DNA from: an uncultured Acidimicrobiales bacterium
Lineage (GTDB): Bacteria > Actinomycetota > Acidimicrobiia > Acidimicrobiales > JANYDT01
Length of the DNA: 64,000 bases
Direction: 5' to 3'
Assembly: GCA_963763885.1 (NCBI GenBank)
Contig: CAVXQD010000007.1
Location: forward strand, 495,919 to 559,918
Shown here: positions 1-64,000 of the stretch, one piece after another
Layout: each line of letters begins with the position of its first letter
Position numbering within the stretch: the first letter of the stretch is position 1
Notes under the pieces: model-generated
What the model was told of the DNA's origin: nothing
What the model saw: the letters and a program-made list of their open reading frames with translations, nothing else
Database searches by the model: none
Position numbers and translations under genes: made by a program

Positions 1-1078
1 AGGCAACATGCTCCAGGTACGACGAACCGTGATGAAATCCGCCGTGCCTCACCCGTGGATCCAGGGCTGCATCGAACTCGGTGATCTGACCAGGTTGCGG
101 GTATCCGTTGCGTAGCGGGGCCCGACGCCCAACCCGCACCAGGCCGCTGGGAACAAACGCCTCGACCTTTCCTTCCGTACCAACCGCGCACAGCTCCTGC
201 TCGTTGAGACCAGCCTCGGCAAACATGCAGAGGTCCAACATGGCGCGGACTCCGTTTGAGTACTCCACGATGACATACGCATTGTCGAGAATGTCGGGCG
301 TTTCTCCTGCAGCGTTGCCGGGGTAACGCTCGTCGAGGTGGTTCACGTCCTGCCCGCCGCTGGCCATGACCCTCACCGGGCGAGCACCAGGAGAACCTGC
401 CGCAACGGCCATATTCATCAGATCGAAGAAGTGGCAGCACTTCTCAACGAGCGTGCCGCCCGTGTTGATGGTGAAACGGTTCCAGTCGCCAACCTTTGGC
501 AGGAACGGGTACCGGTGTTCGCGGATAGACACCATCTGCAGGCGGCCGGCGTTGTGGAGTTCTGCCATGAACCTTGCCACCGGCGGCATGAAGCGGTACT
601 CAAGGCCGACCCACACAATGCCGCGGTGCAGTTGGGATCGTTCGGCGATGCGGCGAGCATCCGCGATGGTTGTCGCAAGTGGCTTTTCCACCAACACGTG
701 CATGTCTGGATGGTTGTCGAACACGAGATCGAGCACACCCGCGTGCGTGAAGTTTGGGGTTGCCACCACAACTGCGTCACACAATCCGCTGTTCAACAAC
801 CCGGCCGCGTCGGCGAACACCGCCGGTGGATCTCCTAATTGACCAACGGGCGCAACGCCTTCGTCTGCAAGCTTTGAACCACCGGAGAAGACATATTCGC
901 CACGCAAATCGGCGAGTGAATTCTCGATGCTGCTTGGGTTCGGATCGGCAAGAGCGGTCACGACGACACTTCCGCCGTTGCCCTCTTGATTGAGGGCGAT
1001 GTTGAGGGCCATGAGATTGCGGATGTGCTCCCGTCCCATCATTCCTGCACCAATAACGCCGTACCGAAGGTTCTCCAT
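1..1078 (-). CDS. Gfo/Idh/MocA family NAD(P)-dependent oxidoreductase (C-terminal end runs off the window)
   Basis: Own minus-strand translation from ATG at 1078 gives MENLRYGVIGAGMMGREHIRNL (Rossmann GxGxxG) and later VLVEKPLATT (family EKP motif). The frame stays open to position 1, so it is absent from the ORF track. Confidence 0.8.
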   Translation of the reverse strand, partial: MENLRYGVIGAGMMGREHIRNLMALNIALNQEGNGGSVVVTALADPNPSSIENSLADLRGEYVFSGGSKLADEGVAPVGQLGDPPAVFADAAGLLNSGLCDAVVVATPNFTHAGVLDLVFDNHPDMHVLVEKPLATTIADARRIAERSQLHRGIVWVGLEYRFMPPVARFMAELHNAGRLQMVSIREHRYPFLPKVGDWNRFTINTGGTLVEKCCHFFDLMNMAVAAGSPGARPVRVMASGGQDVNHLDERYPGNAAGETPDILDNAYVIVEYSNGVRAMLDLCMFAEAGLNEQELCAVGTEGKVEAFVPSGLVRVGRRAPLRNGYPQPGQITEFDAALDPRVRHGGFHHGSSYLEHVA

Positions 1079-1106
1079 GCCGAGCGACGGTAGCCTCCCT
1101 CGTGTG

Positions 1107-2039
1107 ATGACACGCCAACTCGGAAACACAGATATCGAGGTCGGGGCAATCGCCTTCGGCTGTTGGAGGTTCGCAGGAACCGACGTGGCCACCGCACGGG
1201 CTCGTATCGAAACGGCGTTGGATGCAGGGATGACCCTCATCGACACCGCCGACGTCTACGGCCTGGACAACGACGCTCCATGGGGTGGCGCAGAGGATCT
1301 TCTGGGCAAGGTTCTTGCCGAGGCACCCGAACTGCGGGACCGGATGGTGCTCGCAACCAAGGGCGGCATTCACCTCGGCACTCAGCACGCCGGCCGATCT
1401 GGCCTTGGTGTTCCGTACGAGTCTGGCGGCGAGTGGATCACCCACGCATGCGAGCAGTCATTGCGCCGCCTCAACACCGACGTCATCGACTTGTATCAGA
1501 TTCACCGCCCAGACCTACTGGCTCATCCGGCCGAGGTGGCAGCGACCTTGGTGTCCTTGGTCGAGTCCGGCAAAGTGCGCCACCTCGGCGTATCGAATTA
1601 CTCGGCTTCACAGCTAAGCGCGCTTATGTCTCACCTCGAGATCCCGCTCGTGTCCATTCAGCCAGAGTTCTCCATTGCCTGCCTGGACCCCATCGACGAT
1701 GGCGTGTTCGACCTCGCCATGACCCACGGGCTCACACCGCTCGCATGGAGCCCTCTCGCTGGAGGCCGATTGGTTGAACCCAAGTCTCGTGGCGGCAATT
1801 CGGACGACGCCCGCATGGCAACCATCCACTCCGTGATGGACGAGTTGGCCGAGCAATACAACACGGACCGCAACGGCATCGCCCTTGCGTTTGTCCTCGC
1901 GCATCCGGCGGGTGTCATACCCATCATCGGCACGGGCAACCTGCAACGCATCACGCAGTCAGCAGCGGCTGCCGATGTGACGTTGTCAAAGGCCGATTGC
2001 TACCGGCTCATTGCGGCCAGCGGCCGGGCGCTCCCATGA
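1107..2039 (+). CDS. aldo/keto reductase
   Basis: ORF 990..2039. Sequence MTRQLGNTDIEVGAIAFGCWRF...LIDTADVYG...LATKGG...LYQIHRPD...LGVSNYS is a typical AKR. Start chosen at ATG 1107; 1077 is also possible. Confidence 0.85.
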   Translation: MTRQLGNTDIEVGAIAFGCWRFAGTDVATARARIETALDAGMTLIDTADVYGLDNDAPWGGAEDLLGKVLAEAPELRDRMVLATKGGIHLGTQHAGRSGLGVPYESGGEWITHACEQSLRRLNTDVIDLYQIHRPDLLAHPAEVAATLVSLVESGKVRHLGVSNYSASQLSALMSHLEIPLVSIQPEFSIACLDPIDDGVFDLAMTHGLTPLAWSPLAGGRLVEPKSRGGNSDDARMATIHSVMDELAEQYNTDRNGIALAFVLAHPAGVIPIIGTGNLQRITQSAAAADVTLSKADCYRLIAASGRALP

Positions 2040-3097
2040 GCCTCGAAGTTGCGTGGTTCGCTGCACTCTGCGACGACGATTACGAATTTCTCGGAGTCCC
2101 AGACTCTGCGTTGCGCAGCACGTTCCAACACTGCGGACACATTGCTCGCCGCGCCGAAGCGCATGGCTTCGACAACATCCTGCTGCCGTCCGGATACGAC
2201 CTAGGCATCGACTCCACCGCGTTTGCTGCTGGCATCGCCACCCAAACCACCGACATCAACTTGTTGCTTGCGGTTCGCTGTGCAGAACTGTGGCCGCCGC
2301 AGTTGGCGCGCCAGCTTGCGACCATCGATCAGATGGCCAAGGGACGGCTGACCATCAACATCATCTCTTCCGACCTGCCCGGCGCACCGCTCGCCAGCGC
2401 GCCGCGCTACGCCCGATCCACCGAGATCATGCACGTGTTGCGGTCCTTGCTCAACGGCCAGCGGGTTGACCATGACGGCGAGTTCTACACGTTGCATGTA
2501 GACCCACCTCGCGCCTCTACGGTGCGCGGAACCTGTCCGCCGTTCTACTTCGGTGGGCTATCGGAGGACGCGCAGAACTGCGCAGCCGAAGCCGCTGACG
2601 TTTTCCTGATGTGGCCCGACACCATTCCCAACGTGCAAAAGGTGAAGGACGACATGACGGCGCGCGCCGCTCGGTTCAACCGCACGTTGTCGTTCGGTTA
2701 CCGGGTCCACGTGGTGGTGCGCGAAACCGAGTCCGCTGCACGTGACGCAGCCGATCGTTTGTTGTCGAAGCTGGATGACTCGGCCGGAGAAGCCATCAGG
2801 GCAAAGAGCCTTGACTCGCAATCCGTCGGCGTTCGTCGCCAAGCCGAACTGCGCCAGACAGCAGAGGCCAACGATGGTTACGTCGAAGAAAATCTGTGGA
2901 CCGGAATCGGTCGGGCACGTTCCGGATGCGGTGCGGCCATCGTGGGTGACCCAGACCAGGTGTTGGCCAAAATCCGGGCCTACGAGGCAATGGGCATCGA
3001 GGCGCTCATCCTCTCGGGCTATCCGCACCTCGACGAATGCGATCTGTTCGCCAAGTATGTCCTTCCAGAACTGGACCATGGCAAGCTGCACAAATGA
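2036..3097 (+). CDS. LLM-class (luciferase-like) flavin-dependent oxidoreductase
   Basis: ORF 1997..3097. MSLEVAWFAALCDDD...GFDNILLPSGY...LLAVRC...GRLTINIISSD resembles the SsuD/luciferase-like fold. ATGA overlap with the upstream stop at 2036-2039. Confidence 0.8.
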   Translation: MSLEVAWFAALCDDDYEFLGVPDSALRSTFQHCGHIARRAEAHGFDNILLPSGYDLGIDSTAFAAGIATQTTDINLLLAVRCAELWPPQLARQLATIDQMAKGRLTINIISSDLPGAPLASAPRYARSTEIMHVLRSLLNGQRVDHDGEFYTLHVDPPRASTVRGTCPPFYFGGLSEDAQNCAAEAADVFLMWPDTIPNVQKVKDDMTARAARFNRTLSFGYRVHVVVRETESAARDAADRLLSKLDDSAGEAIRAKSLDSQSVGVRRQAELRQTAEANDGYVEENLWTGIGRARSGCGAAIVGDPDQVLAKIRAYEAMGIEALILSGYPHLDECDLFAKYVLPELDHGKLHK

Positions 3098-3738
3098 GCA
3101 CCGCACCGCCCATGCCGCCCTCCATACCTCCGTCCACGCTCCACTGGCAAAATACCGACGTCGAAGTACACAAGGTCGTCGTCGGCCCCTACGACAACAA
3201 CGTGTTTACGGTCCGTTGCCGCGCCACCGGCGAAGCCATGCTCATCGATGCCGCCAACGAGCACGAGCAACTGCTGGCGTTGTGTCAGGACCTCGGGGTT
3301 CGTCAGGTAGTTGAGACGCACGGGCACTGGGACCACATCCAAGCGGTGACGCAAATCCGCGATGCCGGGTATCGGGTGTCGGTCACGGCTGCCGATGCGG
3401 GCATGCTCCCTAGCTACGACCTGATCCTGGAAGACGACGAGGTGCTTGAGGTCGGGCGGCTTCGCATCCGCACCATCCTCACGCCGGGCCACACCCGAGG
3501 TTCCATCTGCTTCCAGGTCGAAGGTACGCCGTTGTTGTTCAGCGGCGACACGCTGTTCCCCGGCGGTCCCGGCGCAACGAAGTTCGAGGGCAGCGACTTC
3601 CCCACCATCATCACGTCCATCGAGTCGCGGCTCTTCACGTTGCCGCCCGAGTTCATGGTGCTCCCCGGCCACGGCGTCGACACCACCATCGGAACGGAAC
3701 GCCCTCACCTCCAAGAGTGGGTCGACCGCGGCTGGTAA
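3094..3738 (+). CDS. MBL-fold metallo-hydrolase (glyoxalase II-like)
   Basis: ORF 3037..3738. Contains the THGHWDH metal motif and later PGHTRGS and GDTLFPGG. ATGA overlap with the upstream stop at 3094-3097. Confidence 0.85.
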   Translation: MSTAPPMPPSIPPSTLHWQNTDVEVHKVVVGPYDNNVFTVRCRATGEAMLIDAANEHEQLLALCQDLGVRQVVETHGHWDHIQAVTQIRDAGYRVSVTAADAGMLPSYDLILEDDEVLEVGRLRIRTILTPGHTRGSICFQVEGTPLLFSGDTLFPGGPGATKFEGSDFPTIITSIESRLFTLPPEFMVLPGHGVDTTIGTERPHLQEWVDRGW

Positions 3739-3807
3739 GTAACGAGCCCGTTCGGCCTGGACCGCTGCAGCCGGGCGGGTCCCAGTTCTGGCGTGAAGGA
3801 TGCTTGG

Positions 3808-3853
3808 GCAAACATGATGCAGCTGCATCGCGCTCCCGTTCCGTGGCGCTCCG
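3808..3853. repeat. IR-A (outer left), palindrome-core repeat
   Basis: Sequence gcaaacatGATGCAGCTGCATCgcgctcccgttccgtggcgctccg. The reverse complement of 6001-6047 matches 31 of the first 32 nt, then matches partially. Confidence 0.75.
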
Positions 3854-3984
3854 GTTCCATCGTGTCTCCGGTTGCATCGGCCCGGTCGATAGACCATTCG
3901 GCGGGAAGAACAGGCTCACACTTGGGTCGGGCCGTGCCGGATTGGCTATTCCACGTCCAGCGGGCTTGCACCGATTCAGCGGCA

Positions 3985-4045
3985 AAGGTTGTGCGGGCAA
4001 ACACGATGCAGCTGAATCGTGTTTGCAACTCACCGGGGACGGGCC
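3985..4045. repeat. IR-B (inner left), palindrome-core repeat
   Basis: Contains gcaaacacgatgcagctgaatcgtgtttgc (30-nt near-palindrome). It is about 79% identical (48/61 by hand alignment) to the reverse complement of 5861-5924. Confidence 0.7.
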
Positions 4046-4301
4046 AGTCCTCCACCGGCTTGCTCAACCAACGCACTAGACAGAAATTAAATCAGGAAAG
4101 TGATGAACTGAAAACCCGTCTCGCGCACTTGCGAAATTGGGGAAGCCCTCGCCGCAGACCTAACCAGGGCTGCGCGCCTGATCGCGGAGAGTCCAAAGAG
4201 CGAAGCGGACGGGGTTGAGTGCCTGGTTATACGTTCTCACCGTAAAGCCTCAGCACAATAAGGTGCACTGACGGAGCTTGTGGCGGGTCGGGCTCTTCGG
4301 G

Positions 4302-5789
4302 TCAGCCCTGTTGACAGTCGGGTTTGATCTCGGGTTTGATCTCGGGTTTGATCTCGCTGGGACGGGTCTTGTTGTGGAGGTGGCCCTGGACGGCAAGGTG
4401 GACGTCGAACGGCTCGCCGTAGCCGGTTGGTTCGATTGGTCCGGTGCGGGCGGCGGCGGTGTGGTTTGTGAGGTTGCTGGGATTGCCGGAACTGGGCCGA
4501 GAGTTGGTGAGGCCGGGCTTGGTGAATTCCAGCGCTCCGTTGGGGTTGCCAGCGATGACCCATTTGTTGCGATGGACGGCGTGGTGATGCATCGAGCACA
4601 GCAGGATGAGGTTCTGGGTCGTGGTCGTTCCGCCTCTGGAATGTTCATGGATGTGGTGCGCATGGAGCGAACCTCTGGCGCTACATCCTGGAAACCGGCA
4701 CGCTTGGTCGCGTTGGTTCAGCGCACGCCGTTGTGACGTGCTGGGCGCTCGTGGGTGTAACCGCTTATACGTGATTCGTTCATCGGCACTCTCACGAGTT
4801 ATGCCTCCTGCCCTGCGAGCGTGATGCGTTGCGATGATCACATCCGCGTCAGCCGCCAAGCGGTCGGCTTTGGTTGGTGAGATTGGTGGACCGCTTTCGA
4901 GCTCGTCACCGTCGGGGTAACGATGGACGACAACGAGTGGCCGACACGATGCAGCTGCATCGTGTCTCGACGACTCGCCGCCTCCGGTCTCGGGCGACTG
5001 GCCCGGTTGGGCCACCTGCGACAGGGTGATGTGGCCGGCCTCGACAAGGGCCACCAATGCATCGGCCCGCAACTGGTTGAACGGCACTTCGACCGCGACG
5101 ACGTTTACAGACTGCTGATCCGAGTCGGCAGCCTTCGCCTGAGCGCGGGCTCGACTGATCTCACGTTGCATCTGAGTTTCGACTGCGCGGCGCAGGGCTG
5201 TTCCAGCTTCGGCACTCAGCCGGGCACGGACCAGTACCGACCCGTCTTCCTGAGTGATGATCATCAACTCTCGGCGTTCGTGCTGGCGAACCTCATCATC
5301 CACATCGGCTGGACGGGATGCGCGTTCGACCTCGGCAACGAACCGCTCCAACTGTGGTGCCGTTGCGTGCAGAGCCATTTCGACCAGTTCCGCTTCAGAT
5401 CGGGGGCACACCACCCGGCACACAGCCCGCACCCGCGAATAAGACAACCGCCCCTTCGCGAACGTGGCGGCAAGCAGCGGGTACGACTCCAACACTCGAG
5501 CTACGTGCACATACTGTCGGGCGGTTACCAACGACACCCCAACGTGGCCGGACAGCCAGTGAGCCATGGACTTGCATTCCCAGCTTGCCCAGACCTGGCG
5601 GCGGTCGTACTCGGCGATGAGCTGGAACCAGCGTGCTGTTCCCGCGGCGAGGTCTGCCGCCACTTGGCACAGCTCGGCTTCCAATCGCTCGTCTGGCAAC
5701 GCGGCCAACGCAGCCCGATCATGCACAGAAGGGCCAGTCGCTGTCGGAGGCAGAGTGGGAGACGGAAGAACGCTGGACAACGTTGACAT
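4302..5789 (-). CDS. HNH endonuclease with N-terminal DUF222 domain (REP13E12-type protein)
   Basis: ORF 4302..5903, start taken at MSTLSS (ATG 5789). Has the DUF222-like ...ARWFQLIAEYDRRQVW...SMAHWLS... and a C-terminal HNH region CRFPGC...HAHHIHEHSRGG...LILLCSMHHHAVH. Confidence 0.85.
   Translation of the reverse strand: MSTLSSVLPSPTLPPTATGPSVHDRAALAALPDERLEAELCQVAADLAAGTARWFQLIAEYDRRQVWASWECKSMAHWLSGHVGVSLVTARQYVHVARVLESYPLLAATFAKGRLSYSRVRAVCRVVCPRSEAELVEMALHATAPQLERFVAEVERASRPADVDDEVRQHERRELMIITQEDGSVLVRARLSAEAGTALRRAVETQMQREISRARAQAKAADSDQQSVNVVAVEVPFNQLRADALVALVEAGHITLSQVAQPGQSPETGGGESSRHDAAASCRPLVVVHRYPDGDELESGPPISPTKADRLAADADVIIATHHARRAGGITRESADERITYKRLHPRAPSTSQRRALNQRDQACRFPGCSARGSLHAHHIHEHSRGGTTTTQNLILLCSMHHHAVHRNKWVIAGNPNGALEFTKPGLTNSRPSSGNPSNLTNHTAAARTGPIEPTGYGEPFDVHLAVQGHLHNKTRPSEIKPEIKPEIKPDCQQG
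4319..4354. repeat. 12-bp tandem repeat x3 (cgggtttgatct)
   Basis: Perfect triple repeat at the 3' end of the HNH CDS. It encodes EIKPEIKPEIKP on the minus strand. Confidence 0.9.
4943..4966. repeat. 24-bp perfect palindrome GACACGATGCAGCTGCATCGTGTC inside the HNH CDS
   Basis: Same GATGCAGCTGCATC core as the four flanking repeats. It is read in frame as ...RHDAAASC... Confidence 0.9.
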
Positions 5790-5860
5790 GCACCAATATT
5801 GACAAAGGGGTATGACAAAAATCGGGCGAACGAAGAAGATCAGCAAGGATTTCTTTCGCT

Positions 5861-5924
5861 GGCCCGACCCCAGTGAAATGCAAACGCGATGCAGCTGCAT
5901 CACGTTTGTTCGAGCAACCTAAGG
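5861..5924. repeat. IR-B' (inner right)
   Basis: Sequence ggcccgaccccagtgaaatgcaaacgcgatgcagctgcatcacgtttgttcgagcaacctaagg; inverted copy of 3985-4045. Confidence 0.7.
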
Positions 5925-6000
5925 CTTGAACGCGGGCCGAAACATCCGCTGCCGGCCGATGAAACCGAGGGAAACGAAGCAACCCGAGAAACGACGCGAA

Positions 6001-6047
6001 CGGAGTCGCGATGAATCGGGAGCGCGATGCAGCTGCATCCTGTTTGC
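6001..6047. repeat. IR-A' (outer right)
   Basis: Sequence cggagtcgcgatgaatcgggagcgcgatgcagctgcatcctgtttgc; inverted copy of 3808-3853. Confidence 0.75.
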
Positions 6048-6111
6048 GGGAACAAGCTTCAAAACCGACCCGGGGACGCGCCTGACCCCACCCCGCCTTG
6101 GACGCGAAACA

Positions 6112-6128
6112 GCGGCCCGGAAGGCCGC
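6112..6128 (-). terminator. possible intrinsic terminator of whiB
   Basis: GCGGCC / GGCCGC 6-bp stem with a 5-nt loop, followed on the minus strand by TGTTTCG, about 36 nt after the whiB stop. The stem is short and the U-tract weak. Confidence 0.35.
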
Positions 6129-6166
6129 CGCTTCAACTGTGATTCAGTTCTAGCAAGAAGGCAGGG

Positions 6167-6526
6167 TCAGCTGGCTTCGGCCATCTGGTCTTGCTGGTCG
6201 GCTTGCTGCTGCTGATCGCCTTGCGCCGTTGCAGGGCGACGGCGGGCGGCCCGACGGTTCTCTGCGCGCCACAGGCGACGCAGGACTCGGCGCTCGTCTT
6301 CGGTGGTTCCGCCCCACACGCCGTACTCCTGGTTGGTGGTAACGGCGAACTCGAGGCATTGGCCTTTGGCTGGGCATCCTGCGCAGTGCGACTTGGCAAG
6401 GGTGATTTGTTCAACCGCTTGGCCAGTGACACCAATCGGGAAAAAGATCTCCGGATTCAAGTCCCGGCAGACGGCGTCTACGCGCCAATCCAGATCGTTC
6501 CAGCGCTCGTGAAGCATTGTGAGCAT
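6167..6526 (-). CDS. whiB: WhiB-family transcriptional regulator (Wbl) with Gln/Asp-rich C-terminal tail
   Basis: Four Cys in the Wbl pattern (C...CAGCPAKGQC), the G[V]WGG turn (EYGVWGGTTEDERR) and a basic tail. Confidence 0.9.
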   Translation of the reverse strand: MLTMLHERWNDLDWRVDAVCRDLNPEIFFPIGVTGQAVEQITLAKSHCAGCPAKGQCLEFAVTTNQEYGVWGGTTEDERRVLRRLWRAENRRAARRRPATAQGDQQQQADQQDQMAEAS

Positions 6527-6870
6527 CAGTGTTCTCCCTGCCGGTCTCCGGCGTGTGTGGTGACGTTGATGGTGGTGGTGTTGCTGGTGATGCGGTCCTG
6601 ATGTTGTTGCGCTCGCGAGAGATTAAAAACCGACTGCCATGTGTGGCCGTAGTCACTTTCTTTCCCCGAATTTCTTCACACACGGTGATGAACTTTCAGG
6701 TACTCGAAATTTCACTTTCGGCCCGATCAGTACTGTACCGAGCGGTCAAGTTATCTGGGAAGAGGCTCCTTCGAGAATCTCTCCAACAGATGAAGACTAT
6801 CGGGATGACAGATCCAATGAGACAGGGTTCACACCGGTAGATAGCTCAACGACCACGGAACGTGGGAGGT

Positions 6871-8730
6871 TCAGCGGCCCGCTGCAGCGGCTGCAGCTCG
6901 CTGGGCTTCGCCGACGGCATCGGCGACAAGGTCCAATCCGGCATCCCAGAAACCTGGGTCTGCGAGGTCACAGCCCACGCTTGTCGCAAGTTGCTCTGGG
7001 GAGACCGAGCCGCCCAGCGCCAGCATCTGCTCGTAGCGACCCACGAAGGACTCCCCCGCGTCGAGGTAGCGCTTGTACACAGACAACGCCAACAGCTGGC
7101 CAAACGCGTATGCGTAGACATAGCCAGGCACGTGGATGAAATGCGGCACGTAGCTCCACCAGGTGCGGTAACCCGGCGTGATCTCCACCGTGTCGCCAAG
7201 CAACTCTTCCTGGGTGGCTTGCCAGTTGGCGTTGAACGACTCGATGCTCAACTCGCCATCGGCACGCCGGGCCAGATGGCAGCGATCCTCAAACTTCCAC
7301 ATCGCAACCTGACGAAATACTGTGGCGATGTGACCTTGCACATGCTCGGCCAAAAGAGAGAGCCGTTCCGCGGGATCCGTGCTGATGGCAAGGAGTCGGC
7401 CGAACGTAACTTCTTCAGCGAACACCGATGCAGTTTCCGCGACGGTCAGCGGAACACTGTGGTGATAGATGCCCTGGCCCCGAGAAAGCTCGAAGTGCAC
7501 ACCGTGGCCCATCTCGTGAGCGAGCGTCAGCACGTCGTTACGAGTGCCGCTGTAGTTGACAAAGATGTGCGAGTGCGTCGATGGCACATTGGGCGAACAG
7601 AACGCGCCACCGCGCTTGCCGCTGGTAATCGGTGCATGAACCCGATTGTCTTTGAAGAACGCGGCAGCGTGACTGGCCATGGTCGGCGAGAACGACGCAA
7701 ACGCGCCCACTACCTCGTTGGCAGCATCGTTCCAGTCGATGGAGGATTCGTCGACCAACGCCAGCGGAGCAAAGCGGTCGTAGTCGGCCAGCTTCTCAAG
7801 CCCCAGCAGATCCGCTTTGGTTCGGTACCAGTCGCGGGCGATGTCGAACCGATTGGAAACCGCTTCGATAAGTGCGCGTACCGAATCGTCTGAGGCCTGA
7901 TTTGCCAGGTTGCGTGAACTGATCCACGTGGGATAACCGCGGAGGCGGTCCTCGTGTGCCTTGTCAGCCATCAGCGTGTTGTAAATGTACGAACGAGTTC
8001 GCAAGCCCGGAGCAAGTGCTGTGGTGAAGGCCTCGGCAGCAACTCGACGATGGTCTCGGTCAGCGCTCATCAGATGCGAGAACACCAATTCGTACGGTAT
8101 TGGCCCGTCGCCCAGATCCACGGTGAGCGGTCCAAGTTGCTCGTCGTACAGACGGGTCCATGCCGAAGCCCCGGTCACTGACTTCTCGGCCAACAGCCGC
8201 TCTTCGATTTCGGACAACAGATACGGGCGAGCTGCCCGCACCGTTTCCAGATAGTGCGCACAGAATTCCAAGCGGGCATCGGCGATCAGCGGTTGGGCGT
8301 GGTCATCGGACACCGCTGCCCACTCAAGGTCGATGAACCGCAACCGATTTCCGATGTCCGTCGAGCGTTCGGTGATCGATGCGACAAGCGCACCTTTCGC
8401 TTCGTCGATGGAGTCCGTCGATGCATCCAGTTGCGCATACGAGCCAGCCCGGCCAAGCAGGTCGTGAATCCGGCCACCCAGCACCATCAGCCCGGCCAGG
8501 CCAGTTGCGTCCAACTCGGCAACCCGGCCGCGCTGCAGTTCAGCCTCGTCCGCCAGTCGTGCCGCGAGATCAAGGAGCCGGTGCAAGTTCACAGCGGGGG
8601 CAACTGCGTTATCGAACGGCGGTACATCTTCCGGCGAGTCGTCAACAAGCATCCGGAGGTCCCACACGGTCTTGTCCAAGTCCATCGAATCAAGCGTGAG
8701 GTTCGGCCGGGAGTTCTGGAGATCGGTCAC
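6871..8730 (-). CDS. M3-family oligoendopeptidase (PepF-like)
   Basis: 619-aa ORF with the zinc motif HEMGHGVH and length and layout typical of the oligoendopeptidase F family. Confidence 0.85.
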   Translation of the reverse strand: MTDLQNSRPNLTLDSMDLDKTVWDLRMLVDDSPEDVPPFDNAVAPAVNLHRLLDLAARLADEAELQRGRVAELDATGLAGLMVLGGRIHDLLGRAGSYAQLDASTDSIDEAKGALVASITERSTDIGNRLRFIDLEWAAVSDDHAQPLIADARLEFCAHYLETVRAARPYLLSEIEERLLAEKSVTGASAWTRLYDEQLGPLTVDLGDGPIPYELVFSHLMSADRDHRRVAAEAFTTALAPGLRTRSYIYNTLMADKAHEDRLRGYPTWISSRNLANQASDDSVRALIEAVSNRFDIARDWYRTKADLLGLEKLADYDRFAPLALVDESSIDWNDAANEVVGAFASFSPTMASHAAAFFKDNRVHAPITSGKRGGAFCSPNVPSTHSHIFVNYSGTRNDVLTLAHEMGHGVHFELSRGQGIYHHSVPLTVAETASVFAEEVTFGRLLAISTDPAERLSLLAEHVQGHIATVFRQVAMWKFEDRCHLARRADGELSIESFNANWQATQEELLGDTVEITPGYRTWWSYVPHFIHVPGYVYAYAFGQLLALSVYKRYLDAGESFVGRYEQMLALGGSVSPEQLATSVGCDLADPGFWDAGLDLVADAVGEAQRAAAAAAGR

Positions 8731-8765
8731 GCCAGTCAGGTTACGGGAGTTGGGTCGGTAGCATC

Positions 8766-9419
8766 GTGGCTATGACCGAGGGCGCGCAAGACCCCGACAA
8801 CGCAGCTCAGTCGGACAACGCAGCTCAGACCAACGCCGCTGGTCCGTCCGCACACCCGTCGGGCCAGCCGCTGTTCGGGCAGTCCAACGTGCATCGCTCG
8901 CTCGCCGGAAAGCTGCTGGTCAGCCCGCCGTGGATGGACGACCCAACGTTTGCTCGTTCAGTTGTGCTGCTGCTTGCACATACCGAAGACGGCGCTTTCG
9001 GCGTGGTTCTGAACGATGAATCAACAACCGGCGTGGACACCATCGCAGACGTCGTAGGCCCCGCCTGGGCTGCGATGCTTGCTCCTCCCGAATCCATCTT
9101 CGTCGGCGGACCGTGCCAGACCTCCTCGGTCATCGCTCTGGCCATGGTTGACCTCGACGGCGATGAATGGGAAATCACCGTCGTCGACCTCAACCAAGAT
9201 GCGCCGCTCCCGCAGATCTCTCGCATTCGGCTGTTTGCCGGTTATGCAGGATGGGCACCGCTGCAACTGGAATCGGAACTCGCGCACAACGGCTGGTTTG
9301 TCGCCGAGGCCCGCGTCGAGGACAGCATGACAGACAACCCCGACGCGCTCTGGACATCCATCATGGAACGCAACGGCAACCCCTACGCGCGCATACCGGT
9401 GGACCCCTCCCTCAACTAG
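8766..9419 (+). CDS. YqgE/AlgH family protein (UPF0301)
   Basis: LAGKLLVSPPWMDDPTFARSVVLLLAHTEDGAFGVVLN... and ...RLFAGYAGWAPLQLE are family signatures. The start may be ATG 8772. Confidence 0.8.
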   Translation: MAMTEGAQDPDNAAQSDNAAQTNAAGPSAHPSGQPLFGQSNVHRSLAGKLLVSPPWMDDPTFARSVVLLLAHTEDGAFGVVLNDESTTGVDTIADVVGPAWAAMLAPPESIFVGGPCQTSSVIALAMVDLDGDEWEITVVDLNQDAPLPQISRIRLFAGYAGWAPLQLESELAHNGWFVAEARVEDSMTDNPDALWTSIMERNGNPYARIPVDPSLN

Positions 9420-9447
9420 GCACCCGCCTCACCAAGGCCGGACGGGT

Positions 9448-10536
9448 TCAGCCTGCAGGCGGAGGGGAAAGGGGGCTGACGTCGGTTCCAACCACGTAGG
9501 TCGCTACGAAGCCTGCATGGTCACTTCCCGGAATCACGACGTCACGCAACGTCAGCGGCGCAATTGGTCCGGAGTAGAACGCGTGGTCCAGGCGCATGAA
9601 CCGCGGTACCAGCCGCATGTCACGCGGCCACGAGGCAGAGAGTCCAAACCCCATTGCTTCGTGAGTGCTGCGCAGTCCGTTGTCGAACAGCTGACCGGTG
9701 ACGGGCAGCCATCGCGTGCCGTTGAGGTCACCCGCGATGATCAGCGGAGTTCCGCCGACCAACGTTTTCTCCGAACGTGCACGCAGTGCCTCGTCTTGCA
9801 AGATCCGGACCGTGTTCACAAACGCAGTGTCGGAGCCCTTTACCGTCAACGGAACCGGATGTGCACCGATGATCCGCACCGTGGTTCCACCATCAAGCGT
9901 CACGTCGACGGCGAGGAGTGGGCACCCCGGACTAGCTGACCCGCTGACGGCAAGTTGCCGGGGTTGGTTGGCAAACTTCAACCGCGAGAAAATGACGGTT
10001 CGCCACGTCCCTTCGGCACCGTTCTCTGCGAGGTACGGGTACGCGTTGAGCGCGCCGGACCGACGCAGTTGCGCTTCGATGGGTTTCGCCAATTCATGGA
10101 AGACGAGGACATCGGCGTCCTGCTGAAGCACTTGGCGAGAAAAGTCCGTTTCGTTGTCGACATAGACGTTTGCTGAGAAGACGCGAACAGTCCGAGCGGA
10201 GTCGATCACCCCCGAAGCGAAGGCCGCCGCTGGTTGAGAACGAACTGCCGGATACACGCTGAACCCGTAGACGATGCACAACAACAGCGACATTGCGAAA
10301 CGGATGGGGTGACCGCGCCACGCCGTGATCGCCAACGCAAACCACACAGGGAGCAACGTCAGCGGGAGCGCCGCCTGCGCAAGCACCGCATACGTGGAGC
10401 CACGCCAACCAATCAGCCGGGTAAAGACCGTGATTGCACCGGCCACGATGATGATTGCGGCCAGGACATCAAGGAGCGACGCTCCCACCGAGTCCTCGGA
10501 TCCGCCCCTGGATCGGGTGGAGCGGAGCGACGGCAT
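9448..10536 (-). CDS. membrane-anchored endonuclease/exonuclease/phosphatase (EEP) family protein
   Basis: N-terminal TM helices, then an EEP-like core (VFSANVY..., AGDLNGT, GSDHAGF). Confidence 0.7.
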   Translation of the reverse strand: MPSLRSTRSRGGSEDSVGASLLDVLAAIIIVAGAITVFTRLIGWRGSTYAVLAQAALPLTLLPVWFALAITAWRGHPIRFAMSLLLCIVYGFSVYPAVRSQPAAAFASGVIDSARTVRVFSANVYVDNETDFSRQVLQQDADVLVFHELAKPIEAQLRRSGALNAYPYLAENGAEGTWRTVIFSRLKFANQPRQLAVSGSASPGCPLLAVDVTLDGGTTVRIIGAHPVPLTVKGSDTAFVNTVRILQDEALRARSEKTLVGGTPLIIAGDLNGTRWLPVTGQLFDNGLRSTHEAMGFGLSASWPRDMRLVPRFMRLDHAFYSGPIAPLTLRDVVIPGSDHAGFVATYVVGTDVSPLSPPPAG

Positions 10537-10707
10537 GGATCACAGTCTGCCGCGGTTCGGATCGTCGGGCAGGGACGCCACCGCGAGAATCGATCTCTTG
10601 ACGGCGGATTGACGGCGTCTTGAAGTCAGGGGTCCCTCAGGGTTTCTCCATTGCATCTTTCGCAGCATGTGGAGTGACCGCAAGAACCCTGGGATAGTGT
10701 CCGAAGC

Positions 10708-11925
10708 GTGACGAGTTCGGCAGGCGTACGGCGGTTCCGCGACACCCCGGCCAGGCTTGCGTTTCAGCGCAATCTGCTCACCGGCCTCATCGTTGCGTGG
10801 GCGCTTGGCACCATCGGGGTGCTCGGCGTTGTTCGTTCCGCTTCCACAAAGGTGTCCAAAGCGGCCGAACAGGTTGCCTTGGTACAGCAGACCAAAGTGC
10901 AACTCACCCGCGCTGACTCGCTGGCAACATCTGGTTATCTGACCGGCGGCCTTCAGAGTGACCAAGCGTTGGCCGCGTTCGCCGCAGATATGGCTGCTGC
11001 CAATACGGGCCTTGCTGGGATATCTCGCGGCGTCGGCGGCAACCGGGCAACAGACACTCTGACGGCTATCAACTCGTACCTCACCGATGTCACCGCGGCG
11101 CAAGCAAACAATCGTCAAGGGTGGCCGGTGGGCGCCACCTATCAGAAGACGGCTTCGGCAAACCTTCGCTCCAACATCTTGCCAAGCCTCGATGCCGTGG
11201 ACCGGGCTGCACGGGACAGTGTTGTTGTCGCTGGCCGCAGGCTCGGCTGGACCTGGGCCATTGCATCGCTGTTCGGCTTGTTGGTCGTCGTTCCACTTGG
11301 ACTTGCGCTCGCAACCCTTGCGGCGCACACCAACCGGCTCCTCAACCTCCCAATCGTTTTGGGCTTTGCGGTGGCGTTCGTCGCCTTCTTACTGACGTCA
11401 AGTATTGCTGGGACCACCAAAACCGAGGGATTGCGCGGCATTCGCACCACCTTCCGCAATGAGGACCTTGCCGGCCAGGCGCGGGTTGCGTTGTACAACG
11501 CAAAGTCCGCCGAGGCACTCACGCTTATTGCTCGCGGGAGTGGGCAGCCCTACGAACTGCAGTGGCGCCAAAACATGTCAGACCTCGACGCGGTGATCAC
11601 CGCACAACCGTCGATGCGACTCGATCCCGTCCTCACCGAGGCAGTTGCGCGGTATCGAGCCAGCCACACCGAAGTCCGCAAGCTCGATGATTCCGGAGAC
11701 TGGGACTCTGCTCGAGAGATTGTGCTGGCCTCCGAAGGCGAACTCTCGGCCCCTGCGTTTCAATCCCTCGACGATGCAATCAACCTTGATTTCGGCGGAA
11801 ATGTAATCGGCTCCGATGTTGGTCGCGACATCACCATCGCCCAGGTGGTCATCGGGTTGGCTGCGCTTGTCGCAGCGGCGTTGGTTCGAACTGGTTATGC
11901 GCAGCGGCTGAAGGAATACCAATGA
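10708..11925 (+). CDS. GlnX-like four-TM membrane protein
   Basis: GTG start. Four predicted TM helices with two large helical extracytoplasmic regions. It sits immediately upstream of a GlnH-like gene and in the same operon as a PknG-like kinase, as in mycobacterial and corynebacterial glnX-glnH-pknG. Confidence 0.55.
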   Translation: MTSSAGVRRFRDTPARLAFQRNLLTGLIVAWALGTIGVLGVVRSASTKVSKAAEQVALVQQTKVQLTRADSLATSGYLTGGLQSDQALAAFAADMAAANTGLAGISRGVGGNRATDTLTAINSYLTDVTAAQANNRQGWPVGATYQKTASANLRSNILPSLDAVDRAARDSVVVAGRRLGWTWAIASLFGLLVVVPLGLALATLAAHTNRLLNLPIVLGFAVAFVAFLLTSSIAGTTKTEGLRGIRTTFRNEDLAGQARVALYNAKSAEALTLIARGSGQPYELQWRQNMSDLDAVITAQPSMRLDPVLTEAVARYRASHTEVRKLDDSGDWDSAREIVLASEGELSAPAFQSLDDAINLDFGGNVIGSDVGRDITIAQVVIGLAALVAAALVRTGYAQRLKEYQ

Positions 11926-13013
11926 GCAAGAGCCAGCGGAATGTTCGCCCCACCAAGGTCGATCCCACGAAGGTCGATCCCAGCAAGGTTGTGCCGACTG
12001 TTCAGGCCCCGGCCTCCGCTCGCTCAACAGCGCGCTGGAAAATCGCTGCTCTCATCGTTGCGACGGCCGTCGGTGTCTGGAGTCTCGGCCGGTCAGGTCG
12101 GTTCGTCCTCGGTTCCGACGAGATTGGCATCGTCACGGGCCTTCCACCAGATCCTCTCCCCGCGCCAGCTCAACCCCCAACGGCTAACGAAGACTGCCGC
12201 GGGTTTGACGCACGGGCGTCCTACCCCTCCAACGAGACGCCACAACCCTCCCCTGCTGTTGCACGGATCAAAGCACGCGGCAAGTTGATTGCTGGCGTCA
12301 GCGCAGACACGCTGCTGTTCGGTGCCCGCAACTCGCTCACGGGAAAGCTCGAGGGCCTCGACGTCGATCTGATTCGTCAACTTGCCATCAACATCTTCGG
12401 CAGCAACGCAAACGACGAACACGTCCAGTTCCGCGTCATCACCTACGCCGACCGACTCCCGTTGTTGGAAGCAGGGAGCATCGACGTTGTGGCACACACG
12501 ATGACCATCAACTGCGCCCGTTGGAACCGAATTGCGTTCTCGTCGGAGTACTACAGCGCGGGCCAACAGTTGCTGGTCAAGAGTGACTCCACCGCCAAAG
12601 AGATTGAAGATCTACCCAAGCAATCTCGCGTGTGCGTCCCAAGCGGTGGCACCAGCGTGGAGAACTTGGCCAAGTTCACAGACAACGCATTCAAACCTGT
12701 CGAAGTTGACGACATCACGCAATGCCTGGTGCTGATGCAGCAGGGCGCGGCCGATGCAGTGTTGTCAGACGACACCGTGGTGAAAGGAATGGCCCGCCAA
12801 GATCCGTACGTCAAAGTGGTTGGCCGTTTCCTTTCCGAAGAGCCATACGGAATGGGATTCAACGCCAAAGACACCGACCTTGTTCAGGTCACCAACGCAA
12901 TGCTGGATTCCATCCGCACCGGTGGGACGTTTGCGACAATCCTTACAGCGAACAATCTCCCCACCGACGCGCTCCCATCACCTAATACCAGCCGTCCGCT
13001 TCCGGCCGCGTGA
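11922..13013 (+). CDS. glnH: family-3 solute-binding protein, GlnH-like (Glu/Asp/Gln binding)
   Basis: ATGA overlap with the upstream gene. N-terminal TM/signal region, then ...KARGKLIAGVSADTLLFG...ITYADRLPLLEAGSIDVVAHTMTIN..R...FSSEYYSAGQQLLV, a typical SBP_bac_3 pattern. Confidence 0.8.
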   Translation: MSKSQRNVRPTKVDPTKVDPSKVVPTVQAPASARSTARWKIAALIVATAVGVWSLGRSGRFVLGSDEIGIVTGLPPDPLPAPAQPPTANEDCRGFDARASYPSNETPQPSPAVARIKARGKLIAGVSADTLLFGARNSLTGKLEGLDVDLIRQLAINIFGSNANDEHVQFRVITYADRLPLLEAGSIDVVAHTMTINCARWNRIAFSSEYYSAGQQLLVKSDSTAKEIEDLPKQSRVCVPSGGTSVENLAKFTDNAFKPVEVDDITQCLVLMQQGAADAVLSDDTVVKGMARQDPYVKVVGRFLSEEPYGMGFNAKDTDLVQVTNAMLDSIRTGGTFATILTANNLPTDALPSPNTSRPLPAA

Positions 13014-14152
13014 ACAGTTCCGGTTCCGTGACCCAGCCAACGCATCCGCAGCCACCCGCCTTGCCAGCCCAAGGCACGCAACTGCCACCGGACCGAACGC
13101 AGGCGATCGTCAACGCGTTTCGCTCGTGGTCGTCTGAAACTGGAGCCCAGCTTCTCGACCTGGATGCGTTACTTGCCCCGCTCCCCGACGAGGCCCATCA
13201 GGACCACACGCTTGCCTTTGTCATCTGGCAGGCAACCGACGCTGCCATCACCGCTGCACAAGAGCTGCCTTTGGGCACGGCCGACCAGCGCCTTGCTCCG
13301 TTGCGTAACCCGATTGTGGGAACCGACGGCAGTCAGCTTGCCCAGAACGCAGTCGAGGCTGGCGCCATCATCAGTGCACTTATTGATTCCACGCAAAGCC
13401 GAATCGATACAAACGAGGGGCGCTTAGCCGCAACGGCTGGTGTCGCCGCAGATCTCGCCCTCGCAGCGCCGCTGGTGAAGTCGTTGTCCATGAACGCCGC
13501 GTTACACAGGCAGCTGTTGGATCAATCGGTGGACCCAGTCCTCACGGCCAACCACAGCGCCCTTGCAGCGTTGGTCCGTGATGCTGCGGCACTCCGAATC
13601 GACCTGGAGTCCGCAGACAAAGAACGCTCGCAACTGTTGGCTGGACACAAGGTTGACCACCAGCAGATCGAAGCGTTGCGCACCCTGGAGTCCGAAGCAC
13701 GCAAGCTTGCAGCTGACGCCGCCGAAAAGGTAGTCAACATCACCCCACGCGGCATCGTTTCTGTTGACGCACTGGGAACACCACCGGACCTGAGTTCCAT
13801 GGCCGACGCGCCGTGGCCAGCGGTGCGCAATCTCCTTTCAGAACGCGCCACCAAACTGCAACGAGCCGAGACGTCGCTTCGCCAAGTGATCTCCAGCAGT
13901 CAATCTGCGCTCGCCGAGCGCAATGAACTCCGACAAATGGTCGACGCGTTTCGCGCCAAGGCAATGGCATCGCGCATCGGCGAAGTGCCCGATGTCAACG
14001 CCGCATACCAAGCCGCTCGGCAGTTGCTGTGGACGGCCCCAAGTGACCTCACCGCAGCTCGGACGGCAGTCACCACGTACCAAAAGGTAGTAAGCGATTA
14101 TACGGTGTCGGCCAAGAAGGCCAGCACCAGTCAACCGGAGGTGCACCGATGA
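13010..14152 (+). CDS. hypothetical Ala/Leu/Gln-rich, predicted coiled-coil protein
   Basis: 380-aa ORF with stop-start overlaps at both ends (13010-13013, 14149-14152). I recognise no motif. Confidence 0.6.
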   Translation: MNSSGSVTQPTHPQPPALPAQGTQLPPDRTQAIVNAFRSWSSETGAQLLDLDALLAPLPDEAHQDHTLAFVIWQATDAAITAAQELPLGTADQRLAPLRNPIVGTDGSQLAQNAVEAGAIISALIDSTQSRIDTNEGRLAATAGVAADLALAAPLVKSLSMNAALHRQLLDQSVDPVLTANHSALAALVRDAAALRIDLESADKERSQLLAGHKVDHQQIEALRTLESEARKLAADAAEKVVNITPRGIVSVDALGTPPDLSSMADAPWPAVRNLLSERATKLQRAETSLRQVISSSQSALAERNELRQMVDAFRAKAMASRIGEVPDVNAAYQAARQLLWTAPSDLTAARTAVTTYQKVVSDYTVSAKKASTSQPEVHR

Positions 14153-16443
14153 GCCCAGCGAGCGCAACTGGCCGCTGCACCCAACCAGGTTGCGGCGGCA
14201 CCATCGACAGCGGGTACTGCGACACCTGCGGTATCGCCCCCACGTCATCGGCACCGGCAAACTCACCGGCAAGCTCAGCGTCCGCGTCCAGTGCCGGTTC
14301 AGGTCCCGGGTCTGGCGCAGCCGCTTCGGGGTCCGCACGTGTCACCGGGTCCATCGCCAGGTCAATGAGGCAAAGCAGCCAGGTCACCAGCAGCACCACC
14401 GTCCTTGGGACTGCCGCAATGGGAACCGCACGTTCCGCTGCCGGCACTCCGGCAAGCATCAGAACCAGGCGTATCGGGGCAACCGCCGACCGGTCCCGGC
14501 TTGGCGTTGGGCTGGTCAACATTCCAACGGCTCCAGACATTGACCCCGCGGCCGCAGTCATTCCCAACGCCCAAGTGAGCGAGGAGAAGCGGTTCTGCTC
14601 AACGTGCAACAAACCGGTTGGTCGAGGCCGAGACGGACAGCCCGGCCGGGTCAAAGGGTTCTGCCCAGCCTGTGGCGCAGCGTTCGATTTTGCACCTCGT
14701 CTCAGCCCCGGCACGTTGCTTGGCTCCCAGTACGAAGTGGTTGGTCCCATCGCACACGGCGGCATGGGCTGGATCTACCTCGGCCGGGACAAGAACCTGT
14801 CGGGTCGGTTCGTGGTCATCAAGGGTCTCGTCAACGCCGCAGACAAAGACTTGCAGCAGGCGGTCATCACGGAGAAAGGCTTCCTCGCGGAAGTCAGCCA
14901 TCCGCTCATCGTCGAGGTCTTCAACTTCGTCGGCCACGAAGGCGTCAACTACATCGTGATGGAGTACGTGGGCGGCAAGACGCTCAACGATCTCCTCAAA
15001 GAACGTATCAAGGCCAACAACGGCGTCTACGCGCCGCTGCCACTCGACCAGGCAATTGCGTTCATCGTTGAAGTGCTGCCTGCGTTCACGTATCTGCACA
15101 ACAAGGGCCTGATCTACTGCGACTTCAAGCCCGCCAACCTCATGCAGGTCGGCGACGGTGTGAAGCTCATCGACCTCGGCGGTGTCAGGCGCGTCGAAGA
15201 CCAAGACAGCGCTCTTTACGGAACCATCGGTTTCCAAGCGCCAGAGGTGCCCGACCGTGGGGCATCTGTTGCTTCCGATATTTATACGATTGCCCGCACA
15301 CTTGCTGTTCTCACGTTCGAGTTCCGCGGGTATCAGAGCAACTTCGTCGATACCATCCCTGACCCATCCGCTGTTGCGTTGTTCGCGGAGCACGACTCGT
15401 ATTACCGCTTGCTCAGCAAAGCCACTGCTCCTCAGCCAGAGGATCGATTCCAGACCGCTGAAGAGTTCCGCGAGCAGCTCATTGGTGTGCTGCGCGAAGT
15501 TGTGGCCGCGCGAAGTACCGATGGTAGCCAGCGCACAGTTCCTTCGCCGCATTTCGGGGCGCCAGGAATTGCCGCCGAACCGACGTGGGCAGACCTTCCC
15601 GAGCTACGGGTCGACCCGGCAGACCCAGCAGCTTCTTGGTTGGCTGCCATCACGGTTGTGGACCCGCAAGAGCAGTTGGCGCAGCTTGGTCAGTCCCCGG
15701 TCGGAGAAACAGCGGGGGTCCATGCCCGACGGGCGTTGGCCCTGCTCGCCGCGCAGCAGCCGGCGGCCGCAGCAGCCGAAGGCACCACCATCCTGTCCAA
15801 AGATCCGTGGGAGTGGCGCGGCGTCTGGGTGCAAGGTCTCGCTGCGCTCGCCGAGGGCCGCAACGACGACGCCGTGCAGGCGTTCAACGCTGTCTACGGG
15901 CAACTTCCAGGGGAGCTCGCTCCCAAGCTTGCGTTGGCTCGGGCTTGCGAAATCGTCGGTCGGCTCGACGCCGCGGCTTCCCTCTACGAAGTATGCGCGC
16001 AGACTGATGCCGCCTACAGTTCCATCGGCTTGCTTGGCTTGGCACGAATGGCTCGCCTCAAAGGTGACGTGCCCGCAACGCTCACGGCGCTGGAACGAGT
16101 CCCTCCAACAAGCCGCCTCTACGGTGAATCAAAGATTCGCCGTGCAACCGCTTTGCTGGAACGAGCACTTGCCCCAACCCAGGGCGCCAACGCTTCGCAG
16201 GCAGCCGACGATCTTCGTCAGGCCCTCGATGAACACGAGGCTGCGGGCGCACCGCCGTTGGAGCACATCGGGTTCCGCAATCAGGTTCTGCGCCACCTGG
16301 TCAGCCTCACGCCTGGCGTCCCCAAACTCCGTACGGATCTGGAAGCATCGTTGCGGGCTCAGGCCCGCCTCGCCCCCACGTATCAAGAGCGCGTCGAACT
16401 GGTCGACGAAGCAAACCGAGTGAGGAACAAGTCCCTTTTCTAG
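14149..16443 (+). CDS. pknG: PknG-like Ser/Thr protein kinase (zinc ribbon + rubredoxin-like CxxCG pair + kinase + TPR)
   Basis: CTQPGCGG...CDTCG; CSTCNK...CPACG; kinase core YEVVGPIAHGGMGWIYLGRD...VVIKGL...YCDFKPANLM...DLGG; Ala-rich TPR-like C-terminus. Confidence 0.85.
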   Translation: MSPASATGRCTQPGCGGTIDSGYCDTCGIAPTSSAPANSPASSASASSAGSGPGSGAAASGSARVTGSIARSMRQSSQVTSSTTVLGTAAMGTARSAAGTPASIRTRRIGATADRSRLGVGLVNIPTAPDIDPAAAVIPNAQVSEEKRFCSTCNKPVGRGRDGQPGRVKGFCPACGAAFDFAPRLSPGTLLGSQYEVVGPIAHGGMGWIYLGRDKNLSGRFVVIKGLVNAADKDLQQAVITEKGFLAEVSHPLIVEVFNFVGHEGVNYIVMEYVGGKTLNDLLKERIKANNGVYAPLPLDQAIAFIVEVLPAFTYLHNKGLIYCDFKPANLMQVGDGVKLIDLGGVRRVEDQDSALYGTIGFQAPEVPDRGASVASDIYTIARTLAVLTFEFRGYQSNFVDTIPDPSAVALFAEHDSYYRLLSKATAPQPEDRFQTAEEFREQLIGVLREVVAARSTDGSQRTVPSPHFGAPGIAAEPTWADLPELRVDPADPAASWLAAITVVDPQEQLAQLGQSPVGETAGVHARRALALLAAQQPAAAAAEGTTILSKDPWEWRGVWVQGLAALAEGRNDDAVQAFNAVYGQLPGELAPKLALARACEIVGRLDAAASLYEVCAQTDAAYSSIGLLGLARMARLKGDVPATLTALERVPPTSRLYGESKIRRATALLERALAPTQGANASQAADDLRQALDEHEAAGAPPLEHIGFRNQVLRHLVSLTPGVPKLRTDLEASLRAQARLAPTYQERVELVDEANRVRNKSLF

Positions 16444-16451
16444 GGCTACAC

Positions 16452-17537
16452 ATGGTCTGTTCTTCCTGTGCAGCAACCAACCCAGCCGATGCCGCCTTCT
16501 GCGAAGCGTGCGGTGCGTCGACTGGCGCGCAAGCAACGAGTGCATCGGCTGAATCGCAACAAGGACAAGAGCTTCTTCCCGGCGAGTCCAGCGTGGCCAC
16601 CATGCCGAACGTGTCAACGATGCCGAACGTGTCCAACGTTGCCAACTTGCCATGTGTGGCGTGCGGCAACGTGGTGGAGGACCAGTACTGCACCGAGTGC
16701 GGAGTGAAGCAGCCTTCACCACGCGACCATTTCGAAATCCTGTTCTCGTCGCGTCTTGCTGGAGTCTGCGACCGAGGCATTCTGCACGCTGCCAACCAAG
16801 ATGCCATGGCAATTGCACCTGGCCCAGACCAGCAGTCCGGCGTCTTAGTGGTGTGCGACGGAGTCACCAGTGCGCCGTTGAGCGAACGGGCATCTCTTGC
16901 AGCCGCAGCTGCGGCGTGCACGGTGCTGGAAGCGGGCTTTCGGACTGAGCCAGCAGCTCGCACCGAAGCATTCTGGGCCGATGCACTGCGCACCTCGTGC
17001 ACCATCGGGCAGGCCGAAACCGTTGCGGTGGCGCGCACCCTCGGCGACCCGCCAGAGCCTCCGTCGTGCACGTTTGTGGCGGTCGTCATCGAGGCCGGGG
17101 TGCTGCACATTGGCTGCTGCGGGGACTCTCGCGCATACTGGTTGCCCGATGCCGGCGATGGGCTAATCCTCAGCACCGACGACTCCATCGCTTCACAACT
17201 CATCGCTGGCGGGATGCCGAGGGCCACTGCTGAAGCAGACTCACGCGCGCATACGATCACTCGCTGGTTGGGCGCGGACTCCCATGATCCCACCGCCCGA
17301 GTCGGGACGGTCAAGGTGTCAGGCGATGGCTGGGTAGCCGTTGTTTCCGACGGTATGTGGAACTACGCGTCAGAGCCTGCCGCCCTTAAGGCCCAGATGA
17401 GCAATGTCGATGCACTCACCAACGCGCGGTCCATGGTGCAGTATGCCAACGCCCAAGGCGGAGTGGACAACATCACCGTCACGTTGTTGCGGCTAGGCAA
17501 CCCTTCGTCTGAATCCCCAGCAGAATCCAACTTGTAA
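16452..17537 (+). CDS. PP2C (PPM) Ser/Thr phosphatase with N-terminal double zinc ribbon
   Basis: CSSCAATNPADAAFCEACG and CVACGNVVEDQYCTECG, then PPM motifs (NQDA, VCDGV, GDSRAY, SDGMWN, GGVDNITV). Confidence 0.85.
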   Translation: MVCSSCAATNPADAAFCEACGASTGAQATSASAESQQGQELLPGESSVATMPNVSTMPNVSNVANLPCVACGNVVEDQYCTECGVKQPSPRDHFEILFSSRLAGVCDRGILHAANQDAMAIAPGPDQQSGVLVVCDGVTSAPLSERASLAAAAAACTVLEAGFRTEPAARTEAFWADALRTSCTIGQAETVAVARTLGDPPEPPSCTFVAVVIEAGVLHIGCCGDSRAYWLPDAGDGLILSTDDSIASQLIAGGMPRATAEADSRAHTITRWLGADSHDPTARVGTVKVSGDGWVAVVSDGMWNYASEPAALKAQMSNVDALTNARSMVQYANAQGGVDNITVTLLRLGNPSSESPAESNL

Positions 17538-17547
17538 AGGCCAACCG

Positions 17548-18849
17548 ATGCCAACCTTCAGCGCGCAGACCTTTCAGAACGAGTACGTCGCAGACGGCGC
17601 CGACGAGATTCACGCCATCGTCACCGTGACCTGCAGCGGGACAGGGGCCTCGTCCACTGCACCCTCGTCCGGCACCGCAGCCGAAGTGCTCATCATCGAT
17701 GCGTCCGGCTCCATGGAGTCGCCGCCCACCAAGATTGCGGCAGCCCGACGCGCAGGCATGGCAGCAATCGATGAGATCAGCGACGGTGTCTATTTCGCCG
17801 TCATTGCCGGGCGCAGCCAGCCGCAGATGGTGTACCCGTTCCAGACCGAGTTGGTGCGGATGGACGCTCAGCAGCGAGTCAACGCGAAGCAGGCCGTCGA
17901 GTGGCTGAAGGCCGATGGAGCCACCCCGCTTGGCACCTGGCTGATGGCAGCGCGCGGTTTGTTCTCCACGGTGATGGCAGACAAGCGTCACGCCATTCTG
18001 CTCACCGACGGACGCCAGGAAGGCGAAGAGCCCCACGTGCTGGATTACGCGCTGTCGCAGTGCCAGGGCGTGTTTCAGTGCGACTGTCGTGGCATCGGAG
18101 CCGACTGGGAAGTTGAACAACTCCGGCGCATTTCATCTGCGCTCATGGGAACGGTCGACATCGTGGCCAAACCAGAAGATCTCGACGACGACTTCCGTCA
18201 GATGATGCAGACATCAATGTCTCGGGGTGTGGCCGACGTGCGGCTGCGGGTGTGGGCTCCACAGGGTTCGCAGCTGCTGTTTGTGCGCCAGGTTGCCCCG
18301 CAGGTTGAGGACATGACGTCGCGTGCAACGCAGGTCGGCCCGCTCATCAGGGAATTCGGTACCGGCGCGTGGGCCAACGAATCTCGGGACTATCACGTTG
18401 CCGTGAAGGTTCCGCCGGCTCCTGTTGGTAACGAACGTTTGTCTGCGCGCGTAGAAGTTGTTGTCAACGATGAGGTGCAGGCAAAGGCACTGGTCAGGGC
18501 CGTGTGGTCAAACGACGTTGCTATGACTACCCGCATGAACTCTGCTGTTGCGCACTACACCGGCCAAGCTGAGCTGGCGGATGCCATTCAGCAGGGTCTT
18601 GCAGCCAAAGCCGCAGGTGATGAGAACGCAGCCACCGTGCTGCTGGGTAAGGCAGCCAAGTTGGCTCACGACACCAACAACGAGGCGACTATGCGGCTGT
18701 TGAAGAAGGTCGTCGAAGTGGACGATGCCGATGCCGGCACCGTGCGCTTGCGACGCGACGTCGAGAAGTCAGACGAGATGGCCCTCGATACTCGCAGTAC
18801 CAAGACCGTGCGTATCAGCAGAACTCCGCCAACGGGAGCGCAACCATGA
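17548..18849 (+). CDS. vWA domain protein
   Basis: MIDAS-type DASGSM, ...GATPLG..., ILLTDGRQ; long helical C-terminal region. Confidence 0.8.
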   Translation: MPTFSAQTFQNEYVADGADEIHAIVTVTCSGTGASSTAPSSGTAAEVLIIDASGSMESPPTKIAAARRAGMAAIDEISDGVYFAVIAGRSQPQMVYPFQTELVRMDAQQRVNAKQAVEWLKADGATPLGTWLMAARGLFSTVMADKRHAILLTDGRQEGEEPHVLDYALSQCQGVFQCDCRGIGADWEVEQLRRISSALMGTVDIVAKPEDLDDDFRQMMQTSMSRGVADVRLRVWAPQGSQLLFVRQVAPQVEDMTSRATQVGPLIREFGTGAWANESRDYHVAVKVPPAPVGNERLSARVEVVVNDEVQAKALVRAVWSNDVAMTTRMNSAVAHYTGQAELADAIQQGLAAKAAGDENAATVLLGKAAKLAHDTNNEATMRLLKKVVEVDDADAGTVRLRRDVEKSDEMALDTRSTKTVRISRTPPTGAQP

Positions 18850-19592
18850 CCACACCGTGCCCTAACGGTCACCGCTCAACCGATCCGGAGTGGTGCGACA
18901 CTTGTGGCGCACCACTCGGCACTCCGCCAGCCGGGTCAGGGTCCGGCTCCGCGCCTTCAGCTCCGCCCAGCTCGGGAGTCTCCTCGGGGGCAGGAAAGCC
19001 GGGCGCAACGATCAACTGCCCCTCGTGCGGTGACCCAAACGCAGAGTCCAACTTGTTCTGTGAATCTTGCGGGCTGGACTTTGTGACCGGGCAGGTTCCA
19101 ACCCCGCCACCTGCTGCTGCGCCACATCCGGTGCTGCCAGCCGCAGCCCCGGCCGTTGTGACGCCGCCGGTCGACCCGGGAACAGACCTTGGTTGGACCG
19201 TCACGCTCGCTGTTGACCCCGAGTGGTTCGCAGCCAAAGGTGAAGGAATCGGAATCCCGCCAAGCAGGGCAGAACGCGTGCAGGAACTGCGTCACTCGCC
19301 GTTGGTCATCGGGCGCACTCGTTCCGCTGGTGCAAGCCCCGGGATCGTGATCGACGATGACCACGGAATCTCACGTCGCCACGCCGAGGTCACTCACGAC
19401 CCGGCTACGGATTCGTGGAACATCACCGACCTCGGATCAACCAACGGCACGTTTGTGGTGGCTGCCGGCACGGCGCTTTCCGCTTCGCTTTCGCCCATCA
19501 CGCCCAACACGCCGACGCCCTTGTCTGAGTCAGACCGTGTGTTCGTTGGCGCATGGACCCAAGTCACCTTTGCCCGCACGGTCACGCCCTGA
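18846..19592 (+). CDS. FHA domain protein with N-terminal double zinc ribbon and Pro-rich linker
   Basis: CPNGH...WCDTCG and CPSCGD...FCESCG; FHA core LVIGR...GISRRHAEV...ITDLGSTNGTFV. ATGA overlap with the vWA gene. Confidence 0.85.
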   Translation: MTTPCPNGHRSTDPEWCDTCGAPLGTPPAGSGSGSAPSAPPSSGVSSGAGKPGATINCPSCGDPNAESNLFCESCGLDFVTGQVPTPPPAAAPHPVLPAAAPAVVTPPVDPGTDLGWTVTLAVDPEWFAAKGEGIGIPPSRAERVQELRHSPLVIGRTRSAGASPGIVIDDDHGISRRHAEVTHDPATDSWNITDLGSTNGTFVVAAGTALSASLSPITPNTPTPLSESDRVFVGAWTQVTFARTVTP

Positions 19593-19599
19593 CTCTCGC

Positions 19600-19725
19600 C
19601 GCCTCACCTTCAGCTGGTACGCGGTCGCTCTTGCTGAAGGACTTCGCTGCACCCTGCTCACCGCAGACGCAAGACTTGCCCGGTCTCCAGCAATCTCATG
19701 TCAGGTGGAAGTTCTGACCCTGTAG
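19600..19725 (+). pseudogene. C-terminal remnant of a PIN-domain (VapC-type) toxin
   Basis: SWYAVALAEGLRCTLLTADARLARSPAISCQVEVLTL* matches the usual VapC C-terminus (..ALAE..g..LLT.D.RLA......V.V). No N-terminal PIN part and no antitoxin gene are present. Confidence 0.5.
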
Positions 19726-19775
19726 AAGGTACTAAGCGTTCATTGCGGACCAGCGTTGGGCCGCCATCGGGGCGG

Positions 19776-20927
19776 TCAGGCCAACCAACGGAGCCAGGTT
19801 CCGTGGCCGTGGGTGGTTCCCAGCCAGCGAGCGGATGATCCGGTGCTGGTGTAGTCCACGGCCACAATTGGGCAACCCAGCTCGGATCTGTCCGTACGAG
19901 ATTCTGGCGGAAACGGAAGTTCGCGCGCATAAAACGGATGCTCCATGAACACCCACGTGAGCGGGCGAGATGCGCCCAGCTTGGCAAGCGTCTCATCAAA
20001 CGCAACCCGCCTCTCCGCCGGCAGATACGTCATCACCCACGTGGTGACAATCACCGGGTGAACACCAGCAGGCACCTCAGCGATCAGGGCAGTGATGGCG
20101 TCGACTGCATCACCTTGGCGAATGTCCACGGGAACAGAACGAGCCAGTTCCAGGGCATCCGCGAGACGGGCGCACCGGACCGGTTCGTCGGGCCACACCA
20201 GCGCCTGCAGCCAGCGCGATTGGAACTCGTCATGAACGTCAAGCGGGTTGAGGTCCAACCCAGCACGATGAGCCACCTGCAACCGGTGCATTGCCTCAAC
20301 GGGAAGGTTCGCAGGCGAATCGGTCATGTCGCAGACCACGCGAACGGGCGAAGTAGCGCTGCCCATCGTTCGGTCACCGGCGGCCATTTCGTATGTGTAC
20401 GAATAATGGTCGAACCGGAGGTTGAGGCCCGCGCTTGTTCCGACATCGATCATTGCCAACGGCGAACCAACTCGATGGCTTACATCGGCCAACGCCGCGA
20501 ACAGCACGGCAGAACGGCCCGGCTCGTTTGTCTGTGTGGACCCCGCCTCGATGAGCGCTTGCAATTCTTGACTTCGCTCCCCGATGAAATTGGCGAGGGC
20601 GTCGGCCAGTGCTGGGTCGTCGGGCGACTGTGTCCCGCCAACCGTTGGGAACCATGCCGCCAAAGGGTCCGCCGGGTCACGCAGGAGCGATGCATGGATC
20701 GCCGCCAAGAGCAGGTTGGGGCGGCGCTGCATTTTGGTGGCTTTGGCCAACAGAACGATCGCCTCAGGGGTCTCGGCCAACAGCGGACACAGCGCTGTGT
20801 AGAGCGGCGAGGACTTGCATTCCTCAACGAACGATCGCAACAGCGTGCGCAGCCGCTCGTTGGTGTCGGCCGTGTAGTGCGTGGTTGCGTGGGAGCCGGT
20901 TGCGGTTTCGTTCGAAGGCGTCATCAC
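19776..20927 (-). CDS. DUF2332 family protein
   Basis: 383-aa ORF. From memory, the N-terminal ...LRSFVEECKSSPLYTALCPLLAETPEA...RRPNLLLAAIH pattern is typical of DUF2332. Confidence 0.65.
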   Translation of the reverse strand: MMTPSNETATGSHATTHYTADTNERLRTLLRSFVEECKSSPLYTALCPLLAETPEAIVLLAKATKMQRRPNLLLAAIHASLLRDPADPLAAWFPTVGGTQSPDDPALADALANFIGERSQELQALIEAGSTQTNEPGRSAVLFAALADVSHRVGSPLAMIDVGTSAGLNLRFDHYSYTYEMAAGDRTMGSATSPVRVVCDMTDSPANLPVEAMHRLQVAHRAGLDLNPLDVHDEFQSRWLQALVWPDEPVRCARLADALELARSVPVDIRQGDAVDAITALIAEVPAGVHPVIVTTWVMTYLPAERRVAFDETLAKLGASRPLTWVFMEHPFYARELPFPPESRTDRSELGCPIVAVDYTSTGSSARWLGTTHGHGTWLRWLA

Positions 20928-20992
20928 GACACAGCGTGCGACCAGCGACGAGCTGCCGCAAGGTTGCTTTCAGTCAACCCTGAGCTTCGTCA

Positions 20993-21024
20993 AAGGAATC
21001 AAGGAATCAAGGAATCAAGGAATC
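20993..21024. repeat. 8-bp tandem repeat x4 (aaggaatc)
   Basis: Perfect four copies between the DUF2332 start and the sufC1 stop, overlapping the sufC1 stop codon. Confidence 0.9.
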
Positions 21025-21772
21025 AAGCGGCACGGAAGGCGTCGTAGCCGTCGGCTTCGAGCTGCTTGGCCAACTCGGGACCGCCCGAGGCGACGATGCG
21101 ACCATCGACCATGACGTGCACGAAGTCAGGGGTGAGGTAATCCAACAGACGTTGGTAGTGAGTGATGAGCAACACGCCCATCTCTGGCCGGTCACGGCGA
21201 ACTTCTTGGACGCCCTTGGCGACGACGCGCAACGCATCGATATCCAAGCCGGAGTCTGTTTCGTCGAGGATGGCAAACTCTGGCTCGAGGATGGCCATCT
21301 GCAAGATCTCGTTGCGCTTCTTCTCGCCACCGGAGAAACCCTCGTTCAGGTAACGGTCTGCGAATGCAGGGTCCATCTCCAGACGCGCCATCCATTCGCG
21401 GATGTTGAGGCGCAGTTCCAGCACGGAAAGGTCGATGCCCTTGCGGGCCGAGAGCGCCCGGCGGAGGAAGTTAATAACAGTCACACCGGGAATCTCTTCG
21501 GGGTACTGAAACGCCAGGAAGATGCCGGCCTTGGCCCGCTCGTCTGTTTCCCATGCCGTGATGTCTGTGCCGTTAAAACGGACGGCACCGGACTGGATGA
21601 GGTACTCCTCGTTGCCCATCAGGGCGTTGGCCAAGGTGGACTTGCCAGACCCGTTGGGCCCCATGATGGCGTGAACCTCGCCTTTGCCCACCGTGATGGA
21701 CAAGCCCTTCAGGATGTTCTGGGCTTCCACGCTGACGTGGAGATCTTCGACCTGAAACAGCGGCTCGCTCAC
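21023..21772 (-). CDS. sufC: Fe-S cluster assembly ATPase SufC (copy 1)
   Basis: GTG start at 21772 (VSEPLFQVEDLHV). Walker A GPNGSGKST, signature SGGEKKR, Walker B ILDETDSGLD, H-loop ITHY. Confidence 0.85.
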   Translation of the reverse strand: MSEPLFQVEDLHVSVEAQNILKGLSITVGKGEVHAIMGPNGSGKSTLANALMGNEEYLIQSGAVRFNGTDITAWETDERAKAGIFLAFQYPEEIPGVTVINFLRRALSARKGIDLSVLELRLNIREWMARLEMDPAFADRYLNEGFSGGEKKRNEILQMAILEPEFAILDETDSGLDIDALRVVAKGVQEVRRDRPEMGVLLITHYQRLLDYLTPDFVHVMVDGRIVASGGPELAKQLEADGYDAFRAA

Positions 21773-21792
21773 CCGAACAGTGTACCGACCTA

Positions 21793-21851
21793 TTTCCCCT
21801 ACCTCCGTAGGTGAAAGGTGGCTCCCCAAATACTTTCCCCTACGCTGGTAG
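21793..21851. promoter_or_regulatory. two copies of TTTCCCCTAC-N4-GTAG (internal CCTAC/GTAGG dyad) in the sufC1 / sufS divergent region
   Basis: 21793-21811 tttcccctacctccgtagg and 21834-21851 tttcccctacgctggtag, 41 bp apart; candidate operator pair. Confidence 0.35.
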
Positions 21852-21872
21852 TAGAAACTCCGAGCCGGTAGA

Positions 21873-23147
21873 GTGTGGCCTGTGACGAGCCCGACCATTC
21901 CGCAGACGGCCACCTGCGGCTTCGTGCCGTCCTTGGTGAAGCAGGACTTCCCCATTTTTGATCGGCAGATCAACGGGAAGCGCATTGTGTATCTGGATTC
22001 GGCCAACTCCACCCAGAAACCGCGCCAGGTCATCAATGCCATGACGCACTTCCTGGAGCATGACTATGCGCCAATCAACAGATCGTCGTATCGCTTGGCG
22101 GCCGACGCAACCGAAGCTGTTGAAGGCGCACGCTCCAAGATCGCCAACTTCATCGGGGCTCGGCGTCCGCACGAAGTCATCTTCACCAAGAACGCCACCG
22201 AGGCACTCAACCTGATTGCGCACTCCTGGGGCAGGGCCAACATGGCCACATCTGATGCCATCCTGCTCACCCACATGGAACACCACGCAAACGTGGTGCC
22301 GTGGCAGATGCTGCAGGCGGAACGCGGGATCGAAATCCGTTGGGTTCCACTCACCGAAGACGGGCGACTGGACCTCACCAATCTCGACGCGTTGCTTGAC
22401 GGTGTGAAGGCGTTCAGCTTCACGGCCATGTCCAACGTGCTTGGCACCGTGAACCCCGTTGCGGAACTCACTGCGGCAGCGCACCGCCATGGCGCCGTCG
22501 CCATCGTTGACGCTTGCCAGTCCGTTCCGCACAACACCACCAACGTGCAAGACATGGGCGCAGATCTCATTGCGTTCTCTTCACACAAGATGTGCGGCCC
22601 CACCGGCCTCGGCATTCTGTGGGGCAAAGAGGCGCTTCTCGATGCCATGCCTCCGTTCCTTGGCGGCGGGTCCATGATCACCGACGTGCGCCTGGATGGG
22701 TTCACCGCTGCGCCATTGCCAGACAAGTTTGAAGCCGGCACGCAGCCAACCACCGAAGCCGTTGGGCTTGGTGCGGCCATTGACTACCTCAGCGCGCTCG
22801 GCATGGACAGCATCCGCCGCCACGAGAAGGCGCTCATCACCTACGCAATTGATTCGCTGACGGAGCGGTTCGGATCCGATCTCACCATCCACGGCCCGCA
22901 CGACTCTGACGCTCGCGGGGCCGTGATGTCGTTTGCCTACCGCAACGTTCACCCACACGACCTCAGCCAGGTACTGGACGAATCCAATGTGTACGTACGA
23001 GCTGGGCATCACTGCGCCAAGCCGCTCATGCGCACCCTGGGTACGGGTGCCACGGCCCGAGCCAGCTTCTACATTTATAACGACGAAGCTGATGTCGACG
23101 CGTTGGGCGATGCACTTGCCCACGTCGGCGACGTGTTCACGTTCTGA
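21873..23147 (+). CDS. sufS: cysteine desulfurase SufS
   Basis: 424-aa class V aminotransferase: ...FPIFDRQINGKRIVYLDSANSTQKP..., SSHKMCGPTG (PLP Lys), RAGHHCA (active-site Cys loop). Confidence 0.9.
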   Translation: MWPVTSPTIPQTATCGFVPSLVKQDFPIFDRQINGKRIVYLDSANSTQKPRQVINAMTHFLEHDYAPINRSSYRLAADATEAVEGARSKIANFIGARRPHEVIFTKNATEALNLIAHSWGRANMATSDAILLTHMEHHANVVPWQMLQAERGIEIRWVPLTEDGRLDLTNLDALLDGVKAFSFTAMSNVLGTVNPVAELTAAAHRHGAVAIVDACQSVPHNTTNVQDMGADLIAFSSHKMCGPTGLGILWGKEALLDAMPPFLGGGSMITDVRLDGFTAAPLPDKFEAGTQPTTEAVGLGAAIDYLSALGMDSIRRHEKALITYAIDSLTERFGSDLTIHGPHDSDARGAVMSFAYRNVHPHDLSQVLDESNVYVRAGHHCAKPLMRTLGTGATARASFYIYNDEADVDALGDALAHVGDVFTF

Positions 23148-23152
23148 TCCAC

Positions 23153-23209
23153 CTCAACCCCCGCCTCAAACCCCGCCTCAAACCCCGCCTCAAACCCCGC
23201 CTCAACCCA
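23153..23209. repeat. 12-bp tandem repeat x about 4.75 (cctcaaaccccg)
   Basis: Fills most of the sufS-sufU intergenic spacer. Confidence 0.9.
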
Positions 23210-23222
23210 AGGACTAGACGAG

Positions 23223-23741
23223 ATGCCCGGCCTCGAAGACCTATACCGAGAGATCATCCTCGATCACTACAACCGTCCGCGCAACAAGGGCGAGCTACCA
23301 CCACCTGCGCATCGCACCGATGGCATGAACCCCTTGTGCGGCGACGAGATTGCGGTGTACCTGGTGGTTGACGGCAACACCGAAGACGCAATCGTTACCG
23401 ACATCTCTATCGGCGGTCAGGGCTGTTCCATCAGCCAGGCTTCGGCCTCCATGATGACCACCGCCGTCAAGGGCAAAAAGGTCAGCGAGGCTCGCGAAAT
23501 CATCACCGCGTTCAAGTCGATGATGGGCATCCAAGACGCTGCACACGGCGCGGCGGCCGAAACTGGAATCGACGACTCGGCGCACGATCACGACCACGAC
23601 GATGCAGCGGAATCACCTGCCGTCAAACTTGGCGATCTCGAAGCGCTCCGCGGCGTGGTGAAGTTCCCCGTGCGAATCAAGTGCGCAACCCTGGCATGGA
23701 ACACCATGGGCCAAGGGCTCGACGAACTCGCTGGCGCATAA
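23223..23741 (+). CDS. sufU: SUF-system NifU-like scaffold/sulfur acceptor SufU
   Basis: LYREIILDHYNRPRN...NPLCGDEI...GQGCSISQASASMM...RIKCATLAW. Confidence 0.9.
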   Translation: MPGLEDLYREIILDHYNRPRNKGELPPPAHRTDGMNPLCGDEIAVYLVVDGNTEDAIVTDISIGGQGCSISQASASMMTTAVKGKKVSEAREIITAFKSMMGIQDAAHGAAAETGIDDSAHDHDHDDAAESPAVKLGDLEALRGVVKFPVRIKCATLAWNTMGQGLDELAGA

Positions 23742-23763
23742 GCCAGCCTCGTAGACCAGCCAC

Positions 23764-24354
23764 GTGCCGGACTTTCTCCTCATCCGCCATGGAGAGAGCG
23801 TGTTCAACACGCACTCCATACTCAACGGCGATCCGTCTATCAGCAACCCGCTTTCCGCGCATGGTCGCGAGCAGTGTGCGTCGTTGGCGTCCGTCGTGGG
23901 TTCCATGCAATGGAACTCGGCTTGGACCACCCGGTTTCCACGAACGAAAGAGTCGCTCTCCCTGATTGCACCCGCGTGGTCTGGCCCGGCCCAAGAAATT
24001 GAACTGCTCGACGATCTCAAAGTCGGTGCCTTCGAGGGGAAACACATCGAAGAGTTCCGCTCATGGCGCCGAGCAAACGGTCCTGGCGTCGCTCCACCCG
24101 ATGGCGAATCTCTCGTGCAGGCCGTAGAACGATATGCACACGGATTAAAATTCCTGTTGGAGCACGCACCTCGCCCCGCCCTTGTGGTGCTGCACGACCA
24201 GCCAATTCGCTACGTCATGAACGCACAGGCCGGAGACGATCCGTTCACCGGCGCGCTCCGCAAGGTACCCAACGCAATTCCGTATCCGTTCAGCGAAGCA
24301 GCGCTTGCCCTTGCAGCGGAAAGGCTCGATCTGCGCGGTGACCGTGCCGAGTAG
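23764..24354 (+). CDS. histidine phosphatase (phosphoglycerate mutase-like) family protein
   Basis: N-terminal LLIRHGES motif; GTG start. Confidence 0.8.
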   Translation: MPDFLLIRHGESVFNTHSILNGDPSISNPLSAHGREQCASLASVVGSMQWNSAWTTRFPRTKESLSLIAPAWSGPAQEIELLDDLKVGAFEGKHIEEFRSWRRANGPGVAPPDGESLVQAVERYAHGLKFLLEHAPRPALVVLHDQPIRYVMNAQAGDDPFTGALRKVPNAIPYPFSEAALALAAERLDLRGDRAE

Positions 24355-25600
24355 CGCACAAACCTTCACGTCGGGACGCTTCCGCAGTCCAACGCTGCGT
24401 CCACTACGTCAGCGCGACTTTCGCACCATTTGGATGGGCGCCCTCGTTTCCAACGTTGGTACCTGGATGGAAACCACGGCGCTGAGCACTCTGGTCGCAC
24501 GCGAAACAAAGTCGGCCACACAGGTGGCGTTCACCGCCATCGCGGGTTTCCTGCCCAGCGCGTTTGCATCACCCATCGGCGGGGCGCTTGCCGACCGTTT
24601 CGACCGACGCCGTTTTCTCCAAGTCACGCTGCTGTTGGAAACGCTGTTCGCCGGGCTACTTGCTGTGGTGGTTGCGCTGGGCGAGCGACGCACTGCACCG
24701 CTTGCAGCAATCATCTTCATGGCTTCCACGGTGAACGCCGCAGCACTGCCCAACCGCCAAGCGATACTGCCGTCGTTGGTGGACCGCGAGGACTTGCCGG
24801 CCGCCATCTCGTTGGGTTCTGCCACTTGGAACGGGGGCCGGGTGTTCGGTCCCATGCTTGCGTTGTTGGCAGACACCATCGGGCCAGCGTGGGCGTTCAC
24901 AGCCAACGCTGTCAGCTTCTTGGTGCTGCTGGCTGCCTGGATGACCGTCACGCTGCCGCCGGTTGACAAACCGACTGGAGACCGCCTTGGTCTTGTTGCG
25001 CTACTGCGCGAGGGCCTGCGTCACATCGGCCGCACCAAAGACCTCCGCTTCGCCATCGTGTTCATCGCTGTGCTCGCTGGAACCGCTGGCCCGTTCATTG
25101 GTCTCCTCGCAATCATGGCGCGCGTCAGGTTTGGGATTGGGGCGGCGCTATTTGTCACGGCACAAGGTCTTGGTGCCGTGATCGGTGCGCTGGCAACCAC
25201 CAAGCTCAGCAGCCGATACGGGCGTAGAGGCACCATGTTCAGAGCGGTGCTCACGTTGCCGCCAGCGCTGTTGCTGTACGCATTTGCACCGCACCGATTC
25301 GTTGCGGCCATCGCCGTGATGGTCCTTGGCGGTGGCTACATGGCTGCGTTCGCTTGCGCTCAGAGCGTGTTGCAGCTTGGGTGCCCACCAGAGATTCGGG
25401 CGCGGGTGCTTGCGGTGTTCAGCGTTTCATTGAGCGCCGCGTACTGCACCGCCCTGTTGGTCAGCGGACCCATTGCAGATGCACGCAACATCCAGTGGGC
25501 CACGGTTTTCCAGGCCGCTCTGACCATCGCAGGGGTCGGACTGCTCGCCGTGGTGTTCCCCCGATGGTGGCGCGACCCTGCGGATTCGCCTGCCGACTGA
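24338..25600 (+). CDS. MFS transporter
   Basis: About 12 hydrophobic segments. FRTIWMGALVSNVGTWM and GGALADRFDRRR are typical of the MFS_3/EntS-like group. Start is uncertain (GTG 24338 chosen). Confidence 0.75.
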   Translation: MTVPSSAQTFTSGRFRSPTLRPLRQRDFRTIWMGALVSNVGTWMETTALSTLVARETKSATQVAFTAIAGFLPSAFASPIGGALADRFDRRRFLQVTLLLETLFAGLLAVVVALGERRTAPLAAIIFMASTVNAAALPNRQAILPSLVDREDLPAAISLGSATWNGGRVFGPMLALLADTIGPAWAFTANAVSFLVLLAAWMTVTLPPVDKPTGDRLGLVALLREGLRHIGRTKDLRFAIVFIAVLAGTAGPFIGLLAIMARVRFGIGAALFVTAQGLGAVIGALATTKLSSRYGRRGTMFRAVLTLPPALLLYAFAPHRFVAAIAVMVLGGGYMAAFACAQSVLQLGCPPEIRARVLAVFSVSLSAAYCTALLVSGPIADARNIQWATVFQAALTIAGVGLLAVVFPRWWRDPADSPAD

Positions 25601-25680
25601 ACGACGATCAGGCAACCCCTCATTTGGACAAGGGAACCGAACCGATCCGTCAACCGTCAGAATCGTGGCTGGGACCGCAC

Positions 25681-27795
25681 ATGGGCAGCCGCTTCATCAA
25701 CGCTGGGGAGACACCGATGGAACTCGAACCAAACATTCGCCCGAACATTCGCCCAATGACCGGGTCGGACGTCGGGTCAATCACCGGGTCAGACGCCGGT
25801 CGAACGCGAAAGCGACGATTGCGTTTTGTCGGGCTCGGTCTCGCCGCAGCGACCGCGGTCGGGTTTGCAGTTCCCGCTCTGGGCGCACCCGCCGTGGCCG
25901 CATCTGGGTACCGCACGTTTGGCTCGTGCGACAAGTTCCTTGCCTACATTCGCCCGATCGCGCTGCAGCAGGTGGGTCCATACGGGTTCAACGGCGGCGA
26001 CATCCTGGCGAGGGAGGGCGGACCCGTGCCCGTCACCGAAGCCGCTGCCGCTGCACCCACGAAAAAGGCCACCAGCGAGGCCGCCGCTTCCGGCGGAACG
26101 TCGGCCACCAACACACAAGAGGCCGGTGTCGATGAGGGTGACCTCGTCGAAACCGACGGGCGATATGTGTACACAGCAATTGGCACCCGCCTCACGGTCA
26201 GCGACACGCAAACCGGCAAGCTGGTTGGCAGCATCGCCCTTCCCCAGGGCGGTGGCGGCGCAGAACTGATCCTCGATGGCGCACGCCTTGCCGTCGTCTC
26301 TGGTTTGTACACGGCAATCGGTGGGGAAACCGTCGTCACCGTCTACGACGTTTCCAATCCTGCAGCGCTTCGCGTCATTCACACCACCCACCTCGAAGGG
26401 CAGGTCACCGCAACCCGGTCGGTGGATCATCGCCTCCGCATCGTGCTCAGCACCAGCTTTGGGCAACGAGTTGCGCAACGCTTCCCAAACCCTGGCCCGC
26501 TCAACGATCAGGCAGCGGTAAAGCGGGCCACCGAGGCGAACAAAAAGATCATCCGCACGGCTCCGGCGTCGGAATGGCTGCCACGCCGTTTTGTGGAGGG
26601 GGCCAACGGATCTCAGGGTCCCATCGAGACGGCGCTTCCCTGCAGCCAGGTCGGCCGCCCAGCGGATTCCTCGGGCCTAGGCCTCACGTGGGTCGCTACC
26701 GTTGACCTCGATCGACCCGGCGCCACACCGGTCGTGCGCGGTGGTGCAGGCGTCATTGCCAACGCAGGCACCACGTACGCCTCACCAGACACCTTGTACG
26801 TTGCGACCCAGCAGTGGAGTCCAACGGTCCGGCGTACCCCATCGTCTGTCACCACCGAGGTGCACACGTTCGATCTGCGAGTAGCTGACGGCGCACGTTG
26901 GATTGCCAGCGGACGGTTCACCGGTTCCATCCTCAATCAGTTCTCGTTCAGCGAACACGACGGAGCGCTTCGGGTGGCATCCACACGCTTCAACGGAGGG
27001 TTCGGCGGCACACAGGTCTCTGGTGTGCAGGTACTCATGCTGGACAGCGCAGACCGCAGGAAACTGAAGGTCGTGGGCGAAGTGTGGGGACTCGGCACCA
27101 ACGAACAGATCTACGCAGTCCGGTTCGTCGGACCCATTGGCTACGTGGTCACGTTCCGCCAGGTCGACCCGCTGTACGTCCTTGATCTCACGGACCGGCT
27201 GCGGCCACGTGTCGCCGGGGAATTGAAGATCCCGGGATACTCTGCGTACTTACATCCAATCGGCGACGGTTTGCTGCTCGGCATCGGCCAGGACGCAACC
27301 GAACAGGGCAGGCGAACCGGGGCACAGGTTTCGTTGTTCGACGTTAGGGACATCGGCAACCCGAAACGGTTGGCCACAGCACCAATCGGTGGGCAGTCCG
27401 CAGCGGAATACGACCACAAAGCGTTCCTGTGGTGGCCCTCCACGCGTGACGTGTTCTTGCCCAGTGCGACCTATGACCAACGCAACGGGTTCCCCACGTT
27501 TGGGGTCCACGTGGTTCGTGTCGGCGACCGCGCCGCAGCTTCGCTGACGGCGCGCGGCGTTGTCGGCCACGATGCAAAAGCTTCGAAACAACCACCGGTG
27601 ACAACCATGCCCCAGCCGTTGGTCCCCTCCCCCGACGGCATCCCGGCGGTGATCAGTCCACCGTTTATCCAACCGCAACCAGTCCTGCGCACACTCATTG
27701 TGTCCGGGAAAGTGGTCACCGTTTCGGGCGTCGGCCTGATGGTCAGCGACCTCAACACGCTTGGCGAGCAGGCTTGGGTTCCGTTCCCCCAGTGA
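25681..27795 (+). CDS. secreted beta-propeller domain protein
   Basis: Start at ATG 25681; the upstream part of ORF 25354.. overlaps the MFS gene out of frame. Signal/TM segment LRFVGLGLAAATAVGFAVPALGA. The later ...IPGYSAYLHPIGDGLLLGIGQD... block matches, from memory, the Beta_propel family. Confidence 0.6.
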   Translation: MGSRFINAGETPMELEPNIRPNIRPMTGSDVGSITGSDAGRTRKRRLRFVGLGLAAATAVGFAVPALGAPAVAASGYRTFGSCDKFLAYIRPIALQQVGPYGFNGGDILAREGGPVPVTEAAAAAPTKKATSEAAASGGTSATNTQEAGVDEGDLVETDGRYVYTAIGTRLTVSDTQTGKLVGSIALPQGGGGAELILDGARLAVVSGLYTAIGGETVVTVYDVSNPAALRVIHTTHLEGQVTATRSVDHRLRIVLSTSFGQRVAQRFPNPGPLNDQAAVKRATEANKKIIRTAPASEWLPRRFVEGANGSQGPIETALPCSQVGRPADSSGLGLTWVATVDLDRPGATPVVRGGAGVIANAGTTYASPDTLYVATQQWSPTVRRTPSSVTTEVHTFDLRVADGARWIASGRFTGSILNQFSFSEHDGALRVASTRFNGGFGGTQVSGVQVLMLDSADRRKLKVVGEVWGLGTNEQIYAVRFVGPIGYVVTFRQVDPLYVLDLTDRLRPRVAGELKIPGYSAYLHPIGDGLLLGIGQDATEQGRRTGAQVSLFDVRDIGNPKRLATAPIGGQSAAEYDHKAFLWWPSTRDVFLPSATYDQRNGFPTFGVHVVRVGDRAAASLTARGVVGHDAKASKQPPVTTMPQPLVPSPDGIPAVISPPFIQPQPVLRTLIVSGKVVTVSGVGLMVSDLNTLGEQAWVPFPQ

Positions 27796-27907
27796 GCTCC
27801 CATTCTCCGAGCCGAACTGGTGCACAAACTCCTCAGCAGAGGGATTTTTCGCACCATTTCCGGCAGGGCGCGGCTGAACCGAGGTCAACCCATCGGACAC
27901 TCTTGCT

Positions 27908-28930
27908 TTGGAGCAGACTGAAACAGTGTTGAGCATCGCAGGGAACAAGTTGGCGGCGAGGCAGGGCCAGTGGGGTTGGATCGTCACTCCTGCCACAGAC
28001 ACGGTCAGCGCGTTCGCATGGCTGCCCGTATTCCTGGTTGCACATTTCCTGGTCGGCGATGCCCTCCGCGCATGGGCATCGCTGGTGTTCCTGTTCTCGC
28101 TGGTGCACCAGGCCATCACTCCCCTGTTGTTGGCGACCGATCGCCCGACGCGCGCCAAACATCGGCTCATTTACGCCGCAGGAATTCCGGTGGTGGCACT
28201 TGGATCGTGGTTGCTCCTGAAAGCTGGCCTCGGCTGGGTGGCCGTTGTCGCCGCCGGATGGAACCTCCTGCACACGCTGCGTCAGCGTTACGGCATTGTG
28301 CGGCTCTACGGGCGCAACTCCGGGCAGATACGCCGGCCTGCTGAGCAAGGGCTCATCTTCGGTCCATTTCTCCTTGCGGCAGGTATTGCCCTGTGGTTGC
28401 CCGGGACCCTAGACACGGTCGACCGGCTTGGTTTCGGCGGGATCAACGCGGAGATTGTCGACGGAATCCGGTCGATGTCTCGGTTCGCTCCCATCGTGGT
28501 GGTGGCATCGCTGGCGTGGACCGTGTGGACCGTGATGTCGTTGCGCCAAGACCGTGCAGAACGTCCACTGTCGCGCGCCAAACAGATTTATCTGGGTGCA
28601 TACGGTCTGTCTTTGGCCTGCGCAATCTTCGACCCAGCAGCAGGAGTCATCTCTCTCGTTGCGGCTCATTCGTTCGAATACTTCTTCGCGTTGGACGCCA
28701 CGCTGGGAAAACGTTTCGGCCGCCCCGGCACCACGCTGAACCGGTTGATGAAAGCAGCCGGGCACCGACGGGTGTTCCTGGCGGCGTCGGGGTTGCTCTG
28801 CGGCGCAGTCATTCTCACCGCCCGCGGGTTGCTGACGACCTCGGTGTATCTGGTGATCTACATGACCATCGGGGGGTCACATTTCCTCTTCGACGGCTTC
28901 ATGTGGCGCGGCGACCGGCCCCAGGGTTGA
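27908..28930 (+). CDS. hypothetical polytopic membrane protein
   Basis: 340-aa ORF with about 8 hydrophobic helices; no motif recognised. Confidence 0.5.
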   Translation: MEQTETVLSIAGNKLAARQGQWGWIVTPATDTVSAFAWLPVFLVAHFLVGDALRAWASLVFLFSLVHQAITPLLLATDRPTRAKHRLIYAAGIPVVALGSWLLLKAGLGWVAVVAAGWNLLHTLRQRYGIVRLYGRNSGQIRRPAEQGLIFGPFLLAAGIALWLPGTLDTVDRLGFGGINAEIVDGIRSMSRFAPIVVVASLAWTVWTVMSLRQDRAERPLSRAKQIYLGAYGLSLACAIFDPAAGVISLVAAHSFEYFFALDATLGKRFGRPGTTLNRLMKAAGHRRVFLAASGLLCGAVILTARGLLTTSVYLVIYMTIGGSHFLFDGFMWRGDRPQG

Positions 28931-28986
28931 TGAAATAGCCCGTCTGAGGGTGTCTAACTGAACCTCAGTTCAGTCAGAATCAGGAG

Positions 28987-31642
28987 ATGCTGATTCCACG
29001 GACGCGTCAGACAACCGCCGTTTCCAGAACCCTGGCCAGATTGGCCGCCACGGCGGTGCTCGTCGGCGGGCTGACACTCGCGGTCACAACCGGCACCCCT
29101 TCGGCTTCTGCTGCAGACGCCCTGGTTTACGGGGATTCCCTGTCGCCCACCTGGCAGAACTGGTCATGGGGCGCAACCGCAACAGACACATCGTCCCCCG
29201 TCGCCAGCGGAACCCGTGCCTTGGCCGTCAACGTGGCGGCTCCATGGGGAGCGCTCAGCTTGAGAACCGTGCCTGCAGTGGAGTTCGGCACCGGCACCAT
29301 CAGCCTTGCGCTGCACGGCGGTGCAAGCGGCGCATCGGTCTCGTTGTTCACCAGCCAGGACGACGGCAACGCAACTCCGTCCACGTCCGTCACGCTCACC
29401 GCTCCAGCCAACACGTGGGTGCGGCACACGGTCACAACGGCTCAGCTCGGTGCCGCACCACGGATTGGGCGCCTCAACCTGCAGTCACCCTCGGGCGCAT
29501 CGTTTTCCGTTGACGACCTCCGTGTCGACGCTGGGGCCATCCCTCCGTCCACGTTGCCGCCTACCACCCAGCCGCCGGTCACGTTCGAGGGCGCAATCAA
29601 CATCAACGCGGCTTCGACGATTGGAACAGTCCCCAATCGAATGCGCGGCACAAACCTCGGGTTCTATTCGGGCGGATGGTCGTTCGCCGACACAACGTTG
29701 CGTCGTCGGAGCCAAGGGGTATCCGCACTCACTCGTTACCCCGGCACGCAGGACAGCCAGCGGTGGGGCTGGGCCAGTTGCCAGATGGGCACCAACCTGC
29801 CCGCAGCCCAGGGATGCACCACGCCCAACTTCACGTGGACGGCACGTCCTTCTGACTTCATTGGGTTCATGCAGTCCGTGGGCGGAGAAGCAGTTGTCAC
29901 GCTCAACGCCAACGCAACAGCCAAAGAGAATGCCGCGTTCGTTGCGTTCATGAACGGCTCTGTTTCAGACACGCGTGTGATCGGCGTTGACCAGCGCGGG
30001 GCCGACTGGCGCACCGTTGGGTACTGGGCTCAACAGCGCGCCAACGCGGGATACCCAAGCCCCTTGGGCGTCACGTTGTGGGAGTTCGGAAACGAAACCT
30101 ACGGCGGCCTTCCAGGCGGCAACAAGTGTGTGGAATACGGGTGGGAAGTCACCTGGACGTGTAAGGCCACCGAGTTCCTGGACGGCGTGGGTTCTGGTGC
30201 AACCCGCCAGGACGGGTACCGCGCAACCAAGGCTGCGATGAAGGCAATCGATGCGTCCATCCAGGTTGGGTTTCCTGCGGAACGCAAGCTCGATGACTAC
30301 AACAGCTGGACCCGCGAGGCGATCGCAAACCATCGCAACGAGATCGACTTCTTCATCGTCCACCCGTACTTCACGTGGATCCCTCCAGCAGACACGCCCG
30401 CCGGTAACGCCGAGATTCTCAGCCTCCCGCAACGACACTGGAGCGAAATCTCCACGGCGTTCCGCAGCGGCTACACGCAGTACGGCAGCCGACAAGTCCC
30501 GCTGCTGATCAGCGAGTTCAATCTCACCCCGGGACGCGAGAACGACCCAGCAACGCGCATGAACGGGATCGGGAACGCCATCATGATGACTGACTCCGTC
30601 GGTGTGATGTCTCGCGATTCGCTGTACATGGGTGCAAACGCGTTTGAGCTGTACGGCGCTGCGTCGCCAAACGGGACGTACTTCAGCATGATGCGCAACG
30701 ACGGTGCGTTCACCCGCACCGCGCTGTACTGGGGCTGGACGATGTGGTCCCGGTTCGGTTCCACACTGCTTGATTCCTCCAGCACGTTCGATGCCGGGTC
30801 CACGTTGTCGGTCTATGCGGGCCGACGCGATGCGAACACGCTCACGTTGATGGTGCTGAACAAGTCGTCCCGATCCATAAGTTCACAGATCAACGTCAAT
30901 GGCGTCACCGGGATTCGATCCATTGTTTCCGACATTGCTGCCGGGACGTCAATGGCCGACCCCAACGTGTTGTTCAACGGGAGAGCCAACCCGTCCGACG
31001 ACCTGTCCGACGCTCCGGGTAACACAAGCGACGCAAACGGGCAACGCACCTTCGTCCGGGCATTCGCCCCATGGTCCATGACGGTGATGCGCATGACCAT
31101 TGGCGGTCCAACAGGCACCACGACAACGGTTGCACCCACAACCGTTGCACCCACAACGGTTGCACCCACAACCGTTGCACCAACCACGATCGGGCCCACC
31201 ACCACAAGGCCGCCAACCACCTCGACCGACCACGATTGCACCAACAACCGTCACCCCGACGACTGTTGCACCCACCACCGTCACGCCCACGACGATCGCG
31301 CCCACGACCACGCCTCCTGGTGGAGCGTCGTGCCGCGCGTCGTACACAACCCAGTGGCAGGGGGCAGCTTCGTTCGGCGGAGAGGGCACCATCACCAACA
31401 CCAGCGCCGTTGCCATCAACGGGTGGACGCTGCTGTTCACGTTCCCCGGAACCCAAAGCATCTACCAAAGCTGGGGCACCACCCACTCCCAATCGGGCCA
31501 ACAGGTAACCCTGCGCGACGCGGGTTGGAACGCCACTATCGCCCCGGGCCAAACCGTCACCTACGGCTACGCCGCAACCTTCACCGGCTCCAACCCACCG
31601 GTGTCGGCGTGGCGTTTGAACGGCGTGACCTGCAGCCCCTAA
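28987..31642 (+). pseudogene. secreted clan GH-A-like glycoside hydrolase with Pro/Thr linker and C-terminal CBM2; frame break in the linker near 31225
   Basis: Signal peptide ...TGTPSASAADA; WEFGNETYG (acid/base-like NE) and LLISEFN (nucleophile-like E). The CBM2 (CRASYTTQWQGAASFGGEGTITN...GWTLLFTF...WRLNGVTCSP*) is read only in the frame of ORF 31100..31642. Confidence 0.7.
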
Positions 31643-31773
31643 ACCGAGTCGCCGGTCTCTAGGTCCGGCGGTCCCGACCCGCGTTTCGTTGAGTGGTTGT
31701 CTCCTGCATGGCCGGGCGTCTCCTGCAGCCTGCTGAGCACGCCCAAACCTGCTCAGTACGCCCAGACACGGGT

Positions 31774-31812
31774 AGACGACACTGTTCCATGGTCAGGTGA
31801 ACAGTGTTGTCT
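31774..31812 (+). other. 14-bp-arm hairpin (one mismatch) in the 290-bp spacer upstream of the L,D-transpeptidase gene
   Basis: agacgacactgttc / gaacagtgttgtct with an 11-nt loop. It could be the terminator of the GH gene or leader structure. Confidence 0.3.
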
Positions 31813-31931
31813 GACACCTCCGGGCTGAAGTGCCCAACTTGTCCGACCACTTGAGGGATAATTGACAAGCGTTCGGGTGGTTGCCCGCTTTCGCCACCTC
31901 CCCCCGCACCTCAAGGATCCAAGGACCAACG

Positions 31932-33161
31932 ATGCCAGCGCACCGCTCCCGGCTATCACAAGGGCGGCGTGCCCGCATCTTCAGCCCTCTCTCTGTTGGC
32001 GCCATTTCATTGGCAGCACTCGCCGCTGCAACGTTCGCGCCCGGCGTTGCCACGGCAGTTGGCCCTACCCTGCCGCCAAAGGGTGCGGCGCCGGTCACAA
32101 CCAAGCCCTCCTCGGCCAACACAACAGTGAAGTCCGCTGCTGCCAAGGCACCCGCAAAATCGACGTCGAAGTCCTCTACCAAGACGGTGTCGAAAGCTGC
32201 GACGGCGAAGAAGTCGACGTCGAAGTCCAGCTCAGTTTCGGGGCTGGGGATGGGTTCTCGTGGCACGGCGGTTCAGGGGTTGCAAGAGCGCCTCATGGAG
32301 CTGAAGTACGACATCACCGACGCTGAGGGCCAGTTCGGCGATCAGACGTTCCATGCGGTGATGGCCTTCCAGAAGGCAAACGGGCTGGGCCGCACCGGTC
32401 GAGTCGGTAGCCAAATGCTGGCTGCGCTCGAGAATGCAACAGACCCCCAGCCGATGATGCCAACGGGAGGAGCCAAGCGTGTCGAGGTCGACCTCAAGCG
32501 CCAGATCCTCATGATTTGGGACAACAACGAGCTCTACCGAGTCATCTCCATCTCTAGTGGGAACAACAAAGATTTCTGCTCGTTCGACCCTGAGACCGAA
32601 GAGACCAGCTGCGACAAGGCAATCACTCCCACCGGGTCCTATCGGATCCAGCGCCGCTGGGTCGGCTGGCGCGAGTCACGGCTCGGCGAGATGTACAACC
32701 CGCTGTACTTCACGGGCGGTTTCGCAATCCACGGCTCGCTCAGCGTCCCAGGGACACCTGCTTCGCACGGCTGCTTGCGCGTACCGATGGTCACGGCCGA
32801 ATGGCTGCCTGGTGTCCTGGAAAACGGCGTCCCCATCTACGTGTTTGGCGCAAAGGACACGGACAAGAAACCAACCGCGTTGAAGTCGACAGCCGCCACC
32901 ACCCGGCCATCGGGCACCACGGTTCCGGGCGCAGCAACCATCCCCGGTGCCAGCACCGTCCCAGGTGCAAGCACGGTCCCAGGACAAACCGTTCCTGCAA
33001 CGGCCGGGCCAACCACCTCGACGTCCACCACAACCACCATCGTGCGGTTGCTCGATGCTGGCGGCAACACGTTGCCACCGACAAATCCCACTGCAACCGC
33101 TGCCCCGACGACAGCGGGACCAACCACAACGCCGCCGTCATCGCTTCTGCCAATCGGCTGA
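31932..33161 (+). CDS. L,D-transpeptidase with PG-binding domain and Pro/Thr-rich tail
   Basis: PG_binding_1-like GSRGTAVQGLQERLMELKY...FGDQTFHAVMAFQKANGL; YkuD core ...GGFAIHGS...PASHGCLRVP. Confidence 0.85.
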   Translation: MPAHRSRLSQGRRARIFSPLSVGAISLAALAAATFAPGVATAVGPTLPPKGAAPVTTKPSSANTTVKSAAAKAPAKSTSKSSTKTVSKAATAKKSTSKSSSVSGLGMGSRGTAVQGLQERLMELKYDITDAEGQFGDQTFHAVMAFQKANGLGRTGRVGSQMLAALENATDPQPMMPTGGAKRVEVDLKRQILMIWDNNELYRVISISSGNNKDFCSFDPETEETSCDKAITPTGSYRIQRRWVGWRESRLGEMYNPLYFTGGFAIHGSLSVPGTPASHGCLRVPMVTAEWLPGVLENGVPIYVFGAKDTDKKPTALKSTAATTRPSGTTVPGAATIPGASTVPGASTVPGQTVPATAGPTTSTSTTTTIVRLLDAGGNTLPPTNPTATAAPTTAGPTTTPPSSLLPIG

Positions 33162-33197
33162 TCGCTCCGACCAACTGACTAACGCTGTCTTCGCCGA

Positions 33198-33461
33198 TCA
33201 GCGCGCTCGAAGGAACGCAAGCACTGCCGACACTCGGCGGTTGGACTCCGGATCTTCGCCCAACCCAAGCTTGGAGAAGATCGCCGATGAATGGCTTTGC
33301 ACGGTCTTCGTGCTGATGTACAAATGGGCAGCAATTGCCTTGTCGGTGCGCCCTTCAGCCATCAGCTGCAGCACTGCGCACTCACGTGCTGAAAGCGTGC
33401 CAATTTGGCCAGCGCTCCCGAAGCTGTTCGCCTTTTGGGCAAGTGCATTGGGTCGGTCGAA
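33198..33461 (-). pseudogene. orphan LuxR/GerE-type HTH fragment (C-terminal part of a NarL-type regulator)
   Basis: Own translation: ...GTLSARECAVLQLMAEGRTDKAIAAHLYISTKTVQSHSSAIFSKLGLGEDPESNRRVSAVLAFLRAR*. The frame is closed by TAG at 33462-33464 with no start codon or receiver domain upstream. Absent from the ORF track. Confidence 0.6.
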
Positions 33462-33770
33462 CTATCGCGGCCGGTGTCGAGCGGCCCAAGACTGTCCCTG
33501 TGCGTTTGATGGCTCTGTCGCTTGGCGGACGGTTCGAGAACGACGCAGAACCCGTTTCAAGCGGGGTCATGATCGCTGTGGAGGCCGCGTTCGTCGTCGT
33601 GTGCGCAGCACGTGAGGCCTGGCGTCCAGACCCACAGCCGCTAGACGTCATCGCTGGACGGTTAGTGGTGAGGTCTAGGGATGAACAGGCGACCTGCCAC
33701 GGTAAGTGACCGTTTGCCGAGGTCTAACAATTTTCTTGACATTCACCTTTAGAAGCGCGTCGATCTAGAA

Positions 33771-35228
33771 ATGAAACGCTTAATCGTCGGTAGTTTCGTT
33801 TGCGTCGGCCTCGGGTTCGCCACGCTCTCTCCGGTTTCCGCAGCAAAGCTCTCAGCCAGTGACTATCCCGCTAACGAGATGGCCCCGTTGTATCCATTCA
33901 CTGACAAACCAGCACCTGTAGTGAAATATAGCGTTACACCGAAGAATTTTTCCGCTGAGCCGACACCGCGACCAAAAGAGCCAACTCCGACCGATCCCTC
34001 TCTTTTGAGTGATGATCAACTTCGACAGATCATCGATTTAACCGGTTTTTCGGAAACGGATGCCAGGCTTTCGTGGAAACTCAGCGGTGTACTTCTGGAT
34101 TTACAAGAACAGTTCAAAGAGAACCCAGCCTTTGGTGCGGCATGGAACGGAATTACGGGAACATTCTCACTGAACGTTCGCCTAGCGAAAGAAGACGAGC
34201 AAGTAGAACAGGCTATCAAGGCAAAAGAAAAGGAGTTGGGCATTCCTATCAACCGACACTACGGTGGCATGTCCTACAAAGATGAGGATCATTTTTTACG
34301 AGTGTACCTTGCTCAATTTTCGAAAGTTCGGTTCAAAACGGACACTGACTACGAAACTGGTCTTGTCACTATAACGACACTCGACCCGACCATGACGGAG
34401 AGAGTCAACGCTCAGAAAAACCCGCACGTGAAAGTTGTCAACGAGGATCCTGCACCGACGAAGCCTCTTTCTGGTTCGTCTTCGGCTCCCGGTGCCTCGC
34501 TTTGGCAAGACACAAGTTACGGAGGTGCTTGGAACGGACAGTCTATGTATCCCGGAGTTGGTGCCCCTCCGAATCAGTATGTCGGCTGGGGATGGAGTTG
34601 TAGCGGGGGAGCGTCGTTTCGGACACCTTGGAATCCTGTTCAAAAGAGTCTAGTAACCGCGGCTCACTGTTTGGATCTGCCTGGTTCAAACGGATACAAC
34701 GATCAATACAGCGCAATAGCCACTCAGTCCACCATCTACAATGGTTTCTATAGCCAAAGATGGACCGTTTGTGGTGACTACGGAGATGTTCAGTTTCACG
34801 ATTACTACCAGGCATATCCATATGTGAGCAATCTTCTTGCCGTAGGGAGTGCTGCGAGTCCTACCTACTACTTTGCGAAGGAAGTAGCAGGGGGTGTTAA
34901 CCCGACCATGTGGACCTACAACAGTGGCGCAGCTTCAAGAGTTGTGAATGGAAATGTTCCTCTCACCCTTTTTGATCGTTTCGGGTGGTTTCCAGGCGGT
35001 GGTGGCGCGTCAGACTGCAACCAGTCGATGTATGGTCCAATCACGGTTGGCACTCCCGCAATTGAGGGTGACAGCGGCGGAATACTGATCAATAAGTATC
35101 TCAACGATTGGTATTTGGCCGGGATTCTGCACGCCGTCAATGGATATGAGACTCAATCAACTTTCATTTCTTGGATTTTCGGTCAACAAAACAAGAGTTG
35201 GTGGTGTACAACAGCAAATCCTTGTTAG
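33771..35228 (+). CDS. secreted chymotrypsin-fold (S1, alpha-lytic-protease-like) serine protease with long propeptide
   Basis: Signal peptide MKRLIVGSFVCVGLGFATLSPVSA; catalytic motifs VTAAHC and EGDSGG; low-GC codon usage. Confidence 0.85.
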   Translation: MKRLIVGSFVCVGLGFATLSPVSAAKLSASDYPANEMAPLYPFTDKPAPVVKYSVTPKNFSAEPTPRPKEPTPTDPSLLSDDQLRQIIDLTGFSETDARLSWKLSGVLLDLQEQFKENPAFGAAWNGITGTFSLNVRLAKEDEQVEQAIKAKEKELGIPINRHYGGMSYKDEDHFLRVYLAQFSKVRFKTDTDYETGLVTITTLDPTMTERVNAQKNPHVKVVNEDPAPTKPLSGSSSAPGASLWQDTSYGGAWNGQSMYPGVGAPPNQYVGWGWSCSGGASFRTPWNPVQKSLVTAAHCLDLPGSNGYNDQYSAIATQSTIYNGFYSQRWTVCGDYGDVQFHDYYQAYPYVSNLLAVGSAASPTYYFAKEVAGGVNPTMWTYNSGAASRVVNGNVPLTLFDRFGWFPGGGGASDCNQSMYGPITVGTPAIEGDSGGILINKYLNDWYLAGILHAVNGYETQSTFISWIFGQQNKSWWCTTANPC

Positions 35229-35246
35229 CAAAACACATCTGGGCCT

Positions 35247-35465
35247 TCATTTGGTACTTGCAACGACATTCCCTGAGGGCCATAAAATTCGTGAGCCGTC
35301 ACACTCGATGGGCTCACGGGTCGGCAAATAGATCGGGCAAGGTGGCAAAGTACTGGGCGAGGTAAAGTCCTCTTGGATGGTGGGTCGCGTCGCCTCACCG
35401 GCCGACAAGAAAAGGCCCACCCCTAGAAACGTCACTAAGAGCGAACTCAGAAGCCACTTTCTCAT
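35247..35465 (-). CDS. hypothetical small secreted protein with a single Cys-bounded loop
   Basis: MRKWLLSSLLVTFLGVGLFLSAG signal-like N-terminus, then ...PPCPIYLPTREPIECDG. Convergent with the protease gene. Coding status uncertain. Confidence 0.3.
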   Translation of the reverse strand: MRKWLLSSLLVTFLGVGLFLSAGEATRPTIQEDFTSPSTLPPCPIYLPTREPIECDGSRILWPSGNVVASTK

Positions 35466-35817
35466 ACTCTTAGAGCTATCGACACCTTTCTTGGAAAGCT
35501 TGAACACCTGCAAGACCGCTCCGAGAACGCAGGTCCCCCGTATCGCTCGAACGAAGATCTAAATCAACTTGCTCGGGACCACCGCCCCGAGAGTCATTTG
35601 TTAGCGGCTTTATCCAGCCGTTTCGGCTCGATGATTTTGACACCCTTCAATCCAGATCGAAAGTCGTCAGGTGGCGCAGATGGGTCGCTGCCAGACGCCA
35701 GCACCCCGATATTGGCCCTTACTTCGCGCGAGGTATCACCGCATATTCTCGATTGCCAAGCGTCTCAAAAGCGAACGATTCTGAGACACTCCAACGTTCG
35801 CTCAGTTCCCGGCAAAA

Positions 35818-36240
35818 TCAGTGCGCTTTCGTTCGCTGACGGAAAGCGAGGACGTATGCCGCATACACAAATGCTCGGTCGGACCGTCGAATGAGACGTC
35901 CTGACGGATAGGCGAGAACAAGGTGTGAGAACGCAGGCATGCTCAACCCGTCGGAGAAGAGTCCAACCGTGACCAAGAACCGACAAGGGGGTCCGAGATC
36001 CTCCAGCAATCCCGCCGCCAGGAGTACGAGGACCAGTTTCCACATCCGGCTATCGGGACGACGCCGCCGCAGGGTGACAGCCACCCCGAAGACCGCAAGG
36101 ACTGAACCGAGCTGCGCGAACTCACGCCCAGGAGGACGGTCGACGTCCAGCGGGTACGCCCAAAACTGCCACCAGACAGACCCAACCATAGAGTCGGGAA
36201 TCCACCTCCAAAGGGGTTTGCGAGGTGGAATGCCCCACAT
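35818..36240 (-). pseudogene. N-terminal membrane fragment, possibly of a sensor histidine kinase
   Basis: 140 aa with TM segments and ...FSHLVLAYPSGRLIRRSDRAFVYAAYV..., which resembles the N-terminal sensor region of actinobacterial NarL-partner kinases. No HisKA/ATPase part follows. Confidence 0.3.
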
Positions 36241-36264
36241 TTGGGGGCAACCTCTGTCGCCGCC

Positions 36265-37137
36265 TCAGCCGGGCAGGGAGTCGGCGTTGCCGCCGCAGAT
36301 CACGACGCCTACCGTGGCAGTTGCTGGCGGCTGCCACGCACCGGTCATCAACGCGGCAAGCGCCGTTGCGCCGCCTGGCTCGGCAACAACGCGCATGTCG
36401 TTCCAGAGCCACCGTTGCGCTGCAACGATGGCGTCGTCGTCAACAAGGGTGCTGGCCGCGACCCGAGTCCGCAGAATCTCCCACGGCACTTCGCCTAATG
36501 AAGGCGGGCCAAGGCTGGTGCGAGCAATACCTTCGGCGGGAGTGGGCACCACATGACCAGCGCGCTGCGCTTCGGCTAGCGACGGACACCCGATTGGTTC
36601 AACCGGCACCACTCGGCCTTTTTTCTCAAGAGCGAGGGCCACACCCGCTGGAAAACCCCCACCGCCAACGGCACATAACCAATGAGTCACCTGTGGCGCG
36701 TCTTGGAGCAGTTCAAGCCCAAGCGTTGCCTGGCCCTCGATGGTGCGTTCCTGGTTATAGGGGTGCAGCAGTGGCCAGCCCCGCTCTGCCACCAGTTGCT
36801 CGGCCACCGCAAACGCTTCAGCGGGAACATCGCCGTGCAGAATCACTTCGGCCCCGGTACGACGCATTGCCTCGACCTTGGTGGCCGCTGCCGAAAGCGG
36901 AACAACAATGGTGGCCCGACGCCTAAGCCGCTGGGCAGCCCACGCAACCGCAAGGCCGTGGTTGCCACCGGAACACGCCACTACTTCTGGGGCCCCTGAG
37001 ACAAGCAACGAGTTCACCGCGCCCCGGACCTTGAACGATCCGGTGATCTGCAACGACTCCAGCTTGAATGTCACTGCGACACTTGCTGCGGAGCCGATGA
37101 CAGGCACCTCGGCAACCATGATTGGAGTGCGCCGCAC
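36265..37137 (-). CDS. PLP-dependent threonine/serine dehydratase family enzyme (N-terminus apparently continues in another frame to about 37195)
   Basis: ...FKLESLQITGSFKVRGA (PLP Lys), ...GGNHG..., GGGG loop CAVGGGGF. The upstream frame encodes VITAESIAAAAQRVE, which joins naturally to PYVRRTPIMV. Confidence 0.8.
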   Translation of the reverse strand: MRRTPIMVAEVPVIGSAASVAVTFKLESLQITGSFKVRGAVNSLLVSGAPEVVACSGGNHGLAVAWAAQRLRRRATIVVPLSAAATKVEAMRRTGAEVILHGDVPAEAFAVAEQLVAERGWPLLHPYNQERTIEGQATLGLELLQDAPQVTHWLCAVGGGGFPAGVALALEKKGRVVPVEPIGCPSLAEAQRAGHVVPTPAEGIARTSLGPPSLGEVPWEILRTRVAASTLVDDDAIVAAQRWLWNDMRVVAEPGGATALAALMTGAWQPPATATVGVVICGGNADSLPG

Positions 37138-37217
37138 ATACGGCTTCGACCCGCTGCGCTGCGGCTGCGATGGACTCAGCGGTGATCACGAAGTCAGCAG
37201 CCCGTCGGGAGTTCTGA

Positions 37218-38000
37218 TCAGAAAGGGATATCGGCGAATGGGTCTGCGCCGCGTGCAGCAGCAGCTGCCTCGGGTGGCAGATACTGCTCGTAGCCGGTGC
37301 GTTCCAGTTCTTTGGCCAGCTCTGGCCCACCAGACTTGACGATGGTGCCCTTCACAAAAACGTGCACAACGTCTGGCGTGAGTTCGTCCAACAGGCGCTG
37401 GTAATGCGTGATGGCCAACACGCCAAGGCCGTCTTCCTGCGACGCTTGCAGTACACGTCGGCTGACGGCGCGCAGTGCGTCGACGTCGAGACCGGAATCG
37501 ATTTCGTCGAGGATGGCAAAGCGCGGTTTGAGCACGCCCAGCTGCACCGTTTCGTTGCGCTTCTTCTCGCCGCCGGACAGGCCGACGTTCAGCGCTCGGT
37601 CCAAGAAGCGGTGATCGAAGCCGATACGGTCTGCCTCGGCCTCCATCAAGGCAACGACATCAGCGTCGGCTCGGCCGGCGGCTCGCATTGACGCCTGGAG
37701 CATTTCGGAAAGGACGACGCCGGGAACTTCGGTTGGATACTGCAGGCCGAGGAACAAGCCGGCATGCGCCCTCTTCCAGGTGGGAAGCGCAAGCACATCG
37801 ACCCCGTCCAAGGTGACCGTGCCGGCGGTGGCTTCATAACCGGGACGACCCATCAACACATGCGACAACGTGGACTTGCCGGAACCGTTGGGGCCCATCA
37901 GCGCGTGCACTTCGCCAGAGCGAATGGTGAGGCTGAACCCTTTGAGGATCTCTGTACCGACAGGACCGCCGGTGAGACCGGAGATGACAAGTTCGCTCAT
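37218..38000 (-). CDS. sufC: Fe-S cluster assembly ATPase SufC (copy 2)
   Basis: GPNGSGKST, SGGEKKR, ILDEIDSGLD, ITHY. ATGA overlap with the sufD-Rieske stop. Confidence 0.85.
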   Translation of the reverse strand: MSELVISGLTGGPVGTEILKGFSLTIRSGEVHALMGPNGSGKSTLSHVLMGRPGYEATAGTVTLDGVDVLALPTWKRAHAGLFLGLQYPTEVPGVVLSEMLQASMRAAGRADADVVALMEAEADRIGFDHRFLDRALNVGLSGGEKKRNETVQLGVLKPRFAILDEIDSGLDVDALRAVSRRVLQASQEDGLGVLAITHYQRLLDELTPDVVHVFVKGTIVKSGGPELAKELERTGYEQYLPPEAAAAARGADPFADIPF

Positions 38001-39694
38001 GGCTGTTGGTCCGACCCTGCTGCGTCTGGGGTGTAGGTAGTGCTTTGTGAGAACTCGATCAACACGTCGTCGCCGGCGAGTGTCACCACGTAAACCTGGA
38101 CCGGCTGTGTTGCGGGCAAGGACTGAGGTTCACCGGAGACCAACGAGAACGTGGTGCCGTGTTTCCAGCATTCGATCTCGCATTCGTCGTCCCAAATGGT
38201 GCCTTCCGACAACGAGACCTCGGCGTGCGTACAGGTGTCGTCGATGACGTAGACGTCGTCTTGGATGCGGACGACGGCGAGCGGCAAACCGTTGACCACC
38301 ACACGCGTGGCAGAAGACGGGGCAAGCGCGGAGAACTGTGCGACCTTGACCTGCGTCATGGCGGCTACTCCTGCTGCGCTTCCCGCAGTGGACCCAGCCG
38401 CGTGTGAACGGCCAAACTTCTCGACGAACACGCCGGTCAGCGCCTCGGCCACACCTGGCACCGGCGATCGGTCAAGGACGTCAGCGAAGAAGCCCGTGAC
38501 GATGAGACGCTCTGCCTCTTCTGGTGGCACACCGCGCAGTTCGAGGTAGTAGCGGTGGTCGTGGTCAACCGGACCGACCGCTGAAGCGTGGCTGCACTTG
38601 ACCTCGTTGTTTTCGATCTCGAGGTTTGGCACCGATTCAACTGAAGCCGTGGGCGAGAGCAACAGATTGCGGTTGGCCTGGTTGGCAACAGCGTTGCGAG
38701 CATCGACGCCGATCTTGATGAGGCCCGAGTACACGGACTGCGAGTGGTCCTGCACGGCACCTTTGAACAACAGCTCGCTGGTGGTGCGAGGGCCGATGTG
38801 ATGCTGCAGCGTACGAAAGTCGTGCATCTGATGCCCAGCACCGAAGTACACCGCGAGCAGTTCGTTGAAGCCGCCCTGTTCGGTAACAACAGCGTCGGTT
38901 CGTACGCGCGCATAGCTTCCGCCCAACGCAACCGACATTGTTCGTAACGTTGCGTCTCGGCCGGTGTTGCATTGCTGGTGCGCAACCTGGAAGCACTGGT
39001 CGCCTAGTTCCTGCACGCTGACGAAGCGCAGCGTGGCGCCTGTACCAACAGAGAGTTGCGTGATGGGCGTGAAGAGCGACCCAGCCCCGTCGCCGACGAT
39101 TCGTTCGACGATAGAGACCGATGCGTTTTCGCCAACCTGTACGACAAGCGACGACGGAATGTACGCGCGCTGACTAGCCACCTGGTTGATGACCTGCACG
39201 ACGCCAGGGATGGTGGACCCACGAGGAACGGCTATGACCAACGCATCTGTTGCGACTGCAAGGGCCAGATCGACGAACAGATCTCCACCGTTCACGCGCG
39301 GGTCCGTGACCGCAGTGTCGTCTTTGGCTGCACTGGTGATGGAGAGCCCAGCGGCAGAGGCCGCCGACGTGACCGAAATGGAGTGCACAAACCCGTCGAT
39401 GAGATGAACCAACGCAGCGGGTTCACCGATGGGATGTGGGGTATGCGACACGCCAGGACCAGCCGGTTCAGTCGTGGCGCCGGGCGATGCGATGACGAGC
39501 CCGTCAACTGGGATCTTTGCGATGCGGGAGTACCGCCAGATTTCCGCTTCGGCGGTGGGGCGGACGAGCCCTGCAAGCGCAGCACCGGGAACGAGGTCCG
39601 CAAGCTTGAGGCCAAGACGGTTTGAAGCCTGCTCACGCAAGCTTGAAAGGGGCATTGCGACGGGGGTCGCGGAGGTTGCGTCGGTGGAGAGCAC
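37997..39694 (-). CDS. sufD: SufD fused in frame to a Rieske [2Fe-2S] ferredoxin domain
   Basis: The N-terminal roughly 430 aa are SufD-like (beta-helix region ...NRNLLLS...SVPNLEIENNEVKCSHASAVG...YYLELRGV). The C-terminal 120 aa carry the Rieske motifs CTHAEVSLSEG and CWKHGTTF. No stop lies between them. An internal ATG at 38359 is preceded by AGGAG. Confidence 0.8.
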   Translation of the reverse strand: MLSTDATSATPVAMPLSSLREQASNRLGLKLADLVPGAALAGLVRPTAEAEIWRYSRIAKIPVDGLVIASPGATTEPAGPGVSHTPHPIGEPAALVHLIDGFVHSISVTSAASAAGLSITSAAKDDTAVTDPRVNGGDLFVDLALAVATDALVIAVPRGSTIPGVVQVINQVASQRAYIPSSLVVQVGENASVSIVERIVGDGAGSLFTPITQLSVGTGATLRFVSVQELGDQCFQVAHQQCNTGRDATLRTMSVALGGSYARVRTDAVVTEQGGFNELLAVYFGAGHQMHDFRTLQHHIGPRTTSELLFKGAVQDHSQSVYSGLIKIGVDARNAVANQANRNLLLSPTASVESVPNLEIENNEVKCSHASAVGPVDHDHRYYLELRGVPPEEAERLIVTGFFADVLDRSPVPGVAEALTGVFVEKFGRSHAAGSTAGSAAGVAAMTQVKVAQFSALAPSSATRVVVNGLPLAVVRIQDDVYVIDDTCTHAEVSLSEGTIWDDECEIECWKHGTTFSLVSGEPQSLPATQPVQVYVVTLAGDDVLIEFSQSTTYTPDAAGSDQQP

Positions 39695-39923
39695 GGGGAC
39701 ACGAATCTAGTTGACCTTGCCCGGTTCCCAATCACGGATCATGACGCGGAGAAGCGATGACCACCACTCTGGGTGTTCGCCATCCCCAATTTCTCCCGAT
39801 TTTCACCGGACACAGAGGACTCGAATCTCAAGCACGTGCGTTTCAGTTCCGATACCGAAACCATGACGCAGTCCTCAGCCGATGGCACGCCCCAATTCGG
39901 CACGCCCCAGGTCAGCCCTCTGA

Positions 39924-41180
<1,257 letters not shown>

Positions 41181-41200
41181 CGGCGCCCCGCTACCTACCC

Positions 41201-41230
41201 CGTAGTCACCCGTAGTCACCCGTAGTCACC
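41201..41230. repeat. 10-bp tandem repeat x3 (cgtagtcacc)
   Basis: Perfect triple repeat just downstream of the stop of ORF 39924..41180. Confidence 0.9.
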
Positions 41231-41265
41231 TCCAACGCAGGGCAGCAGCAGCGATCAAAACAAAA

Positions 41266-41287
41266 AGACCTGCCTTCCGGCAGGTCT
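41266..41287. terminator. bidirectional intrinsic terminator between convergent genes
   Basis: AGACCTGCC-ttcc-GGCAGGTCT 9-bp stem, flanked by AAAAA upstream and TGTTGTTTT downstream. Confidence 0.65.
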
Positions 41288-41350
41288 TGTTGTTTTCTCA
41301 GTTCAACTTTCGCTGGCGGCCTTTCGGGACGCCAACGATAGTTTGTTCAA

Positions 41351-44300
41351 TCACCAGGTGATCTGGTGCGTGGCCGTGTTGTTGTAGACGTCCAACTTGG
41401 TAGCCAGGTCGATCTTGACCTGTCGGGTGGCGGAGTTCAGCGCAGTAACGGTTTGACTTACCACCTGCGCTGTGGTCAACGGATACGCACCGGCGCCACC
41501 CGCTGGCAACAGCGTTGCCGAGTAGCAGGCGTTGAGATACGCGGCGGTTGCTGCCCGAACCAGGATTTCGTTTGCACCTTCAACGCCCGGTCCACCTTTC
41601 AGGCCAAGGGCCTGCAGCAACGTCAGGGAGCTGATCGCTGCACCGCTGCGGGTCTTGACGGTGCCCGCAAGGTTCGTGAATATCGTACTGACGGGAGTGT
41701 TTGGAGTGAGCGGTCCGCATGCTCCGAGGTATTTGGGTTGCCACGCGTTGTTGGAGTTTCCAGTGGTGTGGTTCTTCCAGAAGCCAGGCGTGAACCCGAG
41801 GTAACCCGGTGCATAGCTTGCCGTGTCGGTATCCGATGGGCTTGGGAGACACATTGTTGCTGCGCATCCAATCGCCGTTGCGGTGTTGACGTAACTTGTG
41901 CCGCCGTTAAAGACCGCTGGCACGGGACCCGTCCAGCAGGTGACCGCTGCGTTGACTGCCACGGCGCCAACGCTGATTCCTGTTCCACTAACAGTGGACG
42001 GAACCGAACAGGTAGTCGGTGTGGTCGCAAGGGAAAACCGCGAGTCGGTCAGGGTGACCGGATCGAGTGCGACCTTGCCGTTGTTCGTGATCACGAACTG
42101 GAAGCAGAGCAAACTGCCAACCAGCACCGGCGACAAGCTATCGAAGTACCCAGTGGTTGGGCAGGTCGCACCCGTTGCGTAACCCACGGACTTCACAACG
42201 TCGATGGATGCGTACCGGTTGACGATGGTGCACGTAACCGTCTCGCCCTTGGCAACCGTCACTGTTGTGGCGGTCTTGGTGGCGGCACCGGTACAAGCCC
42301 ACGTTGTGCCGTTGACGTAGTTGAGGACGCTGCCGGTTTCACTCAGCGTGTAGGTACCGGTGAGCACTGACTTGTTGGTCACTGCAGCGGCACCGCTGGT
42401 TCCGCTGACGCCAGCTGTTGGGCCGGCAGCAAAGAGTGTCCACGACGATGCAAGCGCCGTTCCACCGTCAACCTGTTTCACCAGCGTCAAAGTGCCGGTG
42501 TCTCGGGTATTGGTAATGGTGCAGACGACGGTCTGACCCTTCGCAACGACCACCGTATCGAGGTCTCCAGCCGGCATCGTGCCGCCTGTACAAACCCACG
42601 CAGTGCCGTTGGTGTAACCCGCAACGGTTCCAGATTCGGACAGGTCGTAAGTGCCGGTATTAACTGTGGTTTGGGTATCCGACGGCACGTTTGTCACGGG
42701 AGTAGGGCCAGCGGCGGAAAGCGGCCACGAGGTTGCTGGCTCGTTACCACCGCTGACCGACTTCACCAACTTGAGGGTGCCCGTATCACGAGTGTTAGTA
42801 ATCGTACATACGACTTCTTTGCCCTTGGCGACGGCGACCGAGTCACCGTCAATCATGGCGATTGGAGCGCCATCAACCGTGCAGACCCATGTGGTCCCGT
42901 TGGTGTAACCGGCAACCGGTCCAGATTCGGACAAGTCGTAATTGCCCGTCAGCACCGCAGTACTTGTACCGGACTTCACGTTGACCACTGGGGTTGGCCC
43001 TGCGGCCGAAAGGTCCCACGCTGTTGGAGCCGCGGTGCCACCGCTGACGCTCTTGACAAGCTTCAGGCTGCCGGAGTCACGAGAGTTTGTAATCGTGCAG
43101 GTGTAGCTCTCACCCTTACTGATCACGAGGGTATTGAAACCAACTGGCACCACGTCAATATCGTTGATCCCGTCGTCGCAAATCCACGTGTCTCCGTTGG
43201 TGTATCCAGCAACGGTGCCGGACTCGGACAGCACGTACGAGCCGGTGAGCACAGTGGTAGTGGTTCCGGTCTCCACGTTGGTGATCGGTGTGGGACCAGC
43301 GGCCGAAAGTTTCCACTCGGTTGGCAGAGCAGCACCGCCAACCACCCGCTTCACCAGTTTCAAGGTGCCGGTGTCTCGGGTGTTGGTGATGGTGCAGGTG
43401 ACGTTCTGTCCCTTAGCAACAACCACCGAATCGCCATCAGTCATGGTGGCGTCAACGCCAGGGGGAGCCCCGACCTTGCAGACCCACGTGGTTCCGTTGG
43501 TGTATCCGACAACGCCAGCTTTGGCGGCTTCGGACAAGTCGTAGGTACCGGTCTTGACGGTGGTGGTTGTACCTGTGGGCACGTTCGTCACCGCAGTCGG
43601 GCCAGCTGCGGACAGGTTCCACGAGGTTGCTGCCTCGGTTCCGCCGCTGACGGACTTGACCAGCGTGAGGCTGCCGGTGTCACGGGTGTTGGTAATCGTG
43701 CATACGACCGTTGCATTTTCGGCAACGGCAACGGTGTCCGCGTCACCGGCCGGCATTACGCCGCCGGTGCACACCCAGGCGGTTCCGTTGGTGTAACCCG
43801 GAACTGACGCCAGACTCTGAGAGGTCATAGCTGCCTGTTGGGACAAGCGGAACTTGCACCGCCTGCCCCGCTCAAGACGGTATTGGCTGCGGTGGAAGTA
43901 CCCGTTGTGGAATCGCCAGTTGCGGTGAGCGTCCACAACTTTGGATCTGCCACTCCGTCGCTGACTGCCTTGACCAAGGTCAACGTGCCCGTCTTCCGGG
44001 TGTTGGTGATGGTGCAGGTGATGTTTTCAGTGCTTGCAAGGGTTACCGACGTCAGGTCTGTGCCCTTACCTGGACAATTCCACGTGGTTCCGTTGGTGTA
44101 GGTGCCCACGGTGCCGTTCTCGGAAAGCGAGTAGGTGCCGGTCGGCACGACTTGCGATGTCACCGCTGGGGTGCCGCTGACGCCTGTGATGGACACCGCC
44201 GGGGTTCCTGGGCCTGTCGCGGTGAGCGGCCACTGGGTGACTGTTCCGTTGCCACCGGCCACGTTCTTGACCAATGTCAGCGTGGCGGTGTTGCGGGTGT

Positions 44301-45365
44301 TGGTCATTGCCGCCTCAACGGGCGTAGGCCCAGCAGCCACAGGCGGGGTGACCGCCGGATTTGCCGTGGTAACGCTCCAAGCGCCGGCCAGGGTGGAAGA
44401 GGTCTCTGTGATGGAGCACACAGTTCCGGAGGGAAGCCCGGTCTTGTCCCATACCAACGGTGTGGCGTCGGCCTCTGGGAGGACGAAGTCAAACGAACCA
44501 GCGGTGCCGCAGTTAGCCGTGAACGAGAAGGAATACGCCTCGCCCGTTACTGCGCCGGTCACCGTCTTGGTGAAGCGAACCGCGCCAAGCCCAGGGGCGT
44601 TGGTGATGTTGACGGAGCTGGTTGAGCCAACGTCGAGCACGGTGGCCGGGCTACCCGTGACGACCCAATCGGCCAACGGAAGCGGGTTCCCATCGATGTG
44701 GGTCTCGGTCACCGTGCAGTCGTAGCCGGGAGGCACTGGCGCATTAATGGTCTGCGTACCCGACCCGACGATGGTGATCTCTCGCGTGAAGGCGATTGGG
44801 TCTGCCCCCCCGTCGCTGCACGCAATGCCGAATCGGTAAGTGTGCGAACCAGCAACTCCAGGGGCGACCGTCTTCGTGAGGTCAAAGGCCAGTGCGACAC
44901 AGACCAGAATCTGGTTGATTCCGCCAGTACCGAATGGGTTGAGGGTACTTCCAACTGGCGGGTAGTCGAAGAAACTGTTGTTGAACTGACCTGTGCCAGA
45001 CCGTCGTTGCCAGTGTCGAGATATACCCGGGTGAAGAGCAGATCTGTGCCGTACACCGTGGAAGTCACGCCCCCGAAGATCAACTGATTTGGGTCTGGAG
45101 CGGAGATTTCGGTGTAGGTCAGCGTGAAAGGGCCGGACGCCACTGCCTGAGCGGTATCGCTTATATCCAACTTGTTCGGAACGAATTTGACCGTCAGGCC
45201 CAGGTCGTTACCGCATGGTTTTCCCGGAGCGGGCGGGGTGGACGTTGAACCGTTGGGGGTGAGCACCGCCGCAGACGCCGAGGGCGCCGAGAGGCCGACC
45301 GTGATCAGGCCGATAGTCGCCAAAAGTGCGGCTATCGGGGAACGTAATCCCACCGAACCACCCAA
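41351..45365 (-). pseudogene. giant secreted surface/adhesin-like protein with about eight tandem Ig-like (prealbumin/SpaA-type) repeats; at least three frame breaks
   Basis: Three ORF-track pieces (44709..45365, 43825..44736, 41351..43936) join into one protein after frame changes near 45000, 43860 and 43808. Signal peptide ...GLSAPSASA. Repeat consensus CTITNTRDTGTL.LVKSVSGG....W.LSAAGPT...V..GT.T.V.TG.YDLSESG.VAGYTNGT.W.C. Confidence 0.7.
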
Positions 45366-45632
45366 CTTCGAGCGGCTGCGCCTCCGCTGATTGCCTACGT
45401 ACCTTCATCTGGACCTCCGTCGGTGTCACTGTGAGGTGCGCTCCGATGGTTTACCGAGGTCAGCTTCCGAATTTCGGGCCTTGACAGGGGACGGCGCGTA
45501 CTGAAGGTGAAGGTACGCTCAGTGGTTTCTCCTGTCAATCAACTACAGTCGAAATTTCCTAGTTCAAACCAGACAATCGTGCGGGTTCCGCCTCAGAACG
45601 GCAGAAACAGCAAGCAATACAGGTAGTAATCC

Positions 45633-46676
45633 CTATTTCCGCCGACCCGGGATAAATGCTTTTACCATTCGCATGACCGGCGAACCTGCCACAGGATGTG
45701 GCCGCTGCCCGCCGCGTTCCAACTCCGCATAGAAGTCGAACGGAAGCGCCGGCGCTCTTCCAAGTAACTGTGTTGTGCCGCGCACACGTTCCCACAGCAC
45801 CACGTTTGCCGTGCACCCGTATACGATGATCTTGCCGAACAGGTTGAAGACGAAGAACAGGGCAAAGATCCCAGCGAACGTCGAATACGTGCTGGCATTT
45901 CCCTCCAGCGTCCGTTTCACCAACGATGCGCCAACCAGTTGGAACACCGCGAGGAACAGCCCTGCCAGCATCGCCCCGGGAACGTGAGAACGCGCTGGCA
46001 CTCTCACGTTGGTGAGCAGTAGGTACGACACCCACACCGCGATGAAACCAGTGGAGGCAGAACTGAGCAGCGCCACTCCTACGCCGACAATCGGCACACG
46101 TATGAAGCGGGTGACGGCTGTGGCAAGAAATCCAGAAAGACCAAACACCGTGGCTGCACAGAGCAGCCAAGGAATACCCAACAACTTGTCGAAAAACCCA
46201 CGGCCGGGCACCTGCCATGCGGCGTTGAACGCATCGGCAAGCGCCCCAATCACGCCAAGGCCGAGCCACAGCGAACCGAGGATGGAGATGGCGAGCGCCC
46301 ACCCGGCACTACCCGACGCACTGTCGATGGCCCCGTTGACAACGTCACGTAACGTCGGTTCGTCGACCTGCAGATTGTCGAGGATGCGGTTTCCAAGGTC
46401 GGCGTCGTCTTGCGCCAACAGGCCCATGACCGAAACGCCGACCAGCATCAACGGGATCAGAGACGTGACAGCCCGCAAGGTCACAGACGCAACCAGGCTC
46501 CCGACCCGAATCTGCCCGGTTCGCTTATGAATTTCGAGAAGCGTGCCGCCAGCGCGCTTCAAGACAGATAACAACGCGGCCATCAACGCGACTTTATCGG
46601 CCGCGTAGATACCGCCCTGCCCGCTTCGGGTGCGCCAAGCGGTCAGCCCTGGAGGCAGATAGGCCAGCCGGGACAT
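45633..46676 (-). CDS. YihY/BrkB (formerly RNase BN) family membrane protein
   Basis: 347 aa, about 6 TM helices, ...AFNAAWQVPGRGFF... family-type loop. Starts 15 nt after the sufB stop. Confidence 0.75.
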   Translation of the reverse strand: MSRLAYLPPGLTAWRTRSGQGGIYAADKVALMAALLSVLKRAGGTLLEIHKRTGQIRVGSLVASVTLRAVTSLIPLMLVGVSVMGLLAQDDADLGNRILDNLQVDEPTLRDVVNGAIDSASGSAGWALAISILGSLWLGLGVIGALADAFNAAWQVPGRGFFDKLLGIPWLLCAATVFGLSGFLATAVTRFIRVPIVGVGVALLSSASTGFIAVWVSYLLLTNVRVPARSHVPGAMLAGLFLAVFQLVGASLVKRTLEGNASTYSTFAGIFALFFVFNLFGKIIVYGCTANVVLWERVRGTTQLLGRAPALPFDFYAELERGGQRPHPVAGSPVMRMVKAFIPGRRK

Positions 46677-46690
46677 GCACAGATCGAGGA

Positions 46691-49250
46691 CTAGCCGATG
46701 GAGCCTTCCATCTGCAGTTCAACCAGACGGCTCCACTCCACTGCAAACTCCATCGGCAGAGTGCGGGTGACTGGCTCCATGAAGCCGTTCACAATCATGG
46801 CCGTTGCTTGCTCCTTCGAGAGCCCGCGCGACTGGAGATAGAAGAGCTGGTCGTCGCCGACCTTGGAGACTGTTGCCTCGTGACCGATCTGCGCGTCCAT
46901 CACACCGGCGTTGCGCTCGATGTAAGGGTACGTATCGGAGCGGCTGTCACCGTCGAGGATGAGCGCATCGCACTGCACATGGCTCTTGACCCCTTCAGCA
47001 CCTTCTTCGACCCGCACCAAACCGCGATACGACGTACGGCCCCCGTCCTTGGAGATGGACTTGGAGATAACGCTGCTGGTGGTCTCTGGCGCTGCGTGCA
47101 CCATCTTGGCGCCAGTGTCCTGATGCTGGCCCTCGCCCGCATAAGCCACCGAAAGCACCTCGCCATGAGCCTTTGGACCCATGAGATAAATGGCCGGGTA
47201 CTTCATGGTGAGGCGACTGCCGATGTTGCCGTCGATCCAGCTCACTCGGGACTCTGCTTCAGCGCGGGCACGCTTGGTGACCAGGTTGAAGACGTTGTTG
47301 GACCAGTTCTGGATGGTGGAGTACGTGATGTGGCTGCCTTCAAGCGCAACCAACTCCACAACCGCTGAGTGCAGCGAGTCGCTGGAGTAGACCGGGGCCG
47401 AGCAGCCTTCGACGTAGTGAACCTTGGAGCCCTTGTCCGCGATGATAAGCGTACGTTCGAACTGGCCCATGTTCTCTTTGTTGATGCGGAAGTAGGCCTG
47501 CAACGGCATGTCCACCTCGACGCCTTCCGGCACGTAGATGAACGAGCCACCGGACCACACTGCGGAGTTGAGCGCAGAGAACTTGTTGTCGGCGATTGGG
47601 ATCACCGTTGCGAAGTACTTCTTGACGACCTCGGGATACTCACGCAGGGCCGTGTCCATGTCGCAGAAAATGACGCCCATCGACTCGAGGTCTTCCCGAT
47701 TGCGGTGGAATACAACTTCTGAGTTATGCACCACGAAGCCCTCTGCCACGAAATTGTGGTGGCCTTCGACAGTGATGTCGTAAACCAGCTCTGGGCCAGC
47801 GGGAGTGATGGACTCGACCCGTACATAGCCAAGCTGATCGCTTGTATGTGAACGAATGGTGGTGCCGTTGGCCGAGTTGCTGGTGTGCGCGTACTTGCGA
47901 GCCCCAAGCCGCTCGGTGCGTTTAGGCGACCGACACGGCAACCGATCGAACCGTCCACTCAGATGCAGGCGGTACGCAACGGCCGCAGTTTCATAGCCGG
48001 GCAAGGGCTTGTTCTGGAACCGCGTGATGCTCGAAGCATGAATGCCACAGAGCAGCGAAAGTTCCCGCAACGACTCCAGCATCGTCTCGTTTGCGCTAGT
48101 CAGCACAGGGTTCTTGGCACTCGGAGACGACCGTACATACCCGTCCGCATCGACGAAACCGGCGAGGAACGCCAATCGCTCGGAAGTAGGCAGGGCATAA
48201 ACCCAGTCAGGAACACGCTTCGTGTGCGCAGTTCCGGCAAGGTCATTGGCATACAGGAATCCGGCAAACGCTGCTGTGGCGTGCGCTGTGAGCCGCAATC
48301 CGTCAGCAGCCAAACTGAACTCGAGGCCAAACGACTCTCGTGCAACCCGTTGGATTTCAGCGATCAGTTCTGGGTCGGATGGATTGACTGCGAATTCCAC
48401 CGAGGTATAAGCGCCACGGTGGTGCAGATAACCATCGCCCAGGAACAATCCCAACATCCACATCACATCGTCTGAGGAGGTGATCGGCAGCCCACGGGAA
48501 TCCTCTGCTGACGCTCCGAAGAACAAAAAGTCGTACGACTCGCCGAACTCAGGAAGATCTGTAGCGATTGCCACCAGAGTCACCGACGGCAAGATCGTCG
48601 ACCGGAGTCCACTCGGCGTTGTACCGAGCGTTGAGCCTGTTTTGCTTTCGACGGTCCCTCAACGACAAGAACGGGTGATTGCCCGAGGCCGTGACCGAAT
48701 GGCCCTTGGCAGTAACGGTGAACGTCTCTTTTACGCCGCTGCAGGCGACTGCCGTCACCAACGCCGACTCGATCTGCCGCGTGTCGGTGTTCAACGAGAA
48801 CACGCGGTCACCCGGCTCGAGTTCCTTGATAGTCCGCATGCCCTGGTCAGTCCAGACCTTGGTGGAGCCGACGAGACATTCGTACTGCGCTGTGACCCCG
48901 GCGAGGTACTTCTGCTCGGCTTCGGGGATGCCCAACTTGTCGTAGGTGTTGCGGATGGCCGGGTCGAGGTCTTCCCAGTTGTTGACCTGCTTCGACGTGG
49001 GCTTGATGTAGTAGTAGATGTCGTCGAAGTAAATCTGCGACATGTCGCCACCAAACTTCGGCATCGGCTTCTTGTAGAAGACGTCCAGGGCGCGCAGACG
49101 GAATTTGCGCATCCAGTCCGGCTCGCCCTTCATGTGAGACATCTCTTCCACAATCTCGCGGCTGAGCCCACGCTTTGGCGTGAAGACATAGTCGACTTCA
49201 TCGCTCCAGCCAAGCTTGTACTTGCCGAGGTCAAGATCTTCGATCGTCAT
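46691..49250 (-). CDS. sufB: Fe-S cluster assembly protein SufB interrupted by an intein; reading frame broken inside the intein (48549-48592)
   Basis: N-extein [15 protein letters not shown]...[11 protein letters not shown] (AGGAG before ATG 49250). C-extein [13 protein letters not shown]...[20 protein letters not shown]. The two ORF-track pieces, 48549..49733 and 46691..48592, overlap by 44 nt. Confidence 0.85.
47723..48878 (-). mobile_element. SufB intein with LAGLIDADG homing-endonuclease domain
   Basis: Begins CLVGSTKVW (Cys1) and has block [18 protein letters not shown] motifs LGLFLGDGY and [10 protein letters not shown]. Ends FVVHN followed by Ser+1. The length of 1156 nt is not a multiple of 3. 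Confidence 0.85.
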
Positions 49251-49398
49251 GGGGGCTCCTGAGATTGCGAAGAATAGAGATTCTCCTATCGTAGATAGTA
49301 ACAACCCCTGGGGCCTACCTTCTCGTCCGAACCAGTGATCTCCCCGATGATTTGCATGATCGGCCAAGCCGGCCCCCGCTGGCAGACTCAAACACATC

Positions 49399-52338
49399 AT
49401 GACGACCCCACCCCCGGAGGAGCCCCCCGAGGAACCCGCCGAGGAACCCGCCGAGCTGGCCGCAAGGCCAAAGTACCGGTTAGCGGCAGCAATGATCGCC
49501 GCCGGATTGGTCGCCACCGGGGTCGGTATGACCATCGACAAGTCTCGAAGCGGTCCCTCACCGGCAGCTACCTCCGCCTCTGGCACGCGTCCGCCAGCGC
49601 AGCAGACCGGCGATGCTCCAGTTGTCGTCCGGCGGGCGATGGCCGTTGCCATGTCAGCCGCACAAGACGCATCTCGGCCGGTTCCCCTCACGGCGCTCCG
49701 ACTTGGGGCGTCACCGCATCTTTCCGCTACCACCGACGGACGCCTGTTGATCTCCGACCCGAAGTCTCGGCGGGTCTACACGGTTGGATCCGACGATTCC
49801 GACGCCACCACCATCGCCGGCGACGGAACGGACGGAACAAGCCCAACGTCCGTCCTCCAGGAGCCCGGCCCGGTTGCTGTCGATTCGTTCGGCGGAATCA
49901 TCATCGCGGACCAACCTGTGTCGGACCGGCCCGGCCGCATCTTGCGCATCGACCCATCAGGTCAGTCGGCGCTGCTGGCCGAGATCACCACCAAGGTTGA
50001 TTATCTGTACACAGACGACATTGGTTCTGTGCTGGTCCAGCTGACACCGGACACTGCTGACGCCGACACCGCTGGCCGGCTCATCCGCATCGGCGCAGCG
50101 GGTGAAATCAGCGAAACAACGCTCCCTGCAGGCACCTCGCAGCTCATCGCGGTGGCTGGCGGAAAGTGGTTCGCGTTGACAACCGCCGACCCAACGCTCA
50201 TTGGCGTCTCGCTGTTCGGTTCCACGACAGACGGTCTGCCCGACCTTCGCCTCAGCGGGTTCGACACGGTGAGGGACGGGCCGCTCACCGTTGCACCCCT
50301 TGGTGGATCTCGCTTTGCATCCGTCGAGTGTCGGCTTGCCGGACCATGCCAGGTCCGAGTCCACGACCCCAGCGGCGCACCAGTCGCAACGATGACGACG
50401 GGCGACGGCCCGGCGTCGGCCATCGGAGCCAGCAGGGTGTCGTCGTTGGTTGGCAGGTCGGGCGGCTTCGATTTGGCAACTGCAGACGGCCAGATCCTCC
50501 GCATAGACAATCCGCTCAGCCTGGCCCAACCTCGGGTGCTGGTTGGTGTCGGCGAAGCGGTCTCCGAAGACGTGGTTCTGGACGGTCCTCCACCAGATGC
50601 CCACCTCAACCCCGCGGCACTCACTGTGGCACCGGACGGAACGGTCTTTTGGATCGACCTCTACCCGTCGGTGTCACTTGGCGCTCTCGGCAACGACGCC
50701 CGGATTCATCGATTGGTTCTGCCTGGGTCCATCACTCGCCCACAGCAGTTGGTCGCCTCCGAAGAGGGCCTCCTCGTCCTTGGCCAAGGGCTTGTTCATC
50801 TGCTTCCATACGACACGCTTCGCGTCGGTCAGATGCAGACACGTGAGCAAGCCGCTCGTAGCGAACAGCGGCCCGCTGGTGACCCCATCGTGGGATCCAT
50901 CGTTGCGTTGACCGGCTTGCCAGACGGCACCTGGACCTCGATCGACGCGAACGAAGCAAAACTCATCAACGGGTCCGATGCCATCGGCACAATTGCAGAG
51001 GACAACGACGGCTTCGTTGCCTATGTCGACGGGAAACGGCTGTTGGGTTTTGACCGTGTATCGGGCAAACGGACCGAGATTGCCACAACAGCAAACACCG
51101 CAGACGATGTGTCGGCCGCAACGTTTGGCCTCCCGGAAACCGAAATCGGCACCGTCGGCGGTATCGTGGCCGTCGGCCGCAGAACCTTTGTGGTTGCAGA
51201 TCCATCCAGCGACCGACTCACCCTTGTTGAACAAACCTCAAACAGCACATGGCGGGTGTCGCGGTTTTTAGGAATGCGGCCGGGCACCGTAACGGGCTCA
51301 CCGCTGTCTCAACGGACGGTCCGTCCGCGCCTGATCACCAAGGCCGCTGACGGCACGTTGTTCTTCACAACCGAAGGCGGCGCAATTAATCGTATGGGCA
51401 CAGATGGAACGGTTCGCCTCGTCGCTGGCGGTGCACCGGCGGTCAGCACACCATTTGGGCGAATTGGAGGTGTTGCGATCTCCGCCCCCGACGCCGCAGC
51501 CATCGACCAACGCCTCATCGTCGTCGCCGACACGGCGCGACATCGTGTCGTGAGAGTGAACCGGGACGGCACACAAACCATCCTCACCGGCACCGGCACG
51601 GCAGGCGCCGGGCCGGACGATCTGGACTCCCCCACTGCAGTAGCGATAAGCGCCGGTCTCACCGTTATCGCCGACTCCGCAAACCACCGGGTTGTGTCCA
51701 TCGATGTGTCCGGCCGCCGCCGCACCGTCGCTGGCACCGGGGTAGTCGGGGCGGGAGACGCGACCGGAGCTGCCGACCTTGTCGCTCTGAACAACCCAAC
51801 CGGCGTGGCGATCAATGCCGATGGGCGGATTGCCATCGCAGACACGGACAACAACCGGGTGCTACTGGTGGGCGCTGACGGACAGATTTCCTCGCTTGCC
51901 AGCGTGGATCATCCAACAGGGCTCGCCTTCCAGGGTGCAAACCATCTGGTCATCAGCGCGCCTACCGACGGACAGGTGTATCGGGTGCAATTGGATACCA
52001 AAGCACGTTCGGTTGTGGCAGGGGTCGGGGTCCGTGGCTACCAAGGCGACGGCGGTCCCGCAACGGCGGCCCGGCTACAAGACCCCAACGGAATCGCTCT
52101 CGGTCCAGACGGCGCCATCTACGTGTCTGACGCAGGCAACGGAGCGATCCGCAAGATCAGCGCTGACGGTCGTATCGACACGTTGGTTGGTGGCGACGGT
52201 TCATTCACCAGCCCAACGGGCGTCACCATCGACCCCCTGCTTGGCATGATTTTCGGCGAGGCGGACGGACGACTGTTTTCCGTCAACACCAAAGAATTGG
52301 ACGCAGCAGTACCCAACTGGTTCAAGACCGCTGGCTGA
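49399..52338 (+). CDS. membrane-anchored NHL-repeat (six-bladed beta-propeller type) protein
   Basis: N-terminal TM LAAAMIAAGLVATGVG. Repeated NHL-like units in the C-terminal half (PTAVAIS..VIADSANHRVVSI, PTGVAINADGRIAIADTDNNRVLLV, PNGIALGPDGAIYVSDAGNGAIRKI). Confidence 0.8.
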   Translation: MTTPPPEEPPEEPAEEPAELAARPKYRLAAAMIAAGLVATGVGMTIDKSRSGPSPAATSASGTRPPAQQTGDAPVVVRRAMAVAMSAAQDASRPVPLTALRLGASPHLSATTDGRLLISDPKSRRVYTVGSDDSDATTIAGDGTDGTSPTSVLQEPGPVAVDSFGGIIIADQPVSDRPGRILRIDPSGQSALLAEITTKVDYLYTDDIGSVLVQLTPDTADADTAGRLIRIGAAGEISETTLPAGTSQLIAVAGGKWFALTTADPTLIGVSLFGSTTDGLPDLRLSGFDTVRDGPLTVAPLGGSRFASVECRLAGPCQVRVHDPSGAPVATMTTGDGPASAIGASRVSSLVGRSGGFDLATADGQILRIDNPLSLAQPRVLVGVGEAVSEDVVLDGPPPDAHLNPAALTVAPDGTVFWIDLYPSVSLGALGNDARIHRLVLPGSITRPQQLVASEEGLLVLGQGLVHLLPYDTLRVGQMQTREQAARSEQRPAGDPIVGSIVALTGLPDGTWTSIDANEAKLINGSDAIGTIAEDNDGFVAYVDGKRLLGFDRVSGKRTEIATTANTADDVSAATFGLPETEIGTVGGIVAVGRRTFVVADPSSDRLTLVEQTSNSTWRVSRFLGMRPGTVTGSPLSQRTVRPRLITKAADGTLFFTTEGGAINRMGTDGTVRLVAGGAPAVSTPFGRIGGVAISAPDAAAIDQRLIVVADTARHRVVRVNRDGTQTILTGTGTAGAGPDDLDSPTAVAISAGLTVIADSANHRVVSIDVSGRRRTVAGTGVVGAGDATGAADLVALNNPTGVAINADGRIAIADTDNNRVLLVGADGQISSLASVDHPTGLAFQGANHLVISAPTDGQVYRVQLDTKARSVVAGVGVRGYQGDGGPATAARLQDPNGIALGPDGAIYVSDAGNGAIRKISADGRIDTLVGGDGSFTSPTGVTIDPLLGMIFGEADGRLFSVNTKELDAAVPNWFKTAG

Positions 52339-52365
52339 GTACAAAGACCCAACGAGTCGACAGAA

Positions 52366-52884
52366 TTAGTCGATTCGACGCAGCCCGCTCTTGTAGCGCT
52401 TGCCGTTTTCCACGTAACTCTGCACGGCCATCTGGTTGAAGCCGGCCTCGACGGTGTTCTCGCGGATCTTGGCTGGAACACCAAGCGCCATGGAGAACGA
52501 CGGAACCACCATGTTGTTGGGGATCACCGCATTAGACCCGACCAACGCGTTGCTCTCGATCACGGCGTTGTGCAACACCACAGAACCGTTGCCCACAAGC
52601 GAATCGGATCGGATGCTGCACCCTTCAAGGTGCACGATGTGGCCAACCACGCAGCGGTCTCCCACTTCAGTTGGTCGCGTCGGGATGCAGTGGATCACGG
52701 TGCAGTCCTGGATGGACGTCTCGGCGCCGATGGTGATGAGACCGGAATCGCCCCGCAAAACAGCACACGGCCAGATCGACGCGAAGGGTCCGATCTCGAC
52801 GTTGCCGATGACCACTGCGTCGGGATGAACAAATGCATCAGGGTGAATACGTGGGACGAGATCGCCGAGTGCGTAGAGAGCCAT
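52366..52884 (-). CDS. gamma-class carbonic anhydrase / hexapeptide-repeat family protein
   Basis: MALYALGDLVPRIHPDAFVHPDAVVIGNVEIG..., a left-handed beta-helix repeat pattern. Confidence 0.85.
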   Translation of the reverse strand: MALYALGDLVPRIHPDAFVHPDAVVIGNVEIGPFASIWPCAVLRGDSGLITIGAETSIQDCTVIHCIPTRPTEVGDRCVVGHIVHLEGCSIRSDSLVGNGSVVLHNAVIESNALVGSNAVIPNNMVVPSFSMALGVPAKIRENTVEAGFNQMAVQSYVENGKRYKSGLRRID

Positions 52885-52909
52885 CCATTCAACCTACCCT
52901 TGAGGGTCC

Positions 52910-55048
52910 ATGAGCGGACCAGTCGAGACCCACCAGAACGCGCCCGTGGCGCCACAAGCACGCCGGCTGCCAACCATCACGCAGCTGCATGGCATAGAGC
53001 GAACCGACGAGTACGGATGGCTCCGCGACCGTGAAGACCCAGCCGTCCTCACGCATCTCGCGGCAGAAAACGCCTACACCGCACAGATGCTGGCCCCCAC
53101 CGAAGCGCTCCAAGAGGCGATTTTTCAGGAAATCAAAGCCCGCATCCAAGAAACCGACATGTCACTGCCTACCCGTAAAGGCGGCTGGTCCTACCTCACA
53201 CGAACCATCGAAGGGGTGCAGTACCCAATCCATCTGCGTCGGCCGTCAGATCGCGAGGCCGACGAATCAGCGGATCAGGTACTGCTGGACGAAAACGAGC
53301 TGGCAACGGGCCACGACTTCTTCAGCTTGGGGACATTCGAACCCAGCCACGACCACAACCTGCTGGCCTGGGCAACGGACACCACCGGCGAAGAACTGTA
53401 CGAACTGCGCATCACCGATCTCCGATCCGACACGCTGTTACCAGACGTTCTGGAAGACACGGCTCCCGGCGTGGTGTGGTCAGCCGACAACAACGCTCTG
53501 CTGTATGTCACCCTCGACGACCTTATGCGCCCATACAAGTTGTGGCGCCACGTGCTTGGCACGGACCAGGCCCAAGACGAGTTGATCCACGAGGAGCCAG
53601 ACGAGCGCTTCTACCTCGGCATCGGACTGTCTTCAACCGATCAGTACGTCATTGTTTCGACCGGTAGCCAAGTCACAAGCGATGTGCATGTGATGTCCAC
53701 GGAAGCCGTCAACCAGCCAGGCTGTTCTGCAGCACTGCGCTTGGTTGAACCACGTGTTGACGGCGTGGAGTACTCGCTGGATCATCACTACGCAGTCGAC
53801 GGTTCGCAACGATTCTTCGCAGTCAGCAATCACGAACGTGAAGGCTTCCGGCTGTACAGCGTGCCCATGGAGTCACTTGGCCAGGCACATTGGACAGACC
53901 TTGGCCTGCAGCCAGACACCGACGACGAGTACCCAGTCAAGCTTGACGGGTTCGACCTGTTCCAGCGCGCCATGGTTGTGCACGAACGCGCTGATGCGCT
54001 GGAACGATTCCGCATCGTGGCGTTGGATGACGCCGGGTCCCGGAAGTCCGTCACCACGCTCTGGCAGCCAGAGCCCGTGCATACGGTGTGGCCGGGGGGT
54101 AACCCCGAGTTCAAATCAACCTCGTACCGGTTTGGCTACACCTCGCCCGTTACCCCGCCCACCATCTTCGAACAAGATTTGTTCAGTGACCGACGTGACG
54201 TCTTGAAGCAGCAACCCGTGCTTGGCGGGTTCTCTTCAGATTCATATGTGTGCCAACGGATGTGGGCACCCTCGTCTGACGGCGTCAGCGTCCCGGTGTC
54301 GGTTGTCCGACACAAAGACACTCCGCTTGACGGAACCGCTCCGCTTGCCTTGTACGGCTACGGCTCCTACGAGGTGTCAATCGACCCGACGTTCTCCACC
54401 ATGCGCTTGTCGCTCATGGACCGCGGCATGATTTTTGCCATCGCACACGTGCGTGGCGGCGGCGAGCAGGGCCGTCGCTGGTACTTGGATGGGAAGTTCC
54501 TCAAGAAGCGCAACACCTTCACTGACTTCATTGCCGTTGCGGACCACTTGGTTGCCGCTGGCGTTTGTGATGGAACTCGGATCGTGGCTCGTGGCGGAAG
54601 CGCCGGCGGCCTGCTGATGGGTGCGGTAGCCAACCTTGCACCAAGCCGGTGGCGCGCAATCGTTGCCGAGGTGCCTTTCGTCGACGTGGTCAACACCATG
54701 CTGGATGAGTCACTGCCACTCACACAGATCGAATGGGATGAGTGGGGCAACCCGGCCGACCCGGAATTCGGCGACTACATGTCCAGCTATTCGCCCTACG
54801 ACAACGTTGCTGCACAGCCGTACCCCACCATGTTTGTCACCGCCGGCCTCAACGACCCGCGGGTTGGTTACTGGGAGCCCGCAAAGTGGGTGCAGCGGGT
54901 CCGGGAACACAACACGTCGGGTAACCCCGTCATGTTGAAGACCGAACTAGGCGCCGGGCACCAAGGACCAACCGGCCGCTACGCCGTCTGGCGTGACGAA
55001 GCCCAAACCCTTGCCTTCACCCTGTGGGCGGTTGGCATCAACAAGTAG
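52910..55048 (+). CDS. ptrB: S9A prolyl oligopeptidase family, oligopeptidase B-like
   Basis: 712 aa: N-terminal propeller region, then a C-terminal hydrolase with GGSAGGLLMG (Ser), ...NDPRV... (Asp) and GAGHQG (His). Confidence 0.85.
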   Translation: MSGPVETHQNAPVAPQARRLPTITQLHGIERTDEYGWLRDREDPAVLTHLAAENAYTAQMLAPTEALQEAIFQEIKARIQETDMSLPTRKGGWSYLTRTIEGVQYPIHLRRPSDREADESADQVLLDENELATGHDFFSLGTFEPSHDHNLLAWATDTTGEELYELRITDLRSDTLLPDVLEDTAPGVVWSADNNALLYVTLDDLMRPYKLWRHVLGTDQAQDELIHEEPDERFYLGIGLSSTDQYVIVSTGSQVTSDVHVMSTEAVNQPGCSAALRLVEPRVDGVEYSLDHHYAVDGSQRFFAVSNHEREGFRLYSVPMESLGQAHWTDLGLQPDTDDEYPVKLDGFDLFQRAMVVHERADALERFRIVALDDAGSRKSVTTLWQPEPVHTVWPGGNPEFKSTSYRFGYTSPVTPPTIFEQDLFSDRRDVLKQQPVLGGFSSDSYVCQRMWAPSSDGVSVPVSVVRHKDTPLDGTAPLALYGYGSYEVSIDPTFSTMRLSLMDRGMIFAIAHVRGGGEQGRRWYLDGKFLKKRNTFTDFIAVADHLVAAGVCDGTRIVARGGSAGGLLMGAVANLAPSRWRAIVAEVPFVDVVNTMLDESLPLTQIEWDEWGNPADPEFGDYMSSYSPYDNVAAQPYPTMFVTAGLNDPRVGYWEPAKWVQRVREHNTSGNPVMLKTELGAGHQGPTGRYAVWRDEAQTLAFTLWAVGINK

Positions 55049-55092
55049 TCAAAGGCGCTTGGACGTGGCGCGTTGTGAGAATTGACGGGAGG

Positions 55093-55647
55093 TCAGAACT
55101 GAAAGCCGGGGTCGCGCTGGGCAAACGTCGGGAGGGATTCGTCCTTGTCGGACACAATCGGTTCTGCCACCTGCCACTCAACGCCAAACTGCGGATCGTT
55201 CCACGCGATGCCGCCGTCGTGAGGTGCACTAAATTCATCTGTGCACTTATAGACAAGGTCTGCGGACTCTGACAGCACCGAGAAGCCGTGTGCAAACCCG
55301 GCCGGAATCCAGAGCAAACAACCATTGTCTTCCGACAGTTCTGCGCCGTACCACTGGCCGAATGAGGGCGAGCCGTGGCGCAGGTCAACCGCTACATCGA
55401 GCACGGCTCCGCTGGTAACCGAAACCAACTTTCCTTGCGCACGTGGGTCCGTCTGGAAGTGCAGGCCGCGGATGACCCCACGACGCGAGCGCGATGTGTT
55501 GTCCTGCGGAAACACCGTTGGCAGACCCGCTGCGGCAAACTCCGAAGCCTTAAAGCCCTCGCGGAAGTATCCGCGTTCGTCAGGAAAGATGCGGCTCTCG
55601 ATGAGTACCACTCCGTGCAGCGGTGTCTCGTGGAACGTAAATGGCAT
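55093..55647 (-). CDS. rmlC: dTDP-4-dehydrorhamnose 3,5-epimerase
   Basis: Start at ATG 55647 (MPFTFHETPLHGVVLIE.RIF.DERGYF.E). RGLHFQ and WIPAGFAHGF are cupin motifs. Confidence 0.85.
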   Translation of the reverse strand: MPFTFHETPLHGVVLIESRIFPDERGYFREGFKASEFAAAGLPTVFPQDNTSRSRRGVIRGLHFQTDPRAQGKLVSVTSGAVLDVAVDLRHGSPSFGQWYGAELSEDNGCLLWIPAGFAHGFSVLSESADLVYKCTDEFSAPHDGGIAWNDPQFGVEWQVAEPIVSDKDESLPTFAQRDPGFQF

Positions 55648-55686
55648 GTCAGCGAACTTACCCGCCTTGGACCGCCGGCCGCCTCG

Positions 55687-55741
55687 CCGGTTCCAAGCCG
55701 GTTCCAAGCCGGTTCCAAGCCGGTTCCAAGCCGGTTCCAAG
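55687..55741. repeat. 11-bp tandem repeat x5 (ccggttccaag)
   Basis: Five perfect copies. The array lies 40-95 nt upstream of the rmlC start and 13 nt from the upstream gene's stop. Confidence 0.95.
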
Positions 55742-55753
55742 CAACAGCGACGG

Positions 55754-56275
55754 TTACAGCGTGAACCGACCGTACGCTCCGCGGTGGTAGCCAAGTGGTT
55801 CACCGTCGCGCCAGCCAAGTGCAAGCACCCGACCGACAACAATCCAATGGTCGCCACCCTCGTAGACGTGTTCGGTGCGGCAGTCGATCCAGCCCAGCGC
55901 ATCGTCCAACACGGGACTGCCGGAAACTTCCGTGTGCCACGCAAGCCCGGCAAACTTATCTGCTGACTTGGAGGACATCTGTTTGCTGACGTCTTCATGC
56001 TCGGCGGCAAGCACGTTGACCGCGTAGTGCCCCGCGTCGGAGATGCTGGCCCAGGTGCTGGAGGACTTTGCCGGACAGAACAACACCAGTGGTGGGTTCA
56101 TGGAGAGCGATGTGAAGGAACTTGCGGCCATGCCAACAGGAACACCGTTATGCGTGGCGGTGATGACCGTGACACCCGCAAGGAACTGGCCCATTACCTG
56201 CCGGTAGAGGGTTGAATCGACCTCCCCAGAATCGTCTGCAAAACCGGCGTTATAAAGATGAACGGGTGGGGTCAC
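55754..56275 (-). CDS. flavin reductase family protein
   Basis: ...LYRQVMGQFLAGVTVITA...GMAASSFTSLSMNPPLVLFC... is a typical Flavin_Reduct domain. Confidence 0.85.
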   Translation of the reverse strand: MTPPVHLYNAGFADDSGEVDSTLYRQVMGQFLAGVTVITATHNGVPVGMAASSFTSLSMNPPLVLFCPAKSSSTWASISDAGHYAVNVLAAEHEDVSKQMSSKSADKFAGLAWHTEVSGSPVLDDALGWIDCRTEHVYEGGDHWIVVGRVLALGWRDGEPLGYHRGAYGRFTL

Positions 56276-57144
56276 AGCGAAGATCGTAGAAGCCCGATTC
56301 GCCCATCTGGGCGACGCTCGAACTGGACCACCATGGATTCCACAGCAGCGAACACGTCGAGACCGCTTGCTGCCGCCAACGGCGCAAGCCGTTCCATCTC
56401 TTCATGCAGATGCGTGTCCGTGCGCGAAGGATCGTGGTGGAACAACGCCAGCGCGCCCACGTTGCATTCGGTAGCAACGTGCATGGCGTACTCGAAGGTG
56501 CTGTGGCCCCAGTGGGCTTTGGTTTCCCAATCGGTGGCGTTGTATTGAGCGTCGTGAATGAGCAGGTCAACATTGCTCACCAGTTCGCGCACCCGCGGAT
56601 CGATGGAAACAAGGTCCAGCGGAGCCTGGTGATCTGGAACGTACGCGACCGAGAAACCGTGCGCCTCGATCCGGTAGCCAACCGTGCTGCCCACATGGGG
56701 CACCGGTTTGACCGTGACCTTGGCCTGATCGACCGCAAACACGTGGTCGCTGACGTCGTGGCAGGCGTATTCGCCACGAAGTTGGTCCAGCCTGACCGGG
56801 AAGAACGGTGGGCGCATGAACTCGTGCAGCATGTCAGCCACGCCACGCCCTTCGTCTCGGGGGCCGTACATGGTGAACCTGGCACCAACCCGATCTGCGC
56901 AGGCAAGAAACGGCAGACCCTGCACATGGTCGAAGTGAAAATGGGTGATGAGCGCAGTGGCGGCGAAGGTACCGTCATGGGGTTGGGTTTCGCCCCAACA
57001 ACGCAAACCAGTTCCAAGATCACAAACGATGGGCTCGGAGTCCACCGGCTCGATGACGACGCACGACGTGTGCCCACCCACACCGGAAGTACAACGGGTC
57101 GAACACGGCGTTGAACCTCTGACGCCGAAGAACGTGACCTTCAA
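56272..57144 (-). CDS. MBL-fold metallo-hydrolase
   Basis: ITHFHFDHVQGLPF metal motif. KVTFFGVRGS N-terminus with TTG start at 57144; the ORF-track start at 57234 is also possible. Overlaps the downstream gene by 4 nt. Confidence 0.75.
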   Translation of the reverse strand: MKVTFFGVRGSTPCSTRCTSGVGGHTSCVVIEPVDSEPIVCDLGTGLRCWGETQPHDGTFAATALITHFHFDHVQGLPFLACADRVGARFTMYGPRDEGRGVADMLHEFMRPPFFPVRLDQLRGEYACHDVSDHVFAVDQAKVTVKPVPHVGSTVGYRIEAHGFSVAYVPDHQAPLDLVSIDPRVRELVSNVDLLIHDAQYNATDWETKAHWGHSTFEYAMHVATECNVGALALFHHDPSRTDTHLHEEMERLAPLAAASGLDVFAAVESMVVQFERRPDGRIGLLRSSL

Positions 57145-57339
57145 GGCGAGCCCCCTCAACCTGCTGTTTTCTGATTCGCTGCTGATGCACCGCTCTGCAA
57201 AGGCCCCACACAAAACGTGGGAACCAGGCTGCATGACAGTGCACTACCGATGCGATGTTCGGGAGCAAACGAAACATAACTGAACCGACACATAGATTTC
57301 ACCTGGATGTGACCTGAATCTCAGCGCTACGGTGCTCTG

Positions 57340-58806
57340 GTGAGTGAGAACGCCGTTAACGGATCAGTGCTTCCGATCAACGGAGTCGTTGCCATCGTGA
57401 AACGTGATTGCCCTACATGTGAATTGGTGGGACCGGTGTTGGTGGACTTGGGCAGTTCGGGTTCCGTTGATCAAATTCTCAGCCAGGACGATCCGACATT
57501 TCCCGACGGCGCCACGGTCGTCGACGATACGGATCTGCGCTACTCCTGGCAGCTCGGCATCGAAGCTGTTCCAACCGTTATCCGATTCGTCGAAGGCAAG
57601 GAGGTGGAGCGGATCATCGGGTGGAACACCGAACAATGGTCAGCGTTCTTCCCGACCGACCACATCGGTACTACGTACGCAGATCTTCCAAACTGGCGTC
57701 CCGGCTGCGGTTCGCGCACCGTTGAATTCGGCATGCCGGAGCGGCTCGCTGCGAAATACGACGGAGCGGTACTCGCCAGCCGCCGCATCGCCCTCGCCAA
57801 TGCTGATGACGAATGGGAGCAGATGTTCCGGCGCGGCTGGAGCGATGGTCTGCCCGTGGTTCCACCGACGCCTGAACGAGTGATGCGGATGCTGAGCGGC
57901 ACAACTCGCTCACCCCAAGACGTGGTGGCCGTCGTCCCGCCGGACCTGGTGGAGTGCACCGTCGAAAAGGTCGCAATAAATGCGGTCATGGCCGGTTGCC
58001 TGCCCGAGTACTTGCCCATCGTCATCGCCGCACTCGAGGCCGCATGCACACCAGAGTTCAACGCACACGGACTGTTGGCCACCACCTATTTCGCTGGCCC
58101 CGTGATCATTGTCAACGGGCCGCTTGCCGCTTCTGTCGGGATGAACTCCGGCGTGAACGCGCTGGGCCAAGGAAACCGCGCCAACTCCACCATCGGCCGT
58201 GCGCTGCAACTCGTCATTCGCAACGTGGGCGGTGGCCTACCAGGCGGGGTAGACCGAGCAACCCTCGGCAACCCTGGCAAGGTTGGGTTTGCGTTCGCAG
58301 AGTCCGAGGCCACCTCGCCGTGGACGTCACTCGCGACAGAACGCGGTGTGCCGGTGGGCCACAACGCGGTCACGTTGTTCGCGGGCGAAGGACCAAGGGC
58401 GATGGTGGACCAAAAGAGCCGCAACGCGGATTCTCTTGCGCGCAGCTTTGCGGCGTGTCTCCGCAGCGTTGGACACCCCAAATTGATCATTGGTTTCGAT
58501 GCGCTTGTGGTTGTCTCGCCGGAGCACGCCCGCACGTTCGTGGCGGAAGGCTGGGACAAGGCAAGGCTCCGTTCCGAGGTCCTCTCGCATCTGCAGATCA
58601 GCGGCGCAGAACTAGTCCGCGGGGCCGACGGTATCGCCGAGGGGATCCCCGACACGTTGGCGGCCAGCACACTTCCGAAGTTTCGCGACGACGGTTTGTG
58701 GTTCACCTACGCAGGCGGCGACGCCGGAATGTTCTCCGCTGTCATCGGCGGATGGGTGTCTGGAACCGAAGGATCGACCATGATCACCAAAGAGATCACG
58801 CTGTGA
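57340..58806 (+). CDS. hypothetical protein with N-terminal thioredoxin-like domain (CPTC) and a roughly 370-aa unknown C-terminal domain
   Basis: GTG start. VAIVKRDCPTCELVGPVL...EAVPTVIRFVEGKEVERIIG is thioredoxin-fold-like. I do not recognise the rest. Confidence 0.6.
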   Translation: MSENAVNGSVLPINGVVAIVKRDCPTCELVGPVLVDLGSSGSVDQILSQDDPTFPDGATVVDDTDLRYSWQLGIEAVPTVIRFVEGKEVERIIGWNTEQWSAFFPTDHIGTTYADLPNWRPGCGSRTVEFGMPERLAAKYDGAVLASRRIALANADDEWEQMFRRGWSDGLPVVPPTPERVMRMLSGTTRSPQDVVAVVPPDLVECTVEKVAINAVMAGCLPEYLPIVIAALEAACTPEFNAHGLLATTYFAGPVIIVNGPLAASVGMNSGVNALGQGNRANSTIGRALQLVIRNVGGGLPGGVDRATLGNPGKVGFAFAESEATSPWTSLATERGVPVGHNAVTLFAGEGPRAMVDQKSRNADSLARSFAACLRSVGHPKLIIGFDALVVVSPEHARTFVAEGWDKARLRSEVLSHLQISGAELVRGADGIAEGIPDTLAASTLPKFRDDGLWFTYAGGDAGMFSAVIGGWVSGTEGSTMITKEITL

Positions 58807-58853
58807 ATAAACACCCCGTGACTCAACACCCCGTGACCAGAGCAGGAGACCCC

Positions 58854-59432
58854 ATGACCCACGCAGACACCGCAACCAGTCAGGCCACCGGCAACGGCAC
58901 CGGAGTGGTCCTGCTCGACCCAACCGGAGAGCGCTCGCCAACCACACGTTCCATCAACCCACGGCTCCCAAGCCTTGAGGGACTTACCGTTGGCCTGCTG
59001 GACATTTCAAAGCCACGCGGCGATGTGTTTCTGAACCAGGTCGAGCAGCGCCTGCACGAACGCGGGATTGCGACAAAGCGGTATCGCAAACCGACTTACA
59101 CCAAGCCAGCACCGGCCGACCTGCGTCACCAGATTTCGGTGGAGTGCCAGGCGGTGATCGAAGCCCTCGCCGATTGAGGCAGTTGCACGTCGTGCAGTGT
59201 GCACGACATCGCAGACCTTGAAGACCGCGGCGTCATCGGCGTCTTTGTTGCATCAGATGTGTTCACTGACGCAGCAAACGCGCAGAGCGCCTCGCTTGGC
59301 ATCGAACCAGCACGACTCTTCGTTGCCCATCCAATCCAAGACCGGACCGACGACGAGATGCGTGCCCTCGCTGACGACGCCGTAGCAGCACTCTTGCAAC
59401 GCCTCACCAGCCTCACCAGCCTCACCACATAA
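58854..59432 (+). CDS. selenoprotein candidate with UGSC motif (TGA 59175-59177 read as Sec)
   Basis: ATG 58854 with AGGAG 7 nt upstream. The tail of ORF 57954..59177 and ORF 59199..59432 are in the same frame, separated only by TGA. Read-through gives EALAD-U-GSCTSCSVHD. A hairpin starts 11 nt after the TGA. Confidence 0.7.
59189..59207 (+). promoter_or_regulatory. putative bacterial SECIS upper stem-loop
   Basis: GTCGTGCA-gtg-TGCACGAC: perfect 8-bp stem with a G/U loop. The first stem base is 11 nt downstream of the UGA. Confidence 0.55.
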
Positions 59433-59444
59433 TCAGCTCGTTCA

Positions 59445-59482
59445 TCCGTCACGAAACCAACCAAAAAGGCGGTTTCGTGACG
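59445..59482 (+). terminator. 13-bp-stem hairpin after the selenoprotein gene
   Basis: ccgtcacgaaacc / ggtttcgtgacgg perfect arms with a 12-nt A-rich loop, 13 nt after the stop. There is no clear U-tract. Confidence 0.4.
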
Positions 59483-59556
59483 GATCGCAGCTGTTGGTGC
59501 TCGTTCTCACCAGTCCAGGTGAACCGCCTTTCACTCGGTGTCGATAACCTGCCAGC

Positions 59557-60534
59557 ATGAGTCTTCGGTCGATCCGCCGCGCCCTGAACGCGCTGCTGAT
59601 CGTCTGTGCGGCGCTGGTCGCCGTCGCAGTCACCCTCGACGCGTTCAGCTTTGGACCGCGCGCAGACGCTGACATCACCGGGGCAACGCTCGTGACACAG
59701 CCGGTTCCTTTCGGTACAGATCCCCCAAGACCCAACATCCAGCCGGTCACAACCATCAGGCGCGAGCCACGTTCGTGCCCCGCCACCAAAATCATGCCGT
59801 TCGGCGGGTCGCTCACCGCCGGCCCTGACAGCTACCGCGGGCCGATCATGACCACGATGAACCAACGGCGGATCCCGCTTGACCTCGTCGGTTCACAGCG
59901 AGCGCTCTCACGAACCGGCGGCGACCCGGACAACGAGGCATACGCGAGGTATCGGATTGGACCGGACTCCGCTGTCGACGCGGCCGGCAAACCAGCAAGC
60001 CTTGCAGCGGTGATTGACTCCACCATCAAGGTCAGCAAACCCGACGTAATCCTGATTCATACGGGCACAGACGACCTGCTTGACCCCGAAGCAGCAGCGT
60101 CCCTGCCCAGTGCCCTGACGGGTCTGGTGACGCGCATCAAGGATGCGAGCCCGGCATCGCTGATCATCGTTGCCGAACTGCCGCCTACCGCTTCTCACCC
60201 GGCTGATTCAACGTTTGTTGCCGCTTACAACGCCCGGGCACGACTGCTGGCCGACGCCGATGCGTTCGACGCTCTGTTCTTTGCTGCCACCAACCAGAAG
60301 TTGGCCAAACTCGGGTTTGACCCAGCGATTGACATGACGGCGGATCAACGTGAATTCACGCCGTCGGGGGGACGCAAGTTCACCATCGCCATCGAACCAA
60401 TCATCGCTGGCGCCATCGTGCGCGACCGCAGCCGACGCTGCGTCGTGGTCCCGCAACGAACCGCTTCCACAACGGCAGCGACAACCTCCACCACGCTGCC
60501 ACTGATCGACGATTCGGACTTCATCACCGATTGA
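59557..60534 (+). CDS. secreted SGNH/GDSL-like hydrolase family protein
   Basis: TM/signal segment, then IMPFGGSLTAG (block I-like, GGS instead of GDS), ILIHTGTDD and the overall SGNH layout. Assignment is moderate. Confidence 0.5.
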   Translation: MSLRSIRRALNALLIVCAALVAVAVTLDAFSFGPRADADITGATLVTQPVPFGTDPPRPNIQPVTTIRREPRSCPATKIMPFGGSLTAGPDSYRGPIMTTMNQRRIPLDLVGSQRALSRTGGDPDNEAYARYRIGPDSAVDAAGKPASLAAVIDSTIKVSKPDVILIHTGTDDLLDPEAAASLPSALTGLVTRIKDASPASLIIVAELPPTASHPADSTFVAAYNARARLLADADAFDALFFAATNQKLAKLGFDPAIDMTADQREFTPSGGRKFTIAIEPIIAGAIVRDRSRRCVVVPQRTASTTAATTSTTLPLIDDSDFITD

Positions 60535-60574
60535 TCGCTACGGCGCAGAGTCGCTGACCGGATGGGCTCCTGAC

Positions 60575-61702
60575 CTAGTTACCCGGTAGCTTGACTCGGC
60601 CTCCCACAAGTTCCATCAGGCCGTCGGTAACCAGCGACTGGATGAGGCGAGAAGCCCGTTGCGGGTCGTGCTCCAGTCCCACCAGAGCAGCGACCTCATC
60701 GACCCTGCTGCCTTGAGCTGCGAGCCTCAGCACCCGACCCCTGAACTGACGATCGCTTCCAGCAAAACGGGACTGCGGCAAGGAGACACCCGCTGTTCCA
60801 GTCGCTGGATCTGCAGGCGGGGGATCTGAACCGGTCAGCGCAATTCCATAAGCGCACATAGCGGCCACGGGACACCGATCGCAGTTTGGATCGGTGCGGG
60901 TGCATACCAACGCTCCCAGATCCAGCATCGCCTGGTTCCACGCCCATCCTTGGCCGTCCGGCAATGCAGCATCGGCGGCTGCCTGCACCTCGAATCGATT
61001 CATCGTCCGGTTTGCCCAACGTGCAAGCAGTCGTGCGGTGTTGGTGTCGACCACAGCCACGTCGGCTTCGAAGGCGAATGCCAACACCGCTCTGGCCGTG
61101 TAGTCACCAACCCCGGGGAGCAGCAGGAGGGTGTCCAGCGTACGAGGGAACCCTTCGCTGTTCTCCTCCATCTGGGCAGCCAACAATTGCGCCGCTTGGT
61201 GCAGGTGTTTGGCACGCCGCGGGTACCCGAGGCCCTCCCACAGCCTCAGCACGTCGCCAAGCGGGGACGCAGCGCATGCCTGCGGCGTTGGCCAACGTTC
61301 CAGGAACTCCAGCCACTTGGGTATGACCCTGTGCACCTGGGTCTGCTGCGCCATCACCTCGCTCACCAGCACCGCCCACGGGTCGCGTGTGTGACGCCAC
61401 GGAAGGTCTCTACCATGCTGGCCCGCCCAGCTCAATACGGGCGCGGCCGAGTGGTGAACGGAGGGATCGGAGTTGAACCCGAGGTTGAGCAACCCATCAG
61501 ACGCGGGCGCGGCCGAGTGGTGAACGGAGGGATCGGAGTTGAACCCGAGGTTGAGCAACCCATCAGACACGGCCCGAGCCCTGGACTCCTTGAGCGTCAC
61601 GGCGGGCTGCGATACACCTGATCGCCGAGCCATGGCAGCCATTCTGGCCGCCTCTCCTGGGGGATTGCGACCGTCTCGGACCCATTTGGATCGATTGGAC
61701 AA
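60575..61702 (-). CDS. mutY: A/G-specific adenine glycosylase MutY with N-terminal extension
   Basis: LPWRHTRDPWAVLVSEVMAQQTQV, HhH-GPD LPGVGDYTARAVL, and the Fe-S cluster loop CTRTDPNCDRCPVAAMC. Confidence 0.85.
   Translation of the reverse strand: MSNRSKWVRDGRNPPGEAARMAAMARRSGVSQPAVTLKESRARAVSDGLLNLGFNSDPSVHHSAAPASDGLLNLGFNSDPSVHHSAAPVLSWAGQHGRDLPWRHTRDPWAVLVSEVMAQQTQVHRVIPKWLEFLERWPTPQACAASPLGDVLRLWEGLGYPRRAKHLHQAAQLLAAQMEENSEGFPRTLDTLLLLPGVGDYTARAVLAFAFEADVAVVDTNTARLLARWANRTMNRFEVQAAADAALPDGQGWAWNQAMLDLGALVCTRTDPNCDRCPVAAMCAYGIALTGSDPPPADPATGTAGVSLPQSRFAGSDRQFRGRVLRLAAQGSRVDEVAALVGLEHDPQRASRLIQSLVTDGLMELVGGRVKLPGN
61441..61572. repeat. 66-bp tandem duplication (65/66 identical)
   Basis: Units 61441-61506 and 61507-61572; encodes SDGLLNLGFNSDPSVHHSAAP(A/V) twice in the MutY N-terminal extension. 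Confidence 0.95.
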
Positions 61703-61748
61703 CGAGCCCGACTGTCGATGTGAGCGGAAGCCTCGGTAGCCTGTCGGA

Positions 61749-63428
61749 ATGGCAGATCAGCTTGCTCCCGTTCCGTCCGCACTCCCAACTCCTCTTCCAG
61801 AGCCAGACATGACCGCAGCCGCTGCTGTGGTTGGTCAATGCCGGGCAGTTGTTGACGCAGCCATCAACCACCTTGCAGCGTCGGGAGGACGGGCCGACGA
61901 AATCGTCGACGCCAACCAGCAGGTTGCCTACGACCTTGCCCACGCTGCTGCTGCCGTGGAGAACGCTCGCTCCGTTATCGATTACGGCGCACGGGGGAAC
62001 ATCGAGGGCCGAATCGCTTGTGCATTCGTCGCTGATGCTGCCCACGATGTGTTCACCCGCATGCTTGGCCGCGAAGCCGAATGGGGCGTGGCCTCAGGCG
62101 GTCTCGACGCAGCACTTTCGTTCATCCGCAGCTATCGATCCCCCGCCTATCTCGCTGCGCTGGGAGACGATGTCATCGCCGTCGGCGGTGGTCCCCGTCA
62201 CCTGGACCCAGACTTCGACATGGTCGCCGATACGTTCCGACGCTTCGCCGACGAGCAAGTACAGGTCCACGCCGAGCACGTGCATCGGCACAACGCAGAC
62301 GTGCCGGAAAGCGTCATCAACGGCCTGGCGGAGATGGGTGGCTTCGGGCTGTCGGTGCCAGAGGAATACGGCGGCTTCTCCACGGGCGGCGAAGGTGAAT
62401 ACCTGGGCATGGTGGTCGCCACTGAAGAGCTTTCCCGCGGTTCGCTTGGCATCGGCGGATCGCTCATCACCCGACCAGAGATCCTCACCCGTGCCCTGGT
62501 ACGTGGTGGCACCGATGCACAGAAGCAAGAGTGGCTGCCCAAGATCGCAACAGCAGAGGTGCTGGGTGCGGTTGCCGCAACCGAACCTGACTATGGCTCC
62601 GATGTTGCTGGTTTCAAAGTCACCGCCACCGCCGTCCAAGACGGTGCCGCGTACGCAATCAACGGTGTCAAGACCTGGTGCACGTTCGCCGCACGCGCAA
62701 ACGTGCTCCTGCTCCTTGCACGGACAGACCCAGACCGCAGCAAGGCTCACCGTGGTTTGTCCATGTTCCTGGTGCCAAAGCCTGTTGCAGACGGCCACGG
62801 TTTCGCGTTCACCGAGACTTACGCAGACGGCACCATCGGCAAGTTGGAAGGCCGCCCAATCGACACCTTGGGATACCGAGGTATGCACTCATATGAAATC
62901 GCGTTGGAGAACTGGCGCGTTCCTGCTGACCATCTCATCGGCGGCGAGGGCGGGCTCGGCAAGGGCTTTTACTTCCAGATGGAAGGGTTCGAAAACGGGC
63001 GCCTTCAAACGGCTGCACGTGCAGTTGGACTCATGCAGGCTGCATACGAAGCAGCCGTGGCGTATGCCGCCAACCGGCGTGTGTTCGGCAAGGACATCGT
63101 GGAGTATCAGCTCACCAAGGTGAAACTGGCACGTATGGCTGTGGTCATTCAGGCCAGCCGGCAGTTCTCTTACGACGTGGCCAAGATGATGGGCAAGGGT
63201 GACGGGGCGATGGAAGCCTCGATGGTCAAGGCCTACGTCTGCCGGGCTGCGGAATGGGTGACGCGTGAGGCCATGCAGATCCACGGTGGCATGGGCTACG
63301 CCGAGGAGTATGCGGTCAGCCGCTACTTCGTGGATGCTCGTGTGCTGTCGATCTTTGAAGGTGCTGACGAGACGCTGTGTCTCAAGGTCATCGCCCGACG
63401 CTTGTTGGAATCCGCCGGAGCCAAGTGA
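61749..63428 (+). CDS. acyl-CoA dehydrogenase family protein
   Basis: 559 aa with ...GSDVAG..., ...INGVKTWCTFA... and the C-terminal ...QIHGGMGYAEEYAVSRYFVDARV..IFEGA pattern. Confidence 0.85.
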   Translation: MADQLAPVPSALPTPLPEPDMTAAAAVVGQCRAVVDAAINHLAASGGRADEIVDANQQVAYDLAHAAAAVENARSVIDYGARGNIEGRIACAFVADAAHDVFTRMLGREAEWGVASGGLDAALSFIRSYRSPAYLAALGDDVIAVGGGPRHLDPDFDMVADTFRRFADEQVQVHAEHVHRHNADVPESVINGLAEMGGFGLSVPEEYGGFSTGGEGEYLGMVVATEELSRGSLGIGGSLITRPEILTRALVRGGTDAQKQEWLPKIATAEVLGAVAATEPDYGSDVAGFKVTATAVQDGAAYAINGVKTWCTFAARANVLLLLARTDPDRSKAHRGLSMFLVPKPVADGHGFAFTETYADGTIGKLEGRPIDTLGYRGMHSYEIALENWRVPADHLIGGEGGLGKGFYFQMEGFENGRLQTAARAVGLMQAAYEAAVAYAANRRVFGKDIVEYQLTKVKLARMAVVIQASRQFSYDVAKMMGKGDGAMEASMVKAYVCRAAEWVTREAMQIHGGMGYAEEYAVSRYFVDARVLSIFEGADETLCLKVIARRLLESAGAK

Positions 63429-63432
63429 CAGC

Positions 63433-63834
63433 GTGAACGTCTACCGAGTCACTGTCCGAGGCGAGTTCAAGGGTTTGTCCCCGCGCGCCAAGTCGTGGCT
63501 CGCAGCGTCGGCCGACCAGCACGACCTGTTCCTCAGTTCCTTTACCGAGGAAGGCACGCTCACCTACGATGCCCAACTCCGAGCGTTCAACCTTCGCTAT
63601 GAAGTTCGCCTGGCACCTGACAGCGGGCCAGAAGGTGGGCCGAAACCTGGCCCGAAAGCTGACCTGGAAAACGAAACGGCCACCGGAGACCCGGCAGCCG
63701 TTGCATTGAAAGAAGCTGAACTTTTCTTGCGAACCATGGGTTTGGCTCATGGACCACTGCGGAGTGCGGTGATGGACATGAACGCCATGACGGCCAAAAG
63801 TGAACGGCGGTCGGCGAGTCAGCCCATTGGGTGA
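63433..63834 (+). CDS. hypothetical protein
   Basis: GTG start 5 nt after the ACAD stop (VNVYRVTVRGEFKGLS...). No motif recognised with confidence. Confidence 0.45.
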   Translation: MNVYRVTVRGEFKGLSPRAKSWLAASADQHDLFLSSFTEEGTLTYDAQLRAFNLRYEVRLAPDSGPEGGPKPGPKADLENETATGDPAAVALKEAELFLRTMGLAHGPLRSAVMDMNAMTAKSERRSASQPIG

Positions 63835-63858
63835 CACAACCGCTGTTGTGAACTGAGG

Positions 63859-64000
63859 TCAGGAAGACTGTGCTTCGCGGGCTTGCTGGGCCAGGTCGCT
63901 CATCATCTTGCGGCTGACGGTTGGGTGGGCGCCCAGCAAGGTGGAGAACTCTCGTGCGCCGAACACCAGCAAGCGGGCGTCGGAAAGCGCTGTGACCGTT
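63859..64000 (-). CDS. C-terminal end of a cyclic-nucleotide-binding-domain-like protein (partial, start beyond the window)
   Basis: Own translation: ...ARLLVFGAREFSTLLGAHPTVSRKMMSDLAQQAREAQSS*, the typical end of a cNMP-binding domain. Confidence 0.45.
   Translation of the reverse strand, partial: TVTALSDARLLVFGAREFSTLLGAHPTVSRKMMSDLAQQAREAQSS

Follow-up and report, generated by a model that had tools for sequence, protein, structure and literature searches.

Why would five copies of one 14-bp palindrome be gathered within about 2.3 kb, around and even inside a single nuclease gene? This arrangement occurs in a 64-kb stretch of DNA (64,000 nt; hereafter, the window) from an uncultured Acidimicrobiales bacterium, in which the gene encodes a DUF222-HNH protein. 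DUF222-HNH (13E12) genes have been known since the first Mycobacterium tuberculosis genome, and, to our knowledge, the family has neither a known biochemical function nor a known DNA target. Gene conversion and inversion have hotspots at the 13E12 genes in M. tuberculosis (PMC13061034; PMC13157036). An earlier note on this DNA had offered two readings, in which the palindromes were either the ends of an element or the recognition sites of the nuclease. Both are possible, and the evidence presented here favors the recognition site.

The Palindromes and Inverted Repeats of the Window

A motif scan of the whole window for GATGCAGCTGCATC, allowing at most one mismatch, returned copies starting at 3816, 4005 (the variant GATGCAGCTGAATC), 4948, 5888, and 6026, and no further copy in the rest of the 64 kb. 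Shuffled sequence gave a mean of 0.02 matches, and five matches were reached in none of 100 shuffles. The earlier observation that the five palindromes are confined to about 2.3 kb is thus borne out, as all of them lie within 3816–6039, one with a single mismatch. A relative with two mismatches at 23601 was considered as a possible second element; it lies inside an IscU/SufU-like ORF, the window contains one DUF222 gene and no second, and the match is probably due to chance.

The four copies outside the gene are parts of units of ~70–110 nt that fall, by alignment, into two subtypes. On each side of the gene, the pair of units is in direct orientation, and the left side is inverted relative to the right side. 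The outer arms (77 nt, 73% complementary) comprise the IR-A arm, or unit U1 (3781–3857, plus strand; palindrome 3816–3829), and the IR-A' arm, or unit U5 (5998–6074, minus strand; palindrome 6026–6039), which end ~20–40 nt from the left junction and ~10–30 nt from the right junction, respectively, of the insertion described below. In the core of this pair, 3808–3838 differs from the reverse complement of 6017–6047 at only 1 of 31 positions. The inner arms (62 nt, 81% complementary), delimited by repeat alignment, comprise the IR-B arm, or unit U2 (3986–4047, plus strand), in which the variant copy at 4005–4018 sits in a 30-bp near-palindrome (3997–4026), and the IR-B' arm, or unit U4 (5859–5920, minus strand), whose palindrome (5888–5901) is centered ~105 nt upstream of the nuclease start codon. 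A 26-nt flank of the inner unit has only two occurrences in the window, both at inner units.

The two nested inverted-repeat pairs that had been described earlier are, therefore, real. The proposed order IR-A, IR-B, gene, IR-B', IR-A' is correct for the window but not as a plan for the family, since flank homology beyond ~18 nt and long nested repeats were found in this window only. The picture in which all copies lie outside the gene has to be corrected: the third copy, a 14-mer at 4948–4961 within a perfect 24-bp palindrome (4943–4966; motif and repeat scans), is coding sequence and encodes D-A-A-A-S (residues 277–281) in the linker between DUF222 and HNH.

The Region Is a Mobile Cassette

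Is the palindrome-bearing region a unit in its own right? To the left of it lies a host gene for an MBL-fold hydrolase (3037–3738, plus strand; Pfam Lactamase_B) and to the right one for a WhiB-family regulator (6167–6526, minus strand; Pfam Whib, E = 1.4e-21, and synteny). In two related Acidimicrobiales lineages (L138–L141 and L142–L143), these two genes are only 53–61 nt apart, and the hydrolase homologs in contigs with the empty site are 90% identical. When compared by blastn with the empty-site contigs, the window jumps from 3738 to 6231. Alignment of the window minus the insertion to L138 and L139 revealed a terminator-like hairpin of the original spacer (6106–6134), which is kept in the empty sites and has the cassette immediately to its left. 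Given these empty sites, the region is a discrete insertion of ~2.34 kb, drawn here at 3763–6098. The flanks of L138–L141 share ~78% nucleotide identity with the window; the left junction falls somewhere in 3739–3762 and the right one in 6085–6103 rather than at a defined base. An excision scan gave equally good solutions across both ranges, and a 5-bp duplication, TGGAC (3758–3762 and 6099–6103), is one of many equally scoring placements. The presence/absence polymorphism that the earlier note had proposed to look for was found, essentially at the boundaries first drawn.

Furthermore, the cassette is horizontally mobile, with homologous cassettes at other places in related genomes. The cassette of L126 sits between genes that adjoin each other in L003, and the location of the L003/L004 cassette is, reciprocally, empty in L126. 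The homology between L003 and L004 begins 5 nt before the upstream palindrome, and L125 has a 130-nt segment, upstream palindrome included, that its close relative L001 lacks. The empty sites of L138, L139, L142, and L003 contain neither a whole nor a half copy of the palindrome. A 127-aa gene that travels downstream with the cassette in L003, L004, and L126 was looked for in the window and is absent.

The Nuclease and Its Predicted Promoter

The earlier identification of the enclosed gene as a DUF222-HNH gene was confirmed by matches to both Pfam families. The gene (4302–5789, minus strand; 495 aa), delimited by its Pfam domains and by full-length homologs, starts at the ATG at 5789 and not at an upstream GTG. 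PF02720 (DUF222) matches residues 23–260 with 42.1 bits against a cut-off of 24.4 (E = 9e-11) when the N-terminal domain is scanned alone; a full-length scan at E ≤ 0.01 listed HNH, not DUF222. PF01844 (HNH) scores 27.3 bits against a cut-off of 21.4, and the HNH residues C369, H378, H379, N393, C398, H401, H402, and H406 are invariant in 23 homologs. Three tandem 12-nt units at the 3' end of the gene (4318–4356; repeat scan and translation) are read as EIKP repeats. The protein is 42–64% identical to its full-length homologs and ~29% identical to a Rhodococcus member; at most about 62–64% identity was found with anything recorded, and no exact sequence is on record. Its close homologs and the flanking genes all come from Acidimicrobiales/Acidimicrobiia MAGs.

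The DUF222 domain was modeled with a pLDDT of 93. It models as a helical helix-turn-helix DNA-binding domain with a weak resemblance to ParB/Noc: the only consistent PDB matches were ParB and the Noc DNA-binding domain, with probabilities of 0.96–1.0 and weak E-values of 0.15–0.8. The sequence VGVSLVTARQYV fits the classical helix-turn-helix signature. In the candidate helix for recognition, type-1 proteins have TARQYV, and most of the other types have AARE[HK]V. Pfam, NCBIfam, and PHROGs returned DUF222/HNH only (PHROGs, an HNH match only) and none of the known transposase classes (DDE, HUH, serine or tyrosine recombinase). The PADLOC defense models matched neither the window protein nor P0029 nor the 127-aa neighbor, the BFVD matches were uncharacterized phage proteins only, and a plasmid nucleotide search with the region gave no match.

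Before the start codon lies a PafBC (RecA-NDp)-type promoter motif (5796–5817, minus strand), composed of TGTCAT (5817–5812), 10 nt, CAATAT (5801–5796), 6 nt, and the ATG; the consensus used was tGTCgg(N10)tA(N3)T (PMC8635444). All nine complete type-1 loci and the fragment L128 have the same layout ahead of their start codons. At three more distant loci (L145, L147, and L136), an SOS box takes its place, and every locus examined has one motif or the other. The spacing of the motif to the ATG points to a leaderless transcript starting near 5789. Judged by the motif match, a DNA-damage-type (PafBC) promoter would drive the nuclease gene and make it damage-inducible, as are the M. tuberculosis DUF222 (13E12) genes (PMC3381160).

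The Site Recurs at Related Genes and Differs among Protein Clades

Could the palindrome be a ubiquitous REP-like element with no preference for DUF222 genes, the outcome that the earlier note had named as fatal to its reading? The counts came out against it. At 11 genes, the site density is 0.97/kb (28 sites in 28.9 kb), compared with 0.02/kb in the flanks (4 sites in 202 kb). The common plan of the family is one copy upstream of the promoter, in most loci, and one inside the gene, with downstream copies in some loci. In L003, L004, L125, and L126, one copy is upstream and another internal, with none downstream, and L001 has the internal copy only; L001, L125, L126, and L127 belong to the MAGs GCA_043756315.1, JANNBN01, JANMEI01, and JAYVSS01, respectively. 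The internal copy is the most conserved of the family; each of the nine complete type-1 loci has the identical 14-mer at the corresponding position, with proteins that are only 42–64% identical. The upstream copy, on the other hand, lies at variable distances from the promoter (−41 to −133 nt) without helical phasing, which argues against a classical promoter-proximal operator. Protein-guided scans found only three loci in GTDB genomes and two short ones in metagenomes; they found none in viral contigs, in which a pattern scan gave single chance matches only among the matches listed.

The sequence of the site changes with the protein. Type-2 homologs (35–37% identity; e.g., P0029 and P0031) have GATTCCGCGGAATC both upstream (−105, −59) and mid-gene (+591, +585), L136 has two mid-gene copies of GTGTTCCGCGGAACAC, and the four copies in L127 are all the same hybrid, GATTCCGCTGCATC, which has lost good palindromic symmetry. 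The site types differ from one another at positions 4 and 6 of the half-site. Within L003, L004, L127, and L145, the site variants are uniform, which, together with the shared flanks of the window units, suggests copying between sites. Palindrome-compatible peptides were found in 55 of 120 family members, compared with 4 expected. From peptides only, we infer site types 3 and 4, and we predict GTTTCCGCGGAAAC-like palindromes for linkers that read V-S-A-E-T or V-P-A-G-T (e.g., P0076, P0113, and P0053). Two site types are thus verified in sequence and further ones predicted, each apparently matched to a protein clade, a co-variation that is confounded with phylogeny given the few independent clades with DNA. 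The palindrome is not a universal DUF222-HNH feature: the Rhodococcus-type branch shows no enrichment of the peptide signature, the palindrome is missing from a Rhodococcus plasmid homolog, and in an Arthrobacter homolog the only 14-mer is unrelated and compatible with chance. We found no description of an embedded and an upstream palindrome of this kind in the searchable literature.

What maintains the internal copy? We rejected conservation for the sake of the protein on three observations: the linker is hypervariable and disordered (pLDDT < 50), the position of the copy in the protein alignment shifts between subclades, and its codon combination has a probability of 0.001–0.01 under each gene's own codon usage. 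We also considered palindromes that bound exchangeable domain cassettes, and rejected this because the identity of the N-terminal half tracks that of the C-terminal half (r = 0.94), and no pair is mosaic. The pattern indicates that it is the DNA of the site, rather than the protein or a hairpin, on which selection acts.

Other Explanations for the Palindromes

A hairpin would be what matters if the palindromes were nucleic-acid structures without a sequence-specific reader, such as terminators or insulators, mRNA-stability elements, or REP-like cruciforms. Hairpins of 10–11 bp can indeed be formed by the extended copies 2, 3, and 4 (z = −2.2 to −2.9), the U2 arm (3986–4047) folds as single-stranded DNA better than shuffles do (z = −2.9), and a short T-run often follows upstream copies. 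However, shuffles fold as well as the outer copies do, a search of Rfam with 3000–7000 at permissive E-values gave no match, and only one copy of the five was flagged as resembling the G+C-rich hairpin plus T-run of an intrinsic terminator. The exact 14-mer is, moreover, kept with no compensatory change across the divergent type-1 proteins, L127 retains four identical copies that are poor palindromes, and the predicted transcript starts downstream of the upstream copy and so does not include it, all of which makes a purely structural role very unlikely in our judgment. A sequence-specific reader need not be the cassette's own protein. The palindrome could be an operator through which a host regulator, for example a stress or damage repressor of the Acidimicrobiia, silences a potentially toxic nuclease. 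The promoter lies between the upstream and internal copies, an arrangement also known from lac O2 and gal OI, and a damage-response motif stands at every locus examined. Yet the site travels with the cassette to other loci and genomes and changes in sequence with the protein clade. A global regulator would also be expected to have further targets, but no other gene in the 64 kb has a copy, and the 202 kb of flanks hold four. We regard a host operator as quite unlikely.

Could the palindromes and long repeats instead be the terminal inverted repeats of a cut-and-paste transposon, with the DUF222-HNH protein as the transposase that binds both ends and excises it? The cassette is clearly mobile, its outer arms end ~10–40 nt from the junctions, palindromes lie 53 and 59 nt from its ends, and the TGGAC duplication is one possible reading of the junctions. 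At 78% flank identity, however, such a duplication is not resolvable, and the long inverted flanks belong to this window only, homologous cassettes being without comparable repeats. The L003/L004 and L126 cassettes moved despite having no downstream copy; with several mobile relatives in this state, the palindromes are not simply the two ends of a cut-and-paste transposon. Nor does a transposon end explain why the internal copy is the most conserved, and the protein shows DUF222 and HNH rather than a known transposase fold. This explanation is, in our view, unlikely. The palindrome could also be an attachment or crossover site for another recombinase, with the DUF222 genes as mere carriers of a conserved landing pad; the model here is the phiRv1 serine integrase, whose site lies inside the mycobacterial REP13E12. 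Serine-integrase sites do have dyad symmetry. On the other hand, each cassette has several copies, some of them non-coding, the gene tables list no integrase or prophage beside any locus, and a landing pad explains neither the upstream copy nor the co-variation with the protein. We consider such a site highly improbable.

A Candidate Site of the Cassette's Own Nuclease

Because the palindrome is found again in relatives and varies from one protein lineage to another, it is probably the sequence recognized by the DUF222-HNH nuclease. Taken as a whole, the explanation that we favor, namely a mobile cassette whose palindrome is a candidate cognate site of its own nuclease, appears to us somewhat probable. 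GATGCAGCTGCATC would most likely be a double-stranded site bound by the cassette's own DUF222 domain, the presumed DNA binder, probably as a dimer. Sites upstream of the promoter, in the dispensable linker and, in the window, downstream would direct the nuclease to its own locus. After DNA damage, binding might lead to a nick or cut at or beside the sites and so to local recombination, which could include the copying of site-bearing segments (compare the duplicated inverted units of the window), gene conversion, and the occasional relocation of the cassette. Alternatively or in addition, occupancy of the upstream and internal sites that bracket the promoter may feed back on expression, whether through looping or through a roadblock effect. 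Recombination and expression feedback seem about equally likely and are mutually compatible.

Several observations weigh against the favored explanation. For a nuclease, cutting within the very gene that encodes it would seem self-destructive. In addition, the empty sites are without a palindrome, L001 has the internal copy only, and the Rhodococcus plasmid homolog has none.

Comparison with Known Systems

Among known systems, 13E12/REP13E12 of M. tuberculosis shares the domain architecture of the window protein (PF02720 + PF01844) and shows presence/absence polymorphism, as does the insertion here. Damage-type promoters have been published for the 13E12 genes (PMC3381160), and the loci here match them at the level of the motif. 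REP13E12, however, is ~1.4 kb long and present in several copies per mycobacterial genome, whereas the window has one copy in 64 kb, in an Acidimicrobiales host. With this host, and with no enrichment of the signature in the Rhodococcus-type branch, the link to REP13E12 drawn by the earlier note stands at the level of the protein family only and not at that of the element.

ParB-parS and Noc-NBS are pairs of helix-turn-helix proteins and 14–16-bp palindromes; the palindrome here is 14 bp, extendable to ~30 bp, and clustered at its own gene. In Bacillus subtilis, a parS site lies inside spo0J, comparable to the in-gene copy described here. The window protein differs in that the fold match is weak, no CTPase domain or ParA partner of the ParB kind is evident, and an HNH domain is fused. 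A second parallel is the I-TevI homing endonuclease, which represses its own promoter via an operator resembling its homing site. By analogy, I-TevI would offer a precedent for a selfish, site-specific nuclease that has a site at its own gene and binds it without self-destruction. Unlike the free-standing gene studied here, with its palindrome-free empty sites and in-gene copy, I-TevI is a GIY-YIG enzyme of a phage intron with a defined homing site; the intact site in the empty allele that characterizes homing was not seen in L138, L139, L142, or L003.

The window also resembles REPtrons (RAYT + REP) and IS200/IS605 hairpins in that a nuclease gene is bracketed by inverted palindromes. The enzyme of those systems is of the HUH type, whereas here it is HNH, with a conserved copy of the palindrome inside the gene. 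REPs, moreover, occur as hundreds of dispersed copies, but the palindrome here is confined to the cassette: the many solo copies typical of REPs or MITEs were not found, with none elsewhere in the 64 kb and four in the 202 kb of flanks of 11 loci.

What the Finding Means for the Family

A candidate recognition sequence can now be given for a large branch of the DUF222-HNH family, together with its layout of one upstream and one in-gene copy. The pairs of site and protein make binding, cleavage, and autoregulation testable with purified protein and a short duplex, and the layout shows where to look for analogous sites in mycobacteria. A bolder proposal, which we hold as tentative and rather unlikely, is that DUF222-HNH cassettes are distinct selfish elements, in which a ParB-like reader of the nuclease would recognize a palindrome in its own gene and promoter region. 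Induced upon damage, the nuclease would break or nick its own locus, and repair would drive gene conversion, local duplication and inversion of segments with sites, and occasional relocation of the cassette. If this were true, such self-directed breaks would explain mechanistically why the M. tuberculosis 13E12 genes are recombination hotspots.

Palindrome Copies and Inverted Repeats in the Window

A search of the whole 64-kb window found five copies in all of GATGCAGCTGCATC (14-mer, ≤1 mismatch), at 3816, 4005, 4948, 5888, and 6026, in agreement with the earlier note, which had confined its five copies to ~2.3 kb; dinucleotide-preserving shuffles gave a mean of 0.02 matches. The two nested inverted-repeat pairs reported there were likewise borne out by arm complementarity, the outer arms (3781–3857/5998–6074) being 73% complementary over 77 nt and the inner arms (3986–4047/5859–5920) 81% over 62 nt. 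The four outer copies are embedded in ~70–110-nt units of two subtypes, two direct units per side, with the left and right sides mutually inverted; the inner-unit flank occurs at its two places and nowhere else in the window. The earlier note did not recognise, however, that the middle copy, a perfect 24-bp palindrome (4943–4966), falls within the gene.

Elsewhere in the window, GATGCAGCGGAATC (23601–23614) is made up of one type-1 and one type-2 half-site, from the two palindrome types treated below, and, when reverse-complemented, equals the variant in the homologous locus L127. It lies within an IscU/SufU-like ORF, read as D-A-A-E-S, and is probably a chance occurrence. The A+T-rich stretch agacagaaattaaatcaggaaagtgatgaactgaaaac (4075–4110), unusual given the ~63% G+C of the genome, lies in the non-coding 560 nt separating the stop codon of the gene from the left end of the cassette.

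The gene (minus strand, ATG at 5789 to 4302; 495 aa) was correctly named DUF222-HNH: residues 23–260, scanned alone, scored 42 bits for Pfam DUF222 (cut-off 24.4), and an HNH domain matched at the C-terminus. The HNH part most resembles those of IscB, Cas8-HNH, and McrA, and the HNH residues are invariant across the homologues compared. One DUF222 gene is present in the window and likewise one per related locus. The closest recorded homologue of the protein is 62% identical. Because all of its close relatives are from metagenomes or Acidimicrobiia MAGs, and the flanking housekeeping genes have homologues at 90% identity as well as less identical ones labelled Acidimicrobiales, we take the gene to be a non-mycobacterial member of the family. 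At its 3′ end, three tandem 12-nt units, TCGGGTTTGATC (4318–4356), encode C-terminal EIKP repeats; the C-termini of relatives have different short repeats, e.g., NEPLA and ETPGN.

Insertion and Mobility of the Cassette

Empty sites, which the earlier note proposed to look for, exist in relatives. In the related contigs L138–L143, the MBL hydrolase and WhiB genes lie 53–61 nt apart. Gene order in L138–L141 is that of the window (luciferase-like monooxygenase, MBL hydrolase (+), WhiB (−), M3 peptidase), while L142–L143 have in common with it the MBL–WhiB pair alone, the outer neighbour differing on each side. Aligned to these contigs, the window skips from 3738 to 6231, and, minus the insertion, it aligns across the original spacer including a terminator-like hairpin. 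The junctions were placed in 3739–3762 (left) and 6085–6103 (right), and allow a 5-bp duplication that the alignment does not resolve; the outer repeat arms stop no more than a few tens of bases away. Independent evidence for mobility comes from other homologous loci. L126 carries a cassette between two genes that adjoin each other in L003, and the cassette location of L003 and L004 is empty in L126; between L003 and L004, homology resumes 5 nt ahead of the upstream palindrome; and L125 has 130 nt, including the upstream palindrome, that are missing from its close relative L001. By these comparisons, the region is an insertion and the cassette is mobile.

The empty counterpart of the L126 insertion (L003, 2952–3010) has three tandem copies of a ~17-nt motif, TTGAACGCNGTTGCAAT. 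Between L001 and L125, the flanks are 89–92% identical and the DUF222-HNH genes 82–83%, the cassette evolving faster than its surroundings. An ORF of 127 aa, without a match to any family, accompanies the gene in L003 (11504–11887), L004 (11471–11854), and L126 (~8034–8449) and is absent from the window.

Placement of the Site across Homologous Loci

The close subfamily was sampled as nine complete homologous loci, with proteins 42–64% identical to that of the window. All nine carry the 14-mer or a 1–2-base variant within the gene, 630–921 nt past the start; seven have an upstream copy 47–140 nt before the start, and a copy at or beyond the gene 3′ end is present in 4/9. At the protein level, D-[AS]-A-A-S occurs in the linker region of 22 of the 26 closest matches; 6 of the closest matches also terminate in it, the 3′ copy being read through, and several spurious N-terminal extensions hold it or the frame-2 reading M-Q-L-H. 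The internal copy falls in a hypervariable linker, disordered in the model (pLDDT <50 for residues 258–301), its alignment column differs between subclades, and its codon combination has an expected frequency of 0.001–0.01 from the codon usage of its own gene. Taken together, these features indicate that the target of selection is the DNA sequence. No support was found for a shuffling of domains at the internal site.

Site density was 0.97/kb in the genes and their near surroundings versus 0.02/kb in 202 kb of flanks, which argues against a dispersed, genome-wide REP, part of the outcome that would have undone the earlier proposal. The nested long repeats, on the other hand, did not prove to be shared by other DUF222 genes; because flank similarity beyond ~18 nt around the sites was seen in the window only, they are a local elaboration. 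The palindrome pattern rests on 11 loci with DNA.

In the homologous locus L130, two extra copies, at 5832 (4.2 kb upstream of the DUF222 gene) and 8973 (1.0 kb upstream), flank accessory genes (alpha/beta hydrolase, a PIN-toxin pair, metallophosphatase, NTP_transf_6), and the region could be a larger island subdivided by sites. L001 has a solo perfect copy at 21292, 9.7 kb from its DUF222 gene, within a Glyoxalase_4 gene and in the reading frame of D-A-A-A-S; in L134, the gene next downstream of the cassette is a glyoxalase gene.

Site Types and the DUF222 Domain

Two loci whose proteins are 35–37% identical to that of the window (L145 and L147, type 2) have GATTCCGCGGAATC instead, also a perfect palindrome, both upstream (−105, −59) and mid-gene (+591, +585). 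Another distant locus, L136, has two mid-gene copies of GTGTTCCGCGGAACAC, and L127 has four identical copies of the hybrid GATTCCGCTGCATC. Variant sites are usually identical within one locus (L003, L004, L127, L145), and in type-1 loci the position-4 G-to-T variant keeps one strand orientation with respect to the gene throughout, in cases that are not all independent. The site thus seems to change with the protein, a co-variation confounded with phylogeny.

The N-terminal domain was modelled as all-helical (pLDDT 93). Within it, HWLSGHVGVSLVTARQYVHVAR bears the signature of a classical helix-turn-helix; the putative recognition helix is TARQYV in type-1 proteins and, in most proteins with other site types, AARE[HK]V. 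The sole consistent PDB matches were ParB and the Noc DNA-binding domain (probability 0.96–1.0, E-values 0.15–0.8); ParB and Noc both bind 14–16-bp palindromes. The structural likeness is weak, and a ParB/Noc-like DUF222 domain is a lead, not a result.

Promoter-like Motifs and Probable Damage Regulation

All nine complete type-1 loci, as well as fragment L128, share a motif leading directly into the start codon, (t)TGTC(A/G)(T/C)-N10-(c)A(t)a(a/c)T-N6-ATG. In the window (minus strand), TGTCAT (5817–5812) is followed by 10 nt, CAATAT (5801–5796), 6 nt, and the ATG; L001, L003, L004, L125, L126, L127, L128, L130, and L134 show the same layout. As a motif match, this fits the mycobacterial PafBC/RecA-NDp promoter, tGTCgg(N10)tA(N3)T with GTC strictly conserved (PMC8635444), in spacing and in the invariant GTC. 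The match suggests that PafBC-type control reaches into Acidimicrobiia, and the spacing to the ATG would imply a leaderless transcript. In place of this motif, the type-2 loci and L136 have at or over the annotated start a LexA/SOS-box-like palindrome, CGAACATGTGTTCG (L145 ~9962–9975; L147 4296–4310; L136 2995–3009), which matches the actinobacterial LexA box. The 13E12 genes of M. tuberculosis are LexA- and RecA-NDp-controlled (PMC3381160). In L147 (4302–7337), the DUF222-HNH gene lies immediately upstream of recA and recX. Because the upstream palindrome precedes the promoters at variable distance (centres −41 to −133 nt), it would lie outside the predicted transcript and is probably not a phased promoter-proximal operator.

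A Probable Cognate Site for the Cassette's Own Protein

Could the palindromes simply be transposon ends? Several relatives have no downstream copy, including the moved cassettes of L003/L004 and L126, the best-conserved copy is the internal one, and the empty sites hold no palindrome, all of which argue against this. A site for a host regulator is disfavoured as well, since the palindrome moves along with the cassette and varies in step with the encoded protein and no other targets were found within the DNA examined. A purely structural role is countered by the strict conservation of the sequence itself, the poor folding of the outer copies, and the lack of an Rfam match.

Most economically, the DUF222 domain encoded by the cassette would have the palindrome as its cognate double-stranded site. 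Two consequences are compatible and about equally likely. Upon DNA damage, the nuclease may nick or cleave at or beside the sites; the conserved nuclease domain, the within-locus homogenised site variants, and the duplicated and inverted site-bearing units in the window count for this, as do the 13E12 genes of M. tuberculosis, hotspots at which gene conversion and inversion are concentrated (PMC13061034; PMC13157036). The protein may also regulate itself through a loop or roadblock joining the upstream and internal sites, which are always on either side of the promoter. Such autoregulatory sites have precedents in lac O2, gal OI, and the I-TevI operator.

Earlier work had already described the DUF222-HNH gene family, together with its insertion-like behaviour and its regulation by DNA damage. 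The searchable literature yielded no account of a cognate palindrome both embedded in the gene and upstream of it, of such a palindrome co-varying with the protein, or of DUF222 as ParB-like. A screen for peptides that could be encoded by in-frame palindromes matching G(A/T)T(G/T)C(A/C)G|C..C (DAAAS, DSAES, VSAET, and similar) found them in 55 of the 120 best homologues versus 4 expected from shuffling; site types beyond 1, 2, and that of L136 are peptide signatures only. No such excess was seen in 120 homologues of a Rhodococcus member (7 versus 4.6 expected), and the Rhodococcus plasmid gene has no palindrome. Because of this difference, the feature appears to be a property of a large Acidimicrobiia-centred branch of the DUF222-HNH family.

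Follow-up and report, generated by a model that had tools for sequence, protein, structure and literature searches.

A conserved seven-gene cassette in Actinomycetota that may represent a fuller PknG nutrient-sensing pathway

Introduction

The GlnX-GlnH-PknG-GarA/OdhI pathway is known from Mycobacterium and Corynebacterium (Bhattacharyya 2018 PMC6069109; Sundermeyer 2022 PMC9769921; Lisa 2021 PMC8546545), and the PknG papers that could be searched describe only a 3-gene operon. In the 64-kb stretch of DNA from an uncultured Acidimicrobiales bacterium that was analysed here (the window), the same trio stands within a run of seven genes. This raises the question of whether the seven belong to one system, and what the additional genes might do in it. 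The preferred reading, with the balance tilted modestly in its favour, is that they are one conserved Actinomycetota signalling cassette, a fuller and probably ancestral PknG nutrient-sensing pathway. The seven-gene form suggests that the textbook three-gene pathway is a cut-down version.

Organisation of the locus

Seven open reading frames (g1 to g7), all on the + strand, span positions 10708-19592, each being present at the coordinates given in the initial annotation. All features described below are on this strand unless stated otherwise. The overlaps within the block are of 4 nt each. Those of g1/g2 at 11922, g3/g4 at 14149 and g6/g7 at 18846 are ATGA, as annotated; that of g2/g3 at 13010, also annotated as ATGA, reads GTGA, the start codon of g3 being GTG. 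The only non-overlapping junctions are the two around the PP2C gene, where the gaps of 8 nt (g4/g5, 16443/16452) and 10 nt (g5/g6, 17537/17548) are as had been described. The block is bordered by an Exo_endo_phos gene (9448-10536) and a DUF2332 gene (19776-20927), both on the - strand. A search inside the block found no promoter-like site, and terminator-like sites are not above expectation (6 observed, 8.3 expected from shuffled sequence). It is inferred, without transcript data, that the seven genes are transcribed as a single unit.

The sensor module and the kinase

The first gene (g1, 10708..11925, GTG start) encodes a GlnX-family membrane sensor of 405 aa. It aligns over its full length with the GlnX family model NCBIfam NF058618 (E 7e-50), scoring 170 bits, which is under the curated cut-off of 250, and its orthologs match Pfam PF28326 Sensor_actino. 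There are 4 TM segments (windows at residues 24-42, 184-202, 211-229 and 375-393) and two extracytoplasmic domains of ~140 aa each. The cytoplasmic C-terminal tail (11893..11922, consensus G-[YF]-G-Q-R-L-R-E-Y-R) is conserved, with G396, R400, E403 and Y404 retained in at least 50 of 56 orthologs, and is inferred to be a docking peptide for g3 or for the TPR domain of PknG.

The second gene (g2, 11922..13013) encodes a GlnH-type amino-acid-binding protein of 363 aa (Pfam SBP_bac_3) with a hydrophobic anchor at its N-terminus. Among solved structures it is most similar to Mtb GlnH (6H1U, E 4e-50), with the runner-up binding protein at 1e-35. When aligned to 6H1U, with the roles of the ligand residues taken from PMC6069109, it retains R147, T162, R169 and D250 and departs at S164 (Thr), K161 (His) and W232 (Ile). 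Since the ligand residues are only partly conserved, notably at W232 and K161, the alignment leaves room for a signal other than Asp/Glu. The initial annotation described GlnH of mycobacteria and corynebacteria as a lipoprotein; in this copy a lipobox was looked for and is absent, though 35 of 58 orthologs have one.

Between glnH and pknG, an unknown coiled-coil protein had been annotated. This protein (g3, 13010..14152, 380 aa, GTG start) is indeed unknown and is best described as soluble and all-helical, its AF2 model consisting of long helices (pLDDT 89). It has no family match in Pfam, NCBIfam or PADLOC, and no solved relative was found by sequence or by fold; any role assigned to it is pure inference. 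A profile from 58 orthologs matches the proteins in the same slot in Kribbella (5e-71), Catenulispora (1e-50) and Kineosporia (3e-44), and judged by these matches g3 is a single family across classes.

The fourth gene (g4, 14149..16443) encodes a PknG-type Ser/Thr kinase of 764 aa, in which an N-terminal zinc ribbon and an S/T-rich linker are followed by rubredoxin, kinase and TPR domains (Pfam PknG_rubred 2e-25, Pkinase 3e-28, PknG_TPR 9e-40). Its top solved match is Mtb PknG (2PZI, E 2e-124) across the last three regions, while the best non-PknG kinase scores 73 bits. The zinc ribbon (C10, C15, C24, C27; 14176..14229) follows the pattern C-x2-4-[CH]-x7-8-C-x2-C in 60 of 66 orthologs. The ribbon falls outside the public gene call P0001, which begins at 14419. 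In the linker is the motif S-R-P-T106-R-R-L (14455..14475), with T at the T106 position in 62/66 orthologs and L, I or V at +3 in 62/66. In Mtb PknG, pThr docking sites at the N-terminus recruit the FHA domain of GarA, and by analogy the motif is inferred to be a candidate autophosphorylation and FHA-docking site (pT-x-x-L).

On these matches the input module is orthologous to GlnX-GlnH-PknG, as first proposed. A kinase outside the PknG clade, next to unrelated membrane and binding proteins, would have refuted this and is not what was found.

The PP2C, vWA and FHA proteins

The domain content annotated for the three remaining genes was borne out by Pfam and NCBIfam. The fifth (g5, 16452..17537) encodes a PP2C phosphatase of 361 aa with two N-terminal zinc ribbons (Pfam PP2C_2 2e-11 and DZR; NCBIfam Stp1_PP2C 8e-22). 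Its metal and catalytic motifs (VCDxG..H..N.DA, VVCDGV, GDSR, SDG.WN and GG.DN) are at least 90% conserved. The spacing of ribbon 1 (C3, C6, C17, C20; C-x2-C-x10-C-x2-C; 16458..16511) is found in 74/79 orthologs and is that of the ArnA zinc finger C21/C24/C35/C38 (PMC12852372).

The sixth (g6, 17548..18849) encodes a tripartite vWA protein of 433 aa (Pfam VWA_3, VWA_3_C) with vWA, beta-sandwich and C-terminal helical domains. It is the best-conserved member of the cassette, with a median identity to orthologs of 63% compared with 51% for the kinase. It matches PDB 4FX5 over its full length (E 1.5e-115), of which it is, going by this match, an ortholog. A Foldseek search with the AF2 model (pLDDT 78) gave 4FX5 (1.5e-52), then ArnB 8S05_A (9.7e-17) and vWA2 5A8J (1.7e-15). 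The MIDAS motif (D51-x-S53-x-S55, with T126 and D154; 17698..17712) is invariant in alignments of 5 and 26 sequences and is kept by at least 90% of 82 orthologs. Near the C-terminus is a nearly invariant motif, D-E-M-A-L-D-T-R-S-T-K-T-(T/V)-R-(I/V) (18772..18816), where S417, K419, T420 and R422 are present in 82/82 orthologs, T418 in 81/82, and I or V at residue 423 in 81/82. The motif sits where the last helix ends and extends into a tail whose model confidence is low (pLDDT <50) from residue 420. This motif is inferred to be a candidate phospho-acceptor and FHA-binding site, in the absence of phosphorylation or interaction data.

The seventh (g7, 18846..19592) encodes an FHA protein of 248 aa with two N-terminal zinc ribbons (Pfam FHA 6.5e-11, DZR). 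Ribbon 2 is RanBP2-like (C58, C61, C72, C75; C-x2-C-x3-N-x6-C-x2-C; 19017..19070) and is found in 76/81 orthologs, or 79/81 if the Asn is not required. The FHA domain (PF00498, residues 154-232; 19305..19541) has conserved pThr-binding residues (GR..S, SxxH, NGT). A GarA probe matches only this region in the whole window. An identification of g7 as GarA/OdhI was rejected, as it scores only 27 bits with the NCBIfam OdhI model, whose cut-off is 200. Weak matches in a PDB search include ArnA 5A8I and 8S05_C. Related N-terminal zinc ribbons are common to the kinase, the phosphatase and the FHA protein.

Conservation and genomic setting

A species-level genome scan identified 549 species genomes with a relative of the vWA protein, and colinearity was counted in the 53 loci with enough upstream sequence. 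All seven genes are colinear in 51 of these. With so many independent loci sharing it, the gene order is far beyond chance. The order GlnX-GlnH-g3-PknG-PP2C-vWA-FHA is retained in two classes, Acidimicrobiia and several orders of Actinomycetes, and the synteny is not restricted to this genome; such a restriction would have refuted the initial annotation. HMM searches of the products, another of the checks it had proposed, likewise returned the domains first described. Catenulispora has all seven genes in the same order, as do Kineosporia and Kribbella once the g3 profile is applied, while Actinophytocola and Nonomuraea retain the PknG-PP2C-vWA-FHA part. In loci L083 and Nonomuraea L091 the kinase, PP2C, vWA and FHA genes are present without detectable GlnX/GlnH, so the sensor is exchangeable rather than obligatory. 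Outside Corynebacteriales, the PknG locus has the seven-gene cassette as its common form.

The cassette is surrounded by housekeeping genes in conserved positions. It was not found on viral contigs, and its sole match in a plasmid collection is an 11.85-Mb Nonomuraea replicon; there is no mobile or viral association. Its sequence identity declines in step with taxonomic distance, and inheritance therefore looks vertical.

A possible mechanism and its alternatives

In the proposed pathway, an extracytoplasmic amino acid would be bound by GlnH and GlnX would pass the signal through its short cytoplasmic tail to the TPR domain of PknG, possibly through g3. PknG would phosphorylate both its own SRPT106RRL site and, in the vWA protein, the near-invariant Thr cluster at the C-terminal end. 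The zinc-ribbon FHA protein, pre-docked on the vWA protein through its ribbon, would then bind pThr tightly through its FHA domain, a change demonstrated by experiment in ArnA/ArnB, and the zinc-ribbon PP2C would dock likewise and reset the switch. The result would be an ArnA/ArnB-like phospho-switch with PknG as writer and PP2C as eraser, and parallel control of a GarA-like protein encoded elsewhere in the genome may persist. This mechanism is inferred, and none of the cassette members has transcript, phosphorylation or interaction data behind it. As a counterpoint, the FHA protein could bind phospho-PknG instead of the vWA protein.

A kinase-only feedback loop is possible, if doubtful, in which FHA binds phospho-SRPT106RRL, PP2C dephosphorylates PknG, the vWA protein is a passive scaffold, and the sole output, as in mycobacteria, is to phosphorylate a GarA/OdhI-type regulator whose gene lies elsewhere. 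The conserved pT-x-x-L motif in the PknG linker fits this, as does the GarA recruitment of Mtb PknG. So does the Deinococcus vWA-STPK-FHA-PP2C operon, in which the FHA protein and PP2C act antagonistically on kinases (preprint 10.64898/2026.01.23.701218). However, it is the vWA protein and not the kinase that is best conserved, and this, with its near-invariant Thr cluster, sits poorly with a role as passive scaffold. The phosphorylated partner in ArnA/ArnB is also the vWA protein, and there is no GarA-like gene in the window, though the genome may hold one elsewhere.

The genes might instead be two unrelated units that are merely adjacent, GlnX-GlnH-g3-PknG and PP2C-vWA-FHA, since the only non-overlapping junctions flank the PP2C gene and other phyla pair PP2C, vWA and FHA genes with other kinases. 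This is very hard to reconcile with the adjacency in 51/53 loci and across two classes, with the shared type of zinc ribbon, and with the overlap of the PknG stop and PP2C start in many orthologs (e.g. L004, L005, L007, L089). It is also improbable, to a lesser degree, that the locus is a stress or anti-phage module of the TerY-P type, in which the vWA protein (TerY-like), PP2C and kinase would together sense metal or stress as a phosphorylation switch and GlnX/GlnH would be an accessory sensor. This would imply functional kinship with tellurite-resistance (Ter/TelA) or defence systems. The initial annotation had noted a likeness to this triad, and in architecture the likeness holds: the genes for a vWA protein, a PP2C and a Ser/Thr kinase share an operon and include zinc-ribbon fusions, which fits the published outline (Anantharaman, Iyer and Aravind 2012, as outlined in PMC11090510). 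In 11 related loci, genes for TelA, an unknown protein and a SpoVK-like AAA+ protein are immediately upstream, the AAA gene overlapping GlnX. In sequence the likeness fails, and classing the cassette as a TerY-P triad is unsupported: PADLOC defence models match none of g5, g6 and g7, and the kinase is PknG, with a C-terminal TPR domain and its ribbon N-terminal rather than C-terminal. The cassette also adds FHA, GlnX, GlnH and g3 genes, its setting is housekeeping and vertical as described above, and there is no TelA or AAA gene in the window.

Comparison with known systems

The initial annotation knew of no description of the extended GlnX/GlnH cassette, and a literature search found no paper on the seven-gene arrangement. 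With the mycobacterial and corynebacterial pathway it has in common the orthologous core trio in the same order and on the same strand, the rubredoxin, non-RD kinase core and TPR domain of PknG, and signalling that is presumably from the outside to a cytoplasmic kinase. Only the cassette has the conserved helical g3 and, after pknG, dedicated PP2C, tripartite vWA and zinc-ribbon FHA genes. Its PknG has an extra N-terminal zinc ribbon, its FHA protein differs from GarA/OdhI, and this GlnH copy, besides lacking the lipobox, has two Asp/Glu side-chain contact residues altered.

The four domain types of the cassette (Hanks kinase, PP2C, FHA and vWA) serve as writer, eraser, reader and adaptor, with an extracytoplasmic signal feeding the kinase, in PpkA-PppA-Fha1 (the threonine-phosphorylation system of Pseudomonas aeruginosa type VI secretion) and Deinococcus DRA0331-0334. 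Both are without GlnX, GlnH, g3 and PknG. The vWA of PpkA is part of the kinase itself, as a periplasmic domain, and T6SS genes are absent from the cassette; in Deinococcus the kinase is transmembrane and the PP2C bears a KI-FHA domain.

The closest characterised relative of the vWA and FHA pair is the ArnB/ArnA phospho-switch of the archaeon Sulfolobus acidocaldarius (Hoffmann 2019 PMC6509490; PMC12852372 (2026); PDB 8S05, 5A8J, 5A8I), in which the RanBP2-type zinc finger of ArnA docks on ArnB (PMC12852372) and FHA-pThr binding follows kinase action in a nutrient-dependent manner (PMC6509490, PMC12852372). In structure, g6 matches ArnB best after 4FX5, and it has been remarked independently that 4FX5 has the tripartite fold and intact MIDAS of ArnB/vWA2 (PMC6509490). 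The link of g6 to ArnB is structural and rests on a predicted model (TM 0.54/0.61 with 8S05_A); identity is ~15%, and a profile-sequence search matches 8S05_A only weakly (E 0.043) and within the vWA domain alone. By sequence, ArnA is no nearer to the FHA domain of g7 than GarA is. Both systems have a tripartite vWA protein with intact MIDAS, its gene adjoining that of a zinc-ribbon FHA protein, and the ligand spacing of g7 ribbon 2 is identical to that of the ArnA zinc finger (C-x2-C-x10-C-x2-C). Two further parallels, inferred on the side of the cassette, are regulation through Hanks-type kinases and a Ser/Thr phosphatase, and a response to nutrient state. The mapped ArnB phosphosites are within the helical bundle, not in the terminal tail as proposed for g6. 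The ArnC/D kinases and PP2A, which are neither PknG nor PP2C types, are not encoded beside arnAB, and the Arn output is archaellum expression. The bacterial cassette, unlike Arn, has the kinase, phosphatase and membrane sensor genes in one operon, with a zinc ribbon on the kinase and phosphatase as well.

Organization of the cassette

The cassette spans 10708-19592 and is made up of seven ORFs, all on the plus strand, with products of 405, 363, 380, 764, 361, 433 and 248 aa. Direct reading of the sequence finds ATGA overlaps between glnX and glnH, between the gene for the helical protein and pknG, and between the vWA and FHA genes; pknG is followed after 8 nt by the PP2C gene, and this after 10 nt by the vWA gene. 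Both gaps are as the initial annotation had stated them, but the ATGA overlap that it also placed between glnH and the third gene is GTGA, with GTG as the start codon of the third gene. The cassette is flanked on one side by an Exo_endo_phos gene (9448-10536) and on the other by a DUF2332 gene (19776-20927), both on the opposite strand, and its neighbours in the window are housekeeping genes. The ORF coordinates, the junctions and these opposite-strand flanks confirm that the seven-gene block is real, with all of its ORFs, their order and their tight junctions recovered. The four genes additional to the trio of glnX, glnH and pknG are also as first described: an unknown protein between glnH and pknG, a PP2C, a MIDAS-containing vWA protein and an FHA protein.

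Co-transcription of the seven genes is a reasonable inference, for which there are no transcript data. A promoter and terminator scan of the cassette, uninformative overall, gave no sigma-70-like site and no more terminator-like hairpins than expected from shuffled sequence. An Rfam search of the window returned no family, and no TelA, AAA or defence genes are present within its 64 kb. Elsewhere in the window, the GC content between 34000 and 36000 is 0.51, against approximately 0.61-0.63 outside this stretch, which may be foreign DNA. A 485 aa ORF in this low-GC stretch (33771-35228, plus strand) has no Pfam family.

The sensory proteins GlnX and GlnH

The first gene product aligns end to end with NCBIfam NF058618, the GlnX family (E 7e-50), yet scores below the curated cut-offs, with 170 bits against 250 for the family and 43 bits against 780 for the equivalog. 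By sequence, it belongs to the wider GlnX family as a divergent member and is not the corynebacterial equivalog. The 4-TM architecture of GlnX is matched by four hydrophobic segments, with two domains of about 140 aa each lying outside, and Pfam PF28326 (Sensor_actino) is present on its orthologs. There is hardly any cytoplasmic mass. In the ortholog alignment the C-terminal tail, G-[YF]-G-Q-R-L-R-E-Y-R, is strongly conserved.

The second product is an SBP_bac_3 protein, with M. tuberculosis GlnH as its top solved match (E 4e-50) and a second binding protein at 1e-35. In M. tuberculosis GlnH, R147, T162 and W232 have roles in specificity for Asp/Glu, and K161 acts via water (PMC6069109). The window's protein retains R169 and D250, which contact the amino-acid backbone, and R147 and T162, which contact the side chain, but has Thr for S164, His for K161 and Ile for W232; the His and Thr variants are also conserved among its orthologs. 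With these contacts partly kept and partly changed, the protein is likely to bind an amino acid, and Asp/Glu specificity is not settled, since W232 and K161 are replaced. The initial annotation had taken it for the GlnH that is known from mycobacteria and corynebacteria as an Asp/Glu-binding lipoprotein. The GlnH-type identity stands, but this copy has no lipobox: it and its nearest relative, in locus L001 of another genome, have a hydrophobic N-terminal segment without a lipobox Cys (window 11922-12200). A lipobox Cys is found in 35 of 58 orthologs. For the window's copy, anchoring in the membrane or cleavage by signal peptidase I may take the place of lipidation.

The kinase PknG

PknG (14149-16443) has the architecture expected of its family, with Pfam matches to PknG_rubred (2e-25), Pkinase (3e-28) and PknG_TPR (9e-40). 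M. tuberculosis PknG (2PZI) matches it across the rubredoxin, kinase and TPR regions (E 2e-124); the best bacterial kinase that is not a PknG reaches about 73 bits. These family and domain matches, with M. tuberculosis GlnH and PknG as the top solved relatives, bear out the proposed identity of the GlnX-GlnH-PknG trio.

An N-terminal zinc ribbon at residues 10-27 (C10, C15, C24, C27) is present in 60 of 66 orthologs of the kinase. It has the [WY]-C-[DT]-x-C-G flavour that is also seen in ribbon 1 of the FHA protein and ribbon 2 of the PP2C, and the C-terminus of the kinase is the TPR domain, not a zinc ribbon. M. tuberculosis PknG is not known to have such an N-terminal ribbon. The public gene call for the kinase (P0001, 674 aa) begins at the ATG at 14419 and therefore lacks the first 90 codons (14149-14418), the conserved ribbon included. 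The start at 14149, which overlaps the stop of the preceding gene, is better.

The linker motif S-R-P-T106-R-R-L has Thr in 62 of 66 orthologs, with L, I or V at the +3 position, approximately 12 residues ahead of a conserved RLGxGLV segment. In sequence terms this is a textbook type of FHA ligand, for which there are no binding data. The region corresponds to the stretch of M. tuberculosis PknG in which autophosphorylated Thr residues recruit GarA.

The unassigned helical protein

No family was found for the third product in Pfam, NCBIfam or PADLOC, and no solved relative by sequence. An AlphaFold2 model built with 17 homologs is all-helical and confident (pLDDT 89), and has no significant neighbour in the PDB. 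A profile from 58 orthologs matches the proteins in the same slot of Kribbella, Catenulispora and Kineosporia (E 5e-71 to 3e-44). Such matches across genera indicate that the slot is filled by a single, fast-evolving family.

The PP2C, vWA and FHA proteins

The PP2C has every catalytic motif conserved and two N-terminal zinc ribbons, the first of which (C3, C6, C17, C20) has ArnA-like spacing in 74 of 79 orthologs. A possible TM segment at residues 206-224 was rejected, this hydrophobic window being within the conserved PP2C core (PPSCTFV... motif) and judged to be buried. Between the two ribbons (window 16590-16650), the low-complexity linker has a short peptide sequence repeated in tandem, MPNVSTMPNVSN, which most orthologs lack and which seems to have arisen by a recent in-frame duplication.

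The vWA protein (17548-18849) is a cytoplasmic protein in its own right, without a TM segment; it has a VWA_3_C domain and an intact MIDAS, the residues of which are conserved. Its C-terminal motif is D-E-M-A-L-D-T-R-S-T-K-T-(T/V)-R-(I/V), where all 82 orthologs have S417, K419, T420 and R422, and 81 have T418. T415, S417, T418 and T420 form a near-invariant Ser/Thr cluster. In the AlphaFold2 model the motif is at the end of the last helix, followed by a tail that is of low confidence from residue 420. T420-x-x-I/V is, as a pattern, an FHA-type motif; its phosphorylation and any phospho-dependent binding by the FHA protein are inferred only. The protein also carries a conserved F-Q-C-D-C-R-G-I-G-x-D-W of unknown role.

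The last product has two zinc ribbons ahead of an FHA domain in which the pThr-binding residues (GR..S, SxxH, NGT) are conserved. Ribbon 2 (C58, C61, C72, C75) has the ArnA spacing, C-x2-C-x10-C-x2-C, in 79 of 81 orthologs. Thus PknG, the PP2C and the FHA protein all start with zinc ribbons in the ortholog alignments. GarA/OdhI, the PknG substrate that controls 2-oxoglutarate dehydrogenase, is a small FHA protein carrying an ETTS motif at its N-terminus. The FHA protein of the cassette was considered as its ortholog and rejected, as it scores 27 bits with the OdhI model, for which the cut-off is 200. No GarA-like gene was found in the 64-kb window, where a GarA probe matches this FHA gene only.

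Conservation and distribution

The kinase's relatives at 85, 58, 51 and 49% identity, from two Acidimicrobiia MAGs, one Acidimicrobiales MAG and Kineosporia sp. A_224, are on contigs that keep the identical seven-gene order. Exact-sequence look-ups with the window's kinase, with P0001 and with the helical protein matched no record; the nearest relative is an Acidimicrobiia MAG. In a vWA-alignment scan with one genome per species, at least 549 genomes encode a relative of the vWA protein; the true number may be higher, because the scan demanded two exact peptide patterns, neither of which is matched by the sequence of the solved relative 4FX5. The best 80 loci were scored by tblastn. All seven genes are colinear in 51 of the 53 in which 7.3 kb or more of sequence precedes the vWA gene, the exceptions being one contig end and locus L083, which is without the first three genes. 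Among cultured species, the cassette is carried by Kribbella hippodromi and all seven genes are present in Catenulispora subtropica. Actinophytocola oryzae has PknG-PP2C-vWA-FHA at a contig edge, and Nonomuraea gerenzanensis has the helical protein and PknG-PP2C-vWA-FHA, with a different protein upstream. The synteny is therefore not private to the window's genome, as the order is shared by Acidimicrobiia and several Actinomycetes orders. In S. coelicolor, SCO4816-4826, between purH and mdh, may be the same cluster; this is unverified and is not used as evidence.

The vWA protein is the best-conserved member: its median ortholog identity is 63%, while the kinase has 51% and GlnX and the helical protein have about 31%. 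In the same four relatives its identities are 95, 75, 63 and 54%. It is unusual for a presumed accessory protein to be more conserved than the kinase.

The cassette was absent from viral contigs in a scan of these, and in a plasmid collection it was found only on an 11.85-Mb Nonomuraea replicon. This suggests that it is an old, vertically inherited housekeeping locus and not a mobile island.

Two loci have PknG-PP2C-vWA-FHA without detectable GlnX or GlnH: L083 (1-6600), from an Acidimicrobiales MAG, in which the helical protein is also missing, and L091 (7036-9884), from Nonomuraea gerenzanensis, in which it is kept. In the latter a 509-aa protein is in the place of GlnX/GlnH, suggesting that the sensor module is swappable. 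Upstream of the glnX gene, 11 related loci have TelA, an unknown gene and a SpoVK/CbxX-like AAA+ gene directly ahead of the cassette (L007:2681-6176, L088:4297-7714, L070, L075, L077-L080, L082, L084 and L085). This ten-gene form, with the end of the AAA gene overlapping the beginning of glnX, is found in Kineosporia, Kribbella and nine MAGs. The unknown protein is conserved, with 170-206 aa. No Pfam or NCBIfam family was found for it or for the upstream proteins of Nonomuraea.

Relationship to ArnA and ArnB

The vWA protein has a full-length match to PDB 4FX5 (E 1.5e-115), an unpublished structural-genomics entry for Caci_2163 of Catenulispora acidiphila. When Hoffmann et al. (2019) solved vWA2, a Sulfolobus paralog of ArnB, 4FX5 was seen to have the same tripartite build as ArnB and vWA2 (vWA, beta-sandwich, C-terminal helical bundle) and an intact MIDAS (PMC6509490). 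Foldseek with the AlphaFold2 model of the window's protein (pLDDT 78) gives 4FX5 as the top match (E 1.5e-52), followed by ArnB from the ArnAB complex (8S05_A; E 9.7e-17, TM 0.54/0.61) and vWA2 (5A8J; E 1.7e-15). Over approximately 439 alignment columns, ArnB and vWA2 rank above all other vWA proteins except 4FX5. From sequence and model together, the protein is predicted to be a tripartite vWA protein with an intact MIDAS. The adjacent FHA protein, with its four-Cys N-terminal ribbon and C-terminal FHA domain, has the features of an ArnA-type partner.

ArnA, a zinc-finger and FHA protein, is the partner of ArnB; its ribbon (C21, C24, C35, C38) docks on the beta-sandwich and C-terminal domain of ArnB to give a loose complex (PMC6509490, PMC12852372). 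The kinase ArnC phosphorylates the C-terminal bundle of ArnB, and the pThr sites so exposed are then bound by the FHA domain in a tight complex, which nutrient limitation loosens, with involvement of a PP2A phosphatase (PMC6509490, PMC12852372). Support at the sequence level is weak: a vWA profile matches 8S05_A at E 0.043 and in the vWA domain only, and the FHA protein matches ArnA (5A8I) at E 0.006, no better than it does GarA. The case for a relationship is thus one of fold and architecture.

The model also matches the eukaryotic COPII subunits Sec23 and Sec24 (Foldseek E about 1e-11), and the title of PDB 8S05 describes ArnAB as 'an archaeal ortholog of the Sec23/24 core motif'. The actinobacterial pair of zinc-ribbon and vWA proteins may be in the same deep lineage as Sec23/24.

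Proposed mechanism and evolution

There is high confidence that the seven genes work together, and the interpretation in the initial annotation was largely right. Confidence in the specific mechanism is moderate. By inference, and without experimental data, the vWA protein would be the hub and main substrate, holding PknG, the PP2C and the FHA protein by their zinc ribbons. The GlnX tail would engage the TPR domain of PknG, perhaps through the helical protein; this domain has previously been proposed as the GlnX-facing surface (PMC6069109, PMC8546545).

Members of Pseudonocardiaceae, Propionibacteriales, Kineosporiales, Catenulisporales and Acidimicrobiia carry the vWA-PP2C-FHA extension. Given this spread, the simplest reading of the three-gene operon in Mycobacterium and Corynebacterium is that it was reduced secondarily, although this is an inference without a tree. 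It is possible to go further, to a reading that is tentative and, taken whole, rather doubtful. The three-gene PknG operon would be the reduced remnant of an ancestral signalosome of seven genes, or ten if TelA, the unknown protein and the AAA+ ATPase are counted. A Sec23/24-like, ArnB-type vWA hub would dock PknG as writer, the PP2C as eraser and the FHA protein as reader, and the helical protein would physically link the cytoplasmic tail of GlnX to the TPR domain of PknG. If so, Archaea and Actinomycetota would share the invention of a nutrient-responsive vWA/FHA phospho-switch, and PknG would gain a second output independent of GarA.

PknG is a master kinase of virulence and metabolism, intensively studied in M. 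tuberculosis and C. glutamicum. The cassette bears on how the signal passes from GlnX to PknG, for which the helical protein and the GlnX tail are candidates, and on what PknG controls beyond GarA/OdhI, where the Thr cluster at the vWA C-terminus is a candidate new substrate. In Acidimicrobiia and several Actinomycetes orders the sensor-kinase trio is locked to four more genes, for an adaptor-like protein, a phosphatase, a phospho-reader and a putative vWA hub. A bacterial pathway is thereby connected with 4FX5, an orphan structure with no assigned role, and with the ArnA/ArnB switch of Archaea.

Comparison with known systems

The resemblance to a TerY-type triad (TerY-P) in the initial annotation is supported by the presence of a vWA protein, a PP2C and a Ser/Thr kinase in one operon. 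However, the TerY-P kinase has its zinc ribbon fused at the C-terminus (PMC11090510), whereas that of the cassette's PknG is N-terminal. PADLOC gave only generic kinase matches for the cassette and no family at E <= 0.01 for the PP2C, vWA and FHA proteins, although it is unconfirmed which TerY-P models the release contains. Linkage to ter/tel genes is absent from the window; the TelA-unknown-AAA genes of the 11 related loci mean that a tel link does exist in the wider family. The TerY-P label is thus only partly apt, and an extended PknG pathway containing an ArnA/ArnB-like phospho-switch remains the preferred explanation.

A literature search found no description of an extended PknG operon, though the 2012 TerY-P paper lay outside what was covered. 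In that paper Anantharaman et al. reportedly examined the genes around TelA and could have remarked on this neighbourhood; a prior mention there is the main risk to the claim of novelty.

The cassette differs from the three-gene GlnX-GlnH-PknG operon in the gene between glnH and pknG and in the three co-oriented genes after pknG. A related four-domain module is the PpkA-PppA-Fha1 pathway of the P. aeruginosa T6SS, in which the vWA domain is part of the kinase and the genes are in a T6SS cluster; here the vWA is a separate protein and the flanks are housekeeping genes. The Deinococcus DRA0331-0334 operon is another such module, and Kaur et al. (2020) mentioned a different actinobacterial theme of kinase, PP2C and vWA that is GTPase-linked. 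With ArnA/ArnB, the FHA protein of the cassette shares both the architecture of zinc ribbon and FHA domain and the spacing of the ribbon cysteines. The cassette is best classed as a union of two known systems, the amino-acid-sensing pathway of PknG and a vWA/FHA phospho-switch of the ArnA/ArnB type, together with a PP2C of its own and a new helical protein.

Follow-up and report, generated by a model that had tools for sequence, protein, structure and literature searches.

The streptogrisins and the alpha-lytic protease from Lysobacter enzymogenes are bacterial chymotrypsin-fold enzymes with a large folding pro region, and they belong to MEROPS subfamily S1E. Alpha-lytic protease is synthesized in a pre-pro form whose mature part has 198 aa, and its secretion requires correct folding (PMC2289522). 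A gene for a predicted pre-pro serine protease was analyzed here in a 64-kb stretch of DNA (referred to as the window) from an Ilumatobacter-like actinobacterium, whose genome is streamlined and small (a single contig, 2.23 Mb). The gene lies between two fragments of a kinase/regulator pair. The reading that we favor, with a probability of roughly three in four, is that 2.36 kb of foreign DNA with a secreted serine protease replaced the middle of this pair.

The left flank of the locus is a plus-strand gene for a YkuD-type L,D-transpeptidase (31881-33161; Pfam PG_binding_1 and YkuD). Up to about position 33055, it is syntenic with the relatives L001 and L002 and about 75% identical to them in DNA sequence, its C-terminal LPIG-stop is conserved in relatives, and its 3' end is intact in the window. 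The right flank is a minus-strand gene for a PLP-dependent serine/threonine dehydratase-like protein (PALP; 36265-37137; Pfam PALP, E 7e-63). The PALP protein is about 84% and 81-82% identical to P0003 and P0004, with a conserved C-terminal NADSLP, the 3' end of this gene is likewise intact, and synteny with the relatives picks up again at 36280. Two indel-type anomalies, a frameshift in PALP and a SufD-Rieske fusion, were observed nearby. With at least one frameshift in PALP, the base-level accuracy of the assembly is uncertain.

In the nearest relatives, PALP and YkuD are directly adjacent, 44-66 bp apart. Thus, the whole 3.1 kb that separates them in the window is accessory. The preliminary description had proposed a comparison with relatives for an intact kinase/regulator pair at this locus. 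The closest ones have PALP and YkuD abutting with no pair between them, and none of the relatives examined (L001-L005) yielded an intact version of the two-component system here. Because the nearest relatives are without a two-component system here, the pair itself is accessory as well. L004 and L005 carry a different 4-kb insert (GH130, glycosyltransferase) at the PALP/YkuD junction.

The regulator remnant (33198-33461, minus strand) comprises a linker and a GerE HTH (Pfam GerE, E 4e-16), and the best relatives of the HTH are NarL-type regulators of roughly 220 aa. The 218-aa regulator of locus L006 shares 57% identity with this remnant over residues 142-215. HMMs were derived from intact pairs of a HisKA_3 kinase and a NarL regulator, and positions 145-215 of the regulator HMM matched 33413-33201 with an E-value of 2.5e-26. 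The first possible start, a GTG at 33374, falls inside the HTH. Therefore, the regulator stub has no usable start codon.

The second fragment is a 140-aa ORF (35818-36240, minus strand) identified as the N-terminal remnant of a sensor histidine kinase. It has no Pfam match and was otherwise unique among 5.8e9 proteins in a word-indexed search; its relatives surfaced only through searching the flanks of the regulator homologs. Positions 62-156 of the kinase HMM matched 36096-35815 (E 6e-11), and the ORF scored 33.9 bits against this HMM, compared to 6.7 bits for the best of 500 shuffles. A tblastn search against L017 covered residues 6-140, and the motif HLVLAYPSGRL..R.DRAFVYAAY is common to the ORF and to L006 and L024. 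Stop codons lie directly at both homology breaks, in frame with the regulator remnant at 33462-33464 and at 35818-35820 for the kinase remnant.

Six independent loci (L006, L017, L019, L021, L022, and L024) contain a kinase of about 590 aa immediately upstream of a regulator on the same strand, and the two genes overlap in the five loci where both ORFs were resolved. The 140-aa ORF aligns to the first ~150 residues of these kinases, and Pfam confirmed HisKA_3 and HATPase_c in the L006 kinase. The order and strand of the remnants, kinase then regulator on the minus strand, agree with the intact pairs. The remnant-matching parts are 1.69-1.74 kb apart in the intact pairs, whereas the window has 2.36 kb of unrelated DNA between them. 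The preliminary description had derived both fragments from one two-component system and had named unrelated families as the alternative. The two HMM matches and the co-linearity with all six intact loci upheld the common source: judged by homology, the fragments derive from neighboring genes of a single system.

No HisKA_3, HATPase_c, or Response_reg domain was found between the remnants in six frames, whether by Pfam, by tblastn of an intact pair, or by HMMs over 33100-36300. There was no Pfam signal for the kinase DHp and ATPase domains in any frame of 35200-35830, and no Response_reg signal for a receiver domain in any frame of 33198-33790. Decay of a complete system through frameshifts was rejected because no remnants of the missing domains were found in any frame, and physical replacement is favored over it for the same reason. 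A second kinase/regulator pair of this family, which could have been a paralogous source, was not found elsewhere in the window.

The gap between the remnants spans 33462-35817 (2,356 bp). The low-GC island first noted here was confirmed by sliding-window GC and GC3 calculations. Positions 33,700-35,800 have the lowest GC anywhere in the 64-kb window, at 49% (1-kb windows bottom at 49.3%), compared to a mean of 61.6% for the remainder (SD 1.7%, minimum 56.7%). Thus, the island lies about 7 SD below the window mean. In 300-nt windows, GC was 46-54% over about 33,700-35,800 and 60-68% on either side. The left edge is abrupt, from 63% at 33600-33699 to 44% at 33700-33799, and the right edge is gradual. 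The protease ORF has a GC of 49.7% and a GC3 of 0.488, the lowest GC3 among all window ORFs of at least 250 aa; GC3 is 0.65-0.76 in ordinary window genes and 0.66-0.74 in the genes neighboring the protease. Both remnants are host-like, with a GC of 59-61% and a GC3 of about 0.65. A horizontal origin is indicated by GC and GC3 values far from those of the host together with absence from L001-L005.

On the left of the protease gene, the replacing DNA covers 33462-33770 (no strand assigned). Its first ~240 bp (33462-33699) are host-like at about 62% GC, and 33700-33770, upstream of the protease, is AT-rich. This part had no match to Pfam (six frames), Rfam, the kinase HMM, or the regulator HMM. 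On the right, the replacing DNA covers 35229-35817 (no strand assigned) at about 47-60% GC, and its sole recognizable feature is a small ORF. There was no Pfam match in six frames and no homology to the remainder of the window or to the loci of the protease relatives. On the plus strand, two weak hairpins resembling terminators (35572-35591 and 35616-35628) did not exceed chance expectation.

Marks of mobility were not found around the island. There was no tRNA or tmRNA in 30000-40000, no Rfam family, and no integrase or transposase Pfam domain in six frames of the non-protease island DNA. Short direct repeats, which had been suggested for 33462 and 35817, were absent at the junctions, with only 10-13-nt matches at chance level elsewhere. 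Neither IS ends at the junctions nor a donor sequence was found, and plasmid and phage collections gave no DNA or protein match.

The most durable alternative, which we regard as rather unlikely, is that all 3.1 kb (33162-36264) were acquired as a unit, with the disruption by protease DNA already present in the donor. The nearest relatives are without the entire 3.1 kb, which is more than the low-GC core, and the PALP/YkuD junction is a variable site, as the other insert in L004/L005 indicates. The kinase remnant starts 24 bp past the PALP stop, which leaves no space for a promoter of its own. However, the host-like remnants beside a 49% core point to two layers that differ in age or origin, although remnants from a donor with a GC like that of the host would have the same composition. 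Furthermore, no mobile-element machinery able to move such a composite was found.

An assembly artefact, in which a low-GC fragment of another organism in the metagenome was misjoined into the contig, is highly improbable. The source is a single 2.23-Mb contig in one record, with the PALP frameshift and the SufD-Rieske fusion nearby, and one sample series yielded both the closest protease relative and a host relative. However, host sequence flanks the foreign piece on both sides in the same contig, and both junctions fall inside two genes of one operon and leave co-linear stubs, a pattern that a biological replacement predicts and that misassembly would hardly produce. Two other family members, on independent contigs, likewise have low GC in a high-GC context. 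It is scarcely credible that the protease is an old resident gene of odd composition between chance or unrelated ORFs: low GC relative to flanks may be a property of the family and the 140-aa ORF is without a Pfam match, but GC3, which depends little on amino-acid content, is low too (0.49), none of the relatives examined has the segment, and the fragments match the kinase and regulator HMMs, the kinase with a score far above the shuffles.

The gene in the island (33771-35228, plus strand) has an unbroken reading frame of 485 aa. The annotated hypothetical protein is a predicted serine protease of the S1 fold, from its TAAHC and GDSGG motifs and the matches of its family profile in the PDB. 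Its N-terminus is predicted to be a signal peptide (about aa 1-24, with MKR, a hydrophobic core, and VSA|AK), followed by a Pro/Thr-rich linker, a pro-domain at about aa 75-235, and a catalytic domain at about aa 270-485. The predicted catalytic residues are His299 in VTAAHC (34665-34667), Asp339 (34785-34787), and Ser435 in EGDSGG (35073-35075). In the alignment of ten family sequences, the TA-HC His, D339, DSGG, and six cysteines are invariant.

A family of very few members was found for this protein. There was no match in Pfam (E up to 0.1) or NCBIfam (E up to 1), and a word-indexed protein search returned only the query itself. An exhaustive HMMER search gave about ten relatives among 1.84 billion representative proteins, two of which scored below the threshold for Pfam Trypsin (18.7 and 19.2 bits, with a cut-off of 20.6). 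As a single sequence, the protease reached only an E-value of 0.35 against the PDB. The family profile matched 266 PDB chains at E up to 1, including plasma kallikrein (4.7e-08), SFase (2sfa; 1.1e-07), and streptogrisin B (1.5e-07).

The single-sequence AF2 model was uninformative (pLDDT 31). With the ten-sequence alignment, pLDDT was 79-95 over most of aa 110-220 in the pro-domain, and the catalytic region was all-beta at a pLDDT of just 35-65. In Foldseek, the pro-domain matched the alpha-lytic pro region (2pro/3pro/4pro) with a probability of 0.87-0.99 and a target TM of 0.44-0.59, at E-values of only 0.02-0.07. The catalytic region matched chymotrypsin-fold norovirus 3C-like proteases with a probability of 0.87-0.89, at an E-value of only about 0.02. 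No sequence-level match for the pro-domain was found among all PDB chains and Pfam families.

The preliminary description had reported a complete serine protease of the alpha-lytic type with TTGACA in AT-rich upstream DNA. The complete ORF and its TAAHC and GDSGG motifs were found as described. The alpha-lytic type is suggested by architecture and predicted fold but was not seen at the sequence level, where the pro-domain had no Pfam or PDB match. The hexamer TTGACA is present at 33736-33741, but it stands isolated: a consensus promoter scan of 33100-36400 gave no sigma-70-like site and no -10 element paired with it. Therefore, a promoter is not supported at this position, and neither a promoter nor a ribosome-binding site was identified for the protease.

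The members of the family in the window, L012, and L095 are each below their own flanks in GC and GC3. This contrast was seen in all three family contexts with enough flanking sequence, and two of them adjoin IS3 or ISL3 fragments. The low GC in three members and the IS neighbors fit a horizontally moving gene. In L012, L013, and L014, the genes that follow the protease relatives downstream show no relationship to one another or to the window, and no conserved partner was found among them. The closest protease relative and one host relative share the same sample series. As a tentative suggestion, with the odds against it, the family may be an undescribed, sparsely populated branch of S1 peptidases that perhaps moves as single-gene low-GC cargo between high-GC actinobacteria.

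The small convergent ORF reported earlier is present at 35247-35513 (minus strand). This candidate encodes 88 aa from a TTG start or 72 aa from the ATG at 35465, and it has a signal-peptide-like hydrophobic N-terminus (one segment, aa 18-42) and two Cys. It had no Pfam or NCBIfam match, was not among the called proteins in a collection of 15 billion, and had no counterpart beside other members of the protease family. A bolder suggestion is that this secreted-looking ORF may encode a cognate protease inhibitor or immunity factor.

Under the replacement that we favor, the ancestral state would have been an accessory minus-strand operon of two genes between the convergent PALP (minus) and YkuD (plus) genes. 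Its first gene would have encoded a multi-pass-membrane HisKA_3 kinase (about 590 aa), and its second, overlapping gene a NarL/LuxR-type regulator (about 220 aa). Illegitimate, non-site-specific recombination would then have removed about 1.7 kb, from around kinase residue 150 to around regulator residue 130. The removed interior would have been replaced by 2.36 kb of compositionally foreign DNA (33462-35817), with the protease as its one recognizable gene. This reading, also that of the preliminary description, is supported by the co-linear stubs, the missing middle, and the foreign GC, but an intact ancestor at the site was not found. The signalling system is now dead, with a kinase stub without phospho-acceptor and ATPase and a regulator stub without receiver and start. 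The remnants have no internal stops and the GC of the island has not drifted toward that of the host, which suggests that the event is fairly recent.

From its sequence and predicted fold, we infer that the protease, when expressed, would leave the cell through the Sec pathway, would rely on its large N-terminal pro-domain for folding in the manner of alpha-lytic protease, and would be released by autoprocessing. It would be active outside the cell through the His299/Asp339/Ser435 triad, with a likely role in protein scavenging or in attack on other cells.

The locus is a well-delimited example of functional exchange, with breakpoints resolved to within about ten bases. The same event would have destroyed a signalling module and delivered an extracellular enzyme, and both scars are still readable. 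For annotation, the hypothetical protein of 140 aa and the HTH fragment, which had not been called as a gene, are pseudogene stubs. The mechanism is an ordinary one of horizontal gene gain plus gene loss. The protease family is a modest novelty, and nothing here challenges current understanding. As a rare, unmodelled family, it may be of interest for pro-region-assisted folding in the alpha-lytic protease group.

Compared to classical genomic islands, the segment has no tRNA, integrase, or flanking direct repeats, and it carries a single cargo gene. It resembles islets formed by illegitimate recombination in its atypical GC and GC3, its absence in relatives, and its position at a variable site between convergent core genes.

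The remnants resemble the HisKA_3/NarL systems of Actinobacteria and their relatives, such as those of L006, L017, L021, and L024, in the homologous N-terminal membrane region of the kinase and in the GerE HTH. The extended ...DP..NRRV.AVLAFLR tail of the HTH is common to the remnant and the intact systems. Unlike the intact systems, the window remnants are without DHp, ATPase, and receiver domains. The nearest intact systems are only 29-57% identical and come from organisms of 72-77% GC.

The protease shares with alpha-lytic protease and the streptogrisins a layout in which a signal peptide and a pro-domain (about 160 aa) precede the catalytic domain at the C-terminus, as well as the His/Asp/Ser order, the TAAHC and GDSGG motifs, and a disulfide flanking the His loop. 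However, its catalytic region is about 215-245 aa compared to about 190-200 aa in these enzymes. It also differs by having no Cys four residues before the Ser, by a C-terminal C-x5-C, and by a unique Gly/Trp-rich insert at aa 246-276. Against the family profile, the score of mammalian kallikrein is on a par with those of the streptogrisins.

The preliminary description had assigned two minus-strand gene fragments to one two-component system, and profile searches bore this out. The first fragment is a 140-aa ORF (35818–36240), and the second is an 87-codon open stretch (33198–33461) that ends in a GerE/LuxR HTH of 60 residues (Pfam E 4e-16). An in-frame stop (33462–33464) precedes the HTH stretch, and its earliest possible start codon, GTG at 33374, falls inside the HTH. 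Within the genome collection, the HTH fragment was most closely related to a 218-aa NarL-type response regulator of locus L006 (Response_reg and GerE by Pfam), with 57% identity over 74 residues. Upstream of this regulator and overlapping its start lies the gene of a 587-aa kinase that contains HisKA_3 and HATPase_c domains. Residues 110–134 of the kinase are 60% identical to residues 105–129 of the 140-aa ORF (AHAALAYPSGRLRGRPERGFVAFAY vs. SHLVLAYPSGRLIRRSDRAFVYAAY).

Scanning a metagenome collection with an HTH-domain alignment yielded 80 loci with HTH-domain relatives, and the 140-aa ORF matched six of them by tblastn (L017, L021, L022, L024, L019, and L006). All six matches fell in the gene directly upstream of the regulator, which encodes a kinase of 570–595 aa, and the L017 alignment spanned residues 6–140 of the ORF. 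Both ORFs were resolved at five loci, and in each of these the stop of the kinase gene overlaps the beginning of a regulator gene (~220 aa). A kinase HMM built from five of these upstream kinases matched the window at 36096–35815 (HMM positions 62–156, E 6e-11), and a regulator HMM built from four regulators matched at 33413–33201 (positions 145–215, E 2.5e-26). Six-frame translations of 33100–36300 gave no further matches to either HMM. As a control, the 140-aa ORF scored 33.9 bits against the kinase HMM, compared to 6.7 bits for the best of 500 shuffles. Both remnants lie on one strand in kinase-then-regulator order, as in the intact pairs.

Between the remnants (33462–35817), Pfam at E values up to 10 gave no HisKA_3, HATPase_c, or Response_reg signal in any frame, and tblastn with an intact pair revealed no trace of the missing domains there. 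The remnant-equivalent parts are 1.69–1.74 kb apart in intact loci, compared to 2,356 bp in the window. On the kinase side, no more than a few codons separate the end of homology from the stop of the 140-aa ORF. On the regulator side, homology stops within ~10 bases of the in-frame stop, a limit set by several tblastn alignments that extend to residue 4 of the fragment (87 aa). Because homology ends near both stop codons, the junctions originally placed at 33462 and 35817 are essentially correct. The event is a physical replacement of ~1.7 kb by ~2.36 kb, in which the middle is gone, not decayed. The kinase stub retains the membrane/sensor part only, and the regulator stub has neither a receiver nor a start codon; the signalling system is dead.

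The low-GC island described for this segment was evident in the base composition. The mean GC of the whole window is 61.3%, and 300-nt windows gave 46–54% across ~33,700–35,800. With 1-kb windows, the island reached a minimum of 49.3% compared to 61.6 ± 1.7% elsewhere, where GC was never below 56.7%, and it was the most deviant GC spot of the 64 kb. GC drops abruptly at the left edge (63% at 33,600–33,699 and 44% at 33,700–33,799) and rises gradually at the right. In the leftmost 240 bp of the replacing DNA (33462–33699), GC is 62%. The single long ORF within the dip (33771–35228, plus strand) encodes a 485-aa protease and has a GC of 49.7% and a GC3 of 0.488, the lowest among ORFs of at least 250 aa; GC3 was 0.66–0.72 in the neighboring YkuD, PALP, SufC, and SufD genes. 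An 88-aa ORF (35247–35513, minus strand), convergent with the protease gene, contains a signal-peptide-like segment and two cysteines. Neither homologs nor a conserved association with the protease family were found for it, and a role as an inhibitor would be pure speculation. The GC dip, the protease ORF, both minus-strand fragments, and the 88-aa ORF were all recovered where the preliminary description had located them.

The PALP gene, encoding a PLP-dependent dehydratase (36265–37137, minus strand), matched best to metagenome-assembled genomes of the Ilumatobacter/Ilumatobacteraceae type, and it was 84% and 81% identical to those of the two closest relatives, L001 and L002. These relatives keep the gene order SufD-Rieske-SufC-PALP, with a convergent YkuD L,D-transpeptidase gene next to PALP at a spacing of only 44–66 bp. 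The ~75% DNA similarity of the window to both relatives ends at ~33,055 on the YkuD side and returns at 36,280 on the PALP side, and both flanking genes have normal 3' ends (LPIG-stop for YkuD and NADSLPG-stop for PALP). Given this break and the intact 3' ends, 33162–36264 (3.1 kb) is extra DNA exactly in the convergent spacer. In a more distant relative (L004/L005, PALP 74% identical), a different insert of ~4 kb occupies the PALP/YkuD junction (L004 10919–14731; L005 10919–14742) and contains a GH130 glycoside hydrolase, a hypothetical gene, and a GT1-family glycosyltransferase. In L005 the hypothetical gene is broken into two ORFs. This lineage evidently varies at the site, and accessory genes seem to land at the junction repeatedly.

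The window PALP carries a +1 frameshift ~20 codons in (37137–37200, minus strand; indel near 37148–37152). The conserved N-terminal peptide ITAESIAAAAQRVEAV is read in a different frame and lies upstream of the GTG at 37137, and DNA alignment with L001 and L002 placed one extra base at ...CGGGTCGAAG... Either a genuine pseudogenising mutation or an indel introduced by the assembly at a run of G would account for the frameshift, and the collection lists the gene with a truncated product of 284 aa. One 565-aa ORF (37997–39694, minus strand) combines SufD (SUFBD_core) with a Rieske [2Fe-2S] domain, through either a real fusion or another indel; in L001, L002, and L004 they are separate overlapping genes of ~440 aa and 110–122 aa. 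SufB of L001 (2507–5065) and L002 (2714–5272) contains an intein and a LAGLIDADG homing endonuclease (Pfam Intein_splicing, LAGLIDADG_3). The window ORF of similar size (41351–43936, minus strand) is a SpaA_2 (prealbumin-like fold) repeat protein, not SufB, so synteny with L001 and L002 differs beyond SufD. On the plus strand, an 891-aa ORF (28987–31662) without any Pfam match has a Thr/Pro-rich repeat (TTVAPTTVAPTTVAP...) followed in this frame by a His/Arg-rich tail of odd composition, compared to CBM_2 in the syntenic genes of L002 and L004. An overlapping plus-strand ORF in another frame (31100–31642) ends in a WQGAASFGGEGTITN... stretch, and the 891-aa ORF may contain another frameshift near 31,100.

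Several features hint that the protease gene is mobile. Wherever enough flanking sequence was available, in three family members, the protease gene was lower in GC and GC3 than its neighbors: the window (49.7%/0.49 vs. ~62%/~0.70), L012 (53.9%/0.58 vs. 63.7%/0.81), and L095 (55.7%/0.61 vs. 64.6%/0.81). It adjoins IS3-type fragments in L012 (5851–6667; an HTH_Tnp_1 ORF and two short ORFs) and ISL3 fragments in L095 (3321–4627; a DDE transposase split into two ORFs), and the protease gene alone is common to the three contexts. No integrase, transposase remnant, tRNA, or Rfam element was found at the window locus, a search for direct repeats at the junctions returned none, and the segment had no similarity to plasmid and phage collections. 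Illegitimate recombination describes the event better than site-specific integration.

These results support the initial interpretation of an acquisition that replaced the kinase C-terminus and the regulator N-terminus, and in mechanism it is an ordinary case of gene gain coupled to gene loss, at an intergenic site that varies. Because the stubs are host-like in GC (59–61%) compared to the 49% core, two layers are favored, and the replacement may have taken place in this genome. The whole 3.1 kb might instead have come in one piece from a donor where the replacement had already happened, as relatives without any two-component system at the PALP/YkuD site would allow; such a transfer is rather improbable. 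Misassembly of the low-GC segment is unlikely, given the co-linear stubs on both sides inside one contig. Both stubs lack internal stops and the core GC has not drifted toward the host, and these features suggest to us that the replacement is relatively recent.

The 485-aa protein had no Pfam or NCBIfam match, and a word-indexed search of 5.8 billion proteins found it alone. An exhaustive HMMER search of 1.84 billion representatives identified ten relatives, the best with 46% identity. T296, A297, H299, C300, D339, D434, S435, G436, G437, and six cysteines are invariant in the family alignment, and their order and motifs are those of the His/Asp/Ser triad of chymotrypsin-fold proteases. The family profile matched solved S1 proteases (among them plasma kallikrein, Streptomyces SFase, and streptogrisin B) at E ~1e-7. 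The N-terminus, MKRLIVGSFVCVGLGFATLSPVSA|AK, reads directly as a Sec signal peptide. The TTGACA noted upstream of the protease is present at 33736–33741, and a scan gave no −10 partner for it; no obvious ribosome-binding site was seen. In an AlphaFold model from a 10-sequence alignment, pLDDT was 79–95 over most of pro-domain residues 110–220 and 35–65 in the catalytic part. The protease is a member of a very small, unmodelled S1 peptidase branch with a pro-domain predicted to be alpha-lytic-protease-like, and its novelty is modest.

The pro region of alpha-lytic protease is the folding catalyst of that enzyme. The modelled pro-domain resembled this pro region (2pro, 3pro, and 4pro) with a Foldseek probability of 0.87–0.99, a target TM of 0.44–0.59, and E values of 0.02–0.07, and nothing matched the pro-domain at the sequence level. 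The original label of alpha-lytic-type fits the architecture and the predicted fold only; it does not stand for a demonstrated family membership. Alpha-lytic protease is a pre-pro enzyme, and its secretion requires correct folding (PMC2289522). For the window protease, pro-region-assisted folding, as in alpha-lytic protease, would be the most economical reading.

Follow-up and report, generated by a model that had tools for sequence, protein, structure and literature searches.

The question raised by this locus is how a gene for SufB, a protein whose splicing and function are essential in Mycobacterium tuberculosis according to literature cited in PMC8861304, comes to be interrupted by an intein whose own reading frame is broken. 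The window (the whole 64,000-nt stretch analysed) carries on its minus strand a sufB gene of 2560 nt, a length equal to 1 modulo 3, which opens with an ATG at 49250, preceded by AGGAG, and closes with a stop at 46693-46691. The initial annotation had described a SufB with a LAGLIDADG intein and a broken frame, and all the features described there are found, arranged as follows (a slash in motifs marks a junction or the break).

46691..49250, minus strand: whole sufB (extein-intein-extein precursor, stop included), from ORF reading and Pfam SUFBD_core and SufBD_N
48879..49250, minus strand: N-extein, 124 aa, with the C-terminal end ...GVTAQYE; 98% identity to intact relatives
47723..48878, minus strand: class-1 intein with LAGLIDADG homing-endonuclease domain, from motifs, Pfam and HINT-domain matches
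48852..48878, minus strand: block A, CLVGSTKVW, with the Cys1 nucleophile; C125 invariant in a 12-sequence alignment
48669..48692, minus strand: block B, TASGNHPF, with the conserved His; N191, H192, P193 and F194 invariant in the 12-sequence alignment
48577..48578, minus strand: surplus base, located by the sole gap in a 2560/2559-nt alignment, tblastn breakpoints and the residues of relatives
48428..48454, minus strand: LAGLIDADG motif 1, LGLFLGDGY; G271, D272, G273 and Y274 invariant in the 12-sequence alignment
48137..48166, minus strand: LAGLIDADG motif 2, from Pfam LAGLIDADG_3 and Hom_end
47720..47785, minus strand: blocks F and G plus Ser+1, invariant in the 12-sequence alignment and aligning to solved inteins in their C-terminal splicing region
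46694..47722, minus strand: C-extein, 343 aa (SEVVFH...EGSIG), open solely in the +1 frame, from ORF reading

Pfam recognizes the host protein (SUFBD_core at 3.8e-84, SufBD_N at 1.2e-11), matches Intein_splicing in both halves of the broken gene, and also matches LAGLIDADG_3 (1.7e-12) and Hom_end. Matches to the HINT domains of DnaB and DnaX mini-inteins cover intein residues 9-83 and 342-385, with block B aligning to GNHKF of the solved DnaB mini-intein; the endonuclease part matches PI-PkoII. Block F lies at 47785-47738, and block G with the following serine (FVVHN/S) at 47737-47720. The sequence thus holds what is expected of a class-1 LAGLIDADG intein, namely Cys1, the block-B His, HN followed by Ser+1, two LAGLIDADG motifs with acidic residues, and a conserved host protein. 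As assembled, the intein measures 1156 nt (385 x 3 + 1), and no continuous frame takes in both exteins; once one base is removed, such a frame appears, the intein becomes 385 aa, and the gene becomes 2559 nt, or 852 codons plus a stop. In 65 intein-less sufB loci, the host protein is colinear over the junction (q1-127 and q495-852 contiguous).

Intact relatives are plentiful. The L001 sufB ortholog is intact, 852 aa long, fully syntenic, and the closest at 95% amino-acid identity; many others stand at 65-77%. Named intact precursors are P0001 (GCA_031385545.1, contig JANNBN010000071.1), L002 (JAYSSK010000001.1), and P0122, and hundreds more intact intein-bearing homologs of 846-856 aa come from uncultured Acidimicrobiia/Acidimicrobiales. 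The window shares with the intact precursors the insertion site GVTAQYE/C...HN/SEVVFH and the 385-aa intein layout, and with the closest of them the gene order NHL protein, sufB, BrkB, SpaA, sufD-Rieske-sufC; the precursors are uninterrupted ORFs, whereas the window gene has its one extra base. Repaired, the window SufB equals P0001, P0122, and P0124 in length (852 aa) and aligns with 11 homologs free of gaps across the break. Presence of the intein varies among near relatives: L017-L025, at 88-90% extein identity, are without it.

Among known systems, the M. tuberculosis SufB (Pps1) intein is alike in being a class-1 element with Cys1, block-B His, terminal His-Asn, and a LAGLIDADG-type endonuclease domain that interrupts SufB; its splicing is required for SUF function (PMC8891592, PMC8861304). 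The two differ in insertion site and junction: in the M. tuberculosis protein, exteins of 252 aa (N) and 235 aa (C) flank a 359-aa intein followed by Cys+1 (PMC8891592), while the corresponding values in the window are 124, 235 replaced by 343, and 385 aa, with Ser+1. Mapped by arithmetic, the M. tuberculosis site would match the conserved EG/CSAP motif at window extein position 231. The M. leprae SufB (Pps1) intein, which has an endonuclease domain and is reported to occupy a SufB site other than that of M. tuberculosis (PMC8861304, PMC8891592), is 386 aa long, nearly equal to the window intein.

The frame change had been placed within 48549-48592, an interval that is borne out and that homology narrows to two positions: if the surplus base is the C at 48577, TTG has become T[C]TG; if it is the T at 48578, the reading is [T]CTG. 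In a MAFFT alignment of the 2560-nt sufB with the 2559-nt L001 ortholog, GACTCTGG against GACT-TGG is the only gap, and tblastn HSPs stop at 48579 and resume at 48577. Frame 0 shifts by +1 here; nine aberrant codons (SGGNRYRSS) lie between the shift and a premature frame-0 TGA at 48551-48549, and the +1 frame stays open from 48658 onward. Comparison with the SufB inteins of relatives, a check that the initial annotation had proposed, pins a single surplus base, with GD(L/Y)VA(I/V) and no extra residues at the break position in 16/16 intein-bearing relatives. Fifteen of these 16 have a continuous frame, and the other, L016, has its own break elsewhere. The surplus base sits inside the VGD/LVAIA strand, the last conserved strand of the N-terminal splicing domain, a few residues ahead of the endonuclease domain, and so within that domain; the initial annotation had put the break after it. 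In the alignment to L001, the 1884 nt that follow the break are free of additional stops and indels.

Selection on the downstream sequence bears directly on the age of the break. For the post-break intein, ω is 0.045-0.055 between the window and relatives, against 0.053 between two intact relatives, at dS of ~1; the whole intein gives ~0.05 and the C-extein 0.004-0.006 against relatives, both likewise at dS of ~1. In the post-break intein, the window lineage has accumulated 12 amino-acid against 45 synonymous changes; for the C-extein the counts are 1 against 67. Its lineage-specific amino-acid changes are not above those of L001 or L002. Because neither dN/dS nor the lineage counts are relaxed, the break spans less than ~2% of the terminal branch, an upper bound.

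Features elsewhere in the window place this break in context.

41351..45365, minus strand: SpaA_2/DUF5979 surface-protein gene with three single-base frame shifts, from Pfam and alignment to L001
37997-39694, minus strand: sufD-Rieske ORF, intact, order the same in L001
37218-38000, minus strand: sufC, intact, order the same in L001
21855..23741, plus strand: sufS-like cysteine desulfurase (Aminotran_5) and sufU-like NifU_N gene, both intact, from domain matches

The sufD-Rieske and sufC genes (37218..39694) lie ~7 kb downstream of sufB. The surface-protein gene is the next but one from sufB, 3-5 kb off, and is shifted by -1 near 45012 and by +1 and +1 within ~55 nt near 43800-43860, with zero nonsense codons; in L001 the ortholog is one ORF of 1337 aa. 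The damage in this gene is indel-only. All four detectable frame shifts fall between 43.8 and 48.6 kb. Another ~16 kb of syntenic coding sequence looks free of frame shifts, and Pfam scans of the Pfam-covered parts of ~40 other ORFs show no further split genes; at 61% GC, the signal of a GC3-based gene map is too weak for finding frameshifts. A second sufB, for which a search had been suggested, is absent from the window by tblastn, the sole match being the sufD paralog at 38444-39277. Elsewhere, the DUF6204 ORF at 63262-63834, suspected of truncation, turned out to be whole, its interior holding a low-complexity insert, the ORF chain at 5923-6840 contains no convincing gene, and a 66-nt repeat has no Rfam match.

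A single NCBI/ENA contig of 2,231,767 bp is on record for the two sufB fragments and for all other window proteins tested, and cluster look-ups place every window protein on one contig only. Exact-protein look-ups gave no independent assembly of the same strain, and a scan of metagenome contigs for the break-spanning pattern, with either base count allowed, returned 0 matches. The 2.23-Mb length of the contig implies that the source is a long-read metagenome-assembled genome (MAG). Broken frames are found in 4 of 81 species-representative sufB loci and are concentrated in MFD MAGs (3/17, namely L016, L066, and L079, vs 1/64 others; Fisher p = 0.028), which are Nanopore-only assemblies with one Medaka polishing round (PMC12313526). 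Nanopore consensus indels are known to frameshift gene calls, chiefly below ~40x coverage (PMC9262707). The window resembles frameshifts in MFD-LR Nanopore-only MAGs in having isolated single-base indels in conserved essential genes on Mb-scale contigs (PMC12313526; PMC9262707); it differs in that its sequencing platform is deduced and its site is not a homopolymer.

Taken together, these observations favor, with a probability of roughly 0.78, a sufB that is really intact, its apparent shift being a surplus base from an assembly or consensus error. This reading is preferred because the gene exceeds intact orthologs by just one base, because selection is unrelaxed, because three further single-base shifts lie nearby, and because the contig is 2.23 Mb long; a 1-nt indel error was also among the options listed in the initial annotation. 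The extra base would have been introduced at 48577/48578 during consensus building of the long-read MAG, and we infer that it is absent from the real DNA. The real gene would encode, as a single chain, an 852-aa precursor made of the 124-aa N-extein, the 385-aa class-1 intein, and the 343-aa C-extein, with canonical cis-splicing predicted (Cys1, block-B His, terminal His-Asn, Ser+1) to yield a 467-aa SufB. One point counts against a consensus error: homopolymers are the commonest context of Nanopore indels, and the surplus base lies outside any homopolymer. The clustering of the four shifts at 43.8-48.6 kb also means that errors are uneven and need a local cause, which may lie, for example, in strain-variable regions with mixed pile-ups.

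The same nonhomopolymer context speaks for a different reading, in which the insertion is real and very recent and the sampled population carries a fresh null or strongly deleterious sufB allele, tolerated through a second sufB elsewhere, caught in the consensus as a minority or transient variant, or marking a dead-end lineage. The deposited sequence does have the extra base, its two fragments are called as separate genes, the disrupted surface-protein neighbor could mean real local decay, and the polymorphism of the intein makes an intein-free second allele conceivable. We nonetheless consider a real insertion unlikely. With downstream selection unrelaxed and no secondary lesions, it would have to be younger than the ~2% bound; the window offers no second copy; syntenic relatives keep the locus intact; a majority null allele is improbable a priori in a gene essential in studied actinobacteria; and four indels with zero nonsense codons and no missense excess make an unusual spectrum for biological decay. 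Compensated inactivation, another option raised at the outset, therefore survives only as an extremely recent event, and its long-standing form is ruled out by dN/dS. A long-standing pseudogene is excluded by downstream ω of 0.005-0.05, equal to the values for intact relatives, and by the lack of further stops or indels. The proposal that slippage deleted one copy of the 8-mer TCGGTGAC is refuted as well. The arithmetic does fit (1156 + 8 = 1164 = 388 x 3), but the VGDLVAIA of intact relatives leaves no space for the three restored residues (SVT), which 16/16 intein-bearing relatives lack, and the L001 alignment calls for just a 1-nt gap.

It has also been suggested that the two halves trans-splice. 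More generally, a fractured yet functional sufB would supply SufB either from a 233-aa N-fragment and a ~630-aa C-fragment acting like a split intein or from ribosomes shifting +1 near GAC-U-CUG. Natural split inteins are encoded by two separate genes with their own start signals, have usually lost the endonuclease, and are split in the same way across species. The break does fall a few residues from the junction of the N-terminal splicing and endonuclease domains, near the boundary where DnaE-type split inteins (Npu/Ssp DnaE) divide, and the +1 frame has potential start codons at 48592 (TTG), 48583 (GTG), and 48574 (GTG), of which the GTG at 48583 was taken as a start by the gene caller. Against this, none of the three has anything resembling a Shine-Dalgarno sequence inside 20 nt, in contrast to the AGGAG at sufB's own ATG, and the fragments overlap at one locus instead of forming two independent genes. 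The endonuclease domain is retained, unlike in typical natural split inteins, and a split at the break site occurs in 0 of 16 intein-bearing loci and in 0 of the best 120 database homologs, which are without exception full length. The break cuts through a splicing-domain strand and does not separate whole N- and C-terminal subdomains for splicing; the N-fragment would be missing the LVAIA strand and would end in nine junk residues. Nor does the site (GGT GAC TCT GGT) lend itself to +1 recoding or transcriptional slippage: it has no slippery sequence, re-pairing option, or homopolymer, and no adjacent in-frame stop, the frame-0 stop being nine codons on; no ortholog needs a shift. A functional fractured gene is accordingly very improbable. 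Slighter still is the chance that the extra base is real and that we see a just-born fractured intein whose fragments trans-splice enough to supply SufB; if true, it would show an essential gene at the very start of the passage from contiguous to split intein, with the homing endonuclease kept in the C-fragment.

With an assembly or consensus error as the preferred account, annotators should either correct the broken frame or mark it as a probable assembly indel; it warrants no pseudogene label, and no loss of the SUF scaffold should be inferred from it. The combination used here, a single-base gap against a close intact ortholog, unchanged downstream dN/dS, and several indel-only lesions in a neighboring gene, provides a reusable test for such artefacts. 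Only with the extra base proved real would the locus gain interest, since an essential gene with an intein would then carry a fresh lesion. The intein itself is an ordinary SufB intein at the QYE/S site, common to hundreds of Acidimicrobiia, and the case matters little, mainly as quality control.

As assembled, the window's sufB gene carries an intein whose reading frame is broken, with the following parts:

49250 (ATG) to 46693-46691 (stop), minus strand: sufB, 2560 nt, 1 modulo 3
N-extein, minus strand: 124 aa, with GVTAQYE at its end
48878 (Cys1) to 47723 (His-Asn), minus strand: intein, 1156 nt (385 x 3 + 1)
C-extein, minus strand: 343 aa, first residue Ser+1

Frame 0 meets a stop at 48551-48549, and the +1 frame stays open from 48658 on to the normal SufB C-terminus. 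Pfam places Intein_splicing on both halves, together with LAGLIDADG_3, Hom_end, SufBD_N and SUFBD_core. The initial annotation had described this gene accurately: its coordinates, motifs, 1156-nt length and two frames were all recovered, and the domains agree.

When the SufB precursor repaired by deletion of one base was used as query, hundreds of intein-bearing, full-length SufB proteins (846-856 aa) were found in uncultured Acidimicrobiia and Acidimicrobiales. The best of these (P0001, 95% identical) has 852 aa, exactly the repaired window length, and an alignment of 12 sequences including the repaired SufB has no gap near the break. P0001 is encoded on JANNBN010000071.1 (locus L001), where gene order is as in the window (dTDP-sugar epimerase, S9 peptidase, hexapeptide transferase, NHL protein, sufB, BrkB, SpaA-type surface protein, hypothetical, sufD, Rieske, sufC, PLP enzyme). 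Global DNA alignment of the two sufB genes (2560 versus 2559 nt, ~81% identity) contains exactly one gap, at which the window reads GACTCTGG and L001 GACT-TGG; by tblastn the frame changes between 48579 and 48577. Comparison with the SufB inteins of relatives, which the initial annotation had proposed, finds the frame intact at this point: in the species-representative genome collection, 16/16 intein-bearing loci read GD(L/Y)VA(I/V) here, with the Leu codon being TTG in the two nearest loci and CTN in the others. Given the lone gap and this invariant motif, the lesion is, on the alignments, a single surplus base, namely the C at 48577 or else the T at 48578. The suggestion that slippage had deleted one copy of an 8-mer was not borne out, as restoring it would add three residues found in no relative.

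L001 and L002 (JAYSSK010000001.1), the two closest relatives, are far enough from the window at synonymous sites (dS ~0.4-1.4) for selection on sufB to be measurable. In the intein beyond the break, ω is 0.045-0.055 between the window and either relative and 0.053 between the two intact relatives; in the C-extein it is 0.004-0.006. When singleton changes are assigned to lineages, amino-acid over synonymous counts for the post-break intein are 12/45 in the window, 12/44 in L001 and 11/37 in L002, and for the C-extein 1/67, 0/37 and 1/26; amino-acid change in the window lineage does not exceed that seen in L001 or L002. Neutrality over the whole terminal branch would predict ~224 non-synonymous C-extein changes, and one is observed (95% Poisson bound, 4.7), so sufB has been unconstrained for less than ~2% of that branch. 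No further stops or indels occur in the 1884 nt downstream of the break. With constraint kept, long-standing pseudogenisation is excluded; if real at all, the lesion must be very recent.

The neighbourhood bears on whether it is real. By tblastn against L001, 12/14 syntenic genes give one full-length match in a single frame (a 325-aa hypothetical gene matches only partially), the exceptions to single-frame matching being sufB and a second gene:

41351-45365, minus strand: SpaA_2/DUF5979 surface-protein gene with signal peptide, split over three frames

In L001 the ortholog is uninterrupted, one ORF of 1337 aa. In the window three frame changes are needed, one of -1 near 45012 and two of +1, separated by ~55 nt, near 43800-43860; LSGAGGAS, VPTGSYDLSESG and VPGYTNGTAW there each occupy a frame of their own. 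The window gene contains no nonsense codons. Pfam scans found no split domains in ~40 further window ORFs, and one further suspect ORF proved intact. The window thus holds four single-base frame disruptions, all at 43.8-48.6 kb and without an excess of substitutions. Damage of this kind, with indels alone, is typical of consensus error and not of biological decay. A uniform error rate does not account for the clustering; one possible cause is strain variability of both genes, degrading metagenome pile-ups, since identity of the surface protein to its L001 ortholog is just 55-70%, and L017-L025, relatives with 88-90% extein identity, have no intein.

Exact-sequence cluster look-ups trace both sufB fragments (P0125, the N-fragment of 233 aa, and P0123, the C-fragment of 630 aa), along with four other window proteins, to a single 2,231,767-bp contig (NCBI and ENA) and to no second one. 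A contig of 2.2 Mb from an uncultured member of the Acidimicrobiia points to a probable long-read assembly. Neither an independent assembly nor a near-identical metagenome contig was found to stand in for a read pile-up. Frameshifted gene calls are known to arise from indels in Nanopore consensus sequence, and near-finished quality needs ~40x coverage (PMC9262707). Among species-representative genomes, sufB is frame-broken in 4/81 loci, namely in 3/17 MFD metagenome-assembled genomes (Nanopore-only, one round of Medaka polishing; PMC12313526) versus 1/64 others (Fisher p = 0.028):

L015:7887-7902, break in sufB
L016:7260-7265, break in sufB
L066:6174-6185, break in the extein of an intein-less sufB
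L079:6066-6075, break in the extein of an intein-less sufB

These four are probably assembly indels in an essential marker gene of reference genomes.

A one-base assembly or sequencing error, the first option of the initial annotation, therefore fits best, at a probability of roughly 0.8: the lesion is a single surplus base, selection downstream is not relaxed, and nearby damage consists of indels alone. The same annotation had also considered a real inactivating mutation compensated elsewhere. An old one is contradicted by ω and the lack of further lesions; a very fresh insertion would escape both arguments but is unlikely, as four indels with neither nonsense codons nor surplus substitutions resemble consensus error.

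It is very improbable that sufB is fractured yet functional, through trans-splicing fragments, as had been proposed, or +1 recoding; nothing found supports either. Trans-splicing would need a start for the C-fragment, yet none of the four +1-frame candidates (TTG 48592; GTG 48583, from which P0123 is called; GTG 48574; TTG 48526) has a Shine-Dalgarno-like sequence within 20 nt, unlike sufB's own ATG, which AGGAG precedes. Nor does the break follow the N-terminal splicing domain, as had been thought: it falls inside the last conserved strand of that region (VGD/LVAIA). Nine junk residues would end the N-fragment, the endonuclease domain is kept, and none of the relatives is split here. Recoding at GGT GAC TCT GGT would proceed without re-pairing, an adjacent stop or a homopolymer, and no ortholog needs the shift.

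Elsewhere in the window, suf genes are spread over ~28 kb (37218-39694, minus strand; 21023-23741; 46691-49250), a dispersed layout also found in L001. sufB stands alone, with BrkB, the surface-protein gene and a hypothetical gene between it and sufD-Rieske-sufC; next to sufS and sufU (21.9-23.7 kb) lies another SufC-like ABC ATPase (21023-22042; 50% identity with SufC). sufD and Rieske form one continuous ORF in the window (37997-39694) and separate genes with a 4-nt overlap in L001. An element of ~66 nt (core GGTGAACGGAGGGATCGGAGTTGAACCCGAGG) is present as two tandem copies at 61438-61571 (plus strand), in or just upstream of an HhH-GPD ORF, and as one in-frame copy in L001 sufC (L001:19316-19392), adding ~21 residues absent from window SufC; it has no Rfam match, is absent from the other 80 loci and may be a small mobile repeat. 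A signalling cluster at 10678-19592 (plus strand) encodes an SBP_bac_3 solute-binding protein, a PknG-type kinase (14047-16443, rubredoxin and TPR domains), then PP2C phosphatase, VWA and FHA/zinc-ribbon proteins, resembling the actinobacterial GlnH/GlnX/PknG arrangement. A 538-aa ORF at 4302-5918 (minus strand) ends in an HNH endonuclease domain and adjoins ~0.9 kb (5923-6840) where the ORFs are all short, overlap one another and match no family.

The window intein belongs to the canonical class-1 type with a LAGLIDADG endonuclease; it interrupts SufB at …GVTAQYE/S… and is one more example of a well-known kind. The M. tuberculosis SufB intein (252-aa N-extein, Cys+1, 359 aa; PMC8891592) is of the same kind at another site, which by arithmetic would correspond to the EG/CSAP motif at extein position 231 of window SufB. 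That of M. leprae (386 aa) occupies a site other than the M. tuberculosis one (PMC8861304, PMC8891592) and may or may not share the window's. Some Acidimicrobiales have two-intein SufB precursors of ~1256 aa (P0006, P0007, P0026 and ~15 other matches), with one intein at QYE/S as in the window and a second at DGNIG/SRLTMKY, extein position 292/293 of window SufB (47198-47233). Across three lineages the whole window intein (47723-48878, minus strand), homing-endonuclease domain included, is under strong purifying selection (ω ~0.05 at dS ~1). Relatives at 88-90% extein identity lack the intein altogether. This pattern suggests that the homing endonuclease is still active, or that the intein has some other selected role.
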